Origin: a virus
DNA length: 64,000 nt
Virus record (IMG/VR): IMGVR_UViG_3300025154_000063
Span: 24,994-88,993 of that record
Direction: 5' to 3' (one strand)
Shown here: piece after piece, positions 1 to 64,000 of the stretch
How positions within the stretch are numbered: the first letter of the stretch is position 1
Layout: every line of letters begins with the position of its first letter
The notes under the pieces: generated by a model
Told to the model about the DNA's origin: nothing
The model's input: the letters and a program-made list of their open reading frames with translations, nothing else
The model's database searches: none
Translations under genes and position numbers: made by a program

Positions 1-331
1 CTCAAAACAAACACGCTCCTCTTCATCACCATTCCAAGTGGCTAATATACCCGACAGTATGCCAGACATAACCAATAAATTGGCCGCCCGTTTAGTGGTA
101 AAGGATATGTAGAACTTACCAGACTTCATGCTCTCCCTATCTTGTGCACTGTAGAACACAGCGTCACCCAATGGTTTATCACCAGTGTACAGGATGTGGT
201 CTGGTAATGCTGCAAACCCACAGCTACCACAACACTTGTGATTCTGTCGTGCCCAAATATCGTGGGTGCGAACCATCTTGAATGCTGCAGTTATCTGCTT
301 ACGGAAAGCAGCTATGTCCCTATTAGTTAAT

Positions 332-1054
332 TTACTCATTGTTTACCTCCTGTTTCTTCATAAGTTTACGCCACGCTGCCACTGCTTTGCCGGCTACTGA
401 ACCTGCAGGCTGTGTGCCGTGAATAATTATAGCATATGGTTTGGTGCAGTCAATGGCATGACTATCATCATGGTCTATTTCAAGACCTAAGTCATCAGCT
501 TCCTGCTGACTGTAGACAATGCGAGCGTAGACTGGGTACTGGTAGGCCATCTCATCATACCTACCACCAATACTGGCAGTGATACGAAAGTTTGCCGGCA
601 TATCTGGACGAGTTACCTTGATGAAAGGTATCATCTTGGTGTACCCATAGAAGATTATCTCTGGATGCCGCTGTGCCACACGCATCCACGCCAAGTAATA
701 GTCAAAGTTGTAGTAGTCACCACCCACATGGATACGAATATGGGTAGCACCCTTAGGCAACGAGCTATCTATGAGGTCAGCTAACACATCAGCATTGTGA
801 CCTGCTGCCCACAGTATATCAAAGTTACGCCACACCATATCACGTAACTGTTTATACTGTACCTCCATGCTTGCCTCGAAACATCGGATAGTACCATAGT
901 CTGTGAGTACACCATCACGAGTTACCATTGTCTTACATATGGTAGCTGCAGGGCAGGTCTTGCCGGCTGGTATAGAGAACCCAAACACCTTAGCATTCTT
1001 TATTTTAGTCAGCTTAGAGTTGCCAGAACCCTTTGAGAAAGTTAGTTTATCCAT
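332..1054 (-). CDS. GP88-like phage protein (radical-SAM-like Cys motif)
   Basis: FSIPAGKTCPAATIC...CF and IRIHVGGDYY...FYGYTK motifs recalled from the gene product 88 family. Confidence 0.7.
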   Translation of the reverse strand: MDKLTFSKGSGNSKLTKIKNAKVFGFSIPAGKTCPAATICKTMVTRDGVLTDYGTIRCFEASMEVQYKQLRDMVWRNFDILWAAGHNADVLADLIDSSLPKGATHIRIHVGGDYYNFDYYLAWMRVAQRHPEIIFYGYTKMIPFIKVTRPDMPANFRITASIGGRYDEMAYQYPVYARIVYSQQEADDLGLEIDHDDSHAIDCTKPYAIIIHGTQPAGSVAGKAVAAWRKLMKKQEVNNE

Positions 1055-1804
1055 AGGTAATCCTCCTGTATTTAATAAGAAAGTTAAATAAACTTAATTA
1101 AAGTTAATAAAAGTATTATAAACTATTATTAACTAATTGTCAATAGCTTCTTTCACTATTATCTAATTCATCTTCCTCCTCATCTTCTTCTTCTGAGTCA
1201 AATATGCTAAGACCATAGTCTCTTCTGTCTTGATTAGCTTGCTCAATAAAGAAGTCCCGTATGTCCAAGTGTGTGGTGTCTGACATAACCCCCTCACCGT
1301 AGTGTACTTCAAGGTGTACAGCACGAAGCAAGCGATATGCCTGCTTCATGCGTGATACCGAGAAGAGCATGCGTTCAGCTAACAGCTTCTCCATTTCTCT
1401 GTATGCTTTCATGTCTACCTCTCTATTCCAACTAGTGCATAGAGTTCCCTCCACTCTTCTCCGCACTCTTCACATCTGCAGTCCCGTCCCAAGTCTTCAC
1501 CCATAGGTGAGGTGTTGATTACTGAATACTCTGCACCACACACGGGGCAGTTGAGACCACCTGTGTCTATATACTCATGTATAACTATCTTTTCGAAGTC
1601 GTCCTTAGTGTTTGTCATTGGCATGTCCACCCATTCATCGTAAGCTTGTCAACTTCATCACTCACTTCTTCCTGAGTGAACAAAGCAACAGTGATTGGCG
1701 ACGGTTCATCAGGTGTAAGGTAGAGCGCCTGTGCAAATGTCCCGAAGTACCATATATACACACATGCTGAGCCATTATACATGGTCAGTACTGCATCATC
1801 TAAT

Positions 1805-2641
1805 TCAAATATCATTTTGTTCCTCCTCTTTCTCAGCCAACAAGTATTCAGTTACCTTTGTTGCCAGCTTACTGGTCTTATAGAAAGACCACTCATCATC
1901 TTTGATGCGTTCCTTCCATGCTTGCAGGTACTGAGCATGGTCAGGTTGAATTTCCTTACTCACTCCGAGTGTCATACACATGTAGAGTGAGGCGAGCTCA
2001 GCTACAAGCTCCTCTTCTGCAGAGGTGTGCTTGTCAAGCCTATCTAATCGAGAGGTATGTCCTGTCCAGTGAGCAAGCTCATGCAATCTGGTTGAGTCAT
2101 AACCATCCTCTGTCTTGAAAGCCTCTGCAGGTGGGCAGATTATCCTATCTGAGCTAGGAATGTAAGCTGCCTTGTTACCACCGTAGTCTATGATAACTTG
2201 GTGACGAGTGAGCAAGTCATCTACAAGCTGTGACCCTTGTGTTGCATACAAGGTGACTGTGCTTGCCGGCTCTGTCCACCCCTCAACCTGTTGAGCATTG
2301 AATAGTGCAATGGTTCTCATCAGCGGGATGGTCTTGGGGTTACCATCTTCATCCTTGCCGTTGATAATCTTCCAGAATAGCACACTGGTTGACTTCTCAC
2401 CTGACTTTACGTGAGCACCGAGTCTCTTCCAACAATTGAAGTTACCCCAGTACCGTGAGGTAAAGGGAGTAGACATCAGAATGAATGGATTGAACCCTGT
2501 GTACTGACGCTTTGATTCAGCATTGCACGGCATAGCCCCACCATAAATATCAACCCACGGCTTCATCCACCCTGTGCCGTAGGTCTCCATCATGGACAGT
2601 ACCTTATCATTGATAGCAGTCATATCAAATTTAGTAGTCAT
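1805..2641 (-). CDS. ardC: ArdC-like antirestriction protein (ssDNA-binding domain plus zincin metallopeptidase)
   Basis: WMKPW, YTGFN, VKSGEK, FNAQQ, HELAHWTGH, EELVAE motifs; likely start ATG 2641 behind GGAGG. Confidence 0.85.
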   Translation of the reverse strand: MTTKFDMTAINDKVLSMMETYGTGWMKPWVDIYGGAMPCNAESKRQYTGFNPFILMSTPFTSRYWGNFNCWKRLGAHVKSGEKSTSVLFWKIINGKDEDGNPKTIPLMRTIALFNAQQVEGWTEPASTVTLYATQGSQLVDDLLTRHQVIIDYGGNKAAYIPSSDRIICPPAEAFKTEDGYDSTRLHELAHWTGHTSRLDRLDKHTSAEEELVAELASLYMCMTLGVSKEIQPDHAQYLQAWKERIKDDEWSFYKTSKLATKVTEYLLAEKEEEQNDI

Positions 2642-5503
2642 TCGATTACCTCCTGTCTTGAGCTGGGCATAAGAGAACCTAAACAATTGTGAGGCATACC
2701 ATATACCTCTGAGTTTAACACATCTTGGATAGTTTTGCAAGGGTCAATTGCTCCATGATAATAACCCTTATACTTACGGACAAACCATTTAGGTGTCTCA
2801 TCTGTACTACCCATGTACCATGTTCCGTTGCCGGACAAGAATACAAGTTTGTACTTGTCAACATATGGTTTGATTACTTCATCATACACACTTTCTATGT
2901 AAACAAACACTGCATCACAGAAGTGTTCATACATTCTGTTGGTTACATTTTCATACTTGTTTCGGTTAGTCACTGTCATCTTGACAATCCTCCTGTCTTG
3001 GTATTCCAATCTGCTCATGGGTCGGGTGTGAGAAGCAGTTGCACTTGGTACACTGCACAGCCACCCAAGTAATGTGGTCAGTCACAAACCCCTCACTATT
3101 GCCACATGAAGGACAACGACCCGTGTGTGGTAATTTCATTCTAACCATTATCATTGACATTATTCATCATCCTTTACTATAACAAACTCACGACTGTAAT
3201 CACACCCGCCCTGTGCTATTCTAGGATATATAGAAGCATTCCGTTTGAGAACACCATTAGACCTATAGAAGAATATGTTTATCCACCACACATCATCTAC
3301 CGAATGCCAGACACGTGTTACGTCTTGATGTCTTGTTCTCATAGCCAACATGTTGAGTGCCTTATTCAAAACATGTTGTGGTATTTCTTCAAAGGGGATG
3401 ATTTGTGTTGTTCTCATAAGCTATTCTCCCTAAGCCCGCCCTGAATTTTTTTCAGTAGCCAGCTTGATACCGTAAAGTTATTATGTAACATGTCCATCTT
3501 GATACGGTAGAACCGTACCTTGTTCACAACATATCTCTCAGAGACAATGCCAGCCTCCTGCTCTTGGGAGAGCAGGTAGCTAGCATACTCCAGTTGCTTG
3601 CTCGCAGCTAACAAGCGTGCTATGTGTGCACGAAGTATCCTTGTCAACCATAGCATCCACAATACTATGACCATAAGTTACGCTCTCTTTCCAGCTCGTG
3701 AATCAGGTCAGTGATTTCATTGTCCACTCGCTGACAATCTACAAGGAAACTAGTACCTTGATTGACACCACTGATATGCAGTAGCAATCCACTGATTGCC
3801 ATGCCTGCCTCGGACAATACCCGTAGAACTTTAGATAGTAGTTTATACATATTGCCTCCTAATAATTCTGTTCAATAAATGAGCGCATTCCCTCATCAGC
3901 ATTGAGGATGTCAATACCGAAGTGGTTCTGCAAGTACTCAGCTTTCTGAACACTGGATTTCCGGTGCTCGGCAACTGGTTCGAGTTCACCAGTACAGTAA
4001 GAGCAGATGATGTCATTGTCTTTCAAGACCTCAACTGCTTTCTCAGCAGAGTCCTGCCCTGAGTTGAAGTAAGAATACTCAGAGAGAACATTCATGTTCT
4101 GCTCATCACCACACACACTACATGTAAACTTTTTATTAGCCATGTTATTTAGCCTCCACTACAAGTAGTCGATTAGATACCCATATTACTTCACCATTTG
4201 GAAACCTGACGAGTGTCTCACACAGGTTTGATTGGTACACATGTACTGGTGTATACACTTCTTTTGATGTATACTCCCCAGTATTACCATCATATGTTCT
4301 CATTATATCAACTGCAAAAAGGTTTGTACCTATCTTATACATAACATTACCTCCGTGTGATTTTGAATGTAGTTACTAGCCACCATAGTCCGAAGACTAT
4401 GGCAGCTATTGAAAGGAAACAGAGTAGGCTAAGTCCGTTCATACTATCTTGTAGTATGAGGTAGCCTCTTCTTGACATTCGAAGAGTGCATCTGCAGGAA
4501 CACCATACTTGACACACATTTCAAGTAAGCGTTCGTTATTCCACAGTGGGGTGTTGGTTACTTTGAGAACTTTAGCACCCTCGCCAACTGCCTCCATGAT
4601 ACCAGCCAGCTCGCACTCTGCCTTGATGGTATTGCTCAAGGCTGTGGCAAACTTGCCGAGGTCTTTCAGCTTGGTCTGCAGGTCACTGGTCTGCTCAATT
4701 ATCTGCAGCTTGACCTTAGTCTGCTCGGCTTTATTCCCACCGAGGTCATTCAACATCTTGGTGATACTAATCATACTGGTCATAGTCTTCCTCCTTAGTT
4801 ATAGTATAGCATCGAATAGTTATTTTGTCAAGGATGCTGCTGACTTGCCATGCCAACAGTTATCTACCATCCATGCCATGATTAGGTCAAGGCTATGCTC
4901 TCCACTAGTGTGGTTAGCTTCACCCTCTAGCCCCCAAGTACACACTGTGCCCTTGATTACCAGTGAACTGGTGTCCCTGCCACCATCAGGATACTCGAAC
5001 AGGAAACCTGTCCACGTGTACTGTCCATCCACTCGAATGAGTGCCAATATCTGGTCACCAAATCGCATGACTTGGTTGACATGCACATATTGTGCATAGC
5101 CAAACTTGGCGTTCACTAGCTCTAACATCTTGTCATATAACATTGCAATCCTCCTACCACTCACAATTGATGAGGTATTCCATACCCTCAGCAATTCGAA
5201 TATCATGTCGGCGCATACGCCACAATAAGAACTGCATTATGTACATCTTGATTGTGTCCATTAATAGTCCCTTATGTAATTCTCAATCTGGTCTCGCAGG
5301 ATAGGTGTATCCATGTCTACAGGTATTACCATTGTTACTAATGTATCCATGAAATTATCTTCACAATCACAGTCTACCTCACAGAAGTCGTGTCTGAATG
5401 GGTCTGACCTGTAGCATGCCCATTCAGACCATGCACTTTGTAGGTTAGAAGCAAACTCTTTATTAGAGTTTATCAACATATTGATAATCAATCCATCTGC
5501 CAT
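2638..5503 (-). other. Cluster of tightly packed small hypothetical early genes (60-130 aa)
   Basis: Abutting or overlapping minus-strand ORFs, many with GGAG RBS; no family recognised. Confidence 0.7.
4803..4831 (-). promoter_or_regulatory. sigma70-type promoter
   Basis: TTGACA-17-TATACT upstream of ORF 4439..4783. Confidence 0.7.
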
Positions 5504-5506
5504 TAC

Positions 5507-5809
5507 TCACCTCACATACTGGTCAATTTCACACGGTCTGAATACTTGCTCAGCCCGTCGGTAGAATACTGTCTTGACTACCTTCTTCACAGGGTCAACA
5601 CAGGCGACAATCACGTTGCCGTTGCTAAAGTTGTCAGTAAATTTGTCCTCATCGAGTACTCTTATTATTACTTTCGCCTCCTCATATGGTGTTTCAAGTG
5701 CGGCTTGCTCACACTGGTTGATACGATAGCGGAGTAGTGAGAGACTTATGCCTCTCACCTCCGCCTCACGCTTGGCGTGCTCACTGATACGAATTGTTGG
5801 CATCCTCAT
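5507..5809 (-). CDS. DUF4258-like protein (RelE/BrnT-like fold)
   Basis: ISEHAKREAEVRGIS...VVKTVF pattern. Confidence 0.5.
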   Translation of the reverse strand: MRMPTIRISEHAKREAEVRGISLSLLRYRINQCEQAALETPYEEAKVIIRVLDEDKFTDNFSNGNVIVACVDPVKKVVKTVFYRRAEQVFRPCEIDQYVR

Positions 5810-6693
5810 CTGTACTCCAATTTCTTAGTCACACTGTTCCAGTAAGGTGTGAGCTCTGCCGTTGCGGCTGGCAATACTGCATTGCCATTACCCTTATTCA
5901 GGTATGTTACTGCTGGTGATGCTCGTACTACAAACTTCTGCTCACCAATCATTGCCGCAACATATCGTTCTTGGTTGCGTGTCTCAACAGCCTCATCACA
6001 GTAGTTAGCCCTCACCCATTTCACTGGGTCAGATAACTCTGGCATCCACAGCCCCATCAGAATGGATAGTACTACACCCGTTCTGCCGTGTCCACCCATA
6101 CAACATACTAGCACATCCTTGCCACTGAGCAAGACTGCCTTGATGTCTGCTGCAAACTGTTTCCAGAATGTCCAGTCCAAGTGCTCCGGCTGACCGTAGT
6201 CTAAGATTGGCAGTGATACAAACTGAACATTCTGCTCACTGATTGAGGGGAATAGGTCAGGTCGATTAGTGGTTGGCATTGCACCAAACACTAAGTCCCC
6301 GCCTGTCAGGTCAACTACTAGCATACCCCTGTATACCTTAGCTCCACGGGATGTGCCACCTGCATAGAGTGTGCCCTTATTCTCAAAGGATACTATACTC
6401 TTGTTGCCCCTGTGACATTCTTTTCTTGCATATGAATTCCAAACGCCAGACGTAGTAGTTTTACCACCAGTTCTGTCCCAGTAGTCTGCATAGCGCAGGT
6501 CATCATCTTCAAACTCACCCTTGTGTAGCTCAAGCCATTCTTTATCGCTGAGCTCATCATCGGCAAATCTGGTAGCAGTCTTGACAGGTGCTTTTGGATT
6601 GGCTAAGTCAGCCTCCAATTGAGTGAGATTATTACTAACCCACTCGTTGAAATTTTGCTTATCTAAACGTGATTTCTTATGTTTCTTACTCAT
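5806..6693 (-). CDS. Cys-based protein-tyrosine/dual-specificity phosphatase
   Basis: PILDY general-acid loop, CCMGGHGRTG (CX5R) active site, AVETxxQ. Confidence 0.85.
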   Translation of the reverse strand: MSKKHKKSRLDKQNFNEWVSNNLTQLEADLANPKAPVKTATRFADDELSDKEWLELHKGEFEDDDLRYADYWDRTGGKTTTSGVWNSYARKECHRGNKSIVSFENKGTLYAGGTSRGAKVYRGMLVVDLTGGDLVFGAMPTTNRPDLFPSISEQNVQFVSLPILDYGQPEHLDWTFWKQFAADIKAVLLSGKDVLVCCMGGHGRTGVVLSILMGLWMPELSDPVKWVRANYCDEAVETRNQERYVAAMIGEQKFVVRASPAVTYLNKGNGNAVLPAATAELTPYWNSVTKKLEYR

Positions 6694-7909
6694 TGTTCAC
6701 CTCTTCTTCTGTGGTAGAAGAGGCTGGTTCATCACCAGCCCCCTCTTCATTGTTCTTATCATTACATGAGGAGCATATCCAGTCACCATCCTCATTCTCG
6801 ATGAGCTCATCAGCCTCATGTATATCACAGCACTGGTCACAAGTAAACTCCCAACAGTCCTGACAATACTCATCCCCCTTGTACTCCTTGCTGTCAGTGC
6901 TCCAGTATCCACAGTTCTCACACTGTATGTAGGAATATCGTGCTGCACAACGGTCGCAGATGTAGTCGCCACCCGATGTAACCTTGGCATCCTCCTTGTA
7001 CAACTCTGTACCACAGTGGTCGCAGCTTGCGTAGTCCTCATTGTAACAATCACTGCACAGTATGTCGCCCCCCTCTGTGTGATACATGTCCTCACTAGGA
7101 TAACTACTGCCACAACTCTCACACTGAGATTCTTGAGAGATTTCCTCCCAGCCCTGAGAGCCAAGTACATCAGTACCAAACATGCCGAGGTCACATGTCT
7201 CAGACAATTTCTTGCATAAGTCTGGACGATGGTGGTAGAATGTGATGTGACCACCATTTCTCTTGCCGAAGTTTTCCAACAGCTTACGAACATCTACACT
7301 GACGTGAGCATAATACTTCTCATCATCAATCCCATTGGAAAGCAGGTCATAATTCTTCTTGAGGTCGAGGAAGTTCATCAGGGTGTTCTCACCAATATCC
7401 ATATTCAGGTGCACTCGTTCGAGCACACCGTCCTTATCAAACAGTGAGCCCCCATTATGCTTGAGGTCAATGATGTGGTCTACAAAGACAGTCTTGTTCA
7501 CTTTGTAGAGACTGATTGCTTTTGAAATTGACTTCCACGCATTGCCACCATACCCACTTTCCCAGTTCTGGTCGAATACCCTTATCAGTGCAGGTGCTGA
7601 TGCAAACAAGTCATATTCAATGGCGGAATCATATGCACTGCCACGTCCACCACTCGGCAGGTCACAGGGGGCTTCACCGGATGCCTTGTCATATGCGTGC
7701 CGTGCCTCACCAAATGCTGCCATGAATGCGTAGGCTACGAATGTGTCAGCCATTACATCAATTACTTTTTCGAGGTGTCCCTCTACTGCACGGCGCAGAG
7801 ACCAGTAGCGAACGTCGAGGTTCTCAGCATCATCACGTGGTTTGATAGTCCACATGCGATACTCGGCGGCGTTCAGGTAGTAAAAATCGTACACTAAGCT
7901 TATGTCCAT
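6686..7909 (-). CDS. Hypothetical protein with C-terminal tandem CxxC zinc-finger array
   Basis: Eight CxxC pairs in the C-terminal third; N-terminal helical domain with GYGG..W and HNGG motifs. Confidence 0.7.
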   Translation of the reverse strand: MDISLVYDFYYLNAAEYRMWTIKPRDDAENLDVRYWSLRRAVEGHLEKVIDVMADTFVAYAFMAAFGEARHAYDKASGEAPCDLPSGGRGSAYDSAIEYDLFASAPALIRVFDQNWESGYGGNAWKSISKAISLYKVNKTVFVDHIIDLKHNGGSLFDKDGVLERVHLNMDIGENTLMNFLDLKKNYDLLSNGIDDEKYYAHVSVDVRKLLENFGKRNGGHITFYHHRPDLCKKLSETCDLGMFGTDVLGSQGWEEISQESQCESCGSSYPSEDMYHTEGGDILCSDCYNEDYASCDHCGTELYKEDAKVTSGGDYICDRCAARYSYIQCENCGYWSTDSKEYKGDEYCQDCWEFTCDQCCDIHEADELIENEDGDWICSSCNDKNNEEGAGDEPASSTTEEEVNNE

Positions 7910-7921
7910 CTTATTGCTCCT

Positions 7922-8431
7922 TTACCAATTGGACGGGTCAGATATTTCCGGTCTAATCCAGACCGGTGATACTTTATACTTTGTAAACGGTAGTATCTTA
8001 TACTCAGCAGTGAGCACATTTCGCAGGTAAATTCTGCCGCTTGTTACGACAGTCAAATGAAACTCCTGCTCCATCAAGATAGTACGAACACTATCTGGAA
8101 GTACTCGATTAGAAACATACCATTGGGGGTTATCAAGTCTAGCGACGGTTGACCAGAATAGTGGATACAAAGAGTGTGTATAGTAGTAAGATGAGTCCTT
8201 TACCCTGCTCCATCTATCACCACAACATGGACAATCAATCTCATTCTTGACCCCATCGAAGTAGACACCAATCTTCTCAGCAATCCGATTGGCTTGCTCA
8301 GCATTGTCAGCTTGCACGTTCACTGCGAACGTGATTGCATCGTGCTGGAGCACTGGTTGCCAGTCACCTTGCGGGGACTGGTTGAAGACGTAGTATGGTA
8401 CGTCTTTTGGAAACTTAGCTATTCTGGACAT
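7922..8431 (-). CDS. Conserved phage protein (DUF7296-like)
   Basis: GVYFDGV...DCPCCGDRW motif; start chosen from GGAGG RBS. Confidence 0.6.
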   Translation of the reverse strand: MSRIAKFPKDVPYYVFNQSPQGDWQPVLQHDAITFAVNVQADNAEQANRIAEKIGVYFDGVKNEIDCPCCGDRWSRVKDSSYYYTHSLYPLFWSTVARLDNPQWYVSNRVLPDSVRTILMEQEFHLTVVTSGRIYLRNVLTAEYKILPFTKYKVSPVWIRPEISDPSNW

Positions 8432-10755
8432 GAGACTTACCTCCTTTGAGTAAGTTGAAATGTGTCTTGACATTATCCTGACCACTTATATAAACCATGG
8501 TTACGATGATTGTCAGATTATCAATACGTCCACATGTACTCTTTTCTGATTTTTTGTCACCATGTTGGAGTCCACGTAGATTGATACTATCAAACAAATG
8601 ATATAAACTTTGCCACCTCTTTCCAAAAGTACAGTCCAGAATTCTTGACACGTCACTTACTGAGACGTATGTGCCACTGAGAACATGTGTCTGGTCAACG
8701 TCATAAATATTGACCATATATGCTATCTTTCGCCAGAACATAGTGTCACCTATAGTCGAACGTATCCATCACACACGGTGATTGAATAATTGACACCTTT
8801 TTGCAATGGGCTGACCCATACACCCATCACTGTGTCAATCCAGTAATTGTCAACGTGTCCTGCAGGTATCCAGCTTACTGGTGCTCGGCAGACTTCCACT
8901 TTCCAGATGCCAATGAACTCACGTTCAATTACACCTGAGTGCTCAGCCTTGAGAAACAGATGCCGAACCTCATCTCTGCATATGTCCATACGAATTCCTT
9001 TGAGTGTGTCGAGCATGGTGTCTGCGTTGCTGAATATTCCAGCGAAATCCAGACGACCTGCCTCGTACCAAAAGTTCACAACATAAGCATACTGCATTGT
9101 CAATCCTCCTCACTAACAGTCTGCAGCAAGTGCTACATTACAAAGTCACAGTCGCACTCCGTAACTTCGTATCGTAGTCTCACTATGAAATAATATTGAT
9201 TGTCACCTTACCTTTCTTGATATTTGCCATCTGGTTACCTACACCCTTGCCAACGGGGTACAGGGTCATCATGTGCACCAGTTCGTAAGTGACCTTGTTG
9301 TGAGTCTTGGCTACAACACTGTCACCCTGCAGGTGGTACACGGTTGAGTATGCCGCTGTGTCGTACTCAGCAGGCAAAGTGGCTTTCGCCTTGGAAATCA
9401 GAGCAAAGGATACATCAATGTCGAGCATAGTTCCTCCTATCGAACCATTGCGATGGTCACGTCGTGTGCCATGTCACACTCAGTACATTGCACAGTGGCA
9501 ACAATGAAGTCGTGCTTGTCACCACAGCCACACTCACAGGTCACAGTCTCAACAACTGTCTGACCGACCCGTGAGATTACTTCACGTCCGTTGCACTCGT
9601 GAGCAACGAATGTCCCCTTACTGTCACGAACATTACAACCGTTGATAGTCATTGCTACCTCCATCAATGAGCAGGCACATCCTACTCTTACAAGTGTCCA
9701 CGTCACCATGGACACTGGTAAAAGTGGGAGCTGTTAGGGGTCAGCTCCCTTGACCCTACCCGTCAGCACCAGTAGATGCAGTCTATTAAGCTGGCTGCAT
9801 CACCGTTGAGACCCAAGGATATGAGCGTGTACTCAATTACATCCTTGTCACTGACCGAACCAACGTGGTCACCCTGCTCATCGAGCGGCAGGTGCACTCG
9901 CAATTCACCTGCGAGTCTACGACCACCTATCTCATTCATCACCCTGTGCAGTGGGTGACTTTCGAGCATCTTCCGCCATGCCATGGCTGAGTCAAAGTCC
10001 ATGCCACAAGCCTTCTCTTTCAAGCTGACCTCGATGTAGATGTCTACATCACGTGGTGACACTCGCTCATCGAGCATGACCGAGTAAATCCGTGCCATGT
10101 CTTCATACTGGGGTCTGTATGAAGTGTGGGCGTTGCGTCCGGCAGACGCTGGGATGTTCCAACCGAAGTAGACTTGTGTAGACATTAGATGCTCCTTAGA
10201 ATTGTCACCAGATTGTTGAGCTGGTTGAGTATGGGGGTCAGTAATTCTGACCCTGCAGTGACTGTTACCACTGCGACTATCAGGAAGAAGAGTGCTACTA
10301 CTTTCTGCATGGTGCTCCTTGAAATCTGTCTGGTTCTAGCGGGTGGCTACTCGGTATCCGAGCAGGAGTGCTGGGCTGCTGAATACTAGGGTACTGCCGT
10401 ACATTCCATACTTGCCGAAGGTTCGCACTGGGGCGGTCTCTGAGTACCCGTCGCACTTGCATACTGTCCCGTACTTGTCGACCTTTGCGTTGATGGCCCA
10501 GTTGCCTGCTGCCGTGATGTAGGCATCATACTTGCGGGTGTCTTCGGTGTGCTCAAGTGCTCGGTTCGCTCTGGACTGTGCGTGCCACTGTGCTCTGGCC
10601 TCGACTGGTATCGTCCGTGCTATCACTGCCTGTCTTCGCCATTTCCCGTCACTCAGATTGCAGTGCAGGGTCGTCGTCGCCTGTGCGGTGTCGCCTGCGT
10701 AGTGTATTCCGTTCTTGTCAACTGTGGTGAAATTTCGGTTCGCTATGTAGTTCAT
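8415..10755 (-). other. Cluster of small hypothetical early genes
   Basis: Minus-strand ORFs 8415..8741, 8750..9103, 9183..9428, ~9437..9652, 9763..10185, 10336..10755, most with GGAG RBS. Confidence 0.65.
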
Positions 10756-10769
10756 GGTATCCTCCGTGT

Positions 10770-11250
10770 CGCCTGTGTCTGGTTGTGGCAACCTGCCCTG
10801 TCACCATGTCAGTAGCATGGTGTCAGGATACTTGTCACAACCCCCTGTAAAATCTGTCATTATCTCGCCGACGCTCGAAATTTCTCTCGATGAACCCTTG
10901 CTCGCATCCCCTGCCGTCACTATAGGGGCTCGATGTCATATGGGTCTTTGTCTACTTATGGGAGTGTATTTCACGCTGCCGTGATTTATCACCGTCGATC
11001 GCTACTCGATGGGCACTCTGTGGGCGGGTCGATGGTCAGGCTGTCCATTCGTCGGTACTTTTACACCTGTGTTACTCAGCTAGGGAGACCGTTTCCTGAT
11101 AGTCGCTATATCCGCTTACCTGCCGTTCTAGTCAGGGTTCGCCGTGTTCACTAGGCACAGCTCCGCCCGCAGAATTCAAAATGGGTTCAGTTGTAAAGGT
11201 TCAGAGACATAACTCAAGCTAGTGAAGCCGGAAGTAAAATCTCATTGATA
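10770..11250 (-). ncRNA. Long structured non-coding leader or ncRNA upstream of the first early gene (element A)
   Basis: No credible ORF; several inverted repeats (TTCACTAG/CTAGTGAA, CTGCGGGCGG/CCGCCCACAG, TCGAGA-GAAA-TTTCGA); leftward promoters upstream; strand inferred. Confidence 0.5.
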
Positions 11251-11437
11251 GACAAAGTATAGCATACCCAAAACATTACGCAGAGGCACTCGGTTGGGGA
11301 AATTATCGAGGAGTTCTGGCACGTAAGTGGGTCAGACGCTCACGTTTACAGTATAAAAATATCCCGTTCGCAGCCACCTCGCTAACACGCACCCACGCCA
11401 ACAGGTAACAGCTGTCTCCGGCTGTGTCATAGTTGCA

Positions 11438-11466
11438 ATTATAAATGATGTATTGGAATTTGTCAA
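11438..11466 (-). promoter_or_regulatory. Consensus sigma70 promoter for the early arm
   Basis: TTGACA-17-TATAAT. Confidence 0.8.
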
Positions 11467-11515
11467 GTGTCAATAGCCCCCTAATAACAGTTTAATTTTT
11501 TTATTTTTAGATAAG

Positions 11516-11541
11516 AAAAATCCCTCAGTTAAGAGGGATTT
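11516..11541 (-). terminator. Rho-independent terminator
   Basis: AAATCCCTC-TTAACT-GAGGGATTT followed by a T run. Confidence 0.8.
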
Positions 11542-11549
11542 CTCAATCT

Positions 11550-11790
11550 ACTTGCAGTGGTCAGGTCACTGAGCTGACAGTGTATTCGCAGATTTCTAGG
11601 AAGCCGGCAAACAGCTTTCTGCTAGCTGTGGGTTCTGACTCGTGATACAGGAGCTTATAGTCTGCCTAGTCTACTGCCCTTACTGACCCACAATCACCCT
11701 GTCTTACGTCTTAGTGGCGCACTCTCCTCACTGCACTGCAAGCAGCGAACCCAAGACCGGTATCGTGCTGACTTCAACCGACCTGAGAAA
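11550..11790 (-). ncRNA. Orphan structured RNA (element E)
   Basis: CTTGCAGTG/CACTGCAAG 9-bp long-range stem, TGTGGGT/ACCCACA, 5' hairpin; lies between a stop codon and a terminator. Confidence 0.6.
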
Positions 11791-11795
11791 CCTAA

Positions 11796-14515
11796 TTATT
11801 GTTTACCAAAAGCACTTTCAAAAGCTTTGTCTTCAAAGTCGTCAACAACCTTAATAATGATTGGTTCAACTAAAGTTGGACAAACTGTGTAGTGAGTAAA
11901 TATCTCATTAGAAGCTATTACCACTGGTCTCTTAAACTCGTGCATTAACAAGTTATTATGGTCTTGCCCACAACGAGAACAACTTTTAATATCTATTCTA
12001 TTAGCCATGTTAGACCCATATAAAATAATTTACTAACAATAAAAAGCATAAGAATTGTTACTAAAGTATAGATAAAATATTTAATCACATCTTTCTCCTG
12101 CTCTAAAGTGTACTATGCCCTTCTCACACTCTTCACCATCTTTACCAAAGTGGTGGTCGCAGTCTAAAACTTCTGGATGTTTAAAGAGTACGTCACAGTC
12201 GCACAGCCATGTACCTTCAGTCTTAAAGAAAGTACATTTTGGAGAATGATTTTCAACTTCAACAAGTCTGGCAAGTTGCCACGCTCGCTCGAATGTCACA
12301 GTCATAAGTTAATTCCGCATTATCAGTAGTGCTGAATATGCTACATCCTGTTGAGTATTGCTCATCTGATATTGAACCTCCAATGTGCCAGCACTAGCCT
12401 TTTGCATTCTTTTAATTACTGTATCTAATTCCTCTTGAAAGTCAGTATCACTGAAGCTTGTGACATGTTCTACGGCTACTATTTTAACTATCATTTTATT
12501 TCTCCCTGAAACTTTTCTACTGTTTCAATTAACTCTGACATTGTGATTATTGTGTATTCGTCATTATTTCTATCATCTTCTCTGAAGTCACAGTGAACCC
12601 AGTCGCCAACTTTTAATTTCTTGCCGGCTTCTGTCATTGACCAGTTACCAGTATAATTGCTGACTAAGAAGTCCAAGGTCTCTTGGTCGGTGATGAAATA
12701 GAATACCCCTAACACACTGGACTGAAATGCACTTAGCTTTACCTTTTTCCACATTTCTGTAATATGTAAAGCCCGCTCGTGGTATCTACAGGAATGTTCC
12801 TGATTGAATTCTTTTCCGTCGCTAGCTATCCAGACAACCTGTGACATAATTTGTGCTGGCACTGCAACTTCTCTAACTTCTTTCTTCATCATATCCTCCC
12901 ATTAATCTTGTTCAACTTCTATAAGTTTAACACCATAGAAATAGAATTGTTCATCACTCACGTCCCCATAGCCATCTAGCACACAGGTAAACTCGCCACC
13001 TACGAACCCGTCCTCTAGCTCACTCTCCTGCAAGAATGTTCCAATTGACCCAACTACTCCTGCATACTGGATGTAACCCTCTAAGGGGTGTAGCTCAACT
13101 ATTTGATAAAGTTGTTCGTCCATGTTACTTTTCCTGTTTTCGCCACTTGATAATGCCGACGATGTTCTGTGTTAAAAACAATGAGACTAATAATAAGGTT
13201 GCCCATTCATGTTTTACTAACCAGTAGTAAACATAAATTGAGTTTCCAACCATGAACCAGAGAAAGGTCTTCCAGCTCTTTGTTCTAATTAGTACAATGT
13301 TTCCGATGAAGATGAGTGCTGAGGCTACCCAGCTTAAAAGAGTAATGTCCATTATTCAATCACCACCCTAAGACCATATAAGCTGCCACCCACACGATAC
13401 TGGTCAAACTTCTCAATGAAGTCATTCTCTAACTCGAAAGCCTCTTTACCTGCTGATAAGCCTGACTCCATTCTATCAACAAGATTATCATACTCCAACA
13501 ATTTCTCAGATGGTATCAGATACCAGTGGCTATCATCATCTTGACGCAAGAACCCAAACTTAATTTCCACCATCAGCCTTAGCCTCCGCAGCAGCCTTAG
13601 CTTTCTTGCCTGCCTCAATGCGGGCAGCAGCGTCCACTGCAGCCAAGTAACCGAGACCACCTGTGTTCTTCTTCAAGCGTTCCAACATCTTTTGAACACG
13701 TGCCACACCTTCGTAACTACTCAATGCTTTTGTCATTATTTATTCTCCTCTTCCTGATTATATTCCCAAACCAACTCAACAATTTTCATTCGTCTTGCCA
13801 ACAGCACAGGGCTGTGACTGTGTGACTTTGGGTAAGTGTCTTCAACCAGACACTTTACAATTCCTCTTCCAGCCTTATTACGAAACTGACGATGAAAGAA
13901 TTTGAGAGTGTCTTCAAATGACGGAAGGACATGAAAGCCAGAAAGATATTCTTTACCGTGAGAACCATCATTAACAATCTTCTGGTCGGCATCCATCCAC
14001 TCATTAAAGGTAAACTTTCTACTACCCTGATTACCATGGAATAGTGAATAGAAATTCCCCTTCTTAATTTCAACAATACGATAAGCTACTTCTGCCATTT
14101 GTTTCCTCCTGTTTAATTGATACATTAATTATACTACAAAACCCGTGGTTGTCAAGGGCTAATCCCAAGACCACGGGTTTTCATATTTCTGCCCTTTGAT
14201 TTCTTTAATTGCGGGTTTCTCATCTTCAATATCTTCAAGAGCATCAATCATGTTAAAGAGCTCTTGGCGGGTTACACCACCATATTTTCTTGGAACATTT
14301 GGCATTCTGGAATTCGTGCTTGGGGTAGTTGCCATAATACCAATAACATCAGGCTTTTCCCAAGGGGGAGTTTCTTTCTTACGCCACCAGTGACCGGCGT
14401 GCCAGAAAGGGTTTTCGTACTGTGCCCAAGTCATGTGACCTTCTTTCATCCGGCGCACAGCCTCAGCTTTGTGTTTCTTGGTTTGATGAATACGAAAAGC
14501 TCTAGTGCGGTACAT
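11796..14515 (-). other. Cluster of small hypothetical genes, including a 75-aa membrane protein (13125..13352, possibly PnuC-like)
   Basis: Packed minus-strand ORFs; 13125..13352 is hydrophobic with about 3 TM segments. Confidence 0.6.
14128..14155 (-). promoter_or_regulatory. sigma70 promoter (TATAATTAAT family)
   Basis: TTGACA-16-TATAATTAATG. Confidence 0.75.
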
Positions 14516-14545
14516 ATGCCTCCTTGAATATTAGAGGATAAAAAG

Positions 14546-14617
14546 AGCGCCTGAGAGGTGCTGCCCCCCCGTTTCTTCGTTCGTAGCGAAGTGCCCTATC
14601 TGTTGGACGACAGGCGC
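14546..14617 (-). tRNA. tRNA-Arg(ACG)
   Basis: Acceptor GCGCCTG/CAGGCGC; CTTCG-CTACGAA-CGAAG; atypical T loop GGCAGCA. Confidence 0.8.
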
Positions 14618-14625
14618 ATATTATA

Positions 14626-14715
14626 TAGTTGGAAAAGTCTACCAGATATTCCCGCTTGAGCACGTCCGGCTATCCTAGTCGTGGCGGACTTTTTAAAGGG
14701 GCTCATAACCAACTA
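14626..14715 (-). ncRNA. Orphan structured RNA between tRNAs
   Basis: TAGTTGG/CCAACTA and AAAAGTCCGCCA/TGGTAGACTTTT stems; possible TGAGC/GCTCA pseudoknot. Confidence 0.55.
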
Positions 14716-14718
14716 GAG

Positions 14719-14790
14719 TGCTCTACGTCGGAGTCAAACCGGCGTTACTGCGTTGAGAGCGCAGCGTACTAATCACTATACTAGTAGAGC
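14719..14790 (-). tRNA. tRNA-Glu(CUC)
   Basis: GCTCTAC/GTAGAGC; CTGCG-CTCTCAA-CGCAG. Confidence 0.85.
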
Positions 14791-14793
14791 GTG

Positions 14794-14867
14794 TGCAGCT
14801 AGCAGGAGTCGAACCTGCAGATTTCACTTTTTGAAAGTGCTGCCTATGCCTATTCGGCTATAGCTGC
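14794..14867 (-). tRNA. tRNA-Leu(CAA), short variable region
   Basis: GCAGCTA/TAGCTGC; loop TTCAAAA; T loop TTCGACT. Confidence 0.8.
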
Positions 14868-14870
14868 ATA

Positions 14871-15086
14871 TTAAATTTTAACTGGGTCAATTATACACTT
14901 TCTAACACTTAAATATACATATGAACCATAGTCACCACATCCTGCCATATCCTCATCACCATCCCACTTATGAGCAATTTCTTTCAAGATATATTCTTCC
15001 GGCTCTACACTTAACACTATTGGCCCATAATGGTCTCCACTTTCTGATGTAGCTAAGATAACCCAAACTTCTGTTCCAGATAACAT
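14871..15086 (-). CDS. Hypothetical protein inside the tRNA array
   Basis: ORF with AGGAGG RBS before MLSGTEV. Confidence 0.6.
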   Translation of the reverse strand: MLSGTEVWVILATSESGDHYGPIVLSVEPEEYILKEIAHKWDGDEDMAGCGDYGSYVYLSVRKCIIDPVKI

Positions 15087-15105
15087 GTGTCCTCCTAAAT
15101 ATAAG

Positions 15106-15182
15106 AGCAAGCGGCGGGGGTCGAACCCGCATTTTCATCCTTTATGCACGTGGTGCTTAGAAGGCACGGCCATTACGCTCGC
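15106..15182 (-). tRNA. D-armless tRNA-Arg(UCU)-like RNA
   Basis: GCGAGCG/CGCTTGC; GTGC-CTTCTAA-GCAC; GCGGG-TTCGACC-CCCGC; about 8 nt where the D arm should be; ~22-nt variable region. Confidence 0.65.
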
Positions 15183-15187
15183 ATGAG

Positions 15188-15261
15188 TGCCAGAGGAGGG
15201 AGTCGAACCCTCAGACCTAGAGGTTTAAGCTCTCTGCATATGCCTATTCTGCTACACTGGC
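15188..15261 (-). tRNA. tRNA-Leu(UAA), short variable region
   Basis: AGAG-CTTAAAC-CTCT; GAGGG-TTCGACT-CCCTC. Confidence 0.8.
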
Positions 15262-15274
15262 TTGTATTACTGTG

Positions 15275-15355
15275 TGCTCCTGAGAGGACTCGAACCTCCA
15301 CACCTTGCGGCACTTGCTTCTAAGGCAAGCGTGTCTACCGTTCCACCACGGGAGC
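15275..15355 (-). tRNA. tRNA-Leu(UAG)
   Basis: CTTGC-CTTAGAA-GCAAG; long variable arm. Confidence 0.9.
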
Positions 15356-15376
15356 ATAACCCTCTTTCGAGGGATG

Positions 15377-16471
15377 TTATCCTGTTGCTTTGAAGTTATA
15401 GATAGGCTTAATAACTTCTATTATATCTGCTGTTGGTGCTATATCATCTACAATTGTTTGCATTGACTTGTAAGCATTTGGTGCTTCATCCAGTGTGGAT
15501 GCTCCTACAGTACTACTATAAACACCCTTCATGCTACTAACAAACTCATCTAAGTCCAGAGTCTTCTTTGCAACATTTCTTCCCATCAATCTACCTGCTC
15601 CGTGGGGAGCTGATAAATTCCAATCTTCATTTCCTTTACCAACACATATTAAAGAACCATCACGCATATTGATAGGGACAATAAAGATTTCATCTTTCTT
15701 TGCTGACACAGCGCCCTTTCTTATCATACCCTGTGACACGTAGTTATGAATTGTTTCAAAACGTCCGATGTTCTGGATGCCAACAAACATGAAGTTTACA
15801 ATAAGGTTTGATATTACTTCCCTATTAAGGCTAGCATATTTTTGACATATCTCCATGTCGTGTAAGTATCCCTCACGTGCTTCACCTGTTAAGTAACACA
15901 GGTCTTTTGGAACACTTGCATCACAAGAGTCAACAGCTACCTTCTGCCAGTACTCAGCAACCTGCTTTCCTAGGTTACGGCTTCCAGAGTGAACAACTAA
16001 GTAGATATTGCCGTCTGTGTCTTTGTCAAGCTCGATGAAGTGGTTACCACCACCTAGTGTTCCTATCTGCAGTGGAAATACCTGCTGCTTCTTTAACTTC
16101 TTGTAACAATATAGGTCTACTATATCCCCGAAGTTTTTTACAACTGTTAGGTGTGAGTTATGTCCACTTGGAATTATTGTGTGTACTGCATTGTCAAAAG
16201 CACGTAGGTCTAGCTTTACTTTTCCTAAGTTGGTAACGTGCATTCCACACCCAATGTCAACTCCAACAAGGTTAGGAATTACTATCTCTCCCAGCTCTGC
16301 AGTAAACCCTATTACACATCCTGCCCCAGCATGGTAGTCTGGCATAATACGAACGCTCTTTCCATGTGTAAAGCTCTGGTTAAGTAATTCAATTATCTGA
16401 CTTACTGCCTTATCTTCCCCAACATCAGAGAATACTTTTGCTGTTGCATATTGTCCTGTTAATTCAAACAT
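15377..16471 (-). CDS. rtcB: RtcB RNA 2',3'-cyclic-phosphate/5'-OH ligase
   Basis: MPDYHAG, VGVDIGCG, GTLGGGNHF, HSGSR, HNY, RKGA, HGAGR, DEAP..YK. Confidence 0.97.
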   Translation of the reverse strand: MFELTGQYATAKVFSDVGEDKAVSQIIELLNQSFTHGKSVRIMPDYHAGAGCVIGFTAELGEIVIPNLVGVDIGCGMHVTNLGKVKLDLRAFDNAVHTIIPSGHNSHLTVVKNFGDIVDLYCYKKLKKQQVFPLQIGTLGGGNHFIELDKDTDGNIYLVVHSGSRNLGKQVAEYWQKVAVDSCDASVPKDLCYLTGEAREGYLHDMEICQKYASLNREVISNLIVNFMFVGIQNIGRFETIHNYVSQGMIRKGAVSAKKDEIFIVPINMRDGSLICVGKGNEDWNLSAPHGAGRLMGRNVAKKTLDLDEFVSSMKGVYSSTVGASTLDEAPNAYKSMQTIVDDIAPTADIIEVIKPIYNFKATG

Positions 16472-16500
16472 AACTTCCTCCTGTACAAATTTATATTAAG

Positions 16501-16572
16501 TGCTCTGTAGGGGAGTCGAACCCCTGTTACTTGGGTGAAAGCCGAGCGTCTTAACCGCTGGACTAACAGAGC
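16501..16572 (-). tRNA. tRNA-Glu(UUC)
   Basis: GCTCTGT/ACAGAGC; loop CTTTCAC. Confidence 0.9.
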
Positions 16573-16579
16573 ATGCCCC

Positions 16580-17416
16580 CTAATATTCTTTTAAAACCAT
16601 CCCGTAGTTATTCACACCATTAGGTATAGAAAGACCAGCTTTTCTTATCAGTTGGTTATTCAAGAATGGCTTATAATTAACATCGTGATGCCACCTACCA
16701 TACCTGAAAACAACCTTTACTACATCTGGATGCTGGCGCTGCAAAGACTCAGCAAACTCTTTCCTATTGTCCCCTGTGTTATAGATGGTGTCAGTATTGC
16801 CACCCGCCATGGTCATTGTTCCTGCCTTATTCTGCAGGAATCCCTGAAACAACACAGTGCACCAACCATCTTTTAGTGCTCTTAAGGATATGTCTGTATC
16901 CTCATTATACTTTCCACGCCATCTGTAAGGTATGCTATTGTTTACAAGAATACAAGAATACGTCCTAGTGTTTAGCCTGAATGGTGCTTTTTCTCTTCGT
17001 GCTCCACCAGCAAACTGACGGTACTCAAAGCTAGCTAAGGCAACATTAGTATACCTGTCAACAAAGTCCTCAGCACACTTGAAAATAGTGCCTGATGTTA
17101 CCTTTGCTCGCACGTTCCTGTTGAGTCTTTCAAAACCATTGATGTTATCGTCAAGTATCCAATGTCTTTCAAAACCTGCAGCCATGGAGTGTTCCCATAC
17201 CCAATTGCGAGCAGGGGTAGAACCTAAACCTAAGTTACTAAAAGGCAAAACATATATCTTACTTCTTGGTGTATCCTTAGAGTAGTCGTTGTATTCCTGC
17301 GGTTCAATCACTAACTTGTAAGGTACACCTATCTCTTCTAGCTTGTGGGCTGTGGTGTGGTTATGTGCCCTGCCCTTAGAGATTATGTATACGGGATACT
17401 CAGGATTCATCCACAT
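16580..17416 (-). CDS. TET-associated glycosyltransferase-like (TAGT/GREB1-like, GT-A fold)
   Basis: YPVYIISKGR, ARNW, HWILDDNI, YSCIL, YNEDTD, GGNT motifs. Confidence 0.8.
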   Translation of the reverse strand: MWMNPEYPVYIISKGRAHNHTTAHKLEEIGVPYKLVIEPQEYNDYSKDTPRSKIYVLPFSNLGLGSTPARNWVWEHSMAAGFERHWILDDNINGFERLNRNVRAKVTSGTIFKCAEDFVDRYTNVALASFEYRQFAGGARREKAPFRLNTRTYSCILVNNSIPYRWRGKYNEDTDISLRALKDGWCTVLFQGFLQNKAGTMTMAGGNTDTIYNTGDNRKEFAESLQRQHPDVVKVVFRYGRWHHDVNYKPFLNNQLIRKAGLSIPNGVNNYGMVLKEY

Positions 17417-17624
17417 ACTCCCGCAGTATTTTGTCTGTCTTTACTGGGAAAAATATACCCTTAGTTTTCATGGTAATTTTTCTACCAATCAATTTTGAGA
17501 AAGCATCCATATCTTCAAGAGATTCAAAGTGTACCATCACACCCTTTATGCTTTCTTTATCTTCTTGCACAAACTCTGGCATATCTTGCCACTCATTAAA
17601 TATCTCTTGCTTGCCTTTAAGCAT
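17400..17624 (-). CDS. Small partner protein typical upstream of phage TAGT genes
   Basis: EWQDMPEFVQE...VHFES...ITMKTKGIFFP; AGGAGG RBS; overlaps the TAGT start. Confidence 0.65.
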   Translation of the reverse strand: MLKGKQEIFNEWQDMPEFVQEDKESIKGVMVHFESLEDMDAFSKLIGRKITMKTKGIFFPVKTDKILREYVDES

Positions 17625-17637
17625 AAGTCCTCCTGTT

Positions 17638-17720
17638 AAAAGTATACCCAGTTTCGCCATGCCCTCACCCACCCAACTGTAAAGTCTTCATTGTGAGGTA
17701 GTGTGTAGCTGCAGTACTTT
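17638..17720 (-). ncRNA. Orphan structured RNA after tRNA-Gln(CUG)
   Basis: AAAGTA/TACTTT closing stem; CCTCAC/GTGAGG inner stem. Confidence 0.4.
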
Positions 17721-17725
17721 AAAGG

Positions 17726-17797
17726 CAGTCCTAGATAGTTTCGGGCTATCAACCTTCTCGCTCAGAACGAGTTGCTCTACCTTTGAGCTATAAGACT
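17726..17797 (-). tRNA. tRNA-Gln(CUG)
   Basis: AGTCTTA/TAGGACT; CTCG-TTCTGAG-CGAG; T loop CCCGAAA. Confidence 0.75.
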
Positions 17798-17799
17798 AG

Positions 17800-17870
17800 T
17801 GCGGGTGACAGGATTTGCACCTGCACAGGCTGGGTGGAAGCCAGCAATGCTACTGTTACACCACATCCGC
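17800..17870 (-). tRNA. tRNA-Gly(UCC)
   Basis: GCTGG-CTTCCAC-CCAGC. Confidence 0.85.
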
Positions 17871-17876
17871 ATATAT

Positions 17877-17948
17877 TGGGAGCGTCCTGCCATTAGACTA
17901 ACAGACCCATAAGGTGCTGTAGGGGTATTGAGCCCACTGTTTCTCCCA
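17877..17948 (-). ncRNA. Circularly permuted, anticodon-less tRNA-like RNA
   Basis: Order: GGGAG, AAAC, T arm, ACAG(C)ACC, loop TTATG, GGTCTGT, D arm GTCT-AATGGC-AGGAC, CTCCC. Confidence 0.7.
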
Positions 17949-17950
17949 TG

Positions 17951-18021
17951 AGCGGAATATCGGATTTGAACCCATACTCAATGCTCGGCAAGCATTTGCG
18001 CTACCGTTACGCCAATTCCGC
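17951..18021 (-). tRNA. tRNA-Gly(GCC)
   Basis: GCGGAAT/ATTCCGC; AATGC-TTGCCGA-GCATT. Confidence 0.85.
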
Positions 18022-18076
18022 AATATAATATTTCTATGCTTGAATGATACTAATGAAATATTAAAACAGTCCATTG

Positions 18077-18158
18077 TGGGCAGAGAGGGATTTGCACCCC
18101 CAAGACCGAAGTCGGGCGGGTTACAGCCGCTGAGTGTCACTATTCACTGCTTCTACCC
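18077..18158 (-). tRNA. tRNA-Tyr(GUA)
   Basis: GCGG-CTGTAAC-CCGC; variable arm GAC-TTCG-GTC. Confidence 0.8.
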
Positions 18159-18165
18159 ATATTTT

Positions 18166-18312
18166 GTCTGTTCACAGCATCCCGTCAAGGTCGGATTGCC
18201 ATCATTCTCTACTTTGTCTCAGGTAGGGTTTCTACATACTGCCTATAATCAGTACCCACCATTGCTCGCCTTGGCCTTTATTGACATTTCAAAGAATGGA
18301 CGCAGGACAGAC
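18166..18312 (-). ncRNA. Orphan structured RNA (element C)
   Basis: Nested GTCTGT/ACAGAC, GCGTCC/GGATGC, TGTCAA/TTGACG; hairpin TACTG/CAGTA. Confidence 0.55.
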
Positions 18313-18327
18313 TTGTCCTTGTCACTG

Positions 18328-18401
18328 TGACCCTGAGAGGATTTGCACCTCCAACCCTCCGCTTAAAAGGCGGTTGCAATATCTACTCTTGCTACAAGGC
18401 C
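18328..18401 (-). tRNA. tRNA-Lys(UUU)
   Basis: CCGC-CTTTTAA-GCGG. Confidence 0.85.
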
Positions 18402-18406
18402 GTAAG

Positions 18407-18479
18407 TGCTCCCAGCAGAGTCTGAGTCTGCATTAGATGATTAAGAGTCACCTACATTTTCCGTTTATGTTATGGAAGC
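18407..18479 (-). tRNA. tRNA-Lys(CUU)
   Basis: GGTGA-CTCTTAA-TCATC; T arm GCAGA-CTCAGAC-TCTGC. Confidence 0.75.
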
Positions 18480-18860
18480 AAGTTTTATTTTTTGTTTATA
18501 TTCTTTATTATGTTTTGATTTTGTTGTAACACACTCAATGCAACGACAATATCTATAAGAAGATAATGTACCATGAGTATTTTTTGCATTACTTCTTCCT
18601 AGGTTTGACAATGTTTTTTCTATGTGACAATCTACACATAATAATTGACATTTTTCTAACTCAATAATAAGACTTTTAATTGAGCCAACCAGCATATCTG
18701 ATATGTTTTTATTTTTTGTGTTTGGGTCAATGTGGTCAAACTCTAACCCTTTATCAGAACCACAAATAGTACATACATTTCCAAGCTGTTTTTCTGCCCA
18801 TGCTCTTCTAGCAGCATATCTTGTATTCATATATACTCGCATATACTCATTAGTTGACAT
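18465..18860 (-). CDS. HNH endonuclease
   Basis: CTICG...LEFDHIDP..K...CQLLCVDCH; C-terminal HGT..Y..CRC..C. Confidence 0.9.
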   Translation of the reverse strand: MSTNEYMRVYMNTRYAARRAWAEKQLGNVCTICGSDKGLEFDHIDPNTKNKNISDMLVGSIKSLIIELEKCQLLCVDCHIEKTLSNLGRSNAKNTHGTLSSYRYCRCIECVTTKSKHNKEYKQKIKLASIT

Positions 18861-18892
18861 ATAAGCTCCAACACTAATTTACTAAACTTAAG

Positions 18893-18965
18893 TATTGTTG
18901 AGTGGAGTCGAACCACCAACCAGCTGGATATAAGCCAGATGCTCTAACCATTGAGCTACAACAAT
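18893..18965 (-). tRNA. tRNA-Ile(UAU)
   Basis: ATTGTTG/CAACAAT; CTGG-CTTATAT-CCAG. Confidence 0.8.
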
Positions 18966-18976
18966 ATATTACAAGG

Positions 18977-19048
18977 CGGCTCGTACGGGTACTGACCCCG
19001 CTACCATCCGCTCGACAGGCGGGCGCTCTTCCGGTGAGCTAACAAGCC
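18977..19048 (-). tRNA. tRNA-Asp(GUC)
   Basis: CCGC-CTGTCGA-GCGG; G73. Confidence 0.8.
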
Positions 19049-19065
19049 AATTAACTTACTTATTA

Positions 19066-19094
19066 ATTATACAGCATGTAAAGCCCTTTGTCAA
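19066..19094 (-). promoter_or_regulatory. sigma70 promoter inside the tRNA array
   Basis: TTGACA-17-TATAATTAAT. Confidence 0.8.
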
Positions 19095-19109
19095 GGGGCA
19101 ATTTCAAAG

Positions 19110-19189
19110 TGCCTGTTGAGGGAGTCGAACCCACATTCACAGCTCCGTTTACGTATAGTAGTTTAGGAAACTACCTCGGCTAAACAGGC
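19110..19189 (-). tRNA. D-armless tRNA-Arg(CCU)-like RNA
   Basis: GCCTGTT/AACAGGC; GGTAGT-TTCCTAA-ACTACT; 7-nt D remnant; long variable region. Confidence 0.65.
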
Positions 19190-19193
19190 AAAT

Positions 19194-19226
19194 AAAAAGA
19201 GAGCTAACTTTAGTAAGCTAGCTCTC
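19194..19226 (-). terminator. Rho-independent terminator
   Basis: GAGAGCTAGCTT-ACTA-AAGTTAGCTCTC-TTTTT. Confidence 0.7.
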
Positions 19227-19473
19227 ATGGTTGCCGTTCCCTAATACGGCAAAGAAAAGTTTTGCTTACTACTTGGTAATATCCATGAGTGTCCCTTGTT
19301 CATAGGCAATACCAAATATAATGGTCTGTGTATCTTGACCATCTAATCTATACTCACCTATGCGTTTATCAAAGTTACTCATTAAATACTCCTAGATATA
19401 TTCATCTTCTTTAAATCGCCACAACACAGCGGCGAGTCTTCTTGATATAATTACTACAATCACAAAGCATAAC

Positions 19474-19809
19474 TTATTGAGCATTGGCTATCCTTAGTAA
19501 AACATCTTGCATGGAGTTACACCTGTTGTCACCAAATTTCAAGGGAATGCAATGACACCCTATACAAAATATTGTATCAACATTATGGTCATTATGTGGG
19601 GCTACTTTATAACCATATAACATTGAACCATTACACATGTAATAATGAGACACAATAATTGGTATTTCTTCTATCAACACACTTCCAAGATAAAACTCTC
19701 GCAACAAAGAATTTATAGTCTCTATATTCTCAACCCATGTTTTGCGAGTTTGAATAGATAGTTGAGGTTTTGTAAACGGTGTTTTTATTTCCACCACCTC
19801 TAGGAACAT
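19474..19809 (-). CDS. Hypothetical protein
   Basis: 111-aa ORF between tRNAs. Confidence 0.5.
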   Translation of the reverse strand: MFLEVVEIKTPFTKPQLSIQTRKTWVENIETINSLLREFYLGSVLIEEIPIIVSHYYMCNGSMLYGYKVAPHNDHNVDTIFCIGCHCIPLKFGDNRCNSMQDVLLRIANAQ

Positions 19810-19848
19810 ATCTTGCCCCTTTCAACCTGATAATATAAAACATAATAG

Positions 19849-19919
19849 TGGAGCTAAGAGGAGTCGAACCTCCGTCAGATGCGTGCAAGGCAACTGTAAT
19901 CCCGTTATACGACAGCCCC
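19849..19919 (-). tRNA. tRNA-Ala(UGC)
   Basis: GGGGCTG/TAGCTCC with G3.U70; loop CTTGCAC. Confidence 0.9.
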
Positions 19920-19930
19920 AGACTTACTAG

Positions 19931-20002
19931 CTCACCTACGTGGATTTGCACCACGAACCCTTCGGGTAACAGCCGAGCGCTCTACTATTGAGCTATAAGT
20001 GA
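19931..20002 (-). tRNA. tRNA-Asn(GUU)
   Basis: TCGG-CTGTTAC-CCGA. Confidence 0.85.
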
Positions 20003-20231
20003 ATATGGTTACTTACATAATTCTTCATATTTCCATTTAAATTCTTGAAGTGCTGTTACTGCAACTTTCAAGGTGGCATTATGTTCTTCTAATGCTACAA
20101 TGTAATTCTTTATTACTACGGCTAATTTCTGGTCAAGAACATAGGCAAGTGCTATATTAGCTTTTTCTCTTTCTACTGACAATTGCTCTTCTGCCATCAC
20201 ATTTCTCCTGTACAAGTTTATACTACTAAGG

Positions 20232-20303
20232 CAGTCCTGAATGGATTTGCACCACTAACCTTATGCTTCAAAGGCATCTGCTCTGCTGTTGAGCTACAAG
20301 ACT
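20232..20303 (-). tRNA. tRNA-Gln(UUG)
   Basis: ATGC-CTTTGAA-GCAT. Confidence 0.85.
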
Positions 20304-20309
20304 ATAAGG

Positions 20310-20381
20310 CGGGAAAGGTGGGAGTTGCACCCACATCTTGCAGTTTTGGAGACTGTTATCCTGCTATTAAACGACTCGCCC
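20310..20381 (-). tRNA. tRNA-Trp(CCA)
   Basis: CAGT-CTCCAAA-ACTG. Confidence 0.85.
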
Positions 20382-20382
20382 G

Positions 20383-20456
20383 TGGAGTATGGTAGGGATT
20401 TACACCCAATTTTACTATCAACCAATTACGGTCAATCTACGCCTATACGCTCATAC
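20383..20456 (-). ncRNA. Degenerate tRNA-like RNA ending in an encoded CCA
   Basis: GTATG/CATAC-T-CCA; T-arm-like GGG-TGTAAAT-CCC; no clear anticodon arm. Confidence 0.4.
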
Positions 20457-20459
20457 AAG

Positions 20460-20529
20460 TAGCGGGTGAGAGAGTTGCACTCTCAGGGTCAGGCTTATGA
20501 GGCCTGTTGTCAACTGCTGACTACCCGCT
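20460..20529 (-). tRNA. tRNA-Met(CAU), reduced D arm
   Basis: AGCGGGT/ACCCGCT; CAGGC-CTCATAA-GCCTG. Confidence 0.7.
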
Positions 20530-20589
20530 ATGCTGGTGTCCCCTATATGAGGACACTGAATATCTTTTGTACACATGGTACATAGACTG

Positions 20590-20662
20590 AGCCGCAGGTC
20601 AGAACTGCCCTGACAACCATCCGCTTACAAGGCGGGCGCTCTACTAATTGAGCTACAACGGC
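20590..20662 (-). tRNA. tRNA-Thr(UGU)
   Basis: CCGC-CTTGTAA-GCGG. Confidence 0.8.
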
Positions 20663-20856
20663 ATATTAACTTCTTCTACTTCTGAGAGGTCAATTATATT
20701 CTCGTGGTTAATTGCACCCCAACGAAAGTAATCGTGACCACCATCAACAAACACTTCGCCACACTTACAGCTTACCCAATCATGCCTATAATGACTTTCA
20801 ATGACATCACTACACAGCTTGCACTGCACCCTGTTATGAATAATATTTGTCGTCAT
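20653..20856 (-). CDS. Small zinc-binding phage protein (DUF7695-like)
   Basis: CKLCSDVIES..RHDWVSCKCG..FVDGG; GGAGG RBS. Confidence 0.65.
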   Translation of the reverse strand: MTTNIIHNRVQCKLCSDVIESHYRHDWVSCKCGEVFVDGGHDYFRWGAINHENIIDLSEVEEVNMPL

Positions 20857-20883
20857 ATTGCCTCCTGTGTTGATAAATAAAGG

Positions 20884-20955
20884 TCGAGGAAAGTGGAGTT
20901 GCACCACCATTTTCTCGCTTCCAAAGCGAGGCTCTTGCTTTTAGAGGACTCCTCG
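20884..20955 (-). tRNA. tRNA-Pro(UGG)
   Basis: CTCGC-TTTGGAA-GCGAG. Confidence 0.85.
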
Positions 20956-21009
20956 ATAGGGGGGTATTATCCCGCCAACCACATAGTGGACGGAGGTACA
21001 ACACCCAAG

Positions 21010-21082
21010 AGTTCGGTGTGGGAGTCGAACCCACCAATTACCCTTTTGCAGAGGGCAGCCTAAGCCGCTTGGCATACCGAGC
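21010..21082 (-). tRNA. tRNA-Cys(GCA)
   Basis: GCCCT-CTGCAAA-AGGGT; U73. Confidence 0.9.
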
Positions 21083-21088
21083 ATACTG

Positions 21089-21160
21089 TGCCACCGACTG
21101 GTATCGAGCCAGTCTGGCCTGCTTTTCAGACAGGAGCTAATCCGTCTCAGCTACAGTGGC
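21089..21160 (-). tRNA. tRNA-Phe(GAA)
   Basis: CCTGT-CTGAAAA-GCAGG. Confidence 0.85.
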
Positions 21161-21170
21161 ATATTATTAA

Positions 21171-21471
21171 AGAGGTATCCGAAGCACGGGTAATACCCTC
21201 TTTGTCGTGGTCTTTTACACCACATGCTCGACTTTTCATTTAGAACCATTCCAACGCTGGTAAACTGCTGGCTGACTAGAGGTTAGGTGAATTGCGTGTC
21301 ATGCTCACACCTGTCGTACCTTATTGGACTCCATACAATAAAGTAGTTGCCTTTGTGTCCTTACAGTTTTTAGAGACTACCCTTTTCTGACACTCACCCT
21401 TTCGGGAAGTTGGATGATTCTTAGAACCCATTAGTAGTGGATTCTACGAACAGAGCTGTGCCTAGTGAACA
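21171..21471 (-). ncRNA. ~300-nt structured RNA (element B) whose 5' segment matches 11145-11188
   Basis: AGAATCAT-CCAAC/GTTGG-A-ATGGTTCT long-range stem, CCC-GAAA-GGG, TACTTTATTG/CAATAAGGTA, GTGGT-GTAAAAG-ACCAC; flanked by tRNAs. Confidence 0.7.
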
Positions 21472-21474
21472 AGG

Positions 21475-21561
21475 CGGAGCAGGAGAGAGTCGAACTCCCA
21501 ATGCCTTTAACAGCGAATTCGTTTTCAAGACGGGTTTCGTCACCATTCGATTTGCTGCTCC
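21475..21561 (-). tRNA. tRNA-Ser(UGA)
   Basis: GGAGCAG/CTGCTCC; loop CTTGAAA; long variable arm. Confidence 0.8.
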
Positions 21562-21571
21562 GTATTTATAT

Positions 21572-21655
21572 CCTGAGACTCCCGCTTCTCCACTCAGGTT
21601 TGCACCATGCACAGGCTGTATCATCCGTGCTATTATAGCCATTGCTGTGATGCAG
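21572..21655 (-). ncRNA. Small structured spacer RNA
   Basis: CTGCATCA/TGATACAG, GCTA-TAA-TAGC, CCTGAG/CTCAGG. Confidence 0.4.
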
Positions 21656-21691
21656 TTTTATTTTATATAGCGTCTATCTAAACTAATACAG

Positions 21692-21778
21692 AGGAGAAGA
21701 AAGGATTTGAACCTTCGGGGGATTTCTCCCCTCCCGCTTTCTAGGCGGGTGCATTAAGCCAGACTCTGCCACCTCTCC
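21692..21778 (-). tRNA. tRNA-Ser(AGA)
   Basis: CCCGC-CTAGAAA-GCGGG; Ser-type D arm and long variable arm. Confidence 0.85.
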
Positions 21779-21789
21779 GAATTACCAAA

Positions 21790-21912
21790 TGGCCTTGCGG
21801 GAGTCAAACCCGCCTTCCGATTAGCCGCATTATCGTTGTACTAGTAAGCGTGCACACTCGCTAGCCTTACGAAGTCAGCAGGGTCTCAGTGTGCTTCGTA
21901 CACTAAACGCCC
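21790..21912 (-). ncRNA. tRNA body with ~60-nt insert in the anticodon loop (element F)
   Basis: D arm GTGT-ACGAA-GCAC; T arm GCGGG-TTTGACT-CCCGC; imperfect acceptor; CTGA/TCGG stem enclosing the insert. Confidence 0.6.
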
Positions 21913-21928
21913 ATGTGAAACTTACAGG

Positions 21929-22013
21929 CTGAGAATAAGGGAATTGAACCCCTGCGTCCTTGCGGGCGACTACGGTTTAGCAAACCGTTGCATTACCTCT
22001 CTGCCAATTCTCA
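21929..22013 (-). tRNA. tRNA-Ser(GCU)
   Basis: ACGGT-TTGCTAA-ACCGT; long variable arm. Confidence 0.9.
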
Positions 22014-22016
22014 AAG

Positions 22017-22067
22017 CTGGGTGGAGGGAGTCCCACCCTCTGCTGCCGTGTTACAAGACACCACCCA
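22017..22067 (-). ncRNA. ~50-nt mini tRNA-like RNA lacking a D arm
   Basis: TGGGTG/CACCCA, GTGT-CTTGTA-ACAC, GAGGG-TGGGACT-CCCTC. Confidence 0.5.
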
Positions 22068-22072
22068 TAAGG

Positions 22073-22146
22073 TGCTTAACCTCTGATTCGAACAGAGAAC
22101 CTTCCGTGTATCAGACGGGTGCGCTGACCAATTGCGCCAGTCAAGC
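22073..22146 (-). tRNA. tRNA-Ile(GAU)
   Basis: CCGT-CTGATAC-ACGG. Confidence 0.85.
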
Positions 22147-22160
22147 ATTTTTATTACAAG

Positions 22161-22233
22161 TGCCCATAGAAGGACTCGCACCCTCAACCCTCTGTGTGTA
22201 GGACAGACGCTCTAACTGTTGAGCTATATAGGC
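22161..22233 (-). tRNA. tRNA-Val(UAC)
   Basis: TCTGT-CCTACAC-ACAGA (C33). Confidence 0.85.
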
Positions 22234-22239
22234 ATAATA

Positions 22240-22320
22240 CTCAGTTCCTGACCTATTAGATGAAGACCCATTTGTGCTGTTCCTGCACGAGCCTACGGGA
22301 GTCGAACCCGCATTACTGAG
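22240..22320 (-). ncRNA. Circularly permuted, anticodon-less tRNA-like RNA
   Basis: CTCAG-TAAT-GCGGG TTCGACT CCCGT-AGGCTCG-[17-nt loop]-TGGGTCT-TC-ATCT AATAGGTC AGGA-A-CTGAG. Confidence 0.8.
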
Positions 22321-22323
22321 GTG

Positions 22324-22396
22324 AGCCAAAGGTGGGAGTCGAACCCACAGCTGCTTACTTACCAAGTAAGAATTCTACCACATGAATTTCTTCGGC
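22324..22396 (-). tRNA. tRNA-Thr(GGU)
   Basis: CTTAC-TTGGTAA-GTAAG. Confidence 0.9.
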
Positions 22397-22407
22397 TTAT
22401 TATAAGG

Positions 22408-22481
22408 TCAGGTAGGTGGGACGTGCGCCCACTTTCTCCGGTTCACAGCCGGCCACATTACTACTTATGCTACTACCATGA
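22408..22481 (-). tRNA. tRNA-His(GUG), irregular acceptor
   Basis: CCGG-CTGTGAA-CCGG; no evident G-1:C73. Confidence 0.7.
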
Positions 22482-22517
22482 TGGGGTACAAACTTGTACT
22501 GAATTAACTATACATTA

Positions 22518-22546
22518 ATTATACACTATTATAAAGCTTTTGTCAA
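22518..22546 (-). promoter_or_regulatory. sigma70 promoter at the head of the tRNA array
   Basis: TTGACA-17-TATAATTAATG. Confidence 0.85.
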
Positions 22547-22665
22547 GTACCAATTTTACAGGATTAAATCGGCGACTACTACAATCATTTTGTTTATATT
22601 ATTGTAATGGCTCACAGAAATTAATCCATGAGCCACTAATAATATATTGGTTAATTAAATATCTG

Positions 22666-23562
22666 TTAACCTTTAAGGATAAGTGGGCCGTCAGCCGGCT
22701 TCTGATGAAGTGCTTTCAGCACAATCTCCCTATTATTAATATCCCTATTCTCCACAGACATTTCTTCAATACGGGCTCTTACGTTTGACCAACCATACGT
22801 GCGCTCACGAAAGAAATATATGTCTTCCGCCTTGTTACAAATAGCCGACAGTAATGGCTTAGTGTTATAACTAGCACAGTGCTCGAACGGCGACATGTGA
22901 TTATCTTTCTTAAGACGCTTAGTTAAAGCAACTGCCTTCTCTTTATCGTTCCCTTCGCTACCAAGTGACAAGCGAGCTATGCGACCCACGGCAACGAAGT
23001 AGTCTTCTCCGTCCTCTGCCAGCGGGTAGTGATTAAAGTTAACATCCCATTTGATTCCTTTTATCTGCTCCCGCATCATATGTGCCACCCTCTGCATGGC
23101 TGTGTCGGCTTGCAGCGAGTCTCGAAGCATGAGCATCTTGCGCCAAGCATCCTCAGTACCAGTAAGCATTCCACGCATCATCTTAAATGTCGGTAAAACC
23201 CTATTGGCTTGTTCCCTACTTACTCCCAGAGCGGTAAGCTGCTCGACGGCTTTTACAGCGTGTGCCCATGCTGTCTCCCATATCTGCATAGCAATGGAAG
23301 AGTCATCAAGATTAAGCAAGTGTGAAACCCCCTCTTTATCTTTGTTCGTCCAGAATACTTGGGGGTTATAGTGCCCCATGGCAACATGCTTATTTGCACT
23401 CTGGTAACGGCTTGATGAGGCATTCCTAGCAAACCTCTTATGTGTTAATAGCTCCATCCAGATGTACGCAGGTACATCAAGTACCATGGAGATTAAACCA
23501 TTGGGAGCATTCTCAAACCCTCTGGTTGCTTTTACTACTGTTGCACTTATGTTCTCACTCAT
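22666..23562 (-). CDS. thyX: FAD-dependent thymidylate synthase (phage ThyX-like)
   Basis: ELLTHKRFARNASSSR, REQANRVLP, C-terminal HMSPFEH. Confidence 0.8.
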   Translation of the reverse strand: MSENISATVVKATRGFENAPNGLISMVLDVPAYIWMELLTHKRFARNASSSRYQSANKHVAMGHYNPQVFWTNKDKEGVSHLLNLDDSSIAMQIWETAWAHAVKAVEQLTALGVSREQANRVLPTFKMMRGMLTGTEDAWRKMLMLRDSLQADTAMQRVAHMMREQIKGIKWDVNFNHYPLAEDGEDYFVAVGRIARLSLGSEGNDKEKAVALTKRLKKDNHMSPFEHCASYNTKPLLSAICNKAEDIYFFRERTYGWSNVRARIEEMSVENRDINNREIVLKALHQKPADGPLILKG

Positions 23563-24917
23563 TTTATTACCCTTTCAACTGCTTGTTTCCAATTTTCCAC
23601 GGATATTGTAAAACCATGTCTCAGCCCGTAGAGTGATATAATTCTATCTGCCTCAACTATATTTAATTTTAACTTAAATATATCTGACTGTAAACATCTG
23701 GTGCAAACCCCATCTACCAAGACATCCCCCCATTCAGCATGTCCGCACTGTACACAGTCTTCTGGAACACAGGGCTCTAGTGCACTATAGCTACCAACTC
23801 TTTTAATGCTCACAGTTATCCCTCCCCAAACTTTTCCAGCCACTCACGGCTGTCTTTTCTCAAAGGCTCACTTGTCTCATCCGAACCATTTACAGTGCTA
23901 ATTATATCCTCTGCACCACTTCTAGCAGAACGTAAGTTACAATAAACATCTACAGCATCTTTCACAGCCTTATCTAAACCATGCTCTGCTTCATAGTGCC
24001 CACCATCACGGTGTACATATGCTAGTAGTATGGATAGCCTATCATGCAGTCTACTATTTTCTGCTTTCAATTCAGCAATTACAACAGCTGTAGCATAGTC
24101 ATTAACCCACTTATCATAGGCATCTTCACCGGAAATATTAGTAAGTATTGTTGCTTTATCTCGGTTAAGGTCGTAGAGAAGCCCTTCGGTAGGCTGCCTG
24201 ATAATATCTTTAACAGGCATTCCCATAAGACCTTCCATTCCCTGAAACACTACGTTGCCCTTTTTTTCTTCTTCCAAAACAATTTTCTTAAATTCTTCTG
24301 CTCTATTACTCATGCTGTCTCCTGTTAACTGCCAGCGTGGTTACTTGTTATCTGTTGGCTGGCACGTCGGCTTGTTTGCGTGGTTGCTTGTGCCCTGTGG
24401 GTGCTGAGGTGGTGATTAGACTAGATTTCCCGGCCCATTTAGGAAGTCTAATAAATTCGTGATAGCCGCTTGAGCAGCTGTGTTGTCCCCTTTAGCCCTA
24501 GCCTCACGTATTTTTCTTGCCATAAATACAGCAATACGATAACGAATAGAAACAGATTTAACTTTAAGAATATACAATAAAAGTGCCTCAAATAACTTAT
24601 TGTATAACCATAAAAATGGGGCTTTAATTCTATCTAACAGATTCATTTTTTAACTCCTCATCTATAGTATTAAGTAACTTTCCTAACTCACACACTGGGG
24701 TGTGACCAATCCTTGCAGAGTCCTTATATTTCCTACCCCTATCTCCACCACACACGGCGCACATAAATGTTATGGGTGGGACAACTACTACAGGCCACTC
24801 CATCTTATTATGTGCAAGCAAGTCCCGCAGTTGTCTAAGTAATTTATGACTACTGGACGGGACTGGCTTATGGATAATCTGCAGGGCTTCTTTAAACCAA
24901 GCAGGCTGTGTTATCAT
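23559..24917 (-). other. Four hypothetical genes
   Basis: ORFs 23559..23843, 23816..24313, 24416..24646, 24630..24917. Confidence 0.6.
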
Positions 24918-25987
24918 TTAAACTCACTACCACCTTTTCTAGCAAGATAGGCAGCACTAACACTCTTTAAAACTTTGCGACCAACCTTCCAATGATTAGT
25001 CTCATCAAGAGAACGAATAACAATACCCTCTCTCATTTGTTTGTGGTCAAAGTATGATTGCCCTTCTGTTAGCATATCAACCGTGTGCTGGTTGAATACA
25101 CCAATATACATTGTTGGCACAGTTGGAATGTTGTGTTTTAGTGAAAATTCCACAACCTTTTCCCAAGGTAGGTAAACACCATTTTCTTTAATATCAAAGA
25201 TAGCTACCTTGATGTCACTAAGACCATACTCTAGGTCTTGAATTCCTTTCCCGTAAACCTCTCCATAGACAATAACACCATTAGGGATTATTTCTTTGAA
25301 GTTATATTTATCTACTATCTTAGCATAAACATCCATTTCATAGTAGTTTCTTCCCCTGCCTGCCAACTGTACGTTGTGTGAACCATAACAAAACTCATAT
25401 TTCTTACCAAAGAGTAACTTAATTCTAGCAAGAACACGATACCACCAAGGCTGACCAGCATCAATTTCTATTGGCAACCAACCAGCACACCAGTTTGAAC
25501 CATGGATTTTTTCTGTTATTACAACGTGGTCATCTTCTGTAAATACATCAGGAAAATTTTTAATATTTTCCATTTCGAAGTACTTAGAAAAGTGAGGATT
25601 CATACGTTTTCTAGTAGCTCTAGGAGCACCTTGTATAGTACGTTCCGGCTGCACATACTTAGTAATTCCCATTACCTCAGCAACATCATCACCCTCTTTG
25701 TATTTTCCTTTTGGCACAGGCAATACTAGCCCTTGTGACAAGTATCCACGTAGACGAACAGTACCGGTTCTCTTATTACCTTTAAGATAAGTTAATTCGT
25801 GCTCATCTATTAGACTATCTGGGAGAACACAATCAGGTGGAATGAATACAACCAAGTCATCAACTTTGTAGCTATCTTTTTGGATGATACAATTCCAACC
25901 CTTTATAACAGCAATATCCAATCTATCAGCATTTGGATGTGGCTGTACATCTTTTACTTTACAAACTTCAACAATTAAACTTGACAT
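24914..25987 (-). CDS. ATP-dependent RNA ligase, DRB0094 family
   Basis: N-terminal HPNADRL OB fold, RLRGYLSQG, TEKIHG, YGEVYG, FDI, REGIV, LKSVS..YL. Confidence 0.9.
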   Translation of the reverse strand: MSSLIVEVCKVKDVQPHPNADRLDIAVIKGWNCIIQKDSYKVDDLVVFIPPDCVLPDSLIDEHELTYLKGNKRTGTVRLRGYLSQGLVLPVPKGKYKEGDDVAEVMGITKYVQPERTIQGAPRATRKRMNPHFSKYFEMENIKNFPDVFTEDDHVVITEKIHGSNWCAGWLPIEIDAGQPWWYRVLARIKLLFGKKYEFCYGSHNVQLAGRGRNYYEMDVYAKIVDKYNFKEIIPNGVIVYGEVYGKGIQDLEYGLSDIKVAIFDIKENGVYLPWEKVVEFSLKHNIPTVPTMYIGVFNQHTVDMLTEGQSYFDHKQMREGIVIRSLDETNHWKVGRKVLKSVSAAYLARKGGSEFK

Positions 25988-26298
25988 AATTCTCTCCTAT
26001 ATTAAACACACGGTTTTCTCTTGTTCCAAGTCAGCAGCCTCTGCTCCACCCAACCGAGAAGTCCTGCTCTGCAGAGTAGCACTAAACTATTACAGCTTAG
26101 TAACTTCTAGTTTAATGTGGTAAGACAGTTCATTAAACCCTGTTGTTGAATTAATAACAACAGTGCTGCCTTTAGACAAATGTTGATTTGAAAAAACCTG
26201 TTCCAACAAGTCCACACATTTTCCGGTTATAGTTTCCCTAACTGCAAGAAAGTCTTTTAAAGCACCCATATCTTTAATAATAAATTTTGTTCCCATGC

Positions 26299-26880
26299 TC
26301 ACTCCTCTAACATATTTGATTTTTTATCTAAAGAAAAACGGTGAAGGTTTTTATAAGAGATATTCAACGAGTCTTTTAAAAACTCTTTATTATTAATTGT
26401 GTCTATGTCACCTGCTTTCCACAACTTCACATGTGGGCTGGTTAGCCACTCATTTTTATTTATCCACCCACACAGCCACACATTACTAAGGTCAAGCACT
26501 GTTGATAAAAAAGCATAGTAATCAACCTTAAAGTCTGTCTGGTAGGAAAATACTGAGGCATCAAAATGTGGTTTAGGTGTTACACTACGAAGCTTACACT
26601 TGACATCTACAGTTACAATTTTTTCACCATTAAAAAGTGTCAGGTCATATAAACTGGTTTTTTTACCTGAGAAAGCTGCAGAGCTACCAAAGAATTTCTT
26701 AAACACATGTTCGCCTAGTATTCCTGCCAACCTAACTTCTCTGGTAGTGTATACTGTATTTCTATTTAAGGTTAGCATACTACCAGCGCTTTCAAACTTT
26801 TCAACTACCTCATCAATGTCTTCCTTAGTAGTCTTATATCTGATAAACCCATTTCCATCTACTGTGAATTGACTGTTCAA
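26299..26880 (-). CDS. PD-(D/E)xK-like nuclease
   Basis: GILGE...YDL...VDVK pattern. Confidence 0.5.
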   Translation of the reverse strand: MNSQFTVDGNGFIRYKTTKEDIDEVVEKFESAGSMLTLNRNTVYTTREVRLAGILGEHVFKKFFGSSAAFSGKKTSLYDLTLFNGEKIVTVDVKCKLRSVTPKPHFDASVFSYQTDFKVDYYAFLSTVLDLSNVWLCGWINKNEWLTSPHVKLWKAGDIDTINNKEFLKDSLNISYKNLHRFSLDKKSNMLEE

Positions 26881-26884
26881 TTAT

Positions 26885-27391
26885 TTACTCCTGAGATTGC
26901 AAACTCCTCATTCTTACTACAACATCATCATAGCTGAATGGGTAAAAATTATTTACATCCACACCAACATTCATACACTGACCATTTTTAATTACATAGT
27001 TATTGTGAATGTGCCCATACAAGTGCCAAGAACCTTTAAACTTACCATCCCAATCATATATAGGGTAATGACACATAATTATTTTCTGGTGGTTTACATT
27101 AAGCTTTGCATAACTTCCAAGTAGACTTTCTTCTGGCCACAGATTATGCTTATGGTCATGGTTTCCTCGGACAAACTTCTTCTTCCCCTTTAAAAGTTTA
27201 AGGTATGGAGTTGGGTCAACAAAACTAAAGTCTCCTAAAAAGAATACTGTGTCGTTGTCCTTAACAACAGAGTTAAACCTATCTATCATCTGGCTTTGCA
27301 TTTCCTCCAGAGAAGCGAATGGTCTGTTACAAATATTTATTATATTTGCGTGGTCAAAGTGTTGGTCTGATGTAAACCACATATTACTCAT
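26885..27391 (-). CDS. Calcineurin-like metallophosphoesterase
   Basis: DQH, LGD, GNHD, HYP, GHIH. Confidence 0.9.
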   Translation of the reverse strand: MSNMWFTSDQHFDHANIINICNRPFASLEEMQSQMIDRFNSVVKDNDTVFFLGDFSFVDPTPYLKLLKGKKKFVRGNHDHKHNLWPEESLLGSYAKLNVNHQKIIMCHYPIYDWDGKFKGSWHLYGHIHNNYVIKNGQCMNVGVDVNNFYPFSYDDVVVRMRSLQSQE

Positions 27392-27701
27392 TTTATACCT
27401 TCTTTCTTGTAACCTCCACATAATGTTCTGAGGCTAATTTTGCTTTTTCAGTAAGCTTAACTACTAGTTTTAAGCCACCCTTTTCTTTGTTTGATGCTAG
27501 AACACCAGACTGTTTTATGCACAGGTCTACAAACTCACGAGCTTCACCAATAGCAGTACCTTTCTTAAAGTCAAAAGCAAGTAAGATGTCTGCTCTTTCC
27601 TCGTCTGTCTCAGTGACTTTTAACGAACGCAATAGCTTTCTGTATGCTTCTGTATACTTACTCATTCTTCCCATAATATTCTCCTGTGATAATGTATATT
27701 A

Positions 27702-27730
27702 ATTATATCATAGTTATTGTTTTATTGCAA
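27702..27730 (-). promoter_or_regulatory. sigma70 promoter
   Basis: TTGCAA-17-TATAATTAAT. Confidence 0.7.
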
Positions 27731-28058
27731 GTATCTCTTATGTATCTCCACACCCGCAAGACGAACACCATCAACATTTTTGCCATCCATACGAAACACG
27801 TGCCAAAACCAGTCTTTAAAAGACCCGTAGTCATATAGAATTTTGTATCCAAACATATAGTTTGTGAGTAGCCACTCCCTTAGTATAAGTAAACGAGTTA
27901 CCACCTTTGGTGAGTTTGGTTCATACCATGCCCAATTCCAACCACACACCTTACATACAAACATGCCGTTTGAATATTTCCATAAAAAGTGACCATACCA
28001 CCAACAGATTAGGACGTGTTTTACCACGTCCAACCTGCTTCGTCCCATAATTAAACCA

Positions 28059-28532
28059 TTATTTTTTCTCATATTCTGGCCACTTTCCATCAGCCATTAA
28101 GTAACCGATGATACCATAGTTTGCCACATCCATAAATGTATCAACTACAGACTCATCCTTTACTAAAGGTTGAATGTTATTTCTTGTTAGATTTAGCATG
28201 CGTTCTATCTTATCATTAAGTCTGACAATAACACCAACTATCCAAGTTTTAGATAGATTAGCACTCCCATAGTCATGGTTCTTCTGTTTAAACAAACTAA
28301 ATATTTTTTGCATTCCACGGAGCATATGCTGTTCTAGCTGAATATTTCCAGATGTGCCATCAGCTAGCAATGCCCAGTCATCAGAAACTTTGGCAATGCT
28401 AATTAGTAACTCTTTGTTACTGATGTTTCTAACTATCTTTTTATACTTTATAAGAGCTATAAGGTCTATATAAATAAACCCCACCAGTAAAATGAAAAGA
28501 ACAATCGCAACTACTACCATTTTATCTATCAT
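28059..28532 (-). CDS. DUF1599-like nucleotide-modification-associated protein with N-terminal TM helix
   Basis: KNHDYG, RLNDKIER, DTFMDVANY. Confidence 0.7.
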   Translation of the reverse strand: MIDKMVVVAIVLFILLVGFIYIDLIALIKYKKIVRNISNKELLISIAKVSDDWALLADGTSGNIQLEQHMLRGMQKIFSLFKQKNHDYGSANLSKTWIVGVIVRLNDKIERMLNLTRNNIQPLVKDESVVDTFMDVANYGIIGYLMADGKWPEYEKK

Positions 28533-28867
28533 CGTTTGTCTCCACTTCCACCAAGCACACCCCGAATTTGTCTATCTGCCAACTTCTGTAAATTAAGTGC
28601 AGCAACAGCATTCAAAGGTATTCCCAAGTCTGTACACAGCTGTGACAGATACCAGAGAACGTCACCAATTTCCGAAGCTATTATATTAATTGCCTCTTGT
28701 GAATAAAAGTCGCCGTCGCTGTCCCTGATAATCTTCTTTATCTTTCCAGCAACTTCTCCAGCCTCATTTGTAAGACCGAGAGCTGTGTAGATTACTTTTG
28801 ATGATTCTGGATATATTGCAGTTTCGGCTGCAAGCCTTTGATATGTGTCAAACTCTATTCCCATCAA
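28529..28867 (-). CDS. MazG-like nucleotide pyrophosphohydrolase
   Basis: LGLTNEAGEV..KIKK, EIGDVLWY, NLQKL..R. Confidence 0.9.
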   Translation of the reverse strand: MMGIEFDTYQRLAAETAIYPESSKVIYTALGLTNEAGEVAGKIKKIIRDSDGDFYSQEAINIIASEIGDVLWYLSQLCTDLGIPLNAVAALNLQKLADRQIRGVLGGSGDKR

Positions 28868-29565
28868 TTACCTTCCTTTGCCTCGGCTAACCACCTGTAG
28901 GCTGTGCGTGTTGAAACTTGATATATATCTGCGATTACTTCTGGTGTTGCCTTTGAACCACTAGCTTCTAACATTGCTCTTAATTCACCGGAAGCTACAT
29001 CCTTTTTAAACTGTTTCTTACCACTAGCATCACTAGTCACAGGGGCTGACAGCCTTTCTGCTTTTCGCTCTGCTTTATCTCTCTCTACAGACTTTATTAA
29101 TTCGGAGTGCTGTGTCCTAGTAGCCAACAAGATAGCAGCTGGTATAGATAACAGAGTCAACAGACCCCTTGCAGACACGATGAACCATGGAAGAGCACTA
29201 TCAGAACCTATTAGAGCTGAGTCCAAAGCAATGTTAACCACAATAATAACTGTGAAGTAAGATACAAATGAGACTATTGCTAGCCCCATTGGTGCTTTCT
29301 TATATTCTGCCTTATTTCTCTTATTGTAGCTCCAGAAGGATATGATTGTTGACACAGTTGAGAGACCGAGAATTTCTACTGCTAGGGCTACAAAGAATGC
29401 AATTACTGGTGGGTATGACAGTGTTTGTGTCATGTGACCCCAAGTTGTATATGCAGGGGCTAAAGGAGCAATCCACGGTGCAATCGCTGACAATAAGTTA
29501 ACTAGAGAAGCATCACTGTCACGAATGAACCTGTTTGCTCTATCAAAAATGTTTTCATTTTCCAC
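28864..29565 (-). CDS. Membrane protein with C-terminal HTH (DUF2637-like architecture)
   Basis: About 4 TM segments, then IADIYQVSTRTAYRW. Confidence 0.6.
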   Translation of the reverse strand: MENENIFDRANRFIRDSDASLVNLLSAIAPWIAPLAPAYTTWGHMTQTLSYPPVIAFFVALAVEILGLSTVSTIISFWSYNKRNKAEYKKAPMGLAIVSFVSYFTVIIVVNIALDSALIGSDSALPWFIVSARGLLTLLSIPAAILLATRTQHSELIKSVERDKAERKAERLSAPVTSDASGKKQFKKDVASGELRAMLEASGSKATPEVIADIYQVSTRTAYRWLAEAKEGN

Positions 29566-29834
29566 ACTATTATGCCTCCTTTCCTACAAAGATGCTGTTT
29601 ATTGTTACATCTTCTGATACTTCTACAGGAATATACTTATTACTAAATTTTATTGTCTTAAGCTCACTGCCAAGCAGGTCTGCTATATTTACTTCTATTA
29701 GGTCAGGCAACATGTTGTATTTTTTAACATAATACTCTACAGCAATTAAGATTTTATCTGTAAACTGCTGTAGAGTCTTGTTTTTGCCTGTCCACCATAG
29801 CATATATATTATTGTCTTTGGTGGAGTTGTCATA

Positions 29835-30479
29835 TTAGTCCTCCCAAGGGAGTAACTGAGAGCCCTGTTTTACCGGCAAGCCTGCAATATTGCCAAAGTT
29901 AACTTGTTTACGTGCACTAACGTGCTTATCAGCCAAAGTCATTGGCTTATTTGGTGCTACTTTGTTAAAATTATTTGAAACATTTCCTATATATGGCTTA
30001 TGTGCTGTTGGTGTAGTAGTAACTTTCCTATGTGTATTTCCTCCAGCCACAGTTTTAAGACTTCCTGACTTACACAGCGCCCAAATTAACATTTTCTCAG
30101 GGGCAATATCCATAACAGATGCCATTAAAACAAAACCAAGTAAGATAAATGGGGAGTCAAGCAACTGTGAAATGGTCATTCCACGACCAGCAGTAAGCCC
30201 AAGGATATTTGTGAAGATTGAATAGGCATATCCTAGTAAACCCAGACCATATAAGGCTCTTAAAACCTCATCATGCTTGATGTCTTTAACATCAATTGTG
30301 TTAAAGATAAACTCAAGGATTGTCATTGTAATTGCAAGGGCAATACCAACCCAAGCACGACTTGCAATAAATGAAAACCCGTCTTTTGAAAAAGCCATAC
30401 TACCAATTAAGACTACTACCGATGTTATTGCTGCAATGATTTTTAAAACTGTTAGATAGCTTGTTTTACTAATGTTCAT
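29835..30479 (-). CDS. Multi-pass membrane protein
   Basis: About 4 hydrophobic segments and a basic tail. Confidence 0.6.
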   Translation of the reverse strand: MNISKTSYLTVLKIIAAITSVVVLIGSMAFSKDGFSFIASRAWVGIALAITMTILEFIFNTIDVKDIKHDEVLRALYGLGLLGYAYSIFTNILGLTAGRGMTISQLLDSPFILLGFVLMASVMDIAPEKMLIWALCKSGSLKTVAGGNTHRKVTTTPTAHKPYIGNVSNNFNKVAPNKPMTLADKHVSARKQVNFGNIAGLPVKQGSQLLPWED

Positions 30480-30507
30480 TTTGTTCCTCCTGTTTTAATT
30501 TACATTA

Positions 30508-30536
30508 ATTATATCATAAACTGTACTGGGTGTCAA
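30508..30536 (-). promoter_or_regulatory. sigma70 promoter
   Basis: TTGACA-17-TATAATTAATG. Confidence 0.8.
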
Positions 30537-30541
30537 GAGTA

Positions 30542-32239
30542 TTATCCAACTTCACATAAAGAAAAGTCACAAACAGAGCAATGCTTACATCCAGCCTCTT
30601 TAATTAAAGCCTCTCCACACACGGGGCATAGGTCTTTCTTAATATTCTTTGGGGTAAGTACTTCTACCTGCCTAGACTGATTTCTGTACACAGTTATACC
30701 CTTAATGCTCGGCATATGATATGCCATCATAAACATTTCAGCAACCGTTGAGCGCCTAGTTAGCTGTGGGCAGTTAATAGTTTTCGAGACACCGGCATCC
30801 ACGAATTCCTGTGCTGCTTCAAGTGTTAATATGTGTTCTTGCCATGTTACTTCTTTACCCCCATTACTTGACACAGCGCAGCGGAAGTGTGGAGCAGATG
30901 CCATTGGATGTTCTATTTGATATGTTTATGTTTTATCTGCACGTTCCATGATTTCAGAAAAGATAGGTTCAATACCAGACGAACAACCAGCCAAAATTGA
31001 AATAGTACCCGTTGGTGCAATTGATAGGAGTGTTACATTCCTACGTGGTTTTGGCATACTGATTGTATTCTTTGGTTGACCAAATATCTTGCCCAAATAG
31101 ATAGACTCTTCCTCGGCAATTGCTGCAATACCACCCATTACTTGAGACAAAAGACCAATAGCTTGTTTAGAACCATAAACTATTCCAGATTCTAATAAGC
31201 AGTCTGCATATCCCATGATACCAATACCAATACTACGGTTATCCTTTGCCCACTGTGCAATCTCTGGAGTTGGATAAGAATTAACAGAAACAACAGCATC
31301 TAAGAAACGTGTAGTAAGACGAACAGTTTTCTCAAGAAGCTCATAATTTATCTTTCCATCTACCATGTGTTTTGATAGGTCAATACTCGCCAGATTACAC
31401 ACCCCATACTTAGGAAGTCCTTGTTCACCACATGGATTTGTTGCATCTATTACTTGTGCTGAGTAAGTATATGGTGATTTATTTACTTTCTCTTTAAAGA
31501 TTAGGCCAGGCTCACCATTTTCCCATGCCCCATCAACAATTAAATTAAACACGTCACGAGCTTTTAATTTTTCATAGCTTATACCATTAAACTCTGTATA
31601 GTAGCTACTATCAGATTCAACAGCTGCCATAAATTCATCATCTACCATTACCGAGATATTAGTATTTGACATAATACCTTCTTGTGTTTTGGCAGATATA
31701 AATTTTAGAATATCTGGATGCCTGACTGACATAACCCCCATCATTGCCATAGCCCTAAACCCAGACTGTGTTATTACTTCCATATCTTTACAGATTGTGC
31801 TGAAAAACCCAACAGGCCCACCTGAATATCCATGGGCAGAACCAGAAACTTTTGAACCTTGCGGACGTATATTAGACAAGGTAGTACCACATCCACCACC
31901 CTTACGGGCTATTTTTGCAAAGTCATACTTTGTTTTATAGATGTCGTCAATCGTGTCATCAAACGGGAGAACAAAGCAGGCTGATAAACCACCATTTACT
32001 GTACCACTATTAACAAGTGTTGGTGAATTTGGTAACATAAACCTGTGGTATAACATGTCCCTTGTTTCGTCAAAGTCTATACCACCTTCTGGAAATACAT
32101 GAGCCATTACTCTATCTACAACTTGACTCCACCTCCACTCCCCTGTGTGGAAATATCGTTTCTTTAATACATTTTTAGATACATCATCCAACCTGCGAAC
32201 AGGTTTATATTTTGGGCCTGCTATACTATTCATCCTCAA
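30542..32239 (-). CDS. nrdJ: Class II (B12-dependent) ribonucleotide reductase, interrupted by one in-frame TAA at 30926-30928
   Basis: PNSP, SACFV, GEPG, TNPCGE, CNL, APTGT upstream; SKTIN, KGITVYR and C-terminal Cys cluster downstream in the same frame. Confidence 0.85.
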
Positions 32240-32478
32240 TTACTTCCTTTATTAATTCACTATAATTGGATAACCAATTCTTTGCAGCCGATGTGTCAAC
32301 ACCCTCAAGTATAGCCACAGCCACGATTAATGCCAGCGCTAGCCTATTTGCTTTTGCATCTTTAATTGAAATACACTGCATGGCAGCATCCATACTATCC
32401 CACTCTGGACTACTAACTTGTATGCCATCCATGTAGTCACAAAAGAATTTATCTAAAGCATCTACAGGCTCTTCTGAA

Positions 32479-32835
32479 TTACTCATCTTCTACCTCAACC
32501 TCACACTCAGCACAATCTAAAAAGAACTTACAAAAGTCGTCCAATGTCATTGACACTATACTCTGCCCATAGCGCCAACCCTTTTTATGTATAACAGATA
32601 TAGGCAACTCACCCTTATCTTCTCTTGCTATACGTGCTTGTTCAATAGCATTTACAATTAAACCAAAAGAAGGGCTCTTACTATGTTTTATTTCTACTGA
32701 TAGTGGTGCAGATGTAATAACGTCTGACTTACCACCAGCTCTAAAGCGCTGTTTAAAGTCAGCTCCCCTTCTTTGACCATCAGGAAAATATTTTGCAATC
32801 TCCCGCTCAACCTTTTTCCACGTCTTATCAGTCAT
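32479..32835 (-). CDS. Putative Holliday junction resolvase (PD-(D/E)xK)
   Basis: WK..EREIA, SDV...VEIK. Confidence 0.65.
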   Translation of the reverse strand: MTDKTWKKVEREIAKYFPDGQRRGADFKQRFRAGGKSDVITSAPLSVEIKHSKSPSFGLIVNAIEQARIAREDKGELPISVIHKKGWRYGQSIVSMTLDDFCKFFLDCAECEVEVEDE

Positions 32836-33000
32836 CTTCTTCATCCTCATAAACAAAGAACAACCCTTCCTCATTCTTGAAGAAAAAGCTGTCTCTATCA
32901 TAATTATCAAAATAATGAAGTGCTCCACTTGCTGTCACTTCCTCAACTGTAACCACATCCCCAATGTAGTTTCCGAGCGTTTCACAAATTATTCTAATTT

Positions 33001-33390
33001 TCATAGTAATTCTACAATTGGTTTTGATGGAATAATAAAGTGTGGATTTATAGGAGTTTTATTAGCTTGTTTTCTAATATGCTCTATCCATTCCATTTCC
33101 AACTTTGGTACGTCTCCCTTAATTGGGTGTGGATGATGCTTTCTACAAACGCACATAAGGTTAGTATAGTGTTCCCTATAATCTCCGGCAACAATACCCC
33201 TACCAAATACATGGTGTACTTCTTCTCTATTCACTCTTAGACCGTCAGTAAAATAACAAACAACACACAGGCTGTTATCACGACTTATAGCTAGGGCTGC
33301 TTGTACACGTCTGTACTGAATTAATTCACTGTGTTTTGTCTTTTGTTCTGCTATCCTATCTGACTTTTTTGGTTTTGGTGATGGGGGCAT
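33001..33390 (-). CDS. HNH-like nuclease
   Basis: RD..CVVC...EVHHV...NLMCVCRKHH. Confidence 0.7.
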   Translation of the reverse strand: MPPSPKPKKSDRIAEQKTKHSELIQYRRVQAALAISRDNSLCVVCYFTDGLRVNREEVHHVFGRGIVAGDYREHYTNLMCVCRKHHPHPIKGDVPKLEMEWIEHIRKQANKTPINPHFIIPSKPIVELL

Positions 33391-33881
33391 ATGTTACCTT
33401 CTTTACGTTAATTCGTTTGTAGGTTAAGCCTCGTCGCTATTACCCATGAGAGAAAGAATTGTCTGCATAGCTTGACCACACAGATTATCCAACTCCTCTT
33501 TACCTATCCCCTTTACTTCCGCCGCCATTGCTACGGCTGCGGGAACGGTCAGGTCAATAGTTAAACTAGCATTAATACCTTCCATAAGTTGATACTTAAG
33601 TTTTGCTTTCATCTGACCTCTTTCCAAACTTTGTTACCTTGCTAGTGTCAAGTGGATAACTTTTTATATTCCTGCGGATTATCTGTGCCTGTCTAAATAG
33701 TTTTTGAATTTCAAGGACTAAATTTACTCCACCTAATGTAGTAGTTTCACCAAGTTCTGATAGCTTCTTTGCTGCCAAGTAAGCAGCTGCCAGAGATATA
33801 AGCAAACTGGCTGACGGGTCAGTTGCCTGCTTGTCGTCAGCCAGAGTGGATACCTTATTGATGTCTACTTCATACTGCTGG

Positions 33882-34331
33882 CTAGAACGGAAACTCGTCT
33901 TCGCCATCTTGAGTACCGAAGTCTTCTGTGAATTGCTCTTCTTCGGTTGCAGTTTTCTTGGCAGCGGGTTTAGAATTTTTAGCACCAGAGTAGTTTTCAT
34001 CTTTTGCAAACTCTGCAACTGTGAAACTACGAATTAAGAAAGAGTGACCATACTTTGTCTCACCATCTTTCTCATATTTGTAGGTGCTATAAATAGCACT
34101 GACAAGAATTTTTGCACCCTTCTTTGCAAGCTTGGCTAAGTTTTCAGCAGTCTTTCCGAGAGCTGTTAACTGAACCCAAGTGGTTTCTTTAGTCCACTCA
34201 TCATTGACTTTCTTTGCCATGTCGAGAGCAATGCTACAGGTGGCACGCATAGTACCATTTGGCGTGTGTTGAACCTCAACATCCTTGCCAAGTCGACCCA
34301 AGAACATACAGTTATTTAACAATTCATTCAT
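33882..34331 (-). CDS. ssb: Single-stranded DNA-binding protein
   Basis: N...GRLGKD OB fold; acidic tail ending DEFPF. Confidence 0.92.
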   Translation of the reverse strand: MNELLNNCMFLGRLGKDVEVQHTPNGTMRATCSIALDMAKKVNDEWTKETTWVQLTALGKTAENLAKLAKKGAKILVSAIYSTYKYEKDGETKYGHSFLIRSFTVAEFAKDENYSGAKNSKPAAKKTATEEEQFTEDFGTQDGEDEFPF

Positions 34332-34376
34332 TTTTTATTTCCTCCGTTTAGGGTTAGTTTATGACTTACGATATTA

Positions 34377-34454
34377 ATTATACACTATATTTACATCTGT
34401 GTCAAGGGGCAATATTTTTATCCCCTTGCAATTATTTTGTTTTTATGGTATAAT
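34377..34454. promoter_or_regulatory. Divergent sigma70 promoter pair at the strand switch
   Basis: Minus TTGACA-17-TATAAT (34377-34405); plus TTGCAA-17-TATAAT (34426-34454). Confidence 0.8.
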
Positions 34455-34483
34455 TATACCATTATATATTCTATTTGTAAAGG

Positions 34484-34738
34484 GTGTGTGTAATGATTAG
34501 TTTAAGTAGTGATAACTTTGTATCAGTAGATACAGAAATCTCCCTCAAAGAATTAATACAGGTTGGACTAATCATAATGACTATTCCAGAAAAGCTGGCT
34601 GTAGTTATGTATATAGATGGTTTTTCAAAGGGTGAAACAGCAGAGATACTTGGCTTTCATAGGGCTACTGTGAGTTCACATACAAAATCTGCTCTTGCTA
34701 AAGCACGTACAGTATTCCTAGAAAATTTGGAGGTTTAA
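34484..34738 (+). CDS. Stand-alone sigma70 region-4-like HTH protein
   Basis: GFSKGETAEILGFHRATVSSHTKSALAK. Confidence 0.7.
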   Translation: MCVMISLSSDNFVSVDTEISLKELIQVGLIIMTIPEKLAVVMYIDGFSKGETAEILGFHRATVSSHTKSALAKARTVFLENLEV

Positions 34739-34740
34739 AT

Positions 34741-34947
34741 ATGCGAGGTCACAGATGCCTAGCCGGTTGTGGAAAAGCAATAACTTATAGGTTTGCTATT
34801 TGTTCAGACTGTGAAAAGATTTATGGTAGAAGTTCTTTACAGTGGCCAGAGTGGTTACGTTACTCATGGAAACAAACACAGAAAGACCGCAGGAAAGAAA
34901 AGAAACACAAGCAAAACTGTATCAACATTACGTTTAATGACATTTAG
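34741..34947 (+). CDS. Small Cys-rich protein
   Basis: CLAGC...CSDC; GGAGG RBS. Confidence 0.6.
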   Translation: MRGHRCLAGCGKAITYRFAICSDCEKIYGRSSLQWPEWLRYSWKQTQKDRRKEKKHKQNCINITFNDI

Positions 34948-35009
34948 TGACAATTGTGACATATTGACAAAAACTGTCAAATTTATGTCATTTACTCTGT
35001 GGAGGTTTT

Positions 35010-35825
35010 ATGGTTAAAAATAAAGATTTAGCAATTAGAGAAGACGCAGATTGGAATACCCTTGTATCTGCTTTAATTGATGAGATGGATACACAAGATA
35101 TGCCCGACAAAGTTATAACAGCTACGGAGTTATTACTGTGTGGATACCCAACAACAAAAGTAGCTAAAGAAATTGGAGTTACATCACAAACAGTTAGAAA
35201 CTGGCTGTCATCATACCCTATAATGTCAGACATAATTGCTAGAGGAAAACCGCTCTTAGCACAGTGGCGCATGTCCAAACTTGAACAACAATTCTTTAAA
35301 GCAATTAATAGGTCTGAGGATATACTTGGCGTTTCTTTAAGTGGCATTGACACAAAGACTGGTGAAAAAGTAGATGCAAAAATACTTACTGTTGTTGCAG
35401 CACAAGCCAGATATATTATTGGATTGTTTGCTGGTCAGCAATCTAATGTTAATGTTAGACACGAGCTTGATGACTCATTACTGCTTGCTCACACGGATGC
35501 ACTAGACTATATTACTCTACAGATGAAGAAACATCGTGAAGCAAATGAACCTATTGATGCAATAGTCAGAGTTATTGATGCTAAAGTTGATAACACAGCT
35601 CCCATGCTTGATGAAAATGGTGATGCACTATATGGAAAGCTCGGAGAAATTGATAAAACAGAAGATGGTATTCTTTGTCATGTTTGTGGCAAACGTCTAC
35701 GAGGGTTCTCAGCACACATATCAACAGCACACACAATGACTGCAGACGATTATGAACTGATATTTGCTCTACCAACAAACTTACTTTCAAAAGCAGAAGA
35801 CTACTGGAAAAATAAAAATGATTAA
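35010..35825 (+). CDS. Putative terminase small subunit with C-terminal ROS/MucR-like zinc finger
   Basis: HTH VAKEIGVTSQTVRNW; CHVCGK...H...H..T...Y; directly upstream of TerL. Confidence 0.65.
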   Translation: MVKNKDLAIREDADWNTLVSALIDEMDTQDMPDKVITATELLLCGYPTTKVAKEIGVTSQTVRNWLSSYPIMSDIIARGKPLLAQWRMSKLEQQFFKAINRSEDILGVSLSGIDTKTGEKVDAKILTVVAAQARYIIGLFAGQQSNVNVRHELDDSLLLAHTDALDYITLQMKKHREANEPIDAIVRVIDAKVDNTAPMLDENGDALYGKLGEIDKTEDGILCHVCGKRLRGFSAHISTAHTMTADDYELIFALPTNLLSKAEDYWKNKND

Positions 35826-37698
35826 GATTAATGAGGAGCTAGCAAGTCTAGCTAGAAAAGACCCACTAGTTTGGGGTATTTTGCACGTTGATTTGGGGGA
35901 TGGAAAAAAGTGGGAAGTTGAAACAAGAGCATGGATGAAAGAGATATATTCTGTTGTTAATCCATATGATATTGAAAGGTCTCCAGAAGGGTTAGCAAGG
36001 CGTATGTCTGTCATAAAAAGTACACAGTCTGGTCTTAGTACCATGGGTGTTGTTCGTATGCTACACTTTTTAACATCTTGGCCTAGTAGAGTAATTTACA
36101 CACTACCTCGCCAAATGGACTCTATTGATTTTGCAACCACTCGTCTTGACCCCATCCTAAGGAAGTCACCATATCTTCGTGGACTACTTGGTTCTCCAGA
36201 CTCCGTACATGCTAAACGTATAGGAGATAGTTTTGCTTACATACTAGAAATGAGTGTTGAGCCTAGGTCTATCCCAGCAGATATTATCTTTATTGATGAG
36301 GTAGATTTGTCTGACCCAGCCAACATATCAACAGCACTCAACCGTCTCGATGCGTCTCGCTGGAAACTAAACTATTTCTTTAGTACCCCAACATTACCAG
36401 CTTATGGAATTCACTCCATCTATGAGGGAAGTGACATGAGGGAGTGGCTTGTTAAATGTCCAACATGTAACCACGAACAACTCATAGAATGGGAAACACA
36501 CCTAAAGATTGTAGGAACAAACCATAATCCAGAGAAGGTTTATTTTGGTTGTATAAGATGTGGTGCTGAAATAACACTGCCACATATACAAACAGGTAGA
36601 TGGATTGCACAAAAACCAGACCTATCAAATCATCATATTGGCTTTCATGTATCCCAGATATTGTCATACTCTGCTTGGGATTTGTATAGGATTTTCCGTG
36701 ACCCACAGACAAACATCATGGAATTTTATAGAAAACGTCTTGGTATGCCATATGAAATCAGTGGTGGTTCTATAACCCGTGATGACATTATGGAACAATG
36801 TTTTCTAGAACCATATCCAGAAGAAGACATTAGAGATAAAGACTCACAATACTTCATGGGTGTTGACCAAGGAAATGAATTACAGGTTCTTATAGGAAAG
36901 TTAGAGCCCGAATCAAACGTACCTAAATTGGTACACGCTGAACTCGTTCCAATGGAAAAGGGGTTCGACCGCATAGGTCAGCTTATGAATATCTTTAAAA
37001 TAAAGCGCTGTGTTGTTGATGCAAACCCTAACAGACATGAGGCAGTAAGATTGGTTAAAGCATTTCCAAATAGGGTACTTATTGCAGACTACATTGAACA
37101 AAAGGAAATGGTTAAGATTAAAAAATCTTTACTTGAGCTTCCTAAGCTCTTCACAGGTGTTGCAATAAACAGAACACTTGGATTTGATGCACTTGTAGCA
37201 GACATTAAAGATGGTAAATGGATGATGGCTGGTGAATTACCTAACCTAAGCTCTGAAATGGAACTGGTGATTGACCAGATGACCGCCATAAAGAGAGACC
37301 TAGAAACAAGAAAGACCCCATCAGGTGAAGTACAAGTAGCTGTGTGGCGAAAGATTAGAGCAGACCACTTTGCACACTCTTGGCTATATCTAAAGACCGC
37401 CATTGATGCCTTTAAAAAACGTGGTATGCGTATTGCTGTCATAGGAAAAACAGATATTGTTGAGGAAAGCTTGACAGAGATACTAGAAGATGATATAATT
37501 AAGAAAGCTATTTCTTCTTTGGCAGAAGTTCCACTTATTCAGCTTGCAGATTACTTAGCAAACTGGGAGTCAGAGGACTATGAGTACCCGTTCCCATTAA
37601 GCCATAAGATAGATGTTTGTAGAACATACGGTATTGGTGAACAGTATATTTTAAAGGCAATGGAAAAATTGGTCATTGACTCTAAACCAAAACTATGA
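35818..37698 (+). CDS. terL: Terminase large subunit (GpA-like)
   Basis: KSTQSGLS Walker A, IFIDEVD Walker B, FSTP, CPTC, MGVDQG, DHFAH. Confidence 0.9.
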   Translation: MIKINEELASLARKDPLVWGILHVDLGDGKKWEVETRAWMKEIYSVVNPYDIERSPEGLARRMSVIKSTQSGLSTMGVVRMLHFLTSWPSRVIYTLPRQMDSIDFATTRLDPILRKSPYLRGLLGSPDSVHAKRIGDSFAYILEMSVEPRSIPADIIFIDEVDLSDPANISTALNRLDASRWKLNYFFSTPTLPAYGIHSIYEGSDMREWLVKCPTCNHEQLIEWETHLKIVGTNHNPEKVYFGCIRCGAEITLPHIQTGRWIAQKPDLSNHHIGFHVSQILSYSAWDLYRIFRDPQTNIMEFYRKRLGMPYEISGGSITRDDIMEQCFLEPYPEEDIRDKDSQYFMGVDQGNELQVLIGKLEPESNVPKLVHAELVPMEKGFDRIGQLMNIFKIKRCVVDANPNRHEAVRLVKAFPNRVLIADYIEQKEMVKIKKSLLELPKLFTGVAINRTLGFDALVADIKDGKWMMAGELPNLSSEMELVIDQMTAIKRDLETRKTPSGEVQVAVWRKIRADHFAHSWLYLKTAIDAFKKRGMRIAVIGKTDIVEESLTEILEDDIIKKAISSLAEVPLIQLADYLANWESEDYEYPFPLSHKIDVCRTYGIGEQYILKAMEKLVIDSKPKL

Positions 37699-37704
37699 TA
37701 TAAT
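37676..37704 (+). promoter_or_regulatory. sigma70 promoter with extended -10 at the end of terL
   Basis: TTGACT-17-TATAATTAATG with TG at the extended -10 position. Confidence 0.8.
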
Positions 37705-37711
37705 TAATGTA

Positions 37712-38058
37712 TAAGTTTTTACAATGGTTTTCCACGGTCAGAGGATTACCTACATACTGGCAAGAAATCGCCTTCGGACGATGAGTCTCAAGGAACTACT
37801 TGAAGTAGTTCGCAAAACTCGTCTAGGTACAGTGGCTGACGCACGGATGTTGACTCTGTTATGGAGACTTTCAACAAGACGCACTCACACCCAACGTGCA
37901 AAAAGTGGGTGCGTCTATAATTTATATGCACATGAACACTAGAAACCCCCCGTCCTCGTATGGGGAACACAGTGAGTCTGGTAAAGCGAGACTTGGGCAG
38001 ATGCTCTAATTGAGCGTAGCTGTGTTCTTATTTCCCCTTTGTTTGGCAAGGGGGGAAT
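37712..38058 (+). ncRNA. ~340-nt hairpin-rich non-coding element (element D)
   Basis: GAACTAC/GTAGTTC, AGACGCACTCAC/GTGGGTGCGTCT, GAACACAG/CTGTGTTC, TTCCCCTT/AAGGGGGA. Confidence 0.6.
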
Positions 38059-38373
38059 ATATCAATTTACTTTTAGTATATATTTATACTTATTTTTAAA
38101 GCACGTCACAGAGCACTTAGGAGATAAAATGATATTTAATTTAGTAACAAAAAGTGATTTAGAAAAATCTATATTAAAAGGAATAATGGAAAGTATTATT
38201 ACTTTAGATAAATCTAAATCATATATTCTGGTGTTTCCAGAAGAATTAGAACTTTCAGTAGACATAGCTAAACAGTTAGCAGAGTTTACTAAAGAGCATA
38301 ATATGTTTATTATACAGTCAAATAATCTTAAATTAATTGAACTGTAATTTTCATGTGTAAAGGAGTGTGAACC

Positions 38374-38961
38374 TTGAATAAGTTGTTGAAGAATGTTTTG
38401 GTTTTGTTAGTTGCTTTTTCTTTTTTGTTGTCATCGTGTGATGCTGTACCGGCTGATTACCAGACAGCTATAGCTAGTGGTGAGGTCAGGGAGCAGGAGT
38501 GTGTAAGTGCTCCATCAGATAATGGTAAAATGTGGGCTATGAATAGCTGTGTGTGGGTATCTACAGTGGCTTATGAAGTTACTGTACGTATTAGTGATGA
38601 CCTGCTAAGCACACAGACAATTAATTCTGAATCATATGGTTCTGTAGTAGGCATGGGAGGCTCAGTATATGGGTCATCTAGCTCACGAATGTGGACAGAG
38701 GGCAAGGGAACAGTACCAGTTAAACTATTAAATATATCACATGAGTTTCCAATGGTTGAGGTTGGTCAATTAATTATACTAAAAACTACCGACTTAAAAG
38801 CAATCTCTTTACCTGTTGGAGCTATTGTACTGTTCGTTTGCAGTCAGGATGCTGAGGTAACTTCACCAGTGTACTCTGGTCAACTGTTAACTACTGATAG
38901 AGTTACTTATGAATTGGATAACTGCAGAATGAAGTCGCCGGCGTTTACAATGGGAGAATAA
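38374..38961 (+). CDS. Putative lipoprotein
   Basis: Signal peptide with lipobox LSSC. Confidence 0.7.
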   Translation: MNKLLKNVLVLLVAFSFLLSSCDAVPADYQTAIASGEVREQECVSAPSDNGKMWAMNSCVWVSTVAYEVTVRISDDLLSTQTINSESYGSVVGMGGSVYGSSSSRMWTEGKGTVPVKLLNISHEFPMVEVGQLIILKTTDLKAISLPVGAIVLFVCSQDAEVTSPVYSGQLLTTDRVTYELDNCRMKSPAFTMGE

Positions 38962-38962
38962 T

Positions 38963-40093
38963 ATGGCAACAATAGTTGGGCAGAAATTCCGTGTGTACGT
39001 AGTTGCACCTGATGGTATGGTTCACGACATCTCTGGTAGTGCTATAGAGATGTCCATAACACACAATGTTGACTCATATACAGAGTTAAACATGTCAATA
39101 ATTGCCAATGGGTATTCGATTGGCCCACTTGATATATTTGAGCAGGCAATTGTTGAAAATGTACATAACACTATGGTGACTGGTCTATGGAAGTGCCCTG
39201 CTTGTGGGAACACTAATCAGCAGGATGCTGTTTACTGCGGTCAGCACTCAAAACAGGTTCGTGGTTGTAACTCACCACGACCATTAGCTTAGGAGAGGGA
39301 ATGAGAAGAAAGGTATATGACTATCTGGTTGACTTTGCTGCAGCTTTAAGAAAGCAGTTAGTTGAAGATGATAAAAGGTGGGGAGACACTTGGTTAAAAA
39401 GGACACGTGAAGGACAGGAGGTAAGAACATTTCTAAACCTAGATAAGTACTACGATAGGTACATAACTCTTGGTGAGCCAATTCCGTGGTTAAAGGTTGC
39501 GGGAGAGGCAATGATATGCTGGATACGTGAACAGCATCCAGAAATTTGGCCTGAATAACAGGAGACAAGATGACAGAACAAAGTGCAACAGTAATTGTAG
39601 TTACAGATGACGGCTGTGTTCAGGTTTATGATGGTATAGTTTCTTCTACTGCTGAATGGGATGGTCGTCATGGACTTAACTTTAAGATAGCTTTAGTAAA
39701 AACAAAAAAGTTGACATATAGTTCTGTCAAAATATTTGCTAGTAAAATTGTAGCAACTATAAAAAGCATTTGCTGTAACGGGTATTGGGATTGTCCAGTG
39801 TGTGGTTATAGAAATCTATCCCTTTCAGATAAATGTGGTGACAAAAATAAGACAGGTGGTTGTGGCAGACCAATACCAATTATAACAGGAGAATATAAAT
39901 GACATTAAAAGCTGGTTTTTTCTTACTTACTGATGACTGTGGCAGGGAGTACCATATTCCTGAGCCATTTCGTGAAGATGCTGAAAGGCTAATGAATGAT
40001 ATTAAAGAGGTATGGGTAGATTCACCAACATACAAAAACTCTTTTGAATTGTTTACTCGTCGTTATGGTAGGTATGTATATATTGAAAAATAA
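38963..40093 (+). other. Four small hypothetical genes, two with related W.CP.CG..N....CG...GC..P.P zinc ribbons
   Basis: ORFs 38963..39292, 39301..39558, 39570..39902, 39899..40093. Confidence 0.6.
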
Positions 40094-40111
40094 ATAAAAT
40101 TTTTTACTAAT

Positions 40112-40137
40112 ACACCCCTGAAAAGGGGTGTTTTTTT
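40112..40137 (+). terminator. Rho-independent terminator
   Basis: ACACCCCT-GAAA-AGGGGTGT-TTTTTT. Confidence 0.85.
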
Positions 40138-40201
40138 GTTATTATTACATAAAAACGATTGTAGAAGAATAGACTAATTATTATTATATGGAGGACAACA
40201 A

Positions 40202-41818
40202 GTGAGTGCAAAGATTGTTACACTACCCAACACAAAACGTGCTGGTGGGAACATAAAAGTCCTTCGTTCTGTTGGTCAGAACCCAAAAGTAAAAGTTGAA
40301 GAGAAGTTTAGCATTGCTGACTTTGCTGAAACAAATAAGCAATTTAATGCCTTCTGGGATTTGATGGATACAGTTGAGAAGCATGGTTATTTACGTGCTT
40401 CTATGAGTGTTATTGGTCGTTCTACTGTGGGCACTTGGTGGACACTCAGAAAGAACGAACAAAACCAGACTGGTCTTGCATCAGATGCGAAGCCAATTCA
40501 AGCAAAAAGGTTACAAGAATTTTACAGCCCAAGTAATAGAAGCTGGGATAATATTTCAGATTTTCATACCATTGCCTATAAGTTAATGATTGGGGCAATG
40601 TATTTACGTTACTTCGGGCAGGCTGCTTATCTTATTTTAAGAAATAAAGATAAGAAAGCTGTAGGGCTTGATTTCTTAAGTGGTCTAATTATACCAAATG
40701 TTGATGCAACAGGCAAGTTCAAAGATGTAGCTTTTTTACAGTACCCATCACCCGACCAGAAAAACGTAATTGAATATAAAGACCCAAGAGATATTGTTTT
40801 TATTACTACTCCTGATTGGTCTGGCTCACCTATTGGCGGTACAGATATTAGGTCACTTAGTGAGTATACACTTCCTATTGATATTTATTTACAACTTGCA
40901 GCACGTGAGTATTTAAAGAATAGAGATACTCCAGAGGTTGTGTATGAGCTACCAACAGATATAAGTGATGAAGCATTTGATGCTTTTGTTACTGAAATGT
41001 CAGCTCGTAGGGGGGCGGGAAATTCAGGAAAGAATCCAATAGCAGTACAAGGTGAGTTTGCAGTACATGAATTAAAGGGTCTTCCATCAAGCTTACCATA
41101 TCAGGAATCTCGTAAAGAGTCTCGTGAGGAGTTGCTTGCTGTTACCGGAGTGAGTGGTGCTAAGCTTGGTCTATCCAGCACAGCCTCCAATATTGTTGCT
41201 TTACGTAGAGAGTTTCACGAAACAACAATGCTCCCATTGTTCAAAATGATTGAGCTTGGTTTTTATGAGCAGATACACCAACGTGAGTTTGGTATTAGTG
41301 GCTGGGAATTTAAGTTCAATTCTCCAGACTTTTTGAGTGCCGTTGAAAGGGCTACTGTTCATCTTCGTTATAAGCAGATGGGCGTTCTTTCACCAAATGA
41401 AATTAGGTTTGACTTGGGTAAATCTGCTAGAGAAGATGCTGGTGGTGATATGTATGAAGAGCCAAAGAATACACAGAACCCACAAGGAAATCCTCCAGAG
41501 GGCAGACCAGCTGAACCTGATGCACCTTCTAATACTGGAGAGCCTAACACAGATGCAGAAGACCCAGAGCGTGGTGATAATCACGATGATGCTCCTAGGG
41601 AACAGTTATTCAGAGAGCTAGCAAACTGGAAAACTTTTGTTAGCAAGCGCTTAAAGAGAACAGGGGTACAACCAAAAAGAAAATTTAAATCAGATGTTAT
41701 TAATCCACGTTTGTACAGCATAGTGGATACTTACTTGGACTCAGCAACAACAGTTGAAGAAGTTGCCGAGGTATTTGAAACAGTTTATGCTTTCATTGAA
41801 GAGGCGAGGAGTTTATAA
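40202..41818 (+). CDS. Portal protein
   Basis: Position and size; LRYFGQA, NSGK, GVLSPNEIR..LG motifs. Confidence 0.88.
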   Translation: MSAKIVTLPNTKRAGGNIKVLRSVGQNPKVKVEEKFSIADFAETNKQFNAFWDLMDTVEKHGYLRASMSVIGRSTVGTWWTLRKNEQNQTGLASDAKPIQAKRLQEFYSPSNRSWDNISDFHTIAYKLMIGAMYLRYFGQAAYLILRNKDKKAVGLDFLSGLIIPNVDATGKFKDVAFLQYPSPDQKNVIEYKDPRDIVFITTPDWSGSPIGGTDIRSLSEYTLPIDIYLQLAAREYLKNRDTPEVVYELPTDISDEAFDAFVTEMSARRGAGNSGKNPIAVQGEFAVHELKGLPSSLPYQESRKESREELLAVTGVSGAKLGLSSTASNIVALRREFHETTMLPLFKMIELGFYEQIHQREFGISGWEFKFNSPDFLSAVERATVHLRYKQMGVLSPNEIRFDLGKSAREDAGGDMYEEPKNTQNPQGNPPEGRPAEPDAPSNTGEPNTDAEDPERGDNHDDAPREQLFRELANWKTFVSKRLKRTGVQPKRKFKSDVINPRLYSIVDTYLDSATTVEEVAEVFETVYAFIEEARSL

Positions 41819-41819
41819 T

Positions 41820-42101
41820 ATGGCTAGAAGTAATGATACTAACTGGGTTTGTATACCATGTGGGTATAGCCTAGGGACTGTGATAGGGGGTGAATTTAAT
41901 CCCTCTGTTGATGGTAAATTTATTAGAACAAGTGGGGCTAATCTTAGTGTGGTGTGTCCAAACTGTGGTGCAACAAAGATTTTTTATACTAGCGACCCTA
42001 TCGTAAGAGCTATTTATCAGCTAGTCAATGCACTTTCGGCAGTTGCCGCTAAGAGTATGGTGGAAGATATTGGTTCTTTCTTACACACAAACAAGAAATA
42101 A
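41820..42101 (+). CDS. Small zinc-binding protein
   Basis: CIPCG...CPNCG. Confidence 0.6.
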   Translation: MARSNDTNWVCIPCGYSLGTVIGGEFNPSVDGKFIRTSGANLSVVCPNCGATKIFYTSDPIVRAIYQLVNALSAVAAKSMVEDIGSFLHTNKK

Positions 42102-42146
42102 CTGACACTATTACTACAAATTTGATTGAAGATAATGGAGAAATAA

Positions 42147-42413
42147 ATGTTAAGAGTAACTAGTACACATATTACACAAGGTGCATCTTTTGCACGTGGC
42201 ACTACGGTTGATGAATACTTAAGTGATGGTGATTGTATGAAGCTTTATGCTAGTTGGCTTCCTGCATGGCCTGATAAATTAACATTTTCCGGTGGTGTTA
42301 CAGCTATTACTGTTGAGCTAATAAATGAAGTTCCAGTTAAAGAGCTTACTAAAGTTTATGGTAAAGCCATGGCTGCTAGACTGCTAAAAGTTTGTGCAGA
42401 TAACCCATCTTAA
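42147..42413 (+). CDS. Hypothetical protein
   Basis: GGAG RBS; head module. Confidence 0.6.
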   Translation: MLRVTSTHITQGASFARGTTVDEYLSDGDCMKLYASWLPAWPDKLTFSGGVTAITVELINEVPVKELTKVYGKAMAARLLKVCADNPS

Positions 42414-42425
42414 AGGACACTATTA

Positions 42426-43490
42426 ATGGCAGACAGAAATTTGCAATTTAAACAGTTTGGAGTTGCCCTAGATAAGGGGATTAAAAAGAGTAAAGATGGT
42501 ACAGTTCTTGTAACTGGTGCTTTTACGTCTGACAATGTTGATGAGAGTGGGGATGTTATTACCCGTGCAGCTACAGAAGCAGCTGTGCCAGCTTATCGTC
42601 AGTGGGGAAACATTCGTAGAATGCACATGCCTGACCCAGTGGGTAAGATTACCCGCATAGGTGAGGAAGATGGTCTTAAGTGGAATGAAGTTGAAATCAA
42701 AGTTATTGACCCTAAGGCAGTATTTGAAGTAGAGAATGGTCTACTACAGGCACTGTCTGTTGGTATTTTAATTGACTTTAAGGATATTACCGAGTTGGCA
42801 GGTGGTGGCTGGGAAATCGGGGCATACAAGCTCGCTGAAATCTCGTTGGTAGACCACCCAGCTAACTACGACGCACGATTAAATCTTGAACAAAGTCTTC
42901 GCTCTATGGTTCGCCAATATGGTTTCGGCGCACTTGCATCCGGCGTTGACTCAATTCTAACTGAGGAGCTGGATATGACTAAGAAAGTTAAAAACGTAGA
43001 AACCGACGAAACACAGGTCGAAGAGATTGTAGTAGAAGCTTCACTTGAAACAACAGAAACTGAGACAGCGGAAGTTGTCGAAAATTCTGCCCCTGTGGAA
43101 GGTGAGGAAGAGTTAGCGGCTGGCGACCCTCCTATGGAAGATGCCCCTGCTGACGAGCCTGCTGAGGATGCACCAGAAGAAGGTGACGAGTCAGCGGAAG
43201 AGCCAACAATGCAATCATTGGCTGATGGAATTGCTGCTTTAACAGAGTTGGTACAAACTTTAATTGATAGCTCCAAGGCCTCCGAAGGGGTTGAAGAACC
43301 TAGTGATGGTGAAGAGCAAATCGAGGAAAGCATTGATGCCGAGGAAGATGTCGAAACTGACACATCTGTTGTAAATAGGGAAGAAAGCTTGCCAGAGACT
43401 GAATTGCCTTCTGGTGAACTTGACAAGACAAAAATGCAAAGAACAACTTTATCTCTGCGTGATGCCTTGACTAAACACTTTAGCTCATAA
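42426..43490 (+). CDS. Prohead protease with acidic scaffold region
   Basis: DESGD, MH, LSVG, EISLVDHPAN; Glu-rich C-terminus. Confidence 0.88.
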   Translation: MADRNLQFKQFGVALDKGIKKSKDGTVLVTGAFTSDNVDESGDVITRAATEAAVPAYRQWGNIRRMHMPDPVGKITRIGEEDGLKWNEVEIKVIDPKAVFEVENGLLQALSVGILIDFKDITELAGGGWEIGAYKLAEISLVDHPANYDARLNLEQSLRSMVRQYGFGALASGVDSILTEELDMTKKVKNVETDETQVEEIVVEASLETTETETAEVVENSAPVEGEEELAAGDPPMEDAPADEPAEDAPEEGDESAEEPTMQSLADGIAALTELVQTLIDSSKASEGVEEPSDGEEQIEESIDAEEDVETDTSVVNREESLPETELPSGELDKTKMQRTTLSLRDALTKHFSS

Positions 43491-43514
43491 CAAATTAATT
43501 GGAGAATAATAATC

Positions 43515-44819
43515 ATGGCTGGTTTAACTGAATTACGTAAGGCTCTTGTAAGTACTGGTGACGGTGCTGCACTGCTTCCTTATGACCTAGACCCTGTTCT
43601 GCACGAAGAGCTGTTAAAACTACAGCCTCTGTTGGAACTCTTGGACGTGGTTCAAGCGGAAGGAAAGACACACGAATACACCGTTCGCTCCTCACATCCT
43701 TTGGGATGGTTTGAAGGCGAAGTTACCCCTGCAAACTCACGGAATGGCGTGTACGTTCGTAAGAGCGTTGCACTGAAAATCCTGCGTAACTGGGGTAGTG
43801 TATCTGGGTTTGCCCAGAAAGTTGATGAGAAATTCATCGACGCTTTAACTGCCGAACTGCAAGCATCTCTTGAAGGTATGGCAAATATCTTTGAGTTCTC
43901 TGCTCTGTTTGGTATTGCTAACGACATTGGCTTTACTGGTGACGCTTATCAGTTCTCTGGTATCCTCCCACGTGTTTATGCCTATGCTGTTGGTAATGTT
44001 GTTGACGCTGGTGGAGACAAGATTTCTCTTGCTGACCTAGATGAAGCCTATGCTTTGGCAAATGGTTTCCGTGGTGTTCGTAATGACCCTGCCTTCTGGA
44101 TGATGGGCATGCGAATGAAGCAGGTTGTTGATGGTCTCCAGACCAAGGTTCAGATGCCTTTGAGCTCTGTGATGTTGGCTGACGGTAAGCTTGAAATGGC
44201 TGCCTACGGAAAAGCTCCTATCTTGGAGTCTGACTTCGTTGTTCCTGCCACAAGCACTACTTCTCCTACTGCGGTTGGTACTAAAGCTGCTGGTGGTTCT
44301 CTTGCTGATGGTGCATATTTGTACAAAATTGCATCTGTTACTGCCTACGGAGAACAAGTTGCCGGCACTGCAGATGGTGATACCACAGAAACAACCAATA
44401 ACAAGATTAATTTGACTTGGACTCACGACGACGCTGCTCTTGCTTACATGATTTTCCGCAATGTTGATGCTGGCGCTTATGGTCTTCTTGACATAATTCC
44501 TGCATTGACCTATGATTCAGCAGGAACTGTTAATGGTGTTGTAGAAGCCTACACTGATGATGGTACTCGTACTCCTGTTGCCGTTAAGCCTTTGGCTACA
44601 GGTGAACAAATCATCACCTACATCAATGCAAACCCACTACGTGGTGCTGCAATGGTTGGTATGATTGACGATATGGGTCGTCAGGTGCAAGGACTGGTTA
44701 GCTTTGTCGAGCTTGCTCGTATCAAGGATAGCTATGACTTCATGCTGAAATCCTACGCTGCTCTTCGTTTGGTTCATCCAAACCTAGTGTCAGTAATCCG
44801 CCACGCAAAATTGGCCTAA
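43515..44819 (+). CDS. Major capsid protein with inserted Ig/FN3-like domain
   Basis: Position after protease; HK97-like pattern; insert YLYKIASVTAYGE...LTW...YMIFR...YTDDG. Confidence 0.85.
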   Translation: MAGLTELRKALVSTGDGAALLPYDLDPVLHEELLKLQPLLELLDVVQAEGKTHEYTVRSSHPLGWFEGEVTPANSRNGVYVRKSVALKILRNWGSVSGFAQKVDEKFIDALTAELQASLEGMANIFEFSALFGIANDIGFTGDAYQFSGILPRVYAYAVGNVVDAGGDKISLADLDEAYALANGFRGVRNDPAFWMMGMRMKQVVDGLQTKVQMPLSSVMLADGKLEMAAYGKAPILESDFVVPATSTTSPTAVGTKAAGGSLADGAYLYKIASVTAYGEQVAGTADGDTTETTNNKINLTWTHDDAALAYMIFRNVDAGAYGLLDIIPALTYDSAGTVNGVVEAYTDDGTRTPVAVKPLATGEQIITYINANPLRGAAMVGMIDDMGRQVQGLVSFVELARIKDSYDFMLKSYAALRLVHPNLVSVIRHAKLA

Positions 44820-44845
44820 TAAGCCTCTTATATAAATAAAACTTG

Positions 44846-44875
44846 GAGTGGGCTTAATGCCCACTCTTTGTTTTT
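44846..44875 (+). terminator. Rho-independent terminator
   Basis: GAGTGGGC-TTAAT-GCCCACTC-TTTGTTTTT. Confidence 0.85.
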
Positions 44876-44936
44876 ATACCAGTAAATGATTGTAGTAGCT
44901 AGGGATTTGGTTCAAGTTTGTACTTAGGAGAATAAT

Positions 44937-45533
44937 ATGGCATGGAAGTTATGTAGTAAAGAAGATGTCATGGCACTATATCCTGTGCTTGAGGGAGAGC
45001 TTAAAGACCAGTGGTCTAATTTTGCTGAGTCTCTTATTCAACAATATATGGGGCAGAAATATTTGGGTATATCTCAGATTATAACTAATGAGTACTATAA
45101 TGGTGATGGTACTTTTGTTCTTCGTCTAAAGAATACACCCATTATATCTGTTCAAAGTATTCTGGTTGGAAACACAACAGAAACAACTGGTGGTTTATTA
45201 GAATTAAGCTCAAGTGATTACGTTATCTTTCCAACCTATATTGCATTGATTGGTCAAGTATTTCCAGCTGGAGAATTAAATATTCAAGTATCTTATACAA
45301 GCGGGCAGCTTGTAGCTGATGTTCCTTACAATGTTAATTTTTGTGCTGCATCTATGATTATAGCTATGTTACAGCACAGGCGCAAACTCGGTTCTGATAG
45401 TAGTATCAAATGGTCAGATGTTGAGCAGAAAGGTGGAGAGAAGTCTCAGGTTACACAGAGAGGTCTAATTTCCCAGTTAAATAAGATTATGATAGAGACT
45501 CTTCGCAGACCAGCTGTGAGGGCTAAAGTGTAA
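44937..45533 (+). CDS. Head-tail connector
   Basis: Position; E.YNGDG, PIISV, VSYTSG...VP. Confidence 0.75.
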   Translation: MAWKLCSKEDVMALYPVLEGELKDQWSNFAESLIQQYMGQKYLGISQIITNEYYNGDGTFVLRLKNTPIISVQSILVGNTTETTGGLLELSSSDYVIFPTYIALIGQVFPAGELNIQVSYTSGQLVADVPYNVNFCAASMIIAMLQHRRKLGSDSSIKWSDVEQKGGEKSQVTQRGLISQLNKIMIETLRRPAVRAKV

Positions 45534-46264
45534 TGGCAGACAATAAGATATTTAGTATAAGCCTTACTGATGGTTATGATGATTGGTATGATAAGATTAA
45601 ATCACCAATTGATTTAAGTAGGTTAACTGAAAAGAAATTACGCCCTGTTGCTGAGTATGCTCTGAAAAGAATGCAGAAATCAATCAGCAAATCTGGTGAA
45701 TATAAAATTGGTGCAAGCAATACATCTTCCGAGAACCTTTTTATTAGGGGGGTTAGGACAGACCAGAGCTCTTTTGCATGGGAAATATATGAAGGTGATA
45801 ATTCACAAGCAGCCAACTGGTATATTAGAGGCGGTATTGGTAAGAGAGCCTATCCAGATATTAAGGACTTGCGTTTATGGGCGGCAAGAAAGGGCCTATC
45901 TTTAGGTAAAACGCAATCAACAGATGATAGAAATAGAGACAAAATGTCTTTTATACAAAGCTCTAGTAAGAGGGGTAAGATATATGGTAGGTCTAAATCA
46001 AGAAAAGATGAGGCTAATGCAGCACTCTATAGAATAAGAAGTGCTTTATATGCTCAAGGAACAAATCGGGCTGGAAGTTGGTGGATGCAGAAAACCGGTA
46101 AGTCATATTTTGATTACATAAGATTTGTTTTAAAAAGTACACATAGCTTTCAAGCACAAATGAGAAATGCTAGTGACAAGCTTGGTGGAGCAGTAGCAAG
46201 TTATTTAGGCAGGAGAGGAACTGGTGCTAGTAGCATGTATATTACTACAGGCGGACAGAAATAG
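45533..46264 (+). CDS. Neck or tail-completion protein (basic)
   Basis: Position; P....LRLWAARKG motif. Confidence 0.55.
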   Translation: MADNKIFSISLTDGYDDWYDKIKSPIDLSRLTEKKLRPVAEYALKRMQKSISKSGEYKIGASNTSSENLFIRGVRTDQSSFAWEIYEGDNSQAANWYIRGGIGKRAYPDIKDLRLWAARKGLSLGKTQSTDDRNRDKMSFIQSSSKRGKIYGRSKSRKDEANAALYRIRSALYAQGTNRAGSWWMQKTGKSYFDYIRFVLKSTHSFQAQMRNASDKLGGAVASYLGRRGTGASSMYITTGGQK

Positions 46265-46272
46265 GAGACATT

Positions 46273-46710
46273 ATGACAGTTGGATATGCTGTTCTTGAAG
46301 AAGCAGTTAGGCAACAAATAATATCAACTCTTCCAGAGTTTCTTACAAATGAAACCTGTGTAATCAGTGACATAGATAAACTACTAGAAGTTATCTTTAC
46401 TACTAATGGTAGGTTTGGCTGTGTTCTGGATTACAATGGTGGAGAGGAAACAGTAAGACAGCCAATGAGTCATGCTGTATGGTCTTGGTCGATACTTGGA
46501 ATGTTTTTAATAAAGCTAAGTGATAGCATAGATAGTGACCTAAGGGATATTATTGGACTATTACATACAACATTTTCTAGTGGAAATCATACTCTTGGTG
46601 GACTAACACCGAAAGCAATGTTTACAGATATTGGTAGACCAGAACGTGGTGCTGTTAATGATACACCTTTTTACTGGTTACCATTTATTGTTGAAGTAAT
46701 AGATAGATAA
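46273..46710 (+). CDS. Tail terminator-like protein
   Basis: Position, size, TLGG motif. Confidence 0.55.
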   Translation: MTVGYAVLEEAVRQQIISTLPEFLTNETCVISDIDKLLEVIFTTNGRFGCVLDYNGGEETVRQPMSHAVWSWSILGMFLIKLSDSIDSDLRDIIGLLHTTFSSGNHTLGGLTPKAMFTDIGRPERGAVNDTPFYWLPFIVEVIDR

Positions 46711-46720
46711 GGAGATTAAA

Positions 46721-47203
46721 ATGCCAAAAAAGAAAATTGATATTGATGAAGAGGGTCAAGAAGAGGAATTGTTAATTCCCTTTTTGCCAGAAGATGCCGA
46801 GGAAATTCCTGAGTTTTCTTTTACTGAGGAAGAAGTTATTCCAAAAAAGACTAAAGCATCTGTAACAGTCGAGACTGTTATTTCACCTGTAGCACCCACT
46901 GTAGAGTTTGTTATGGACAGGAAGATGTTTTCGGTGTGGAACAGAAATGCTAATAGTAGGAGACACTTTTTCTATAAGAGCATTTTGTTTGAGCCTGTTA
47001 ATATGGTTGAAGCACAAATCTCAGATTGCTTAAGTTGGTGCATCGAGGCTGTGAAGCGGGTGTATGAAATCCGAACAGGCAGATTAGTAGAAAGGGATAT
47101 AGGTAAGCTATATGTACCACAGTCACTAGCCAGCCACAGTTTGCTGAGTAAACTTGTTCGCTTAGACGACGAAAACGGGTATGCAGTATTCAGAAAAAGC
47201 TAG
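46721..47203 (+). CDS. Hypothetical protein
   Basis: GGAG RBS; acidic N-terminus. Confidence 0.6.
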   Translation: MPKKKIDIDEEGQEEELLIPFLPEDAEEIPEFSFTEEEVIPKKTKASVTVETVISPVAPTVEFVMDRKMFSVWNRNANSRRHFFYKSILFEPVNMVEAQISDCLSWCIEAVKRVYEIRTGRLVERDIGKLYVPQSLASHSLLSKLVRLDDENGYAVFRKS

Positions 47204-47331
47204 CATATTCTTAACAAAAATGATTGAAGTAATGTGAGAAGACAATCAGATAATCATGTGAAAAATAAAAATCTTTGAGACCATTCTGTGTGTGAGCAGA
47301 GGAGGAAAATAATAAATTAGGAGAATAACAA

Positions 47332-47745
47332 ATGTCAGCAATTGTTGGTATTGATGCAAAAGTAGAAATCTCTACAGATGGTGGTAGTGTTTGGAGCGAA
47401 ATCTCTGAACGTAATGAGTTTTCAATCTCTATTAACGTGGACACAGCGGAGCACAAAATTTTTGTTGCTTCTCTTGCAGATGCGTGGATTGAAAAGAACA
47501 GAACTTGGATGAGTTGGAGTGGTAGCCTTAGTGGTTACTACGACGATGCAAATGACGTTATCTTTGATACCGTTATGGCAGGTGCAACTATTCAAATTAG
47601 GTTCTATGACACTCGTGCAGACCTTACAAAATACTGGACAGGCAGCGCCGTTTTGACTTCTGTTGAACACGGCACAAACACTGATGACTTCTCAACATTG
47701 AATGTTGACTTTGAAGGTCAGGGTGCTCTGTCAAGAGTTTCGTAA
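47332..47745 (+). CDS. Major tail tube protein
   Basis: SWSGSLSG, YWTGSAV, FEGQGAL; followed by a terminator hairpin and chaperones. Confidence 0.85.
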   Translation: MSAIVGIDAKVEISTDGGSVWSEISERNEFSISINVDTAEHKIFVASLADAWIEKNRTWMSWSGSLSGYYDDANDVIFDTVMAGATIQIRFYDTRADLTKYWTGSAVLTSVEHGTNTDDFSTLNVDFEGQGALSRVS

Positions 47746-47827
47746 TCACCTATAACTCTGTAACTCAAACCTCAGATTTCTATTATGGAGTCTGAGGTTT
47801 TATTTTATAAAAAATTGGAGAGATGTA

Positions 47828-48585
47828 ATGGAAGAAAAAAGTTTTGTAGTAGTTGGTGGTGTTGAATATCCAGTAGTTAAGACTGGTAGAGCACAGGCAC
47901 GTCAGGTTGCTGGTCTTATGTCTTGGCTATCTAAGTATGGTTCTAATGCACTTGGCAAGATTGAGACAGATGGAATTGGCAGTGGTCTTGAGTTTATTCT
48001 AGGTTTCATTGGTGGTCTTGATGAAGATGCTTTGGTTGATTTGTTCATCCTTGCTATTGGTTGTACAAAAGAAGTTGCCGAAGTGGACTTTGATGTGGCA
48101 ATCCTAGTAGAGGCTGTGATGGCCATTTATGAACAGCAGCCAGCAATTAAGAAATTGCTTGACCGTTTTTTCTCCTCAAGCTCCTCTACAAAAGGTACGG
48201 GTACAGAGTCCTCCACGAAATCCGAGTAGCATATGGGTTTACGGATGATGACATACTAGACCATGTAGAGCGTATGTCTATCAAATGGGTAGAAGAGTGT
48301 TGGAAGCTACTAACAGAGGACAGAATAAATAAATATCAAATGTATTTATCTATTGTTCCTGCTGCCAGAACAGCAATGGACAAGAAGACAGGTAAATCAT
48401 TAGGAGATTATGTTAAGAAGCTAAATAAGCAATTAGCTAGTGCCCTTCCTTGGATAAAGAGTCAGGCTGGGAGCAATCTTGCAGGATTACGTGGTAAGGT
48501 AAAGTCAGGTGAAGTCGTTGTTATGCTTGATGCAGGTGAAACCAAAAACCACCCACTTTATGAAGATGCCAAAATATCCAAGTAG
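47828..48585 (+). CDS. Tail assembly chaperone pair (G/GT) joined by a -1 frameshift
   Basis: T TTT TTC at 48166-48172; the -1 frame is open through to 48585. Confidence 0.8.
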
Positions 48586-48595
48586 GAATAAATAA

Positions 48596-51500
48596 ATGTC
48601 AAATAAAACAACAGTAACAGTCAAGTTTATGGGTGAGGCTAGTAGTATATTAAAGACTATTAACCAAATTGCCAGACGGGCTGATACACTTGAGAAAAGT
48701 CTTACTACTGCATCAGCTAAAGCAGAAAAAAATTTAATTAAACTTAAAACTACCCTTGATACTGTCAAGGGTGGTTCTATTGGTTTTGCTGTAGCGGCAA
48801 TACAAGCCAGTAAGGCTTTAAAGAATATTGGTGTTGGTAGTCAAACATCTAGTTCACAAGTTAATCAGGTGGCATCCACTGTTGTATCAGCTACTTCTAA
48901 ACTTACTGCTTTCCAATCTGGTCTTTTATCAACAGTTAGAGGACTTGTGTCGTTTACTACTGGTCTTCAAAAGACTGCTGCTGGTTTTGCTAAATTCTCC
49001 TCCGGTGCTTTAACTGTTATAAATAGTTTAAGAGTAATGTTACAAGGTTTTACAAACATCGGTCGTTCTATGATGTTCTTTGTAACAGTTCCTTTAATTG
49101 CTTTCTTTAAGCAACTTGGTTCTGCTGCTGTTAACTTTGAAGCACAGATGACTAATGTTGGTAGAACAACAGGATTAAATGCAGAGGCAATAAGGTCTCT
49201 GGGTGGTGCATTACGGGAATATGCAAACCAAACTAAGACACCTATATCTGAATTGACAGGTGTTATGGAAGTTCTTGGTCAGGCTGGTGTTACTACAGCT
49301 AATGAGTTGTTGATATACACAAAGATATTTGATATGATGGCAGTTGCTACAGATTCAAAAGCGGATAGTGTTGCCAACTCTATGATTAAAATTGCAAATG
49401 CTTTTGGTTGGAATCTAAAAGATGCAGCCGGAGCTGTCTGGAAACTTGGCAACGTAGTCAGCGTGCTTGCTAAAGAGTCATCTGCTAATGCAGATGAGAT
49501 TATGAAGTCTATGACAGACTTTGCAGGTGTTGCTAGTGTTCTTGGTATGCTAGATGGACAAAATGCTAAGACATCAGGAACTATTGCTGCATTGGGTGCT
49601 GCATTAGTCAGCTTGGGTTTCTCTGCTGATGAAGCCGGAACAGCTTTAAAGAACATGTTTGTTAAGCTGGCAAAGAATGCTGGAAAAATTTCAGAAGTTC
49701 TTAGAGAAGTGTACGAAGGCTACGATACTATAGCAGATGTTCAAGATAAGATTAACAATAATCCTATGGATGTATTGTTTGACCTTATGAAGGCTGCTAG
49801 AGAATCAGATAACAACGCAAAAGACTTACTTACCCTCATGGATACATTTGACCTCCGTGGTGGTAGGGCTGTGGCGGCACTGTCAAGCAACGTAGAGCTT
49901 TTAACAAGATATATGCAGATGGCTAATGATGAGTGGGATAATGCCACATCATTAATAACTGACTATAACCGTGCCATGACCACTACACAGGCGCAGCTCG
50001 GCATGCTTAAGAATAATCTGTCTGATGCAGCAATTACTCTTGGTGAAACACTGCTTCCATTAATTAATAACTTCGTGCAGATGCTAGTACCTGCTATTAG
50101 GTCTGCTGTAAAATGGTTTAATACTTTTACACAATCTCAAAAAATGACAGCTGTAGCTGTTGCCCTATTAATTATTGTAATTGGGCCTCTATTAATGTTC
50201 ATTGGTCAGATACTTCACGGTGTTACCCTTATAGCTAGCGGTTTTGTAACACTTGGGAAGGGAATATTTCTTGTTGTTGGTAAGTTTAGTGAGTTTATAC
50301 AAGCACTTATTCTTGGGATTGCTCGTGGTGCAGGCTTTTTTGCTTTCTTACAGGGCTGGCCTGCAGCTATCCTAGCTGTTGGTGCTGCTTTTATAGCTGT
50401 TGCCAAGATATTCCCACAGTTTGGTAATGCTATTGCTAATGTATTTAGGAAGTTGGCAGATTCCGCAGCCAACTGGGGTACTAAGTTAGCTGCTTCCTAT
50501 GCCAACGGTTTCCTTGCTGGAGCAATAAAGTATATTGTAAAGGTTGTTAACTGGGTAGCTAATACTATTGCCAGCTTCTTTGAGGCACACTCTCCTCCTA
50601 CTACAGGCCCACTATCTACTATTGATAAGTGGGGTGTTGCTCTCATGGCATCTTATCTACGTGGGTTCAAGCTGGCTGATTTCTCTGTTCTTAGTGATAT
50701 AGGTAAGATAATTGAGCAAGAGCTTACTCGTGGTATTGATGATGACCTTATGGATAGTGTATTAAAGAAGGTTGCCAAAGCTCGTGAGGTTCTGGCAAAG
50801 CTTATTGACGGTTTTAACAAGACTGGTACAATAAGTGACAGCATGATTGATGAAGCCTTAAATGGTATTGGTTACTTAACACAGGACGTTAAGGACTTAA
50901 TTAAGTTATGGGTCGAGTATAATGCTGTACAGCAAAGGCTTGCCGACCTAGAAGAAAGACGTAAGAACACTCTTAAGAGCTATGAGAGTGCTATTGAGGG
51001 TATTGGTTCATCAAGTGCCAGTGCTCTTGAAAAAGCCGAGGCTATCCGTAATGCTATGGCTGGAAGAGATACATCTCTCAGAGAAATTGAAAAAGAGAAA
51101 ACCGTTCTTGATGAACAAGCTTCTGTATTAGAAGAACAGATGAAGTGGCAAAAGGAAATGATTGCCGCTGTGCAGGAACAAGCAGACCTCTTCTCAAGGA
51201 TTGCTGACATCTTGGATAAGATGAGTGATTTCAAGATGGGTGATGTTGGTTTTGATATTAAAGCAGGTGGTGGAAATCTTAAGCCAGATTTATCTGGTAT
51301 AGAGCTACCTGCGTTTGATGTTGTTCTTCGCTTCTCAAAGGGTCAGGCTTTATGGGATGCCTTTGTTGCAGGAATTACTGGTAAGCCTTTAGAAGTTCCT
51401 GCTGAATTTATGGTAAATGAAAACGGTGAAGCAATTCTTCCAGAAGAGTTTCTTAACGTGTTTGCTGCTGGTGGAAAGTTAGCTCCAGCCTACACTTTCT

Positions 51501-52708
51501 TTAATGAGACAATACCATTATGGAAGACAAAGATTACTGATTTCTTTGGTGCATTTAAAATGCCTGAATTTAAATTCCCAGAGATAAAAACACCAGAATG
51601 GTTGGTTACTCTTGGTGAAGCTTTGTTACCCATAAAGGAAGCTTTTACTACTGGTTTAATTCCAGCACTAGAAACTTTAGCTATTGCTTGGGATGGATTA
51701 ATGATGGCTCTTGCTCCGGCTATGCCAATGTTTGAGACACTTGGAATGGTGATTGGTATAGTAGCAGGTATAGTGGGTAAGGTTTTAGTTTTCTTACTTG
51801 GGGCTTTTGTTGTTGGTTTTATATCAACAATAACAGGAATAGTAACAGGTGTTGTTAACTTTATTACTGGTATAGTAAATGTTATATCTGGTATCATACA
51901 AATATTTACTGGTGTGATACAATTTATTCAGGGTCTTGTTGCGGCAGTTGTAGGGTTTATTGTTGGAATATTTACTGGAGATTTTACAAATGCCATAAAT
52001 GGTTTAAAGACAATGTTTAGTGGTCTCGGCACTGTATTTAGTGGTATTTGGGCTACTATAGCAGCAGTGGTACAAACACTGGTTGGAACTATTCTAGGGT
52101 ATATTACTGGTATGGTTTCATCAGTAATATCATTACTGTCTAATTTGGTAGCAAAAGCTGGTAGTGCTGGAAAAGAATTCTTTGATAATCTTGTTAATAA
52201 AATTAGGGCTATTCCAACAGCTTTTAATACATACATGAACAATATGATACAAGGATTAATTGCCTTTAGAAATAGGTTTGTGTCTGTTGGTTCAGACCTG
52301 ATGTCTGGTTTAAGTGATGGTATTCACAAGAAGGTACAAGCCATCATAAGTTCTGTTGTTGGGGCTGTACAAAGTGCTATTGATGCAGCAAAGAAACTTC
52401 TTGGTATTAGTTCACCTTCTAAGGTATTTGCTAAAATTGGTGCTTACACAGCCGAAGGTTTTGCAGGTGGTGTTGATGCTGGAGAACGTAAATTTGGTGG
52501 AGATGTTGAGGCAAGTATGATGTCATTAGCCATGGGTTTCTCACCACTTGACCCGCTACTTGCTGGCGGCGGTACATCTAACTATAATAATGGTTCAACA
52601 ATTAATGTTCATCGTGATGCAGTTCGTAGTAGTGAAGATATTGATGCAATTGCTGCTGCTGTGCAACGCATGTTAGAACAAAATGCTAGAGCACGAAACG
52701 GATACTAG
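48596..52708 (+). CDS. Tape measure protein
   Basis: 1370 aa, TP901-like core, helical repeats, LGISSPSKVF. Confidence 0.95.
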   Translation: MSNKTTVTVKFMGEASSILKTINQIARRADTLEKSLTTASAKAEKNLIKLKTTLDTVKGGSIGFAVAAIQASKALKNIGVGSQTSSSQVNQVASTVVSATSKLTAFQSGLLSTVRGLVSFTTGLQKTAAGFAKFSSGALTVINSLRVMLQGFTNIGRSMMFFVTVPLIAFFKQLGSAAVNFEAQMTNVGRTTGLNAEAIRSLGGALREYANQTKTPISELTGVMEVLGQAGVTTANELLIYTKIFDMMAVATDSKADSVANSMIKIANAFGWNLKDAAGAVWKLGNVVSVLAKESSANADEIMKSMTDFAGVASVLGMLDGQNAKTSGTIAALGAALVSLGFSADEAGTALKNMFVKLAKNAGKISEVLREVYEGYDTIADVQDKINNNPMDVLFDLMKAARESDNNAKDLLTLMDTFDLRGGRAVAALSSNVELLTRYMQMANDEWDNATSLITDYNRAMTTTQAQLGMLKNNLSDAAITLGETLLPLINNFVQMLVPAIRSAVKWFNTFTQSQKMTAVAVALLIIVIGPLLMFIGQILHGVTLIASGFVTLGKGIFLVVGKFSEFIQALILGIARGAGFFAFLQGWPAAILAVGAAFIAVAKIFPQFGNAIANVFRKLADSAANWGTKLAASYANGFLAGAIKYIVKVVNWVANTIASFFEAHSPPTTGPLSTIDKWGVALMASYLRGFKLADFSVLSDIGKIIEQELTRGIDDDLMDSVLKKVAKAREVLAKLIDGFNKTGTISDSMIDEALNGIGYLTQDVKDLIKLWVEYNAVQQRLADLEERRKNTLKSYESAIEGIGSSSASALEKAEAIRNAMAGRDTSLREIEKEKTVLDEQASVLEEQMKWQKEMIAAVQEQADLFSRIADILDKMSDFKMGDVGFDIKAGGGNLKPDLSGIELPAFDVVLRFSKGQALWDAFVAGITGKPLEVPAEFMVNENGEAILPEEFLNVFAAGGKLAPAYTFFNETIPLWKTKITDFFGAFKMPEFKFPEIKTPEWLVTLGEALLPIKEAFTTGLIPALETLAIAWDGLMMALAPAMPMFETLGMVIGIVAGIVGKVLVFLLGAFVVGFISTITGIVTGVVNFITGIVNVISGIIQIFTGVIQFIQGLVAAVVGFIVGIFTGDFTNAINGLKTMFSGLGTVFSGIWATIAAVVQTLVGTILGYITGMVSSVISLLSNLVAKAGSAGKEFFDNLVNKIRAIPTAFNTYMNNMIQGLIAFRNRFVSVGSDLMSGLSDGIHKKVQAIISSVVGAVQSAIDAAKKLLGISSPSKVFAKIGAYTAEGFAGGVDAGERKFGGDVEASMMSLAMGFSPLDPLLAGGGTSNYNNGSTINVHRDAVRSSEDIDAIAAAVQRMLEQNARARNGY

Positions 52709-52716
52709 GAGTAACT

Positions 52717-54183
52717 ATGGCGTTTATTTTAAAACTATATGATGGTACAACAACAATAGACTTCATCAGCAAGGCAGCAGGATATAGTCTTGCTGATGGT
52801 GGTCTAACTATTTCTGCCCCAAAGAAGAAACAAATATGGGGTGGTGATTCTATTTATGTTAGTGGTTCTAGTCTTGTTGCATCCACATTTAATAACAGGG
52901 AGATTAATATTGTATTCAGGGTTACAGGTTCATCACGTGATTCTGTTGGTGATAAGGTAAGTGCCATAGAAAGAATTATTGAAAATGCAAGAAATCGTTC
53001 TATAGAACAGGTTGGTACTAGGGTTGAACTACAGTATGCTTGGGATGGCTCTTCCACAACTACATATTTTGAGGTTATTGATGGTGAAATAAACTGGCCT
53101 AAAGATGTTATGTCTGTAGACCAAGTGCATCAGACAAACTCAAGCGGGGAATATATTATCTTTGATATGGAATTATCATTGACAGTGTTTCCATTTACTT
53201 ATAAGACATCCCCTGTGAGTGGGTCTCCAACAGAGATAGGCGTGTCTAATACAGCTACAGCTAAAGTTACCGGAGGTGTGGTTGTCTTTAATCACAATGA
53301 CGGAGCTACCCACCAAAACTGGATAGAAATTGATGCAGCTGATGTTGATGGTGATTACCCAGCTCTTACTAAATTAATTTTAAAAGCAGAGTCAGGAGAG
53401 GCAGAAAAGACATCAAAGATTTATATGGGTGTTCGTAAGGGAGACCAGACTTTTGTACACACTCTTGAAGATGATGATGCTACGTTTGTAATAGCTTCGG
53501 CTACTCCTACTTCACAGCCGGACGATGCGTCTGGTGATACATATACTAACTTAGTGTTTTCTGGTACAACAGAACAAGCACTAATACAGTGGGGATTAAC
53601 TAATGCACAAACAGAAGCTACGAAAGGCCCGTTTAGAATATTTGGCAGGGCTAAATTATCTACACACTGGGACAATGCCGCCAACTACAGAGTGCGTATC
53701 TTGTATGGTTCTGCAGTTATGTATGAAGGTGAGTGGAGAAGACCTCTTGACTCAACAACAGAACTCTTTGACTTTGGGACATTCTTTCTACCACCTTGGC
53801 TTGTTGGCTCGCTTACGGATATTGCTGGGCTTACCATTGAAATCCAAGGAGTAAGGGCTACTGCAGGAACAACAACAATAGCCTTAGATTACTTGTGCCT
53901 TATGCCACAAGATGGTGGGTATAGGGTAATTGATTTTAGAAATACTGGTGCTACTCAATTTGACTATGTTGTAGATGATGGCTGGACAGATACCGTTTAC
54001 CACATTAACTCATCTTCCAAGAAAACAGGCTTACCTTTTGGTCTTATGCCAAGACTTAGATTAGTCCCAAATGTAAAGCAGCGTATATATTTCTTGATGG
54101 AAGGAACAGCCAAAACTTCTGACATTACAAGACAACTTAAGGTACAAGTTTATACTATTCCTGTATTCAACACAATGTCATAA
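52717..54183 (+). CDS. Distal tail (Dit-like) protein
   Basis: Position after TMP; size. Confidence 0.65.
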   Translation: MAFILKLYDGTTTIDFISKAAGYSLADGGLTISAPKKKQIWGGDSIYVSGSSLVASTFNNREINIVFRVTGSSRDSVGDKVSAIERIIENARNRSIEQVGTRVELQYAWDGSSTTTYFEVIDGEINWPKDVMSVDQVHQTNSSGEYIIFDMELSLTVFPFTYKTSPVSGSPTEIGVSNTATAKVTGGVVVFNHNDGATHQNWIEIDAADVDGDYPALTKLILKAESGEAEKTSKIYMGVRKGDQTFVHTLEDDDATFVIASATPTSQPDDASGDTYTNLVFSGTTEQALIQWGLTNAQTEATKGPFRIFGRAKLSTHWDNAANYRVRILYGSAVMYEGEWRRPLDSTTELFDFGTFFLPPWLVGSLTDIAGLTIEIQGVRATAGTTTIALDYLCLMPQDGGYRVIDFRNTGATQFDYVVDDGWTDTVYHINSSSKKTGLPFGLMPRLRLVPNVKQRIYFLMEGTAKTSDITRQLKVQVYTIPVFNTMS

Positions 54184-54186
54184 ATT

Positions 54187-55323
54187 ATGAATCTAATAAT
54201 TGCAATTTACAGCTCTTATGATGAGTCACCTGAAAGCTTCGTTGAAGCCACCAGCCTACATAGTGGTCTACAGTTTGAGACCATTATGAGTGGTGGTTTT
54301 GGCGTTGGCTCATTTACAGTACACGTAGGTGGCTGGAATGCTGTTAGATGGTATCGAGACTACTTAGGATACCATGTTGTTATTTTTGACCACTTAGGCA
54401 GGCGTGTGTATGAAGGCTACATTGACAACACGGATGCTGCTGCCAACGGTGTTAAGGTGAACATAGTAGGATATTATGCCCACTCTAATGACTTGTTTCA
54501 TGGAATAATATATCCTGCCTCTACAGCAAAATCAATTAGTGAGATTGTAACAGAGACCGTTCAATTAGCAACTAAGTGGTCTACTGATGTAACACAAATA
54601 AAAGTAACAACTACAAATGTTGCCCCACAAGATTTCACTGGTGAGGCAAAATTAAAAGATGCAATAGAGGCTGTGTTGAAGTTTGGTGATGATGGTATTA
54701 ATCCTGTACCACTATACTTTGCTATATGGGAAAATAGGAGAGCTTATCTAATTGCAGAACCTCTAGTTAGTGATGAACCAGACTGGCAGGTTAGGACAGC
54801 AGACTTTATTGATAGCTCTGGACTATCACTAAGCCGTTCTCGTAAAGACCTATTTAATAAAATACAGGTATTGTATGACGACCCATATATTGGGGCTACA
54901 TTTACTGGGTGGTTTGAAGACCTTACAAGTCAAAAATTATTTGGTACTCGTGAGGGTAGCCTTAATATCGGAGCAGCGTTTGAAGATATTGCTCTTGTTA
55001 TGGGTGCTCTTGCTATTAACAGTTATGCAAGACCAACACAGTCGTCTACGTTAGGTGTTGCCGGCAGTGTGTATAACAAAGCTGGTGGTAGAGATTATCC
55101 ATACATGATTAGAGCAGGACAGCAATTAAGAGTAAATGACTATGATGCAACAGTGTCACAACTGGTTGACGGTGGTGGTGGTGCTGATTCAGCCATGGCA
55201 TTTATAAGCAGAACACAATATAATGCAGACAAAAACTCTGTGTCTCTTGAGATTGGGCGCAAGAATCTAGCTATGGATATTCTAATGGCACGTCTTGGCA
55301 TGAGTAGTGCCGCTGTGAGATAA
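54187..55323 (+). CDS. Tail hub (Tal-like) protein
   Basis: Position after Dit; size. Confidence 0.6.
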   Translation: MNLIIAIYSSYDESPESFVEATSLHSGLQFETIMSGGFGVGSFTVHVGGWNAVRWYRDYLGYHVVIFDHLGRRVYEGYIDNTDAAANGVKVNIVGYYAHSNDLFHGIIYPASTAKSISEIVTETVQLATKWSTDVTQIKVTTTNVAPQDFTGEAKLKDAIEAVLKFGDDGINPVPLYFAIWENRRAYLIAEPLVSDEPDWQVRTADFIDSSGLSLSRSRKDLFNKIQVLYDDPYIGATFTGWFEDLTSQKLFGTREGSLNIGAAFEDIALVMGALAINSYARPTQSSTLGVAGSVYNKAGGRDYPYMIRAGQQLRVNDYDATVSQLVDGGGGADSAMAFISRTQYNADKNSVSLEIGRKNLAMDILMARLGMSSAAVR

Positions 55324-55325
55324 TT

Positions 55326-57653
55326 ATGACAATTAGTACAGCAGAGATTAATCAACTAAAAGCATACTTCCTATCAAAAGATGGTGGAGCTGTAACTGGT
55401 CATATATTACCATCCACTACAGAGGATTATAATCTTGGTTCTCCTACTCAGAGGTGGGACACTATTTATGCACGTGAAATTGTAGTAGACGTTGGTGGTG
55501 GTGGTGGAGAAACCCTTGATGCTGAAACTGTACAGGGTTTTGGAGCATCTGCATTACCTGTTGCAGAAACATTACTAGCTCTTGATGTGAATGCTCAGTA
55601 TCCATCTTCTGTATATGCCGAAGCACTATTAATTGATGGTACACGACAACTTAATGGTAGCATGGCCGTTATAGCAGGAGCTACCATTGATGGTATTGAC
55701 CTAAGTACACATGTCCACACTGGCGTTGCTGGCAGTGGTGGCAAAGTAACCCATGGCGACTTGTTATCTTTGGACGCAGATGACCACCCACACTATGCTC
55801 AACGTGCTCAGGATGAAATCATCACTGGTGACTGGATGTTTACTCACCTTGTTGACAGGTCAGCAGGTTGGATGTTCTTACCAGATGAAAAGAAATTCAC
55901 AGCCGTTCCACATAACTTATCAATGTATGCCGATGCAGATAAAGCATCTCTTGAGCTCGGTGAAGTAATTGCTACAGAACCTGCTATATTACTGTATGAT
56001 GATAACACACCAACTTCTTATTTAAAGGTTGGTCGTGGAGATATTTCTGTTACACTAAGTGCTACTGACCCAAATTATAGAATGTGGGCTGGCAACGAAA
56101 CTGCTGCCACAGCCCCATTTAGAATTTCTACTGATGGTACTACAACAATTCACGGGGCTAACATCTATGGTAACCTAGAAAGTAATAACTATGTTGCCGA
56201 ACAGAAGGGTTGGCACTTAGATGAAAGTGGGTTTGCTGAATTTGGAAATGTAAATGTTCGTGGTAGAATTACTTCTGTTGTATATCAGAAACTTCTAGCC
56301 AGCGCTGTGTCAGGTCGGCAGATATTCACAGATGGTGCTGTAGTAGCAGTAGAGATAGATGCAACAACAACAACAGTATATTTTAAAGAAGACTCATTCT
56401 TAAGGAATGACTTTGTTCAGTTTATACAGGGTGATAGGAGTGAATGGATTCAAATATTAAGTGACCCTGTTATTGTTGGGGATAACTTTGAATATATTGT
56501 ATCCCGTGACCTAGAAGGTATAGGTGGGGCTATCCACTATGTTGGCGAGACAGCTGTTCGCAAGGGTACTGCTACCAGCGTTGAAGCGGTCTCTCTGTTC
56601 AGTGACCCAGACAACGGGTTCGGAGCACTCGGTTTCGGTGGTGGTAGTTACTCTGCTCTCGGTGGTTTTATGACCATTGAGGGAGACCGTAACTATGGCC
56701 CATATTTTGCTGTTACTCGTAGGTTTGGTGCAGATTATAATCAATTAGAGGATGTTGTTCGTATTGGAAGGCTAGCTAACTTTCTTGGAATAGCAACAGA
56801 CGAATATGGTATTGGTGTTGGTGATGTTAATAGATACTTTATGTATGATGCTATCAATGGTTTACAGATTAAGACAGCCGGCGGCAGTACATCACTAGAT
56901 GACAATGGTATTTCATCAGACCAATTTGCTTTAGGTATTGTTGTTTCTCCACCAGCATACGTTGATGGTTATGCAAACTTATACTTTGATGACACATCAC
57001 AGGCTGTGCATGTTCGTGTTAAGGATGGTGCATACGAGAGTGATATGGCATTAACACCATCTTCTGCCGCCACAGGCGCAGAAGTTACAGCTGGTACAAA
57101 CAATACTAAATTTGCAACACCCCTTGCTTTGGCAGATGCTGGTGTTAATGTTCCAACCCCTGCTGCAAGCACAACTGTGGCTGGTAAAGTAGAAATAGCC
57201 ATAGCATCTGAGATAGATACTGGAACAGACACTGGAAGGGCGATTAGTCCAGACTCCTTAGCCGGCAGTAATCTTGGTATTAGATATGCTCAGATAGCTG
57301 TATTTTTGGCAACAAGTGACATAGAAACTGGTGATGGTAAAGCATATTTTGTTGTGCCTCCTGCTCTGGCTGGTATGAATTTAGTAAGTGTTCATGCAAA
57401 AGTAATTACAGCAGGAACAACAAATACTACAGATATTCAGATTGCTAATGTAACTGATGCCGTTGATATGTTGTCAACAAAGATAACAATTGACTCTGCC
57501 GAGACTGGTTCTGATACAGCGGTAACACCAGCCGTGATAAATGGTACTTATGATGATGTTGCTGCTTATGATTTACTTAGAATAGATGTTGATGCTAAAA
57601 GCACTACAGCTCCTAAAGGGCTTATAGTTACTTTTGGTTTTCAGTTACCTTAA
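55326..57653 (+). CDS. Tail fibre or central fibre
   Basis: DDHPHY, APFRI, GW.LD..G.AEF fibre motifs. Confidence 0.75.
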   Translation: MTISTAEINQLKAYFLSKDGGAVTGHILPSTTEDYNLGSPTQRWDTIYAREIVVDVGGGGGETLDAETVQGFGASALPVAETLLALDVNAQYPSSVYAEALLIDGTRQLNGSMAVIAGATIDGIDLSTHVHTGVAGSGGKVTHGDLLSLDADDHPHYAQRAQDEIITGDWMFTHLVDRSAGWMFLPDEKKFTAVPHNLSMYADADKASLELGEVIATEPAILLYDDNTPTSYLKVGRGDISVTLSATDPNYRMWAGNETAATAPFRISTDGTTTIHGANIYGNLESNNYVAEQKGWHLDESGFAEFGNVNVRGRITSVVYQKLLASAVSGRQIFTDGAVVAVEIDATTTTVYFKEDSFLRNDFVQFIQGDRSEWIQILSDPVIVGDNFEYIVSRDLEGIGGAIHYVGETAVRKGTATSVEAVSLFSDPDNGFGALGFGGGSYSALGGFMTIEGDRNYGPYFAVTRRFGADYNQLEDVVRIGRLANFLGIATDEYGIGVGDVNRYFMYDAINGLQIKTAGGSTSLDDNGISSDQFALGIVVSPPAYVDGYANLYFDDTSQAVHVRVKDGAYESDMALTPSSAATGAEVTAGTNNTKFATPLALADAGVNVPTPAASTTVAGKVEIAIASEIDTGTDTGRAISPDSLAGSNLGIRYAQIAVFLATSDIETGDGKAYFVVPPALAGMNLVSVHAKVITAGTTNTTDIQIANVTDAVDMLSTKITIDSAETGSDTAVTPAVINGTYDDVAAYDLLRIDVDAKSTTAPKGLIVTFGFQLP

Positions 57654-57666
57654 TGAAAGAGAATAC

Positions 57667-58296
57667 ATGCCAATAAGTTTATTGTCTCACGACGGTGCAT
57701 ATAACTCAAGCAGCAAAACAATAGTTATACCTTCTGGTACAACATTATTAATTGTTCATGCTATGGGTCAGATAACTGGTATGACTGTTAATGGTGTTTC
57801 TATATATGATACCTATTTATATAGAAGTTTGTCTATACCACAAAATCATGGTTTTACTCATGTATTTTATATGTTTGACCCACCAATAGGTTCAGTTCCT
57901 TTTGCTTTAACTACCTCTGGTGGGTATAGAGCATTTACTATTACATATTGGTCTGGCGAAGACCGAAGTAATACTTTTTCTGCAGTAAGCTCAATGACTG
58001 ATGAGGCAACGGATACTACTCCACATGTCACAATGACTGGTTTAAATACAAGGAACGGTGTATCCTTTTTACAAATGGGGTCTTATAATAATGTTGGGTC
58101 AACTGGTGACAGCCCACAAATAGACCTCACAGAATATAGAGGAAACTTTGCTGGTTCTAGTTGTTCATATATGCAACATACAGCAGAAACAGAAACCATG
58201 GGATTTACCCTTTCTGGAACATCGTGGATTGGGATGAGTGCTTTTGTTATCTATGCTAAACCATCTTTTATACCAAATATTATTAATATAATATAA
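57667..58296 (+). CDS. Putative virion or receptor-binding accessory protein
   Basis: Beta-rich, S/T/G-rich; tail module. Confidence 0.5.
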   Translation: MPISLLSHDGAYNSSSKTIVIPSGTTLLIVHAMGQITGMTVNGVSIYDTYLYRSLSIPQNHGFTHVFYMFDPPIGSVPFALTTSGGYRAFTITYWSGEDRSNTFSAVSSMTDEATDTTPHVTMTGLNTRNGVSFLQMGSYNNVGSTGDSPQIDLTEYRGNFAGSSCSYMQHTAETETMGFTLSGTSWIGMSAFVIYAKPSFIPNIINII

Positions 58297-58396
58297 TTAA
58301 ATTATGTCCAACTATGTAATAAAATGATTGTAGATACTGACTGAGGATTATTCCTCAATAACTTGATTTTTATTAAATAATTCTCGGAGGATTATA

Positions 58397-58819
58397 ATGG
58401 CAGCTTTTGTAAAATTTGAAGCTTTTACTGAACATTTGGCTGAAAAGGTTCATAACTTGGGGGCAGATGCTTTAACAATTGCCTTATCTAATGATGCACC
58501 AAGTGCATCACTTGATGCAGTTTTAGCAGATTTGACATCACAAGTGTCTTATGCAAACTGTTCAGCCCGTGTTCCAACAATATCTGGTTCTGTACAAACG
58601 GGTGGTGTATACAAGTTAACTCTAGCTGACTTGGTTTTGACAGCCTCAGGTGGCTCAGTTGGGCCATTTAGGTATATTATTCTCTATAATGATACTCCTA
58701 CTTCACCAGCAGACCCACTAATAGGGTATTATGATTATGGTTCAAGCATTACCTTGTTGACTGGTGAAACACTTACTATTAACTTTGATGATGCTAACGG
58801 TGTGCTTACTATAACATAA
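58397..58819 (+). CDS. Virion structural protein
   Basis: GPFRYIILYNDT...LIGYYDYG family motif. Confidence 0.65.
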   Translation: MAAFVKFEAFTEHLAEKVHNLGADALTIALSNDAPSASLDAVLADLTSQVSYANCSARVPTISGSVQTGGVYKLTLADLVLTASGGSVGPFRYIILYNDTPTSPADPLIGYYDYGSSITLLTGETLTINFDDANGVLTIT

Positions 58820-58935
58820 TTATTATGTATATGTATAGTAATCATAAAACCTAGTAGGAAAGTACTATACTATTCTCCGCATAGTCACAAGCTTTGCGGA
58901 GAATTTCATATAAAATAGAATTTTGGAGATAAGAC

Positions 58936-59550
58936 ATGCCTGTATTACAGCCTAGTGAATATGATATAAGTTATTTTGATGGGAGACTAGCAACTCTTTC
59001 ACATAATGCTGGCTATACTGTTTATAATAGGTGGCAAAGAGTGAGTAGTGATTATGTTCCAGCAGAACAATCTACTGGAGAATTTTGGAAAGACATGGCA
59101 CTGAGATATAATATTGACCACTCTCTTCAAAATAAAAAAGTATTGGAAATTGGTTGTGCTAAAGGGTTTATTGTAGAGGCCTTAAGAGATTTGGGGGTAA
59201 ATGCTTACGGTATTGATGTTTCAGAATATGCAATAAGTTGTGCTAGGGAAGACATTAAACCATACTTAACAGTAGCAGATGCCAGAACTTATCTATCTAA
59301 CTATTCTAATAGAGAATTTGCTTTATTATTTTCAAGGAGAACTCTATCCTGTTTTACCAATGCTGAAATTACCAGTATGGTAACACAGATGAATAGAATT
59401 GCAGTTCAACAAGTTCACTCTGTTTGGGAGGGAGATAACCCCCTGTATTACAATGTTATGCCAATACAAACCTTTGTAGATACCTTTGCTTGGAAAAAAG
59501 GTACTATTTTTGTAAATGCTGATAAAATGGCAACAATTTATAGGAAGTAA
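58936..59550 (+). CDS. Class I SAM-dependent methyltransferase
   Basis: VLEIGCAKG, GIDVSEYA, VADA. Confidence 0.85.
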   Translation: MPVLQPSEYDISYFDGRLATLSHNAGYTVYNRWQRVSSDYVPAEQSTGEFWKDMALRYNIDHSLQNKKVLEIGCAKGFIVEALRDLGVNAYGIDVSEYAISCAREDIKPYLTVADARTYLSNYSNREFALLFSRRTLSCFTNAEITSMVTQMNRIAVQQVHSVWEGDNPLYYNVMPIQTFVDTFAWKKGTIFVNADKMATIYRK

Positions 59551-59552
59551 TA

Positions 59553-62500
59553 ATGGCTGCTGTGCAAGTAACTAGTGCAAACAATAATAATATTGATAAT
59601 GGAAACCGTGTATGTGTAAGAACATCTGCTGGTATTCCATATGTAGTTCTTGTTGATGCTACTGATGGTTCTATAGAAGTATGGAAAGGAAATTCTTCAA
59701 CCCCAACTTCTTGGACAGAACAAGATACTGCCAATAACCCCGATGCTACTACCTATGGGTCAGTGTCTGCCGCTATTGACTCTACTGGAATTATTCATAT
59801 AGTTTTTATGGAATATATTTCTAAATCTGATGATTTGGAATATATAACTTTTAATACAAACACAGATGTATTTGCTGGTGCTGAAACAATAAATGCTGAC
59901 TTAGGCGTTCAATCTATTTCTATTGTTACGCTGTATACAGCAATTGCCATTGATAGTAATGATATTCCTCATATAGCTTATGTGGGTGTGGAAGCTAACG
60001 CAGGCTCACTTGGTAAGGTTGTTAGATATAATAACAGAATAGGTGGAGCTTGGAATACTTCGGGTGTTGAAGTTGAAGGACAAACATCAAATCTAGACTG
60101 TACTTATCCAGATATAGCTATTACAAATGAAAATATACCTGTTATCTCTTATACAAATTCTGAAAACTCTGAACTTTGTAGAGCTGTTGGAAATTTAAAT
60201 GATGCCACTTCATTTACTTTGATAGTCTTAGATACTTCTGCTCTTAATTCTGGTAGGACTTCTATTTGTGTAGATAATTTAAATAATATTTACGTTGCTG
60301 GACTGGACAGTGATGGAAAAGTAATGGTCTATAATGGAACTACTCAGAGACTAACCACTAATAGTGGTGGTGACCCCTCAATACTGTGGAGAAGTTCAGG
60401 ACTATATCTTTTTTATACAGATAGTGCACAGGATATTGTATATCAGGTTTCAACAGACGGTGGAGTAAACTGGTCTACAAAAACTGTTTTAGAAACAGGC
60501 ACACTTAGTTATGCAAGAGCTAGATGGTCTACATATGCAAATTTTAATGCTCGTCCTACAGTAGCTTTAAATACTCCTACAAATACACAAGAGATTACCG
60601 ATACTACCCCAGATTTAAAATTTACTGGTACAGATACAGATACATATATAGACTATGTATTCAGGGATAATATAGGGGAAGGTATATTGTGGAATACTTT
60701 AACAGTATCAGGAGATACAATTGATTATGAAATACAGGTTGATACTGTTAATACTTTTGATAGTCTTGGTGTTGTTACTGGTTCTCCAGCAATAGATGGT
60801 GATACAACGTCAAGTGCATCACTAACAAGATTAAATACCATTAATCCTGTATCAACTGCTGGAACAATAACAGTCGTAGAAATTTTTGCTGCTCTTGAGA
60901 TGACAGGTGTTAAAGTTGGAACTTTTTATGGAAGTGGAACAAGTTGGCAGTGTAGAAGTTTTGCCTCATTAGGGACTGTTACTGCTGGAAGTAAACAGAG
61001 ATTCACAGGTTTAAGTATTACTGCAGAAGTTGGAGATATTTTGGGAATATACTACACTAGTGGGTCTATTGAATCCACAACAGCGTGGACTACTAGTGTA
61101 GCATCTCTTTTTCGTTCAGCAGACAATTTTAGTAATGGTGTTCAAACCTATACTTCAAGTACTAAATTGCTAAGTTTTTGTAGTGTTGGTACTATTATTA
61201 GTGCTGTGTCAGATGAGCATACAGGTTTTTCAGCTGGAGCTTCACACCCGACAGCCTCTGGTGTTGAACAGACTTATACTGTACAATCAGACTTAACAGT
61301 ACCAGATACCTATTATTGGAGAGTAAGAGCAAAAGACCCTTTCGGGAGCAATACTTTTGGGGAGTGGTCATCCGTATACTCTTTTGATTTAGCAGATACT
61401 GGACATACACCATTAGATGCCACACCAAATAAAGCCCTGTCTCTATCTGGTATTGGTGTCTCACTACTATATGGTCGTAAGCTTGATGCCACACCAAACA
61501 AGGAATATACCTTAGATGGTAAAGTTGTATCCTTTAATAAAGGTATACTTTTTGATATAACAACCGGCAGCTTTTTAATAGACCCAGTATCTAGTATATT
61601 TACTACACAGCGGGCAATACCAACAGCTGTGTTAGAGTTAATATTGTCTTTAAAAAGCTCTGAATTTGCAAAGAACTCTAAGTTAAACACTAATGTTGGT
61701 ACTATTGTACATGATGGAAAAACAATAGAGTTACTTCGTTCAGCATTAATTAGTGCCGAGCTATATGAGGCATCACTTTCTGGTATATCTAATAGTTATT
61801 TGTATAATAAATACCTGTCTACAGACGTTCTTAACATCGAGTTGGTTGGTATTCCTCCACAACTAATTAATAATCATCCTCTTAATGCTGTTGTTGGTGC
61901 ACTGACATTGAATGGAATAGTCAGTGAATTATTACACAATAAAACTTTTAATGCCAATATTACAACTTTCAGTATGTCTGGTAGTGCTTTACTGTTTGCT
62001 ATTGGTAAAGCTATTGATGCTGGTGTTGGGGCTTTTTCTGTGCAAGGAATTAATAATCTACTTTCACGCACCTATCAACTAACTACTACAGTAAATGCTA
62101 CAAACCTTTCTGGAAAACAACTTGATTTTTATCGTGGATTATTAACAACTATTGATAGTTTATCTTTATCATTATCTGGAATTAATACTGGACTTTTCCG
62201 TGGTAGAATGGTATCAGTAAATACTGGTGAGCTATCCATGGCTGGTCAAGCAGTAGAATTACTGCAACAAAAAATATTAACGGCAGCAGTATTAGACTTC
62301 TTGGTGTCTGGAATTGGTATATCTTTCAGCTCAGAGGCGATATTAAATGCCTCTACTAATGCCCTATCAATGGCTCTTATTGATGCTGCACTTATTTATG
62401 CTAGACTATTTTCACCTACTGTTACCACATTCTCAACAAGCAACCCAGCAACCAGCCTACATGCAGACAGATTACTGCAGGCGGTTGTACAAACCTATAC

Positions 62501-63302
62501 CTATAGTGGAATAAATAGTACCTTTATAAGGGATTATGCACTAGCTACTACCGTGGCTGGCATTGTGGTTGATGCTCTTAGTACAGGCATACTTGCTGGA
62601 AGAAAACTATCCCCAGAAACTGTGTCAGTATTAATTAGTGGTAAAGTATCTTTGTTTGATAGGACTCGTGTATTAACAGCAGATGTATTTTCTCTTGTGT
62701 TAAGTGGTATTGCTGTTGGTATTTTAAAGCTTGGTAATCAAACACTTATTGCAGATGTATACAATGCCATAGTAGCAATGCAAAATAACTTGCTGTCTTA
62801 TGGAAGATATATGCCAGCAGTGTTGTCTCAGCTGTCCCTTGGTTTACAGGACACTGGGCTACAAGCCAGCAGAATGTTAAACATAAGTAAATATAACACA
62901 TCTATTTCTGGTCTTACTACTGGATTGAAATCCAATAGGTTATTATTATCTGCTGTTGGTGCAGTTACTGTTAGTGGGCAGGGTACTACATTCAATGTTG
63001 ACAGACTTTTGTCAGCTATAAAGAGTAGCTTTGGTGTAGAATTTGTTGATGCACTTTTGTCGTACATACCACTCACAAGTTACAATATTAATGCTGTAAC
63101 TGGTGAGATTACAATAGGGTTTGAGGAAATAATGCACGCTCTATTTTTGCTTGGTCAGCAGGATGGGGTTAGGGTTAAGGGTAGGGGGGTAATAAAGCCC
63201 ATAAAGAGACAAGTAATTACACCTGACTTTTCAATTGTAGATATAGTAGAGCAAGCTAATAGAAACAATATAGTTGTAGAAGACCAACATTTTAATAATT
63301 AA
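59553..63302 (+). CDS. Large tail fibre or adhesin (propeller, FN3-like, ~29-aa repeats)
   Basis: AIDS..IPHI blades, YYWRVRA..WS, repeated G...L.G......L....L units. Confidence 0.7.
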   Translation: MAAVQVTSANNNNIDNGNRVCVRTSAGIPYVVLVDATDGSIEVWKGNSSTPTSWTEQDTANNPDATTYGSVSAAIDSTGIIHIVFMEYISKSDDLEYITFNTNTDVFAGAETINADLGVQSISIVTLYTAIAIDSNDIPHIAYVGVEANAGSLGKVVRYNNRIGGAWNTSGVEVEGQTSNLDCTYPDIAITNENIPVISYTNSENSELCRAVGNLNDATSFTLIVLDTSALNSGRTSICVDNLNNIYVAGLDSDGKVMVYNGTTQRLTTNSGGDPSILWRSSGLYLFYTDSAQDIVYQVSTDGGVNWSTKTVLETGTLSYARARWSTYANFNARPTVALNTPTNTQEITDTTPDLKFTGTDTDTYIDYVFRDNIGEGILWNTLTVSGDTIDYEIQVDTVNTFDSLGVVTGSPAIDGDTTSSASLTRLNTINPVSTAGTITVVEIFAALEMTGVKVGTFYGSGTSWQCRSFASLGTVTAGSKQRFTGLSITAEVGDILGIYYTSGSIESTTAWTTSVASLFRSADNFSNGVQTYTSSTKLLSFCSVGTIISAVSDEHTGFSAGASHPTASGVEQTYTVQSDLTVPDTYYWRVRAKDPFGSNTFGEWSSVYSFDLADTGHTPLDATPNKALSLSGIGVSLLYGRKLDATPNKEYTLDGKVVSFNKGILFDITTGSFLIDPVSSIFTTQRAIPTAVLELILSLKSSEFAKNSKLNTNVGTIVHDGKTIELLRSALISAELYEASLSGISNSYLYNKYLSTDVLNIELVGIPPQLINNHPLNAVVGALTLNGIVSELLHNKTFNANITTFSMSGSALLFAIGKAIDAGVGAFSVQGINNLLSRTYQLTTTVNATNLSGKQLDFYRGLLTTIDSLSLSLSGINTGLFRGRMVSVNTGELSMAGQAVELLQQKILTAAVLDFLVSGIGISFSSEAILNASTNALSMALIDAALIYARLFSPTVTTFSTSNPATSLHADRLLQAVVQTYTYSGINSTFIRDYALATTVAGIVVDALSTGILAGRKLSPETVSVLISGKVSLFDRTRVLTADVFSLVLSGIAVGILKLGNQTLIADVYNAIVAMQNNLLSYGRYMPAVLSQLSLGLQDTGLQASRMLNISKYNTSISGLTTGLKSNRLLLSAVGAVTVSGQGTTFNVDRLLSAIKSSFGVEFVDALLSYIPLTSYNINAVTGEITIGFEEIMHALFLLGQQDGVRVKGRGVIKPIKRQVITPDFSIVDIVEQANRNNIVVEDQHFNN

Positions 63303-63313
63303 TTGGAGTTGAA

Positions 63314-63607
63314 ATGTCTCAAATAATAATACTAGATAAACACCAATCTAAAGCAGAAATACGTCAGTGGGGTGTTGACTTTACACTTGACCTGCAGACA
63401 GGAGTTACTGTATCATCTGCCACAGCTACACATATTCCACCTTCCGGTACACCAACAACTCCGGTTGTGGGTGGTATCGTTGACAATGTTGTTCAGGTAC
63501 AATTAGGCCCTGTTTCTGTTACAGGTGAACATGTTCTTTCTGTAATAGCAACATATTCAAATGGAGAAAAATCAGAAGTACGCTTGAAAATAAGCGTTGA
63601 CTTTTAA
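63314..63607 (+). CDS. Small Ig-like fibre adaptor
   Basis: E...WGVDF..L..G.TVSS pattern. Confidence 0.55.
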   Translation: MSQIIILDKHQSKAEIRQWGVDFTLDLQTGVTVSSATATHIPPSGTPTTPVVGGIVDNVVQVQLGPVSVTGEHVLSVIATYSNGEKSEVRLKISVDF

Positions 63608-63619
63608 TAGGAGTAACAA

Positions 63620-64000
63620 ATGACAATTCCAAGTGCTGTTAATTATCCAGCTAGCTTAGATGACGACGATACCCTGTTTGGTAATCCTGTTGACCAGATT
63701 ACTTTAACACTGGCTACTGATATGGGTTTAGCCGATACTACTGTTGAGGTAGATGAGGCTATTGATAATATTAATCTTCCTACCCTTCTTGTTTTTAATA
63801 CTGGTGAAGTAGTTTTTGCTACATCATCAGTACCTGCTACTAAGACCTTTACAGTTGAGCGCAGCCTTTCTATTGGTCATACTAATGGTGAGGCAATTCG
63901 TTTATCTGTAAGTGCAGAGTATATTAAACAGATTAAGAGAGCTTTACTTGCAATTGAAACTGAATTGGGTACTGACCCAGCAGGGACTTTTACTAATGTA
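63620..64000 (+). CDS. Partial tail-associated protein (runs off the window)
   Basis: GGAG RBS; MTIPSAVNYPASLD...AIETELGTDP, open to the window end. Confidence 0.65.
   Translation, partial: MTIPSAVNYPASLDDDDTLFGNPVDQITLTLATDMGLADTTVEVDEAIDNINLPTLLVFNTGEVVFATSSVPATKTFTVERSLSIGHTNGEAIRLSVSAEYIKQIKRALLAIETELGTDPAGTFTNV

Follow-up and report, generated by a model that had tools for sequence, protein, structure and literature searches.

An inverted repeat shared by a tRNA-array spacer and the leader of an orphan operon in a phage genome

Two predicted leftward transcription units and their non-coding segments

The IMG/VR virus record analysed here comprises 88,993 bp and is rated 100% complete; its last 126 nt duplicate bases 9-134, from which it follows that the assembly closes on itself. 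DNA of the same phage is also present in groundwater and soil metagenome runs, among which no RNA run is listed. We analysed a window of 64 kb (bases 24994-88993 of the record), and positions are those of the window unless genome positions are named. Up to ~34.4 kb, the genes of the window are on the minus strand, and rightward structural genes (terminase, portal, tail) are found from 35 kb on. The region 14.7-22.5 kb holds a tRNA array of 24 genes according to ARAGORN and 25 according to Rfam, all on the minus strand and interrupted by genes for an RtcB ligase, a glucosyltransferase-like protein, an HNH endonuclease and a DUF7695 protein. The tRNA and RNA-repair region of this phage is unusually rich. 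Four perfect TTGACA-16/17-TATAAT promoters are present on the minus strand, at 22546, 19094, 14155 and 11466, and those at 22546, 19094 and 11466 belong, together with a fourth site at 34373-34420, to one extended sequence family (D2). Moreover, the phage encodes a protein with ParB_N, HTH_ParB and KorB domains (genome positions 19386-20189) as well as two HTH_23 proteins.

Spacer B is a non-coding segment within the tRNA array (Table 1), and a single terminator-like site, which is weak (5-pair), lies between the promoter at 22546 and this spacer. As described in the first-pass annotation, B starts right after a tRNA-Ser(UGA) gene; this gene is, to be precise, a sub-threshold tRNA-Ser-like gene, which was missed by ARAGORN and scored 30.2 bits in Rfam, as tRNA-Sec, against a gathering score of 47. 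Its anticodon stem contains non-standard pairs, CCA is not encoded, and it is 77-80% identical to the tRNA-Ser regions of several phages. Several other tRNA genes of the array (e.g. those for Asp, Val and Met) are also without CCA, and their trailers begin with TTGT or a similar T-rich run. At its 3' end, just before tRNA-Phe, spacer B forms a long hairpin (~21165-21203), which could protect a released RNA.

The part of B beyond its 5' segment had been described as a multi-stem scaffold. The predicted fold of the minus strand of B has an energy of -82.4 kcal/mol while shuffled sequences gave -75.3 +/- 4.9 kcal/mol (z = -1.45), and 8 of 100 shuffles folded as stably, which does not support a scaffold; for the plus strand, z was -0.77. 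Among the Rfam 15 families, only tRNAs reached gathering scores in the window, and at E <= 10 only weak matches at chance level were obtained over B and the leader described below. The search of B with Rfam models, including HEARO, which the first-pass annotation had proposed, thus returned no family match.

The second locus, locus A, lies in the long untranslated leader of an operon to the left of the array. In this leader, the complement of A occupies nt 243-292 as counted from the inferred 5' end, and the start codon follows at a distance of 385 nt. On the minus strand, the leader folds worse than shuffled sequences (z = +2.03; 20 shuffles). Because neither B nor the leader has excess structure, the folding results lend support to neither a scaffold nor a structured leader. 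The first protein of the operon, of 139 aa, found only itself as a homologue among 5.8 billion proteins, and is encoded on 8 contigs; for this protein and the 140-aa protein of the same operon, no Pfam or PHROG family was found, and their Atlas structure models are poor (pLDDT 0.36 and 0.44). The leader and the four ORFs after it, for whose products no family was found, have a G+C content of 0.46-0.59 (stretch ~9200-11430) compared with ~0.35-0.42 on the right flank. Downstream of A there is no gene on the plus strand, and the promoter scan gave no plus-strand site for 9500-12001. The possibility that the sequence upstream of A is a decayed tRNA was considered and rejected: no tRNA match was obtained there at E <= 10, and the only resemblances were a GGTTCG motif and a 14-nt colinear GATAG(A/T)CGCTATAT, a match reached by 8 of 300 shuffles.

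Table 1. Features of the two loci and their transcription units (window positions)
Feature	Position	Strand	Remarks
Sigma-70 promoter, perfect consensus TTGACA-17-TATAAT	22518..22546	-	Heads the tRNA unit containing B
tRNA-Ser(UGA)-like gene	21475..21561	-	7-bp acceptor stem, T arm, anticodon loop CUUGAAA
Copy B of the repeat	21424..21476	-	Spans the end of the tRNA-Ser(UGA)-like gene and ~50 nt at the start of the spacer; 19-mer 21471->21453; 9-bp hairpin 21446->21422
Spacer B, 314 nt, non-coding	21161..21474	-	Between the tRNA-Ser(UGA)-like gene and tRNA-Phe
tRNA-Phe(GAA)	21088..21160	-	From tRNA gene calls; 5' processing would set the 3' end of a released B RNA
Terminator-like hairpin, strong, 12 pairs and T run	19199..19226	-	Would end the tRNA unit of B
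Sigma-70 promoter, perfect consensus	11438..11466	-	Precedes the leader holding the complement of A
Untranslated leader, ~676 nt	10756..11431	-	5' end deduced from the position of the -10 hexamer
Copy A of the repeat	11140..11188	+	Same sense as B(-); 19-mer 11145-11163; 7-bp hairpin 11172-11188; complement in the leftward leader RNA
First gene after the leader, 139-aa orphan protein	10336..10755	-	GGAGGA ribosome-binding site, ATG

Extent, statistics and predicted pairing of the repeat

The minus strand at the 5' end of spacer B, B(-), and the plus strand at locus A, A(+), share an identical 19-mer (Table 1). The ungapped match extends to 33 of 39 positions (A(+) 11140-11178 and B(-) 21476-21438), and a gapped alignment of A(+) 11140-11188 with B(-) 21476-21424 has 43 matching columns out of 53, among them those of the final AATGGGTTC; the gap corresponds to a 4-nt difference in a hairpin loop. 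The 19 identical nucleotides and the 29 matches in 34 positions reported in the first-pass annotation were, in this way, recovered. The five differences in the 34-nt core are all transitions, four of which have C in A(+) and T in B(-), and a sixth difference, at the tRNA border, is a transversion.

To the 19-mer there were two matches in the window at <=3 mismatches, a number given by none of 100 shuffles, and no third copy was found in the whole 88,993-bp genome at <=5 mismatches. Likewise, a profile built from the two sequences identified these two places only. When B was compared with the window by blastn, the match to A had an E-value of 1.6e-5 (short task) or 1e-6 (+1/-1 scoring), and multiplication by ~140, as an all-against-all correction for the genome, left it below 0.01. 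The pair (I1) is the best inverted repeat in the window and the longest of the 19 pairs listed; outside the patch, the similarity of loci A and B does not rise above chance. In total, we conclude that the repeat is real and statistically secure.

The repeat begins at the last acceptor base of the tRNA-Ser-like gene, and CGCC (last acceptor base, discriminator and CC) is common to A and the tRNA end. MAFFT extends the similarity by ~8 nt into the 3' acceptor strand, where 6 of the 8 bases before CGCC match. The core reads TGT-N9-ACA, which is a loose dyad. It is followed by a hairpin, GAAYCCA/TGGGTTC, that is present in the minimum-energy folds of A(+) and B(-) and absent from that of A(-), in agreement with the first-pass annotation, with loops of 3 and 7 nt in the two copies and local z-scores of 0.0 and -1.99. 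The two hairpins are followed by AAGAAT and AGTTGT, and neither copy is listed as an intrinsic terminator in the terminator scan. The trailer start is typical of the array at B and reads GTGT at A, which suggests that B is native and that A is the copy.

Two additional matches between the loci had been noted earlier. The sequence TCTAGTCAG is present at 21280->21272 and 11127-11135, but was never the best alignment in any comparison. Similarly, GGTGTAAAAG(T)ACC is present on the minus strand at 21221->21209 and 11067->11054, where it forms the best local alignment between the rest of B and the left part of the leader; its score, however, was reached by 59 of 300 shuffles. Neither of these matches exceeds chance level, and together with the main repeat they are not arranged colinearly at A and B. 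Two further candidates were rejected. A conserved small protein is not encoded, since the common ATGGGTTC opens frames of 36 aa (B) and 13 aa (A) that share only Met-Gly-Ser; and a second spacer/leader pair, 21640-21670 with 2895-2925, was attributed to chance because the partner is part of a 126-aa ORF and the common core has 12 nt. The idea of a CRISPR-repeat mimic was likewise dropped, with no hairpin or array of that kind apparent.

Each copy is part of a leftward unit headed by a perfect sigma-70 consensus promoter, and the two RNAs would therefore be complementary. Between nt 1-53 of B and the leader at 11189-11140, a duplex of -76.5 kcal/mol is predicted; with costs of 20.3 and 22.1 kcal/mol for opening the two partners, the net energy is -34.2 kcal/mol. 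In the genome background (1776 windows of 200 nt, both strands), duplex energies had a mean of -29.7 kcal/mol and an sd of 6.0 kcal/mol, and the best window besides the complement of B itself and A reached -47.1 kcal/mol. When the two RNAs were co-folded, the dimer had an energy of -314.6 kcal/mol compared with -278.0 kcal/mol for the two monomers, i.e. a gain of 36.6 kcal/mol. The repeat core is almost unpaired in the predicted fold of B, and the local fold of the leader places part of the target in a 9-nt loop. In the duplex, 33 of 39 positions would form Watson-Crick pairs and four would form G.U pairs, while the fifth transition gives C.A and the border transversion U.C.

The strength of the predicted duplex follows from the repeat itself and does not imply function. 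The first-pass annotation had also pointed out that four C-to-T differences would keep G.U pairs; four of the five differences are indeed of this type, but the bias, judged by direction only, is not significant (P = 0.19). Nor is the unbroken run of 19 significant given the number of differences (P = 0.07-0.21, according to the way of counting the indel). As far as the two sequences can tell, nothing in the comparison of A and B separates selection from ancestry.

Origin and possible roles of the repeat

We tentatively favour the reading that A is a short inverted paralogous copy of the junction between the tRNA-Ser-like gene and its trailer; although we would not call this reading probable in absolute terms, an inverted trailer copy that has no proven function accounts for all features and needs the fewest assumptions. 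In such an event, ~50-57 nt spanning the end of the tRNA-Ser(UGA)-like gene and the start of spacer B would have been copied in inverted orientation into the leader at A, probably by illegitimate or mosaic recombination, and would have landed in the leader of a G+C-rich orphan operon. B would likely be the original and A the copy, as the direction of copying is suggested by the trailer starts. With both loci presumably transcribed leftward, the 5' end of the array-spacer RNA would, as a by-product, be complementary to ~50 nt of the leader RNA and could form a duplex with it. We infer that this pairing lacks a function, there being no sign of selection or of an effect.

Several observations are consistent with the inverted copy, an alternative that the first-pass annotation had itself mentioned and that fits at least as well as its main proposal. 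The repeat has only two copies in the genome. A similarity that starts inside the tRNA, entering its 3' strand, is what the copying of a fragment would give, and an antisense seed would not profit from it; similarly, a hairpin kept in the same sense is expected from the common descent of two copies and useless to an antisense pair. A lies in a stretch of odd composition with orphan proteins, which is the kind of place where mosaic joints occur. In addition, we count in its favour that B has neither excess structure nor an RNA family, and that the G.U bias and the clustering of differences are not significant. Against the inverted copy, the two copies have diverged by ~15-20% and still share an unbroken 19-mer with sharp borders, and the patch lies exactly where 3' processing of the tRNA would expose a single-stranded 5' end. 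Moreover, since the perfect promoters of the two loci belong to one sequence family, both RNAs are expected to encounter each other, and the predicted duplex is far beyond the genome background. Finally, the copying event has no identified mechanism or donor. If the repeat is a scar of recombination, it is an ordinary feature of a mosaic genome, and mainly useful for tracing the assembly of the G+C-rich orphan cassette.

An evolved trans-antisense pair, in which the released spacer B pairs with the leader of the orphan operon, is a serious rival that we nevertheless regard as unlikely. Here, maturation of the flanking tRNAs would free the 314-nt B RNA, the single-stranded 5' end of which would bind ~50 nt of the leader; cleavage by an RNase III-type enzyme or remodelling of the leader would then tie the output of the operon to transcription of the tRNA array. 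The near-perfect complementarity, with its 19 consecutive pairs, is unique in the genome, the duplex is the strongest predicted, the dimer is more stable than the monomers, and the patch occupies the outermost 5' nucleotides of the spacer and is mostly unpaired. Moreover, both loci are on the minus strand behind promoters that match the consensus at 12 of 12 positions, with one weak terminator-like site before B. These observations give the antisense proposal a physical basis. Against it, the G.U bias is not significant, the leader has no excess structure that could be remodelled, and B has neither excess structure nor an Rfam match. Similarly, the target is 385 nt upstream of the start codon and has no evident tie to translation, and the copy carries tRNA bases and a same-sense hairpin that an antisense function does not need. 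A shut-off of an early transcript, as had been suggested, is not supported, and no temporal switch is apparent: the promoters of both units belong to one family, and nothing suggests that they differ in timing.

In total, a trans-antisense pair is physically plausible, judging from the predicted energies, and the positive evidence for it is the repeat itself. That the spacer RNA of a tRNA array acts as a 50-nt antisense RNA and sets the expression of a foreign-looking orphan operon through duplex formation and cleavage by a double-strand RNase is, in our estimate, rather doubtful. If the pairing were used, long unexplained spacers in phage tRNA arrays could be regulatory RNAs freed by tRNA processing, and the two loci would offer a concrete pair, namely a patch of 50 nt and a defined leader, each behind a consensus promoter that is expected to work in E. 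coli.

It is improbable, to our judgement, that A and B are instead two instances of one cis site acting at the DNA level or in the same sense, i.e. a binding site for a regulator, e.g. a ParB/KorB-like protein, or a weak promoter with a 5' hairpin. In the promoter form, TTCACT-17-TAGAAT would be followed by the hairpin of the transcript, once in each orientation. A conserved core with a downstream hairpin that has the same sense in both copies is consistent with such a site, as are the loose dyad of the core and the ParB/KorB-domain and HTH_23 proteins encoded by the phage. B(-) matches a sigma-70 promoter at 9 of 12 positions (21469..21441), and A(+) has the same -35 hexamer and spacing with CAGAAT (by eye). 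However, promoter-like sites of at least 9/12 are near noise, as 45 were found in comparison with 27.7 +/- 5.6 in shuffled sequences; A(+) is below this threshold (8/12 by eye), and would fire into a region without a plus-strand gene. As for a protein-binding site, the core is not a true palindrome, the hairpin loops differ (3 vs 7 nt), only two copies exist in the genome, and no canonical chromosomal-type parS (16-bp motif) was found in the genome within 2 mismatches.

Very improbable is that the copies are the terminal inverted repeats of a mobile or invertible segment of 10.3 kb (11140-21476) that includes part of the tRNA array. The copies face inward, and the right edge falls on the 3' end of the tRNA-Ser-like gene, mobile DNA being often inserted at tRNA 3' ends; however, no resolvase/invertase (PF00239) or tyrosine recombinase (PF00589) was found in the genome at E <= 0.1, there is no transposase-like TnpB, the tRNA array extends on both sides of B, and no matching flanking duplication was seen by eye. 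Furthermore, no strand-switching joint was found at A or B in the contigs of four metagenome runs, contigs being a form of data from which rare forms are dropped.

The proposal that B is the guide-plus-scaffold RNA of an RNA-guided nuclease (omega RNA or HEARO type) targeting the DNA of locus A fits the layout of a 5' segment matching a distant locus followed by ~260 nt, but is close to refuted: HEARO (RF02033) had no match at E <= 10 in the genome, nor in a separate search of 21080-21700, and no Rfam family matched B, the sole match to the TnpB zinc ribbon (PF07282) was 11 bits, below the cut-off, in an 88-aa frame, the sole nearby HNH protein has 131 aa, no RuvC/HNH effector is among the annotated genes (part of the gene set is annotated), B lacks excess structure, and with such a guide the phage would target itself.

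Known systems, relatives and strain variation

Two systems provide precedents for a trans-antisense function of B. In E. coli, the 3' external transcribed spacer of the glyW-cysT-leuZ operon (3'ETS-leuZ) is reported to be an RNA sponge (Lalaouna et al. 2015, cited in PMC10710024). Like this spacer, B would be a piece other than tRNA that maturation frees from a polycistronic tRNA transcript and that acts by base pairing. The two differ in that the putative B RNA is an internal spacer and resides in a phage, and in that its complement of ~50 nt is nearly perfect and would be aimed at an mRNA leader; 3'ETS-leuZ reportedly pairs with small RNAs by way of short seeds, together with Hfq. If the antisense reading were true, B would be a phage counterpart of the tRNA-spacer regulatory RNAs, acting on mRNA and not on small RNAs.

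The second precedent is the C4 antisense RNA of phages P1 and P7, which is matured from a precursor by RNase P (PMC5499578). B would resemble it as a putative phage-encoded antisense RNA that is cut by a tRNA-maturing enzyme and acts on a phage mRNA. C4 is ~77 nt long, pairs by means of short loop sequences and has its target in its own operon; by contrast, B is 314 nt long, lies 10 kb from its putative target and matches no Rfam family. B belongs with neither 3'ETS-leuZ nor C4, as there is no common family model and B is much longer.

The tRNA clusters of T-even phages and T5 contain stable RNAs of uncertain role, and B could be of the same kind, i.e. a non-tRNA RNA that sits among phage tRNA genes and is freed when the tRNAs are processed; we know of no complementarity of those RNAs to another phage transcript. 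In T4-type phages, promoter-plus-stem-loop cassettes are short repeated boundary sequences at mosaic joints. The A/B repeat is like them a short intergenic repeat in which a promoter-like core is combined with a stem-loop, and it adjoins an orphan cassette of odd composition; unlike them, it is inverted and has two copies, one of which overlaps the 3' end of a tRNA, while the T4-type cassettes are multi-copy and direct. By analogy, the A/B repeat resembles, as a sequence, the short repeats left at phage mosaic joints.

Relatives were searched for with the 19-mer, five proteins and the DNA itself in IMG/VR, metagenome contigs, species genomes and GenBank phages, and in none of these was anything shared beyond single genes. 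The 19-mer had no match in IMG/VR or in 185,579 species genomes; among metagenome contigs it had one (L163), which is a chance match given that this contig has nothing else in common with the window. Identity was at most 51% among 80 of the 435 RtcB loci, and at most 68% among 80 of the 328 loci of the glucosyltransferase-like gene, where the similarity was limited to that gene. The terminase had no relative in IMG/VR, no relative of the DUF7695 protein was found, and the DNA polymerase had one IMG/VR locus, the closest, at 26% identity. Among GenBank phages, the portal protein had one match (29.5%), the locus B query was matched in its tRNA-Ser part alone (99 records, none of which covers 80% of the query), and region 9700-13700 had no match. 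Finally, B and the leader were compared with the retrieved loci by blastn and nhmmer (162 loci, 2.24 Mb in the last run), where no match was obtained besides one of 46 nt in locus L103 (E = 0.084), which was taken as chance. By these comparisons, we conclude that the phage is an orphan lineage.

The four metagenome runs that were compared contain contigs of near-identical phage; among the rows listed, those covering the B patch come from the probable source run only. One contig, from run X5, joins 21162 to 21788, with 54 letters on the shorter side of the joint at a likeness threshold of 80, and represents either a variant without B or the tRNAs of another organism. In the independent run X7 (record 18), which covers locus A over 10812-11207, A is identical, and the one difference, at 10998, is located outside A.

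The G+C-rich stretch around the leader

The untranslated leader that contains the complement of repeat copy A lies in a stretch with a G+C content of 0.46-0.59, compared to approximately 0.35-0.42 in its right flank, and on the minus strand of this stretch A is in strong excess over T. None of the four ORFs that share the stretch with the leader could be assigned to a family, and for the 139-aa protein a search of 5.8 billion proteins yielded zero homologues. The product of the 41-aa ORF is hydrophobic.

A 14-nt match, GATAG(A/T)CGCTATAT, is present upstream of the A copy at 11098-11111 (+) as well as upstream of the inverted B copy at 21678-21665 (-), with order and sense preserved; its score was equalled or exceeded in 8 of 300 shuffles.

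Features in and around the window (window positions unless stated)
Feature	Position	Strand	Location or content
ParB_N/HTH_ParB/KorB-domain protein	genome 19386-20189	minus	outside the window
G+C-rich orphan stretch	9200-11430		676-nt leader; four ORFs (139, 41, 140 and 92 aa)
ORF-free stretch, ~245 nt	11510-11795	minus	3' of the 70-aa gene
Sigma-70 consensus promoters (12/12), n=4	22546, 19094, 14155, 11466	minus	
RtcB ligase	15377-16471		within the tRNA array
RNA-ligase-family protein (PF09414 + OB fold)	24914-25987		2.4 kb upstream of the tRNA array

Consensus promoters and the ORF-free stretch

The promoters at 22546, 19094 and 11466 have an extended similarity of ~48 nt in common (sequence family D2), which is also present at a fourth site, 34373-34420 (-). 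The ORF-free stretch is closed by a terminator-like hairpin (11544 to 11510) directly ahead of the promoter at 11466, and an Rfam search of this stretch returned nothing beyond chance-level matches.

tRNA array

None of the tRNA genes listed in 14718-22479 encodes CCA, and several of them have trailers that open on TTGT or another T-rich run of this kind. Together, these tRNA ends point to a host in which tRNA maturation would proceed via RNase Z and a CCA-adding enzyme. An RtcB ligase and an RNA-ligase-family protein are encoded in or near the array, respectively (see table). Moreover, besides B, the 314-nt spacer that follows the tRNA-Ser(UGA)-like gene, the array has two more spacers of ~250-300 nt without a tRNA call (18022-18326 and 19227-19473).

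In one contig (depth 5.6) from the metagenome run X5, which has contigs of a near-identical phage, 21162 is joined to 21788, omitting B and both adjoining Ser tRNA genes. This joint could be a deletion variant or could reflect tRNAs of another organism.

ParB/KorB-like protein and the ends of the virus record

In the genome of this phage, which encodes a ParB/KorB-domain protein, no integrase or resolvase was seen, and a canonical parS was not found. Finally, genome bases 9-134, outside the window, are identical to the final 126 nt of the record (window 63875-64000) and, therefore, the record closes on itself. This closure would be either a circular assembly or terminal redundancy; the record is classified as linear despite the identity of its end and start.
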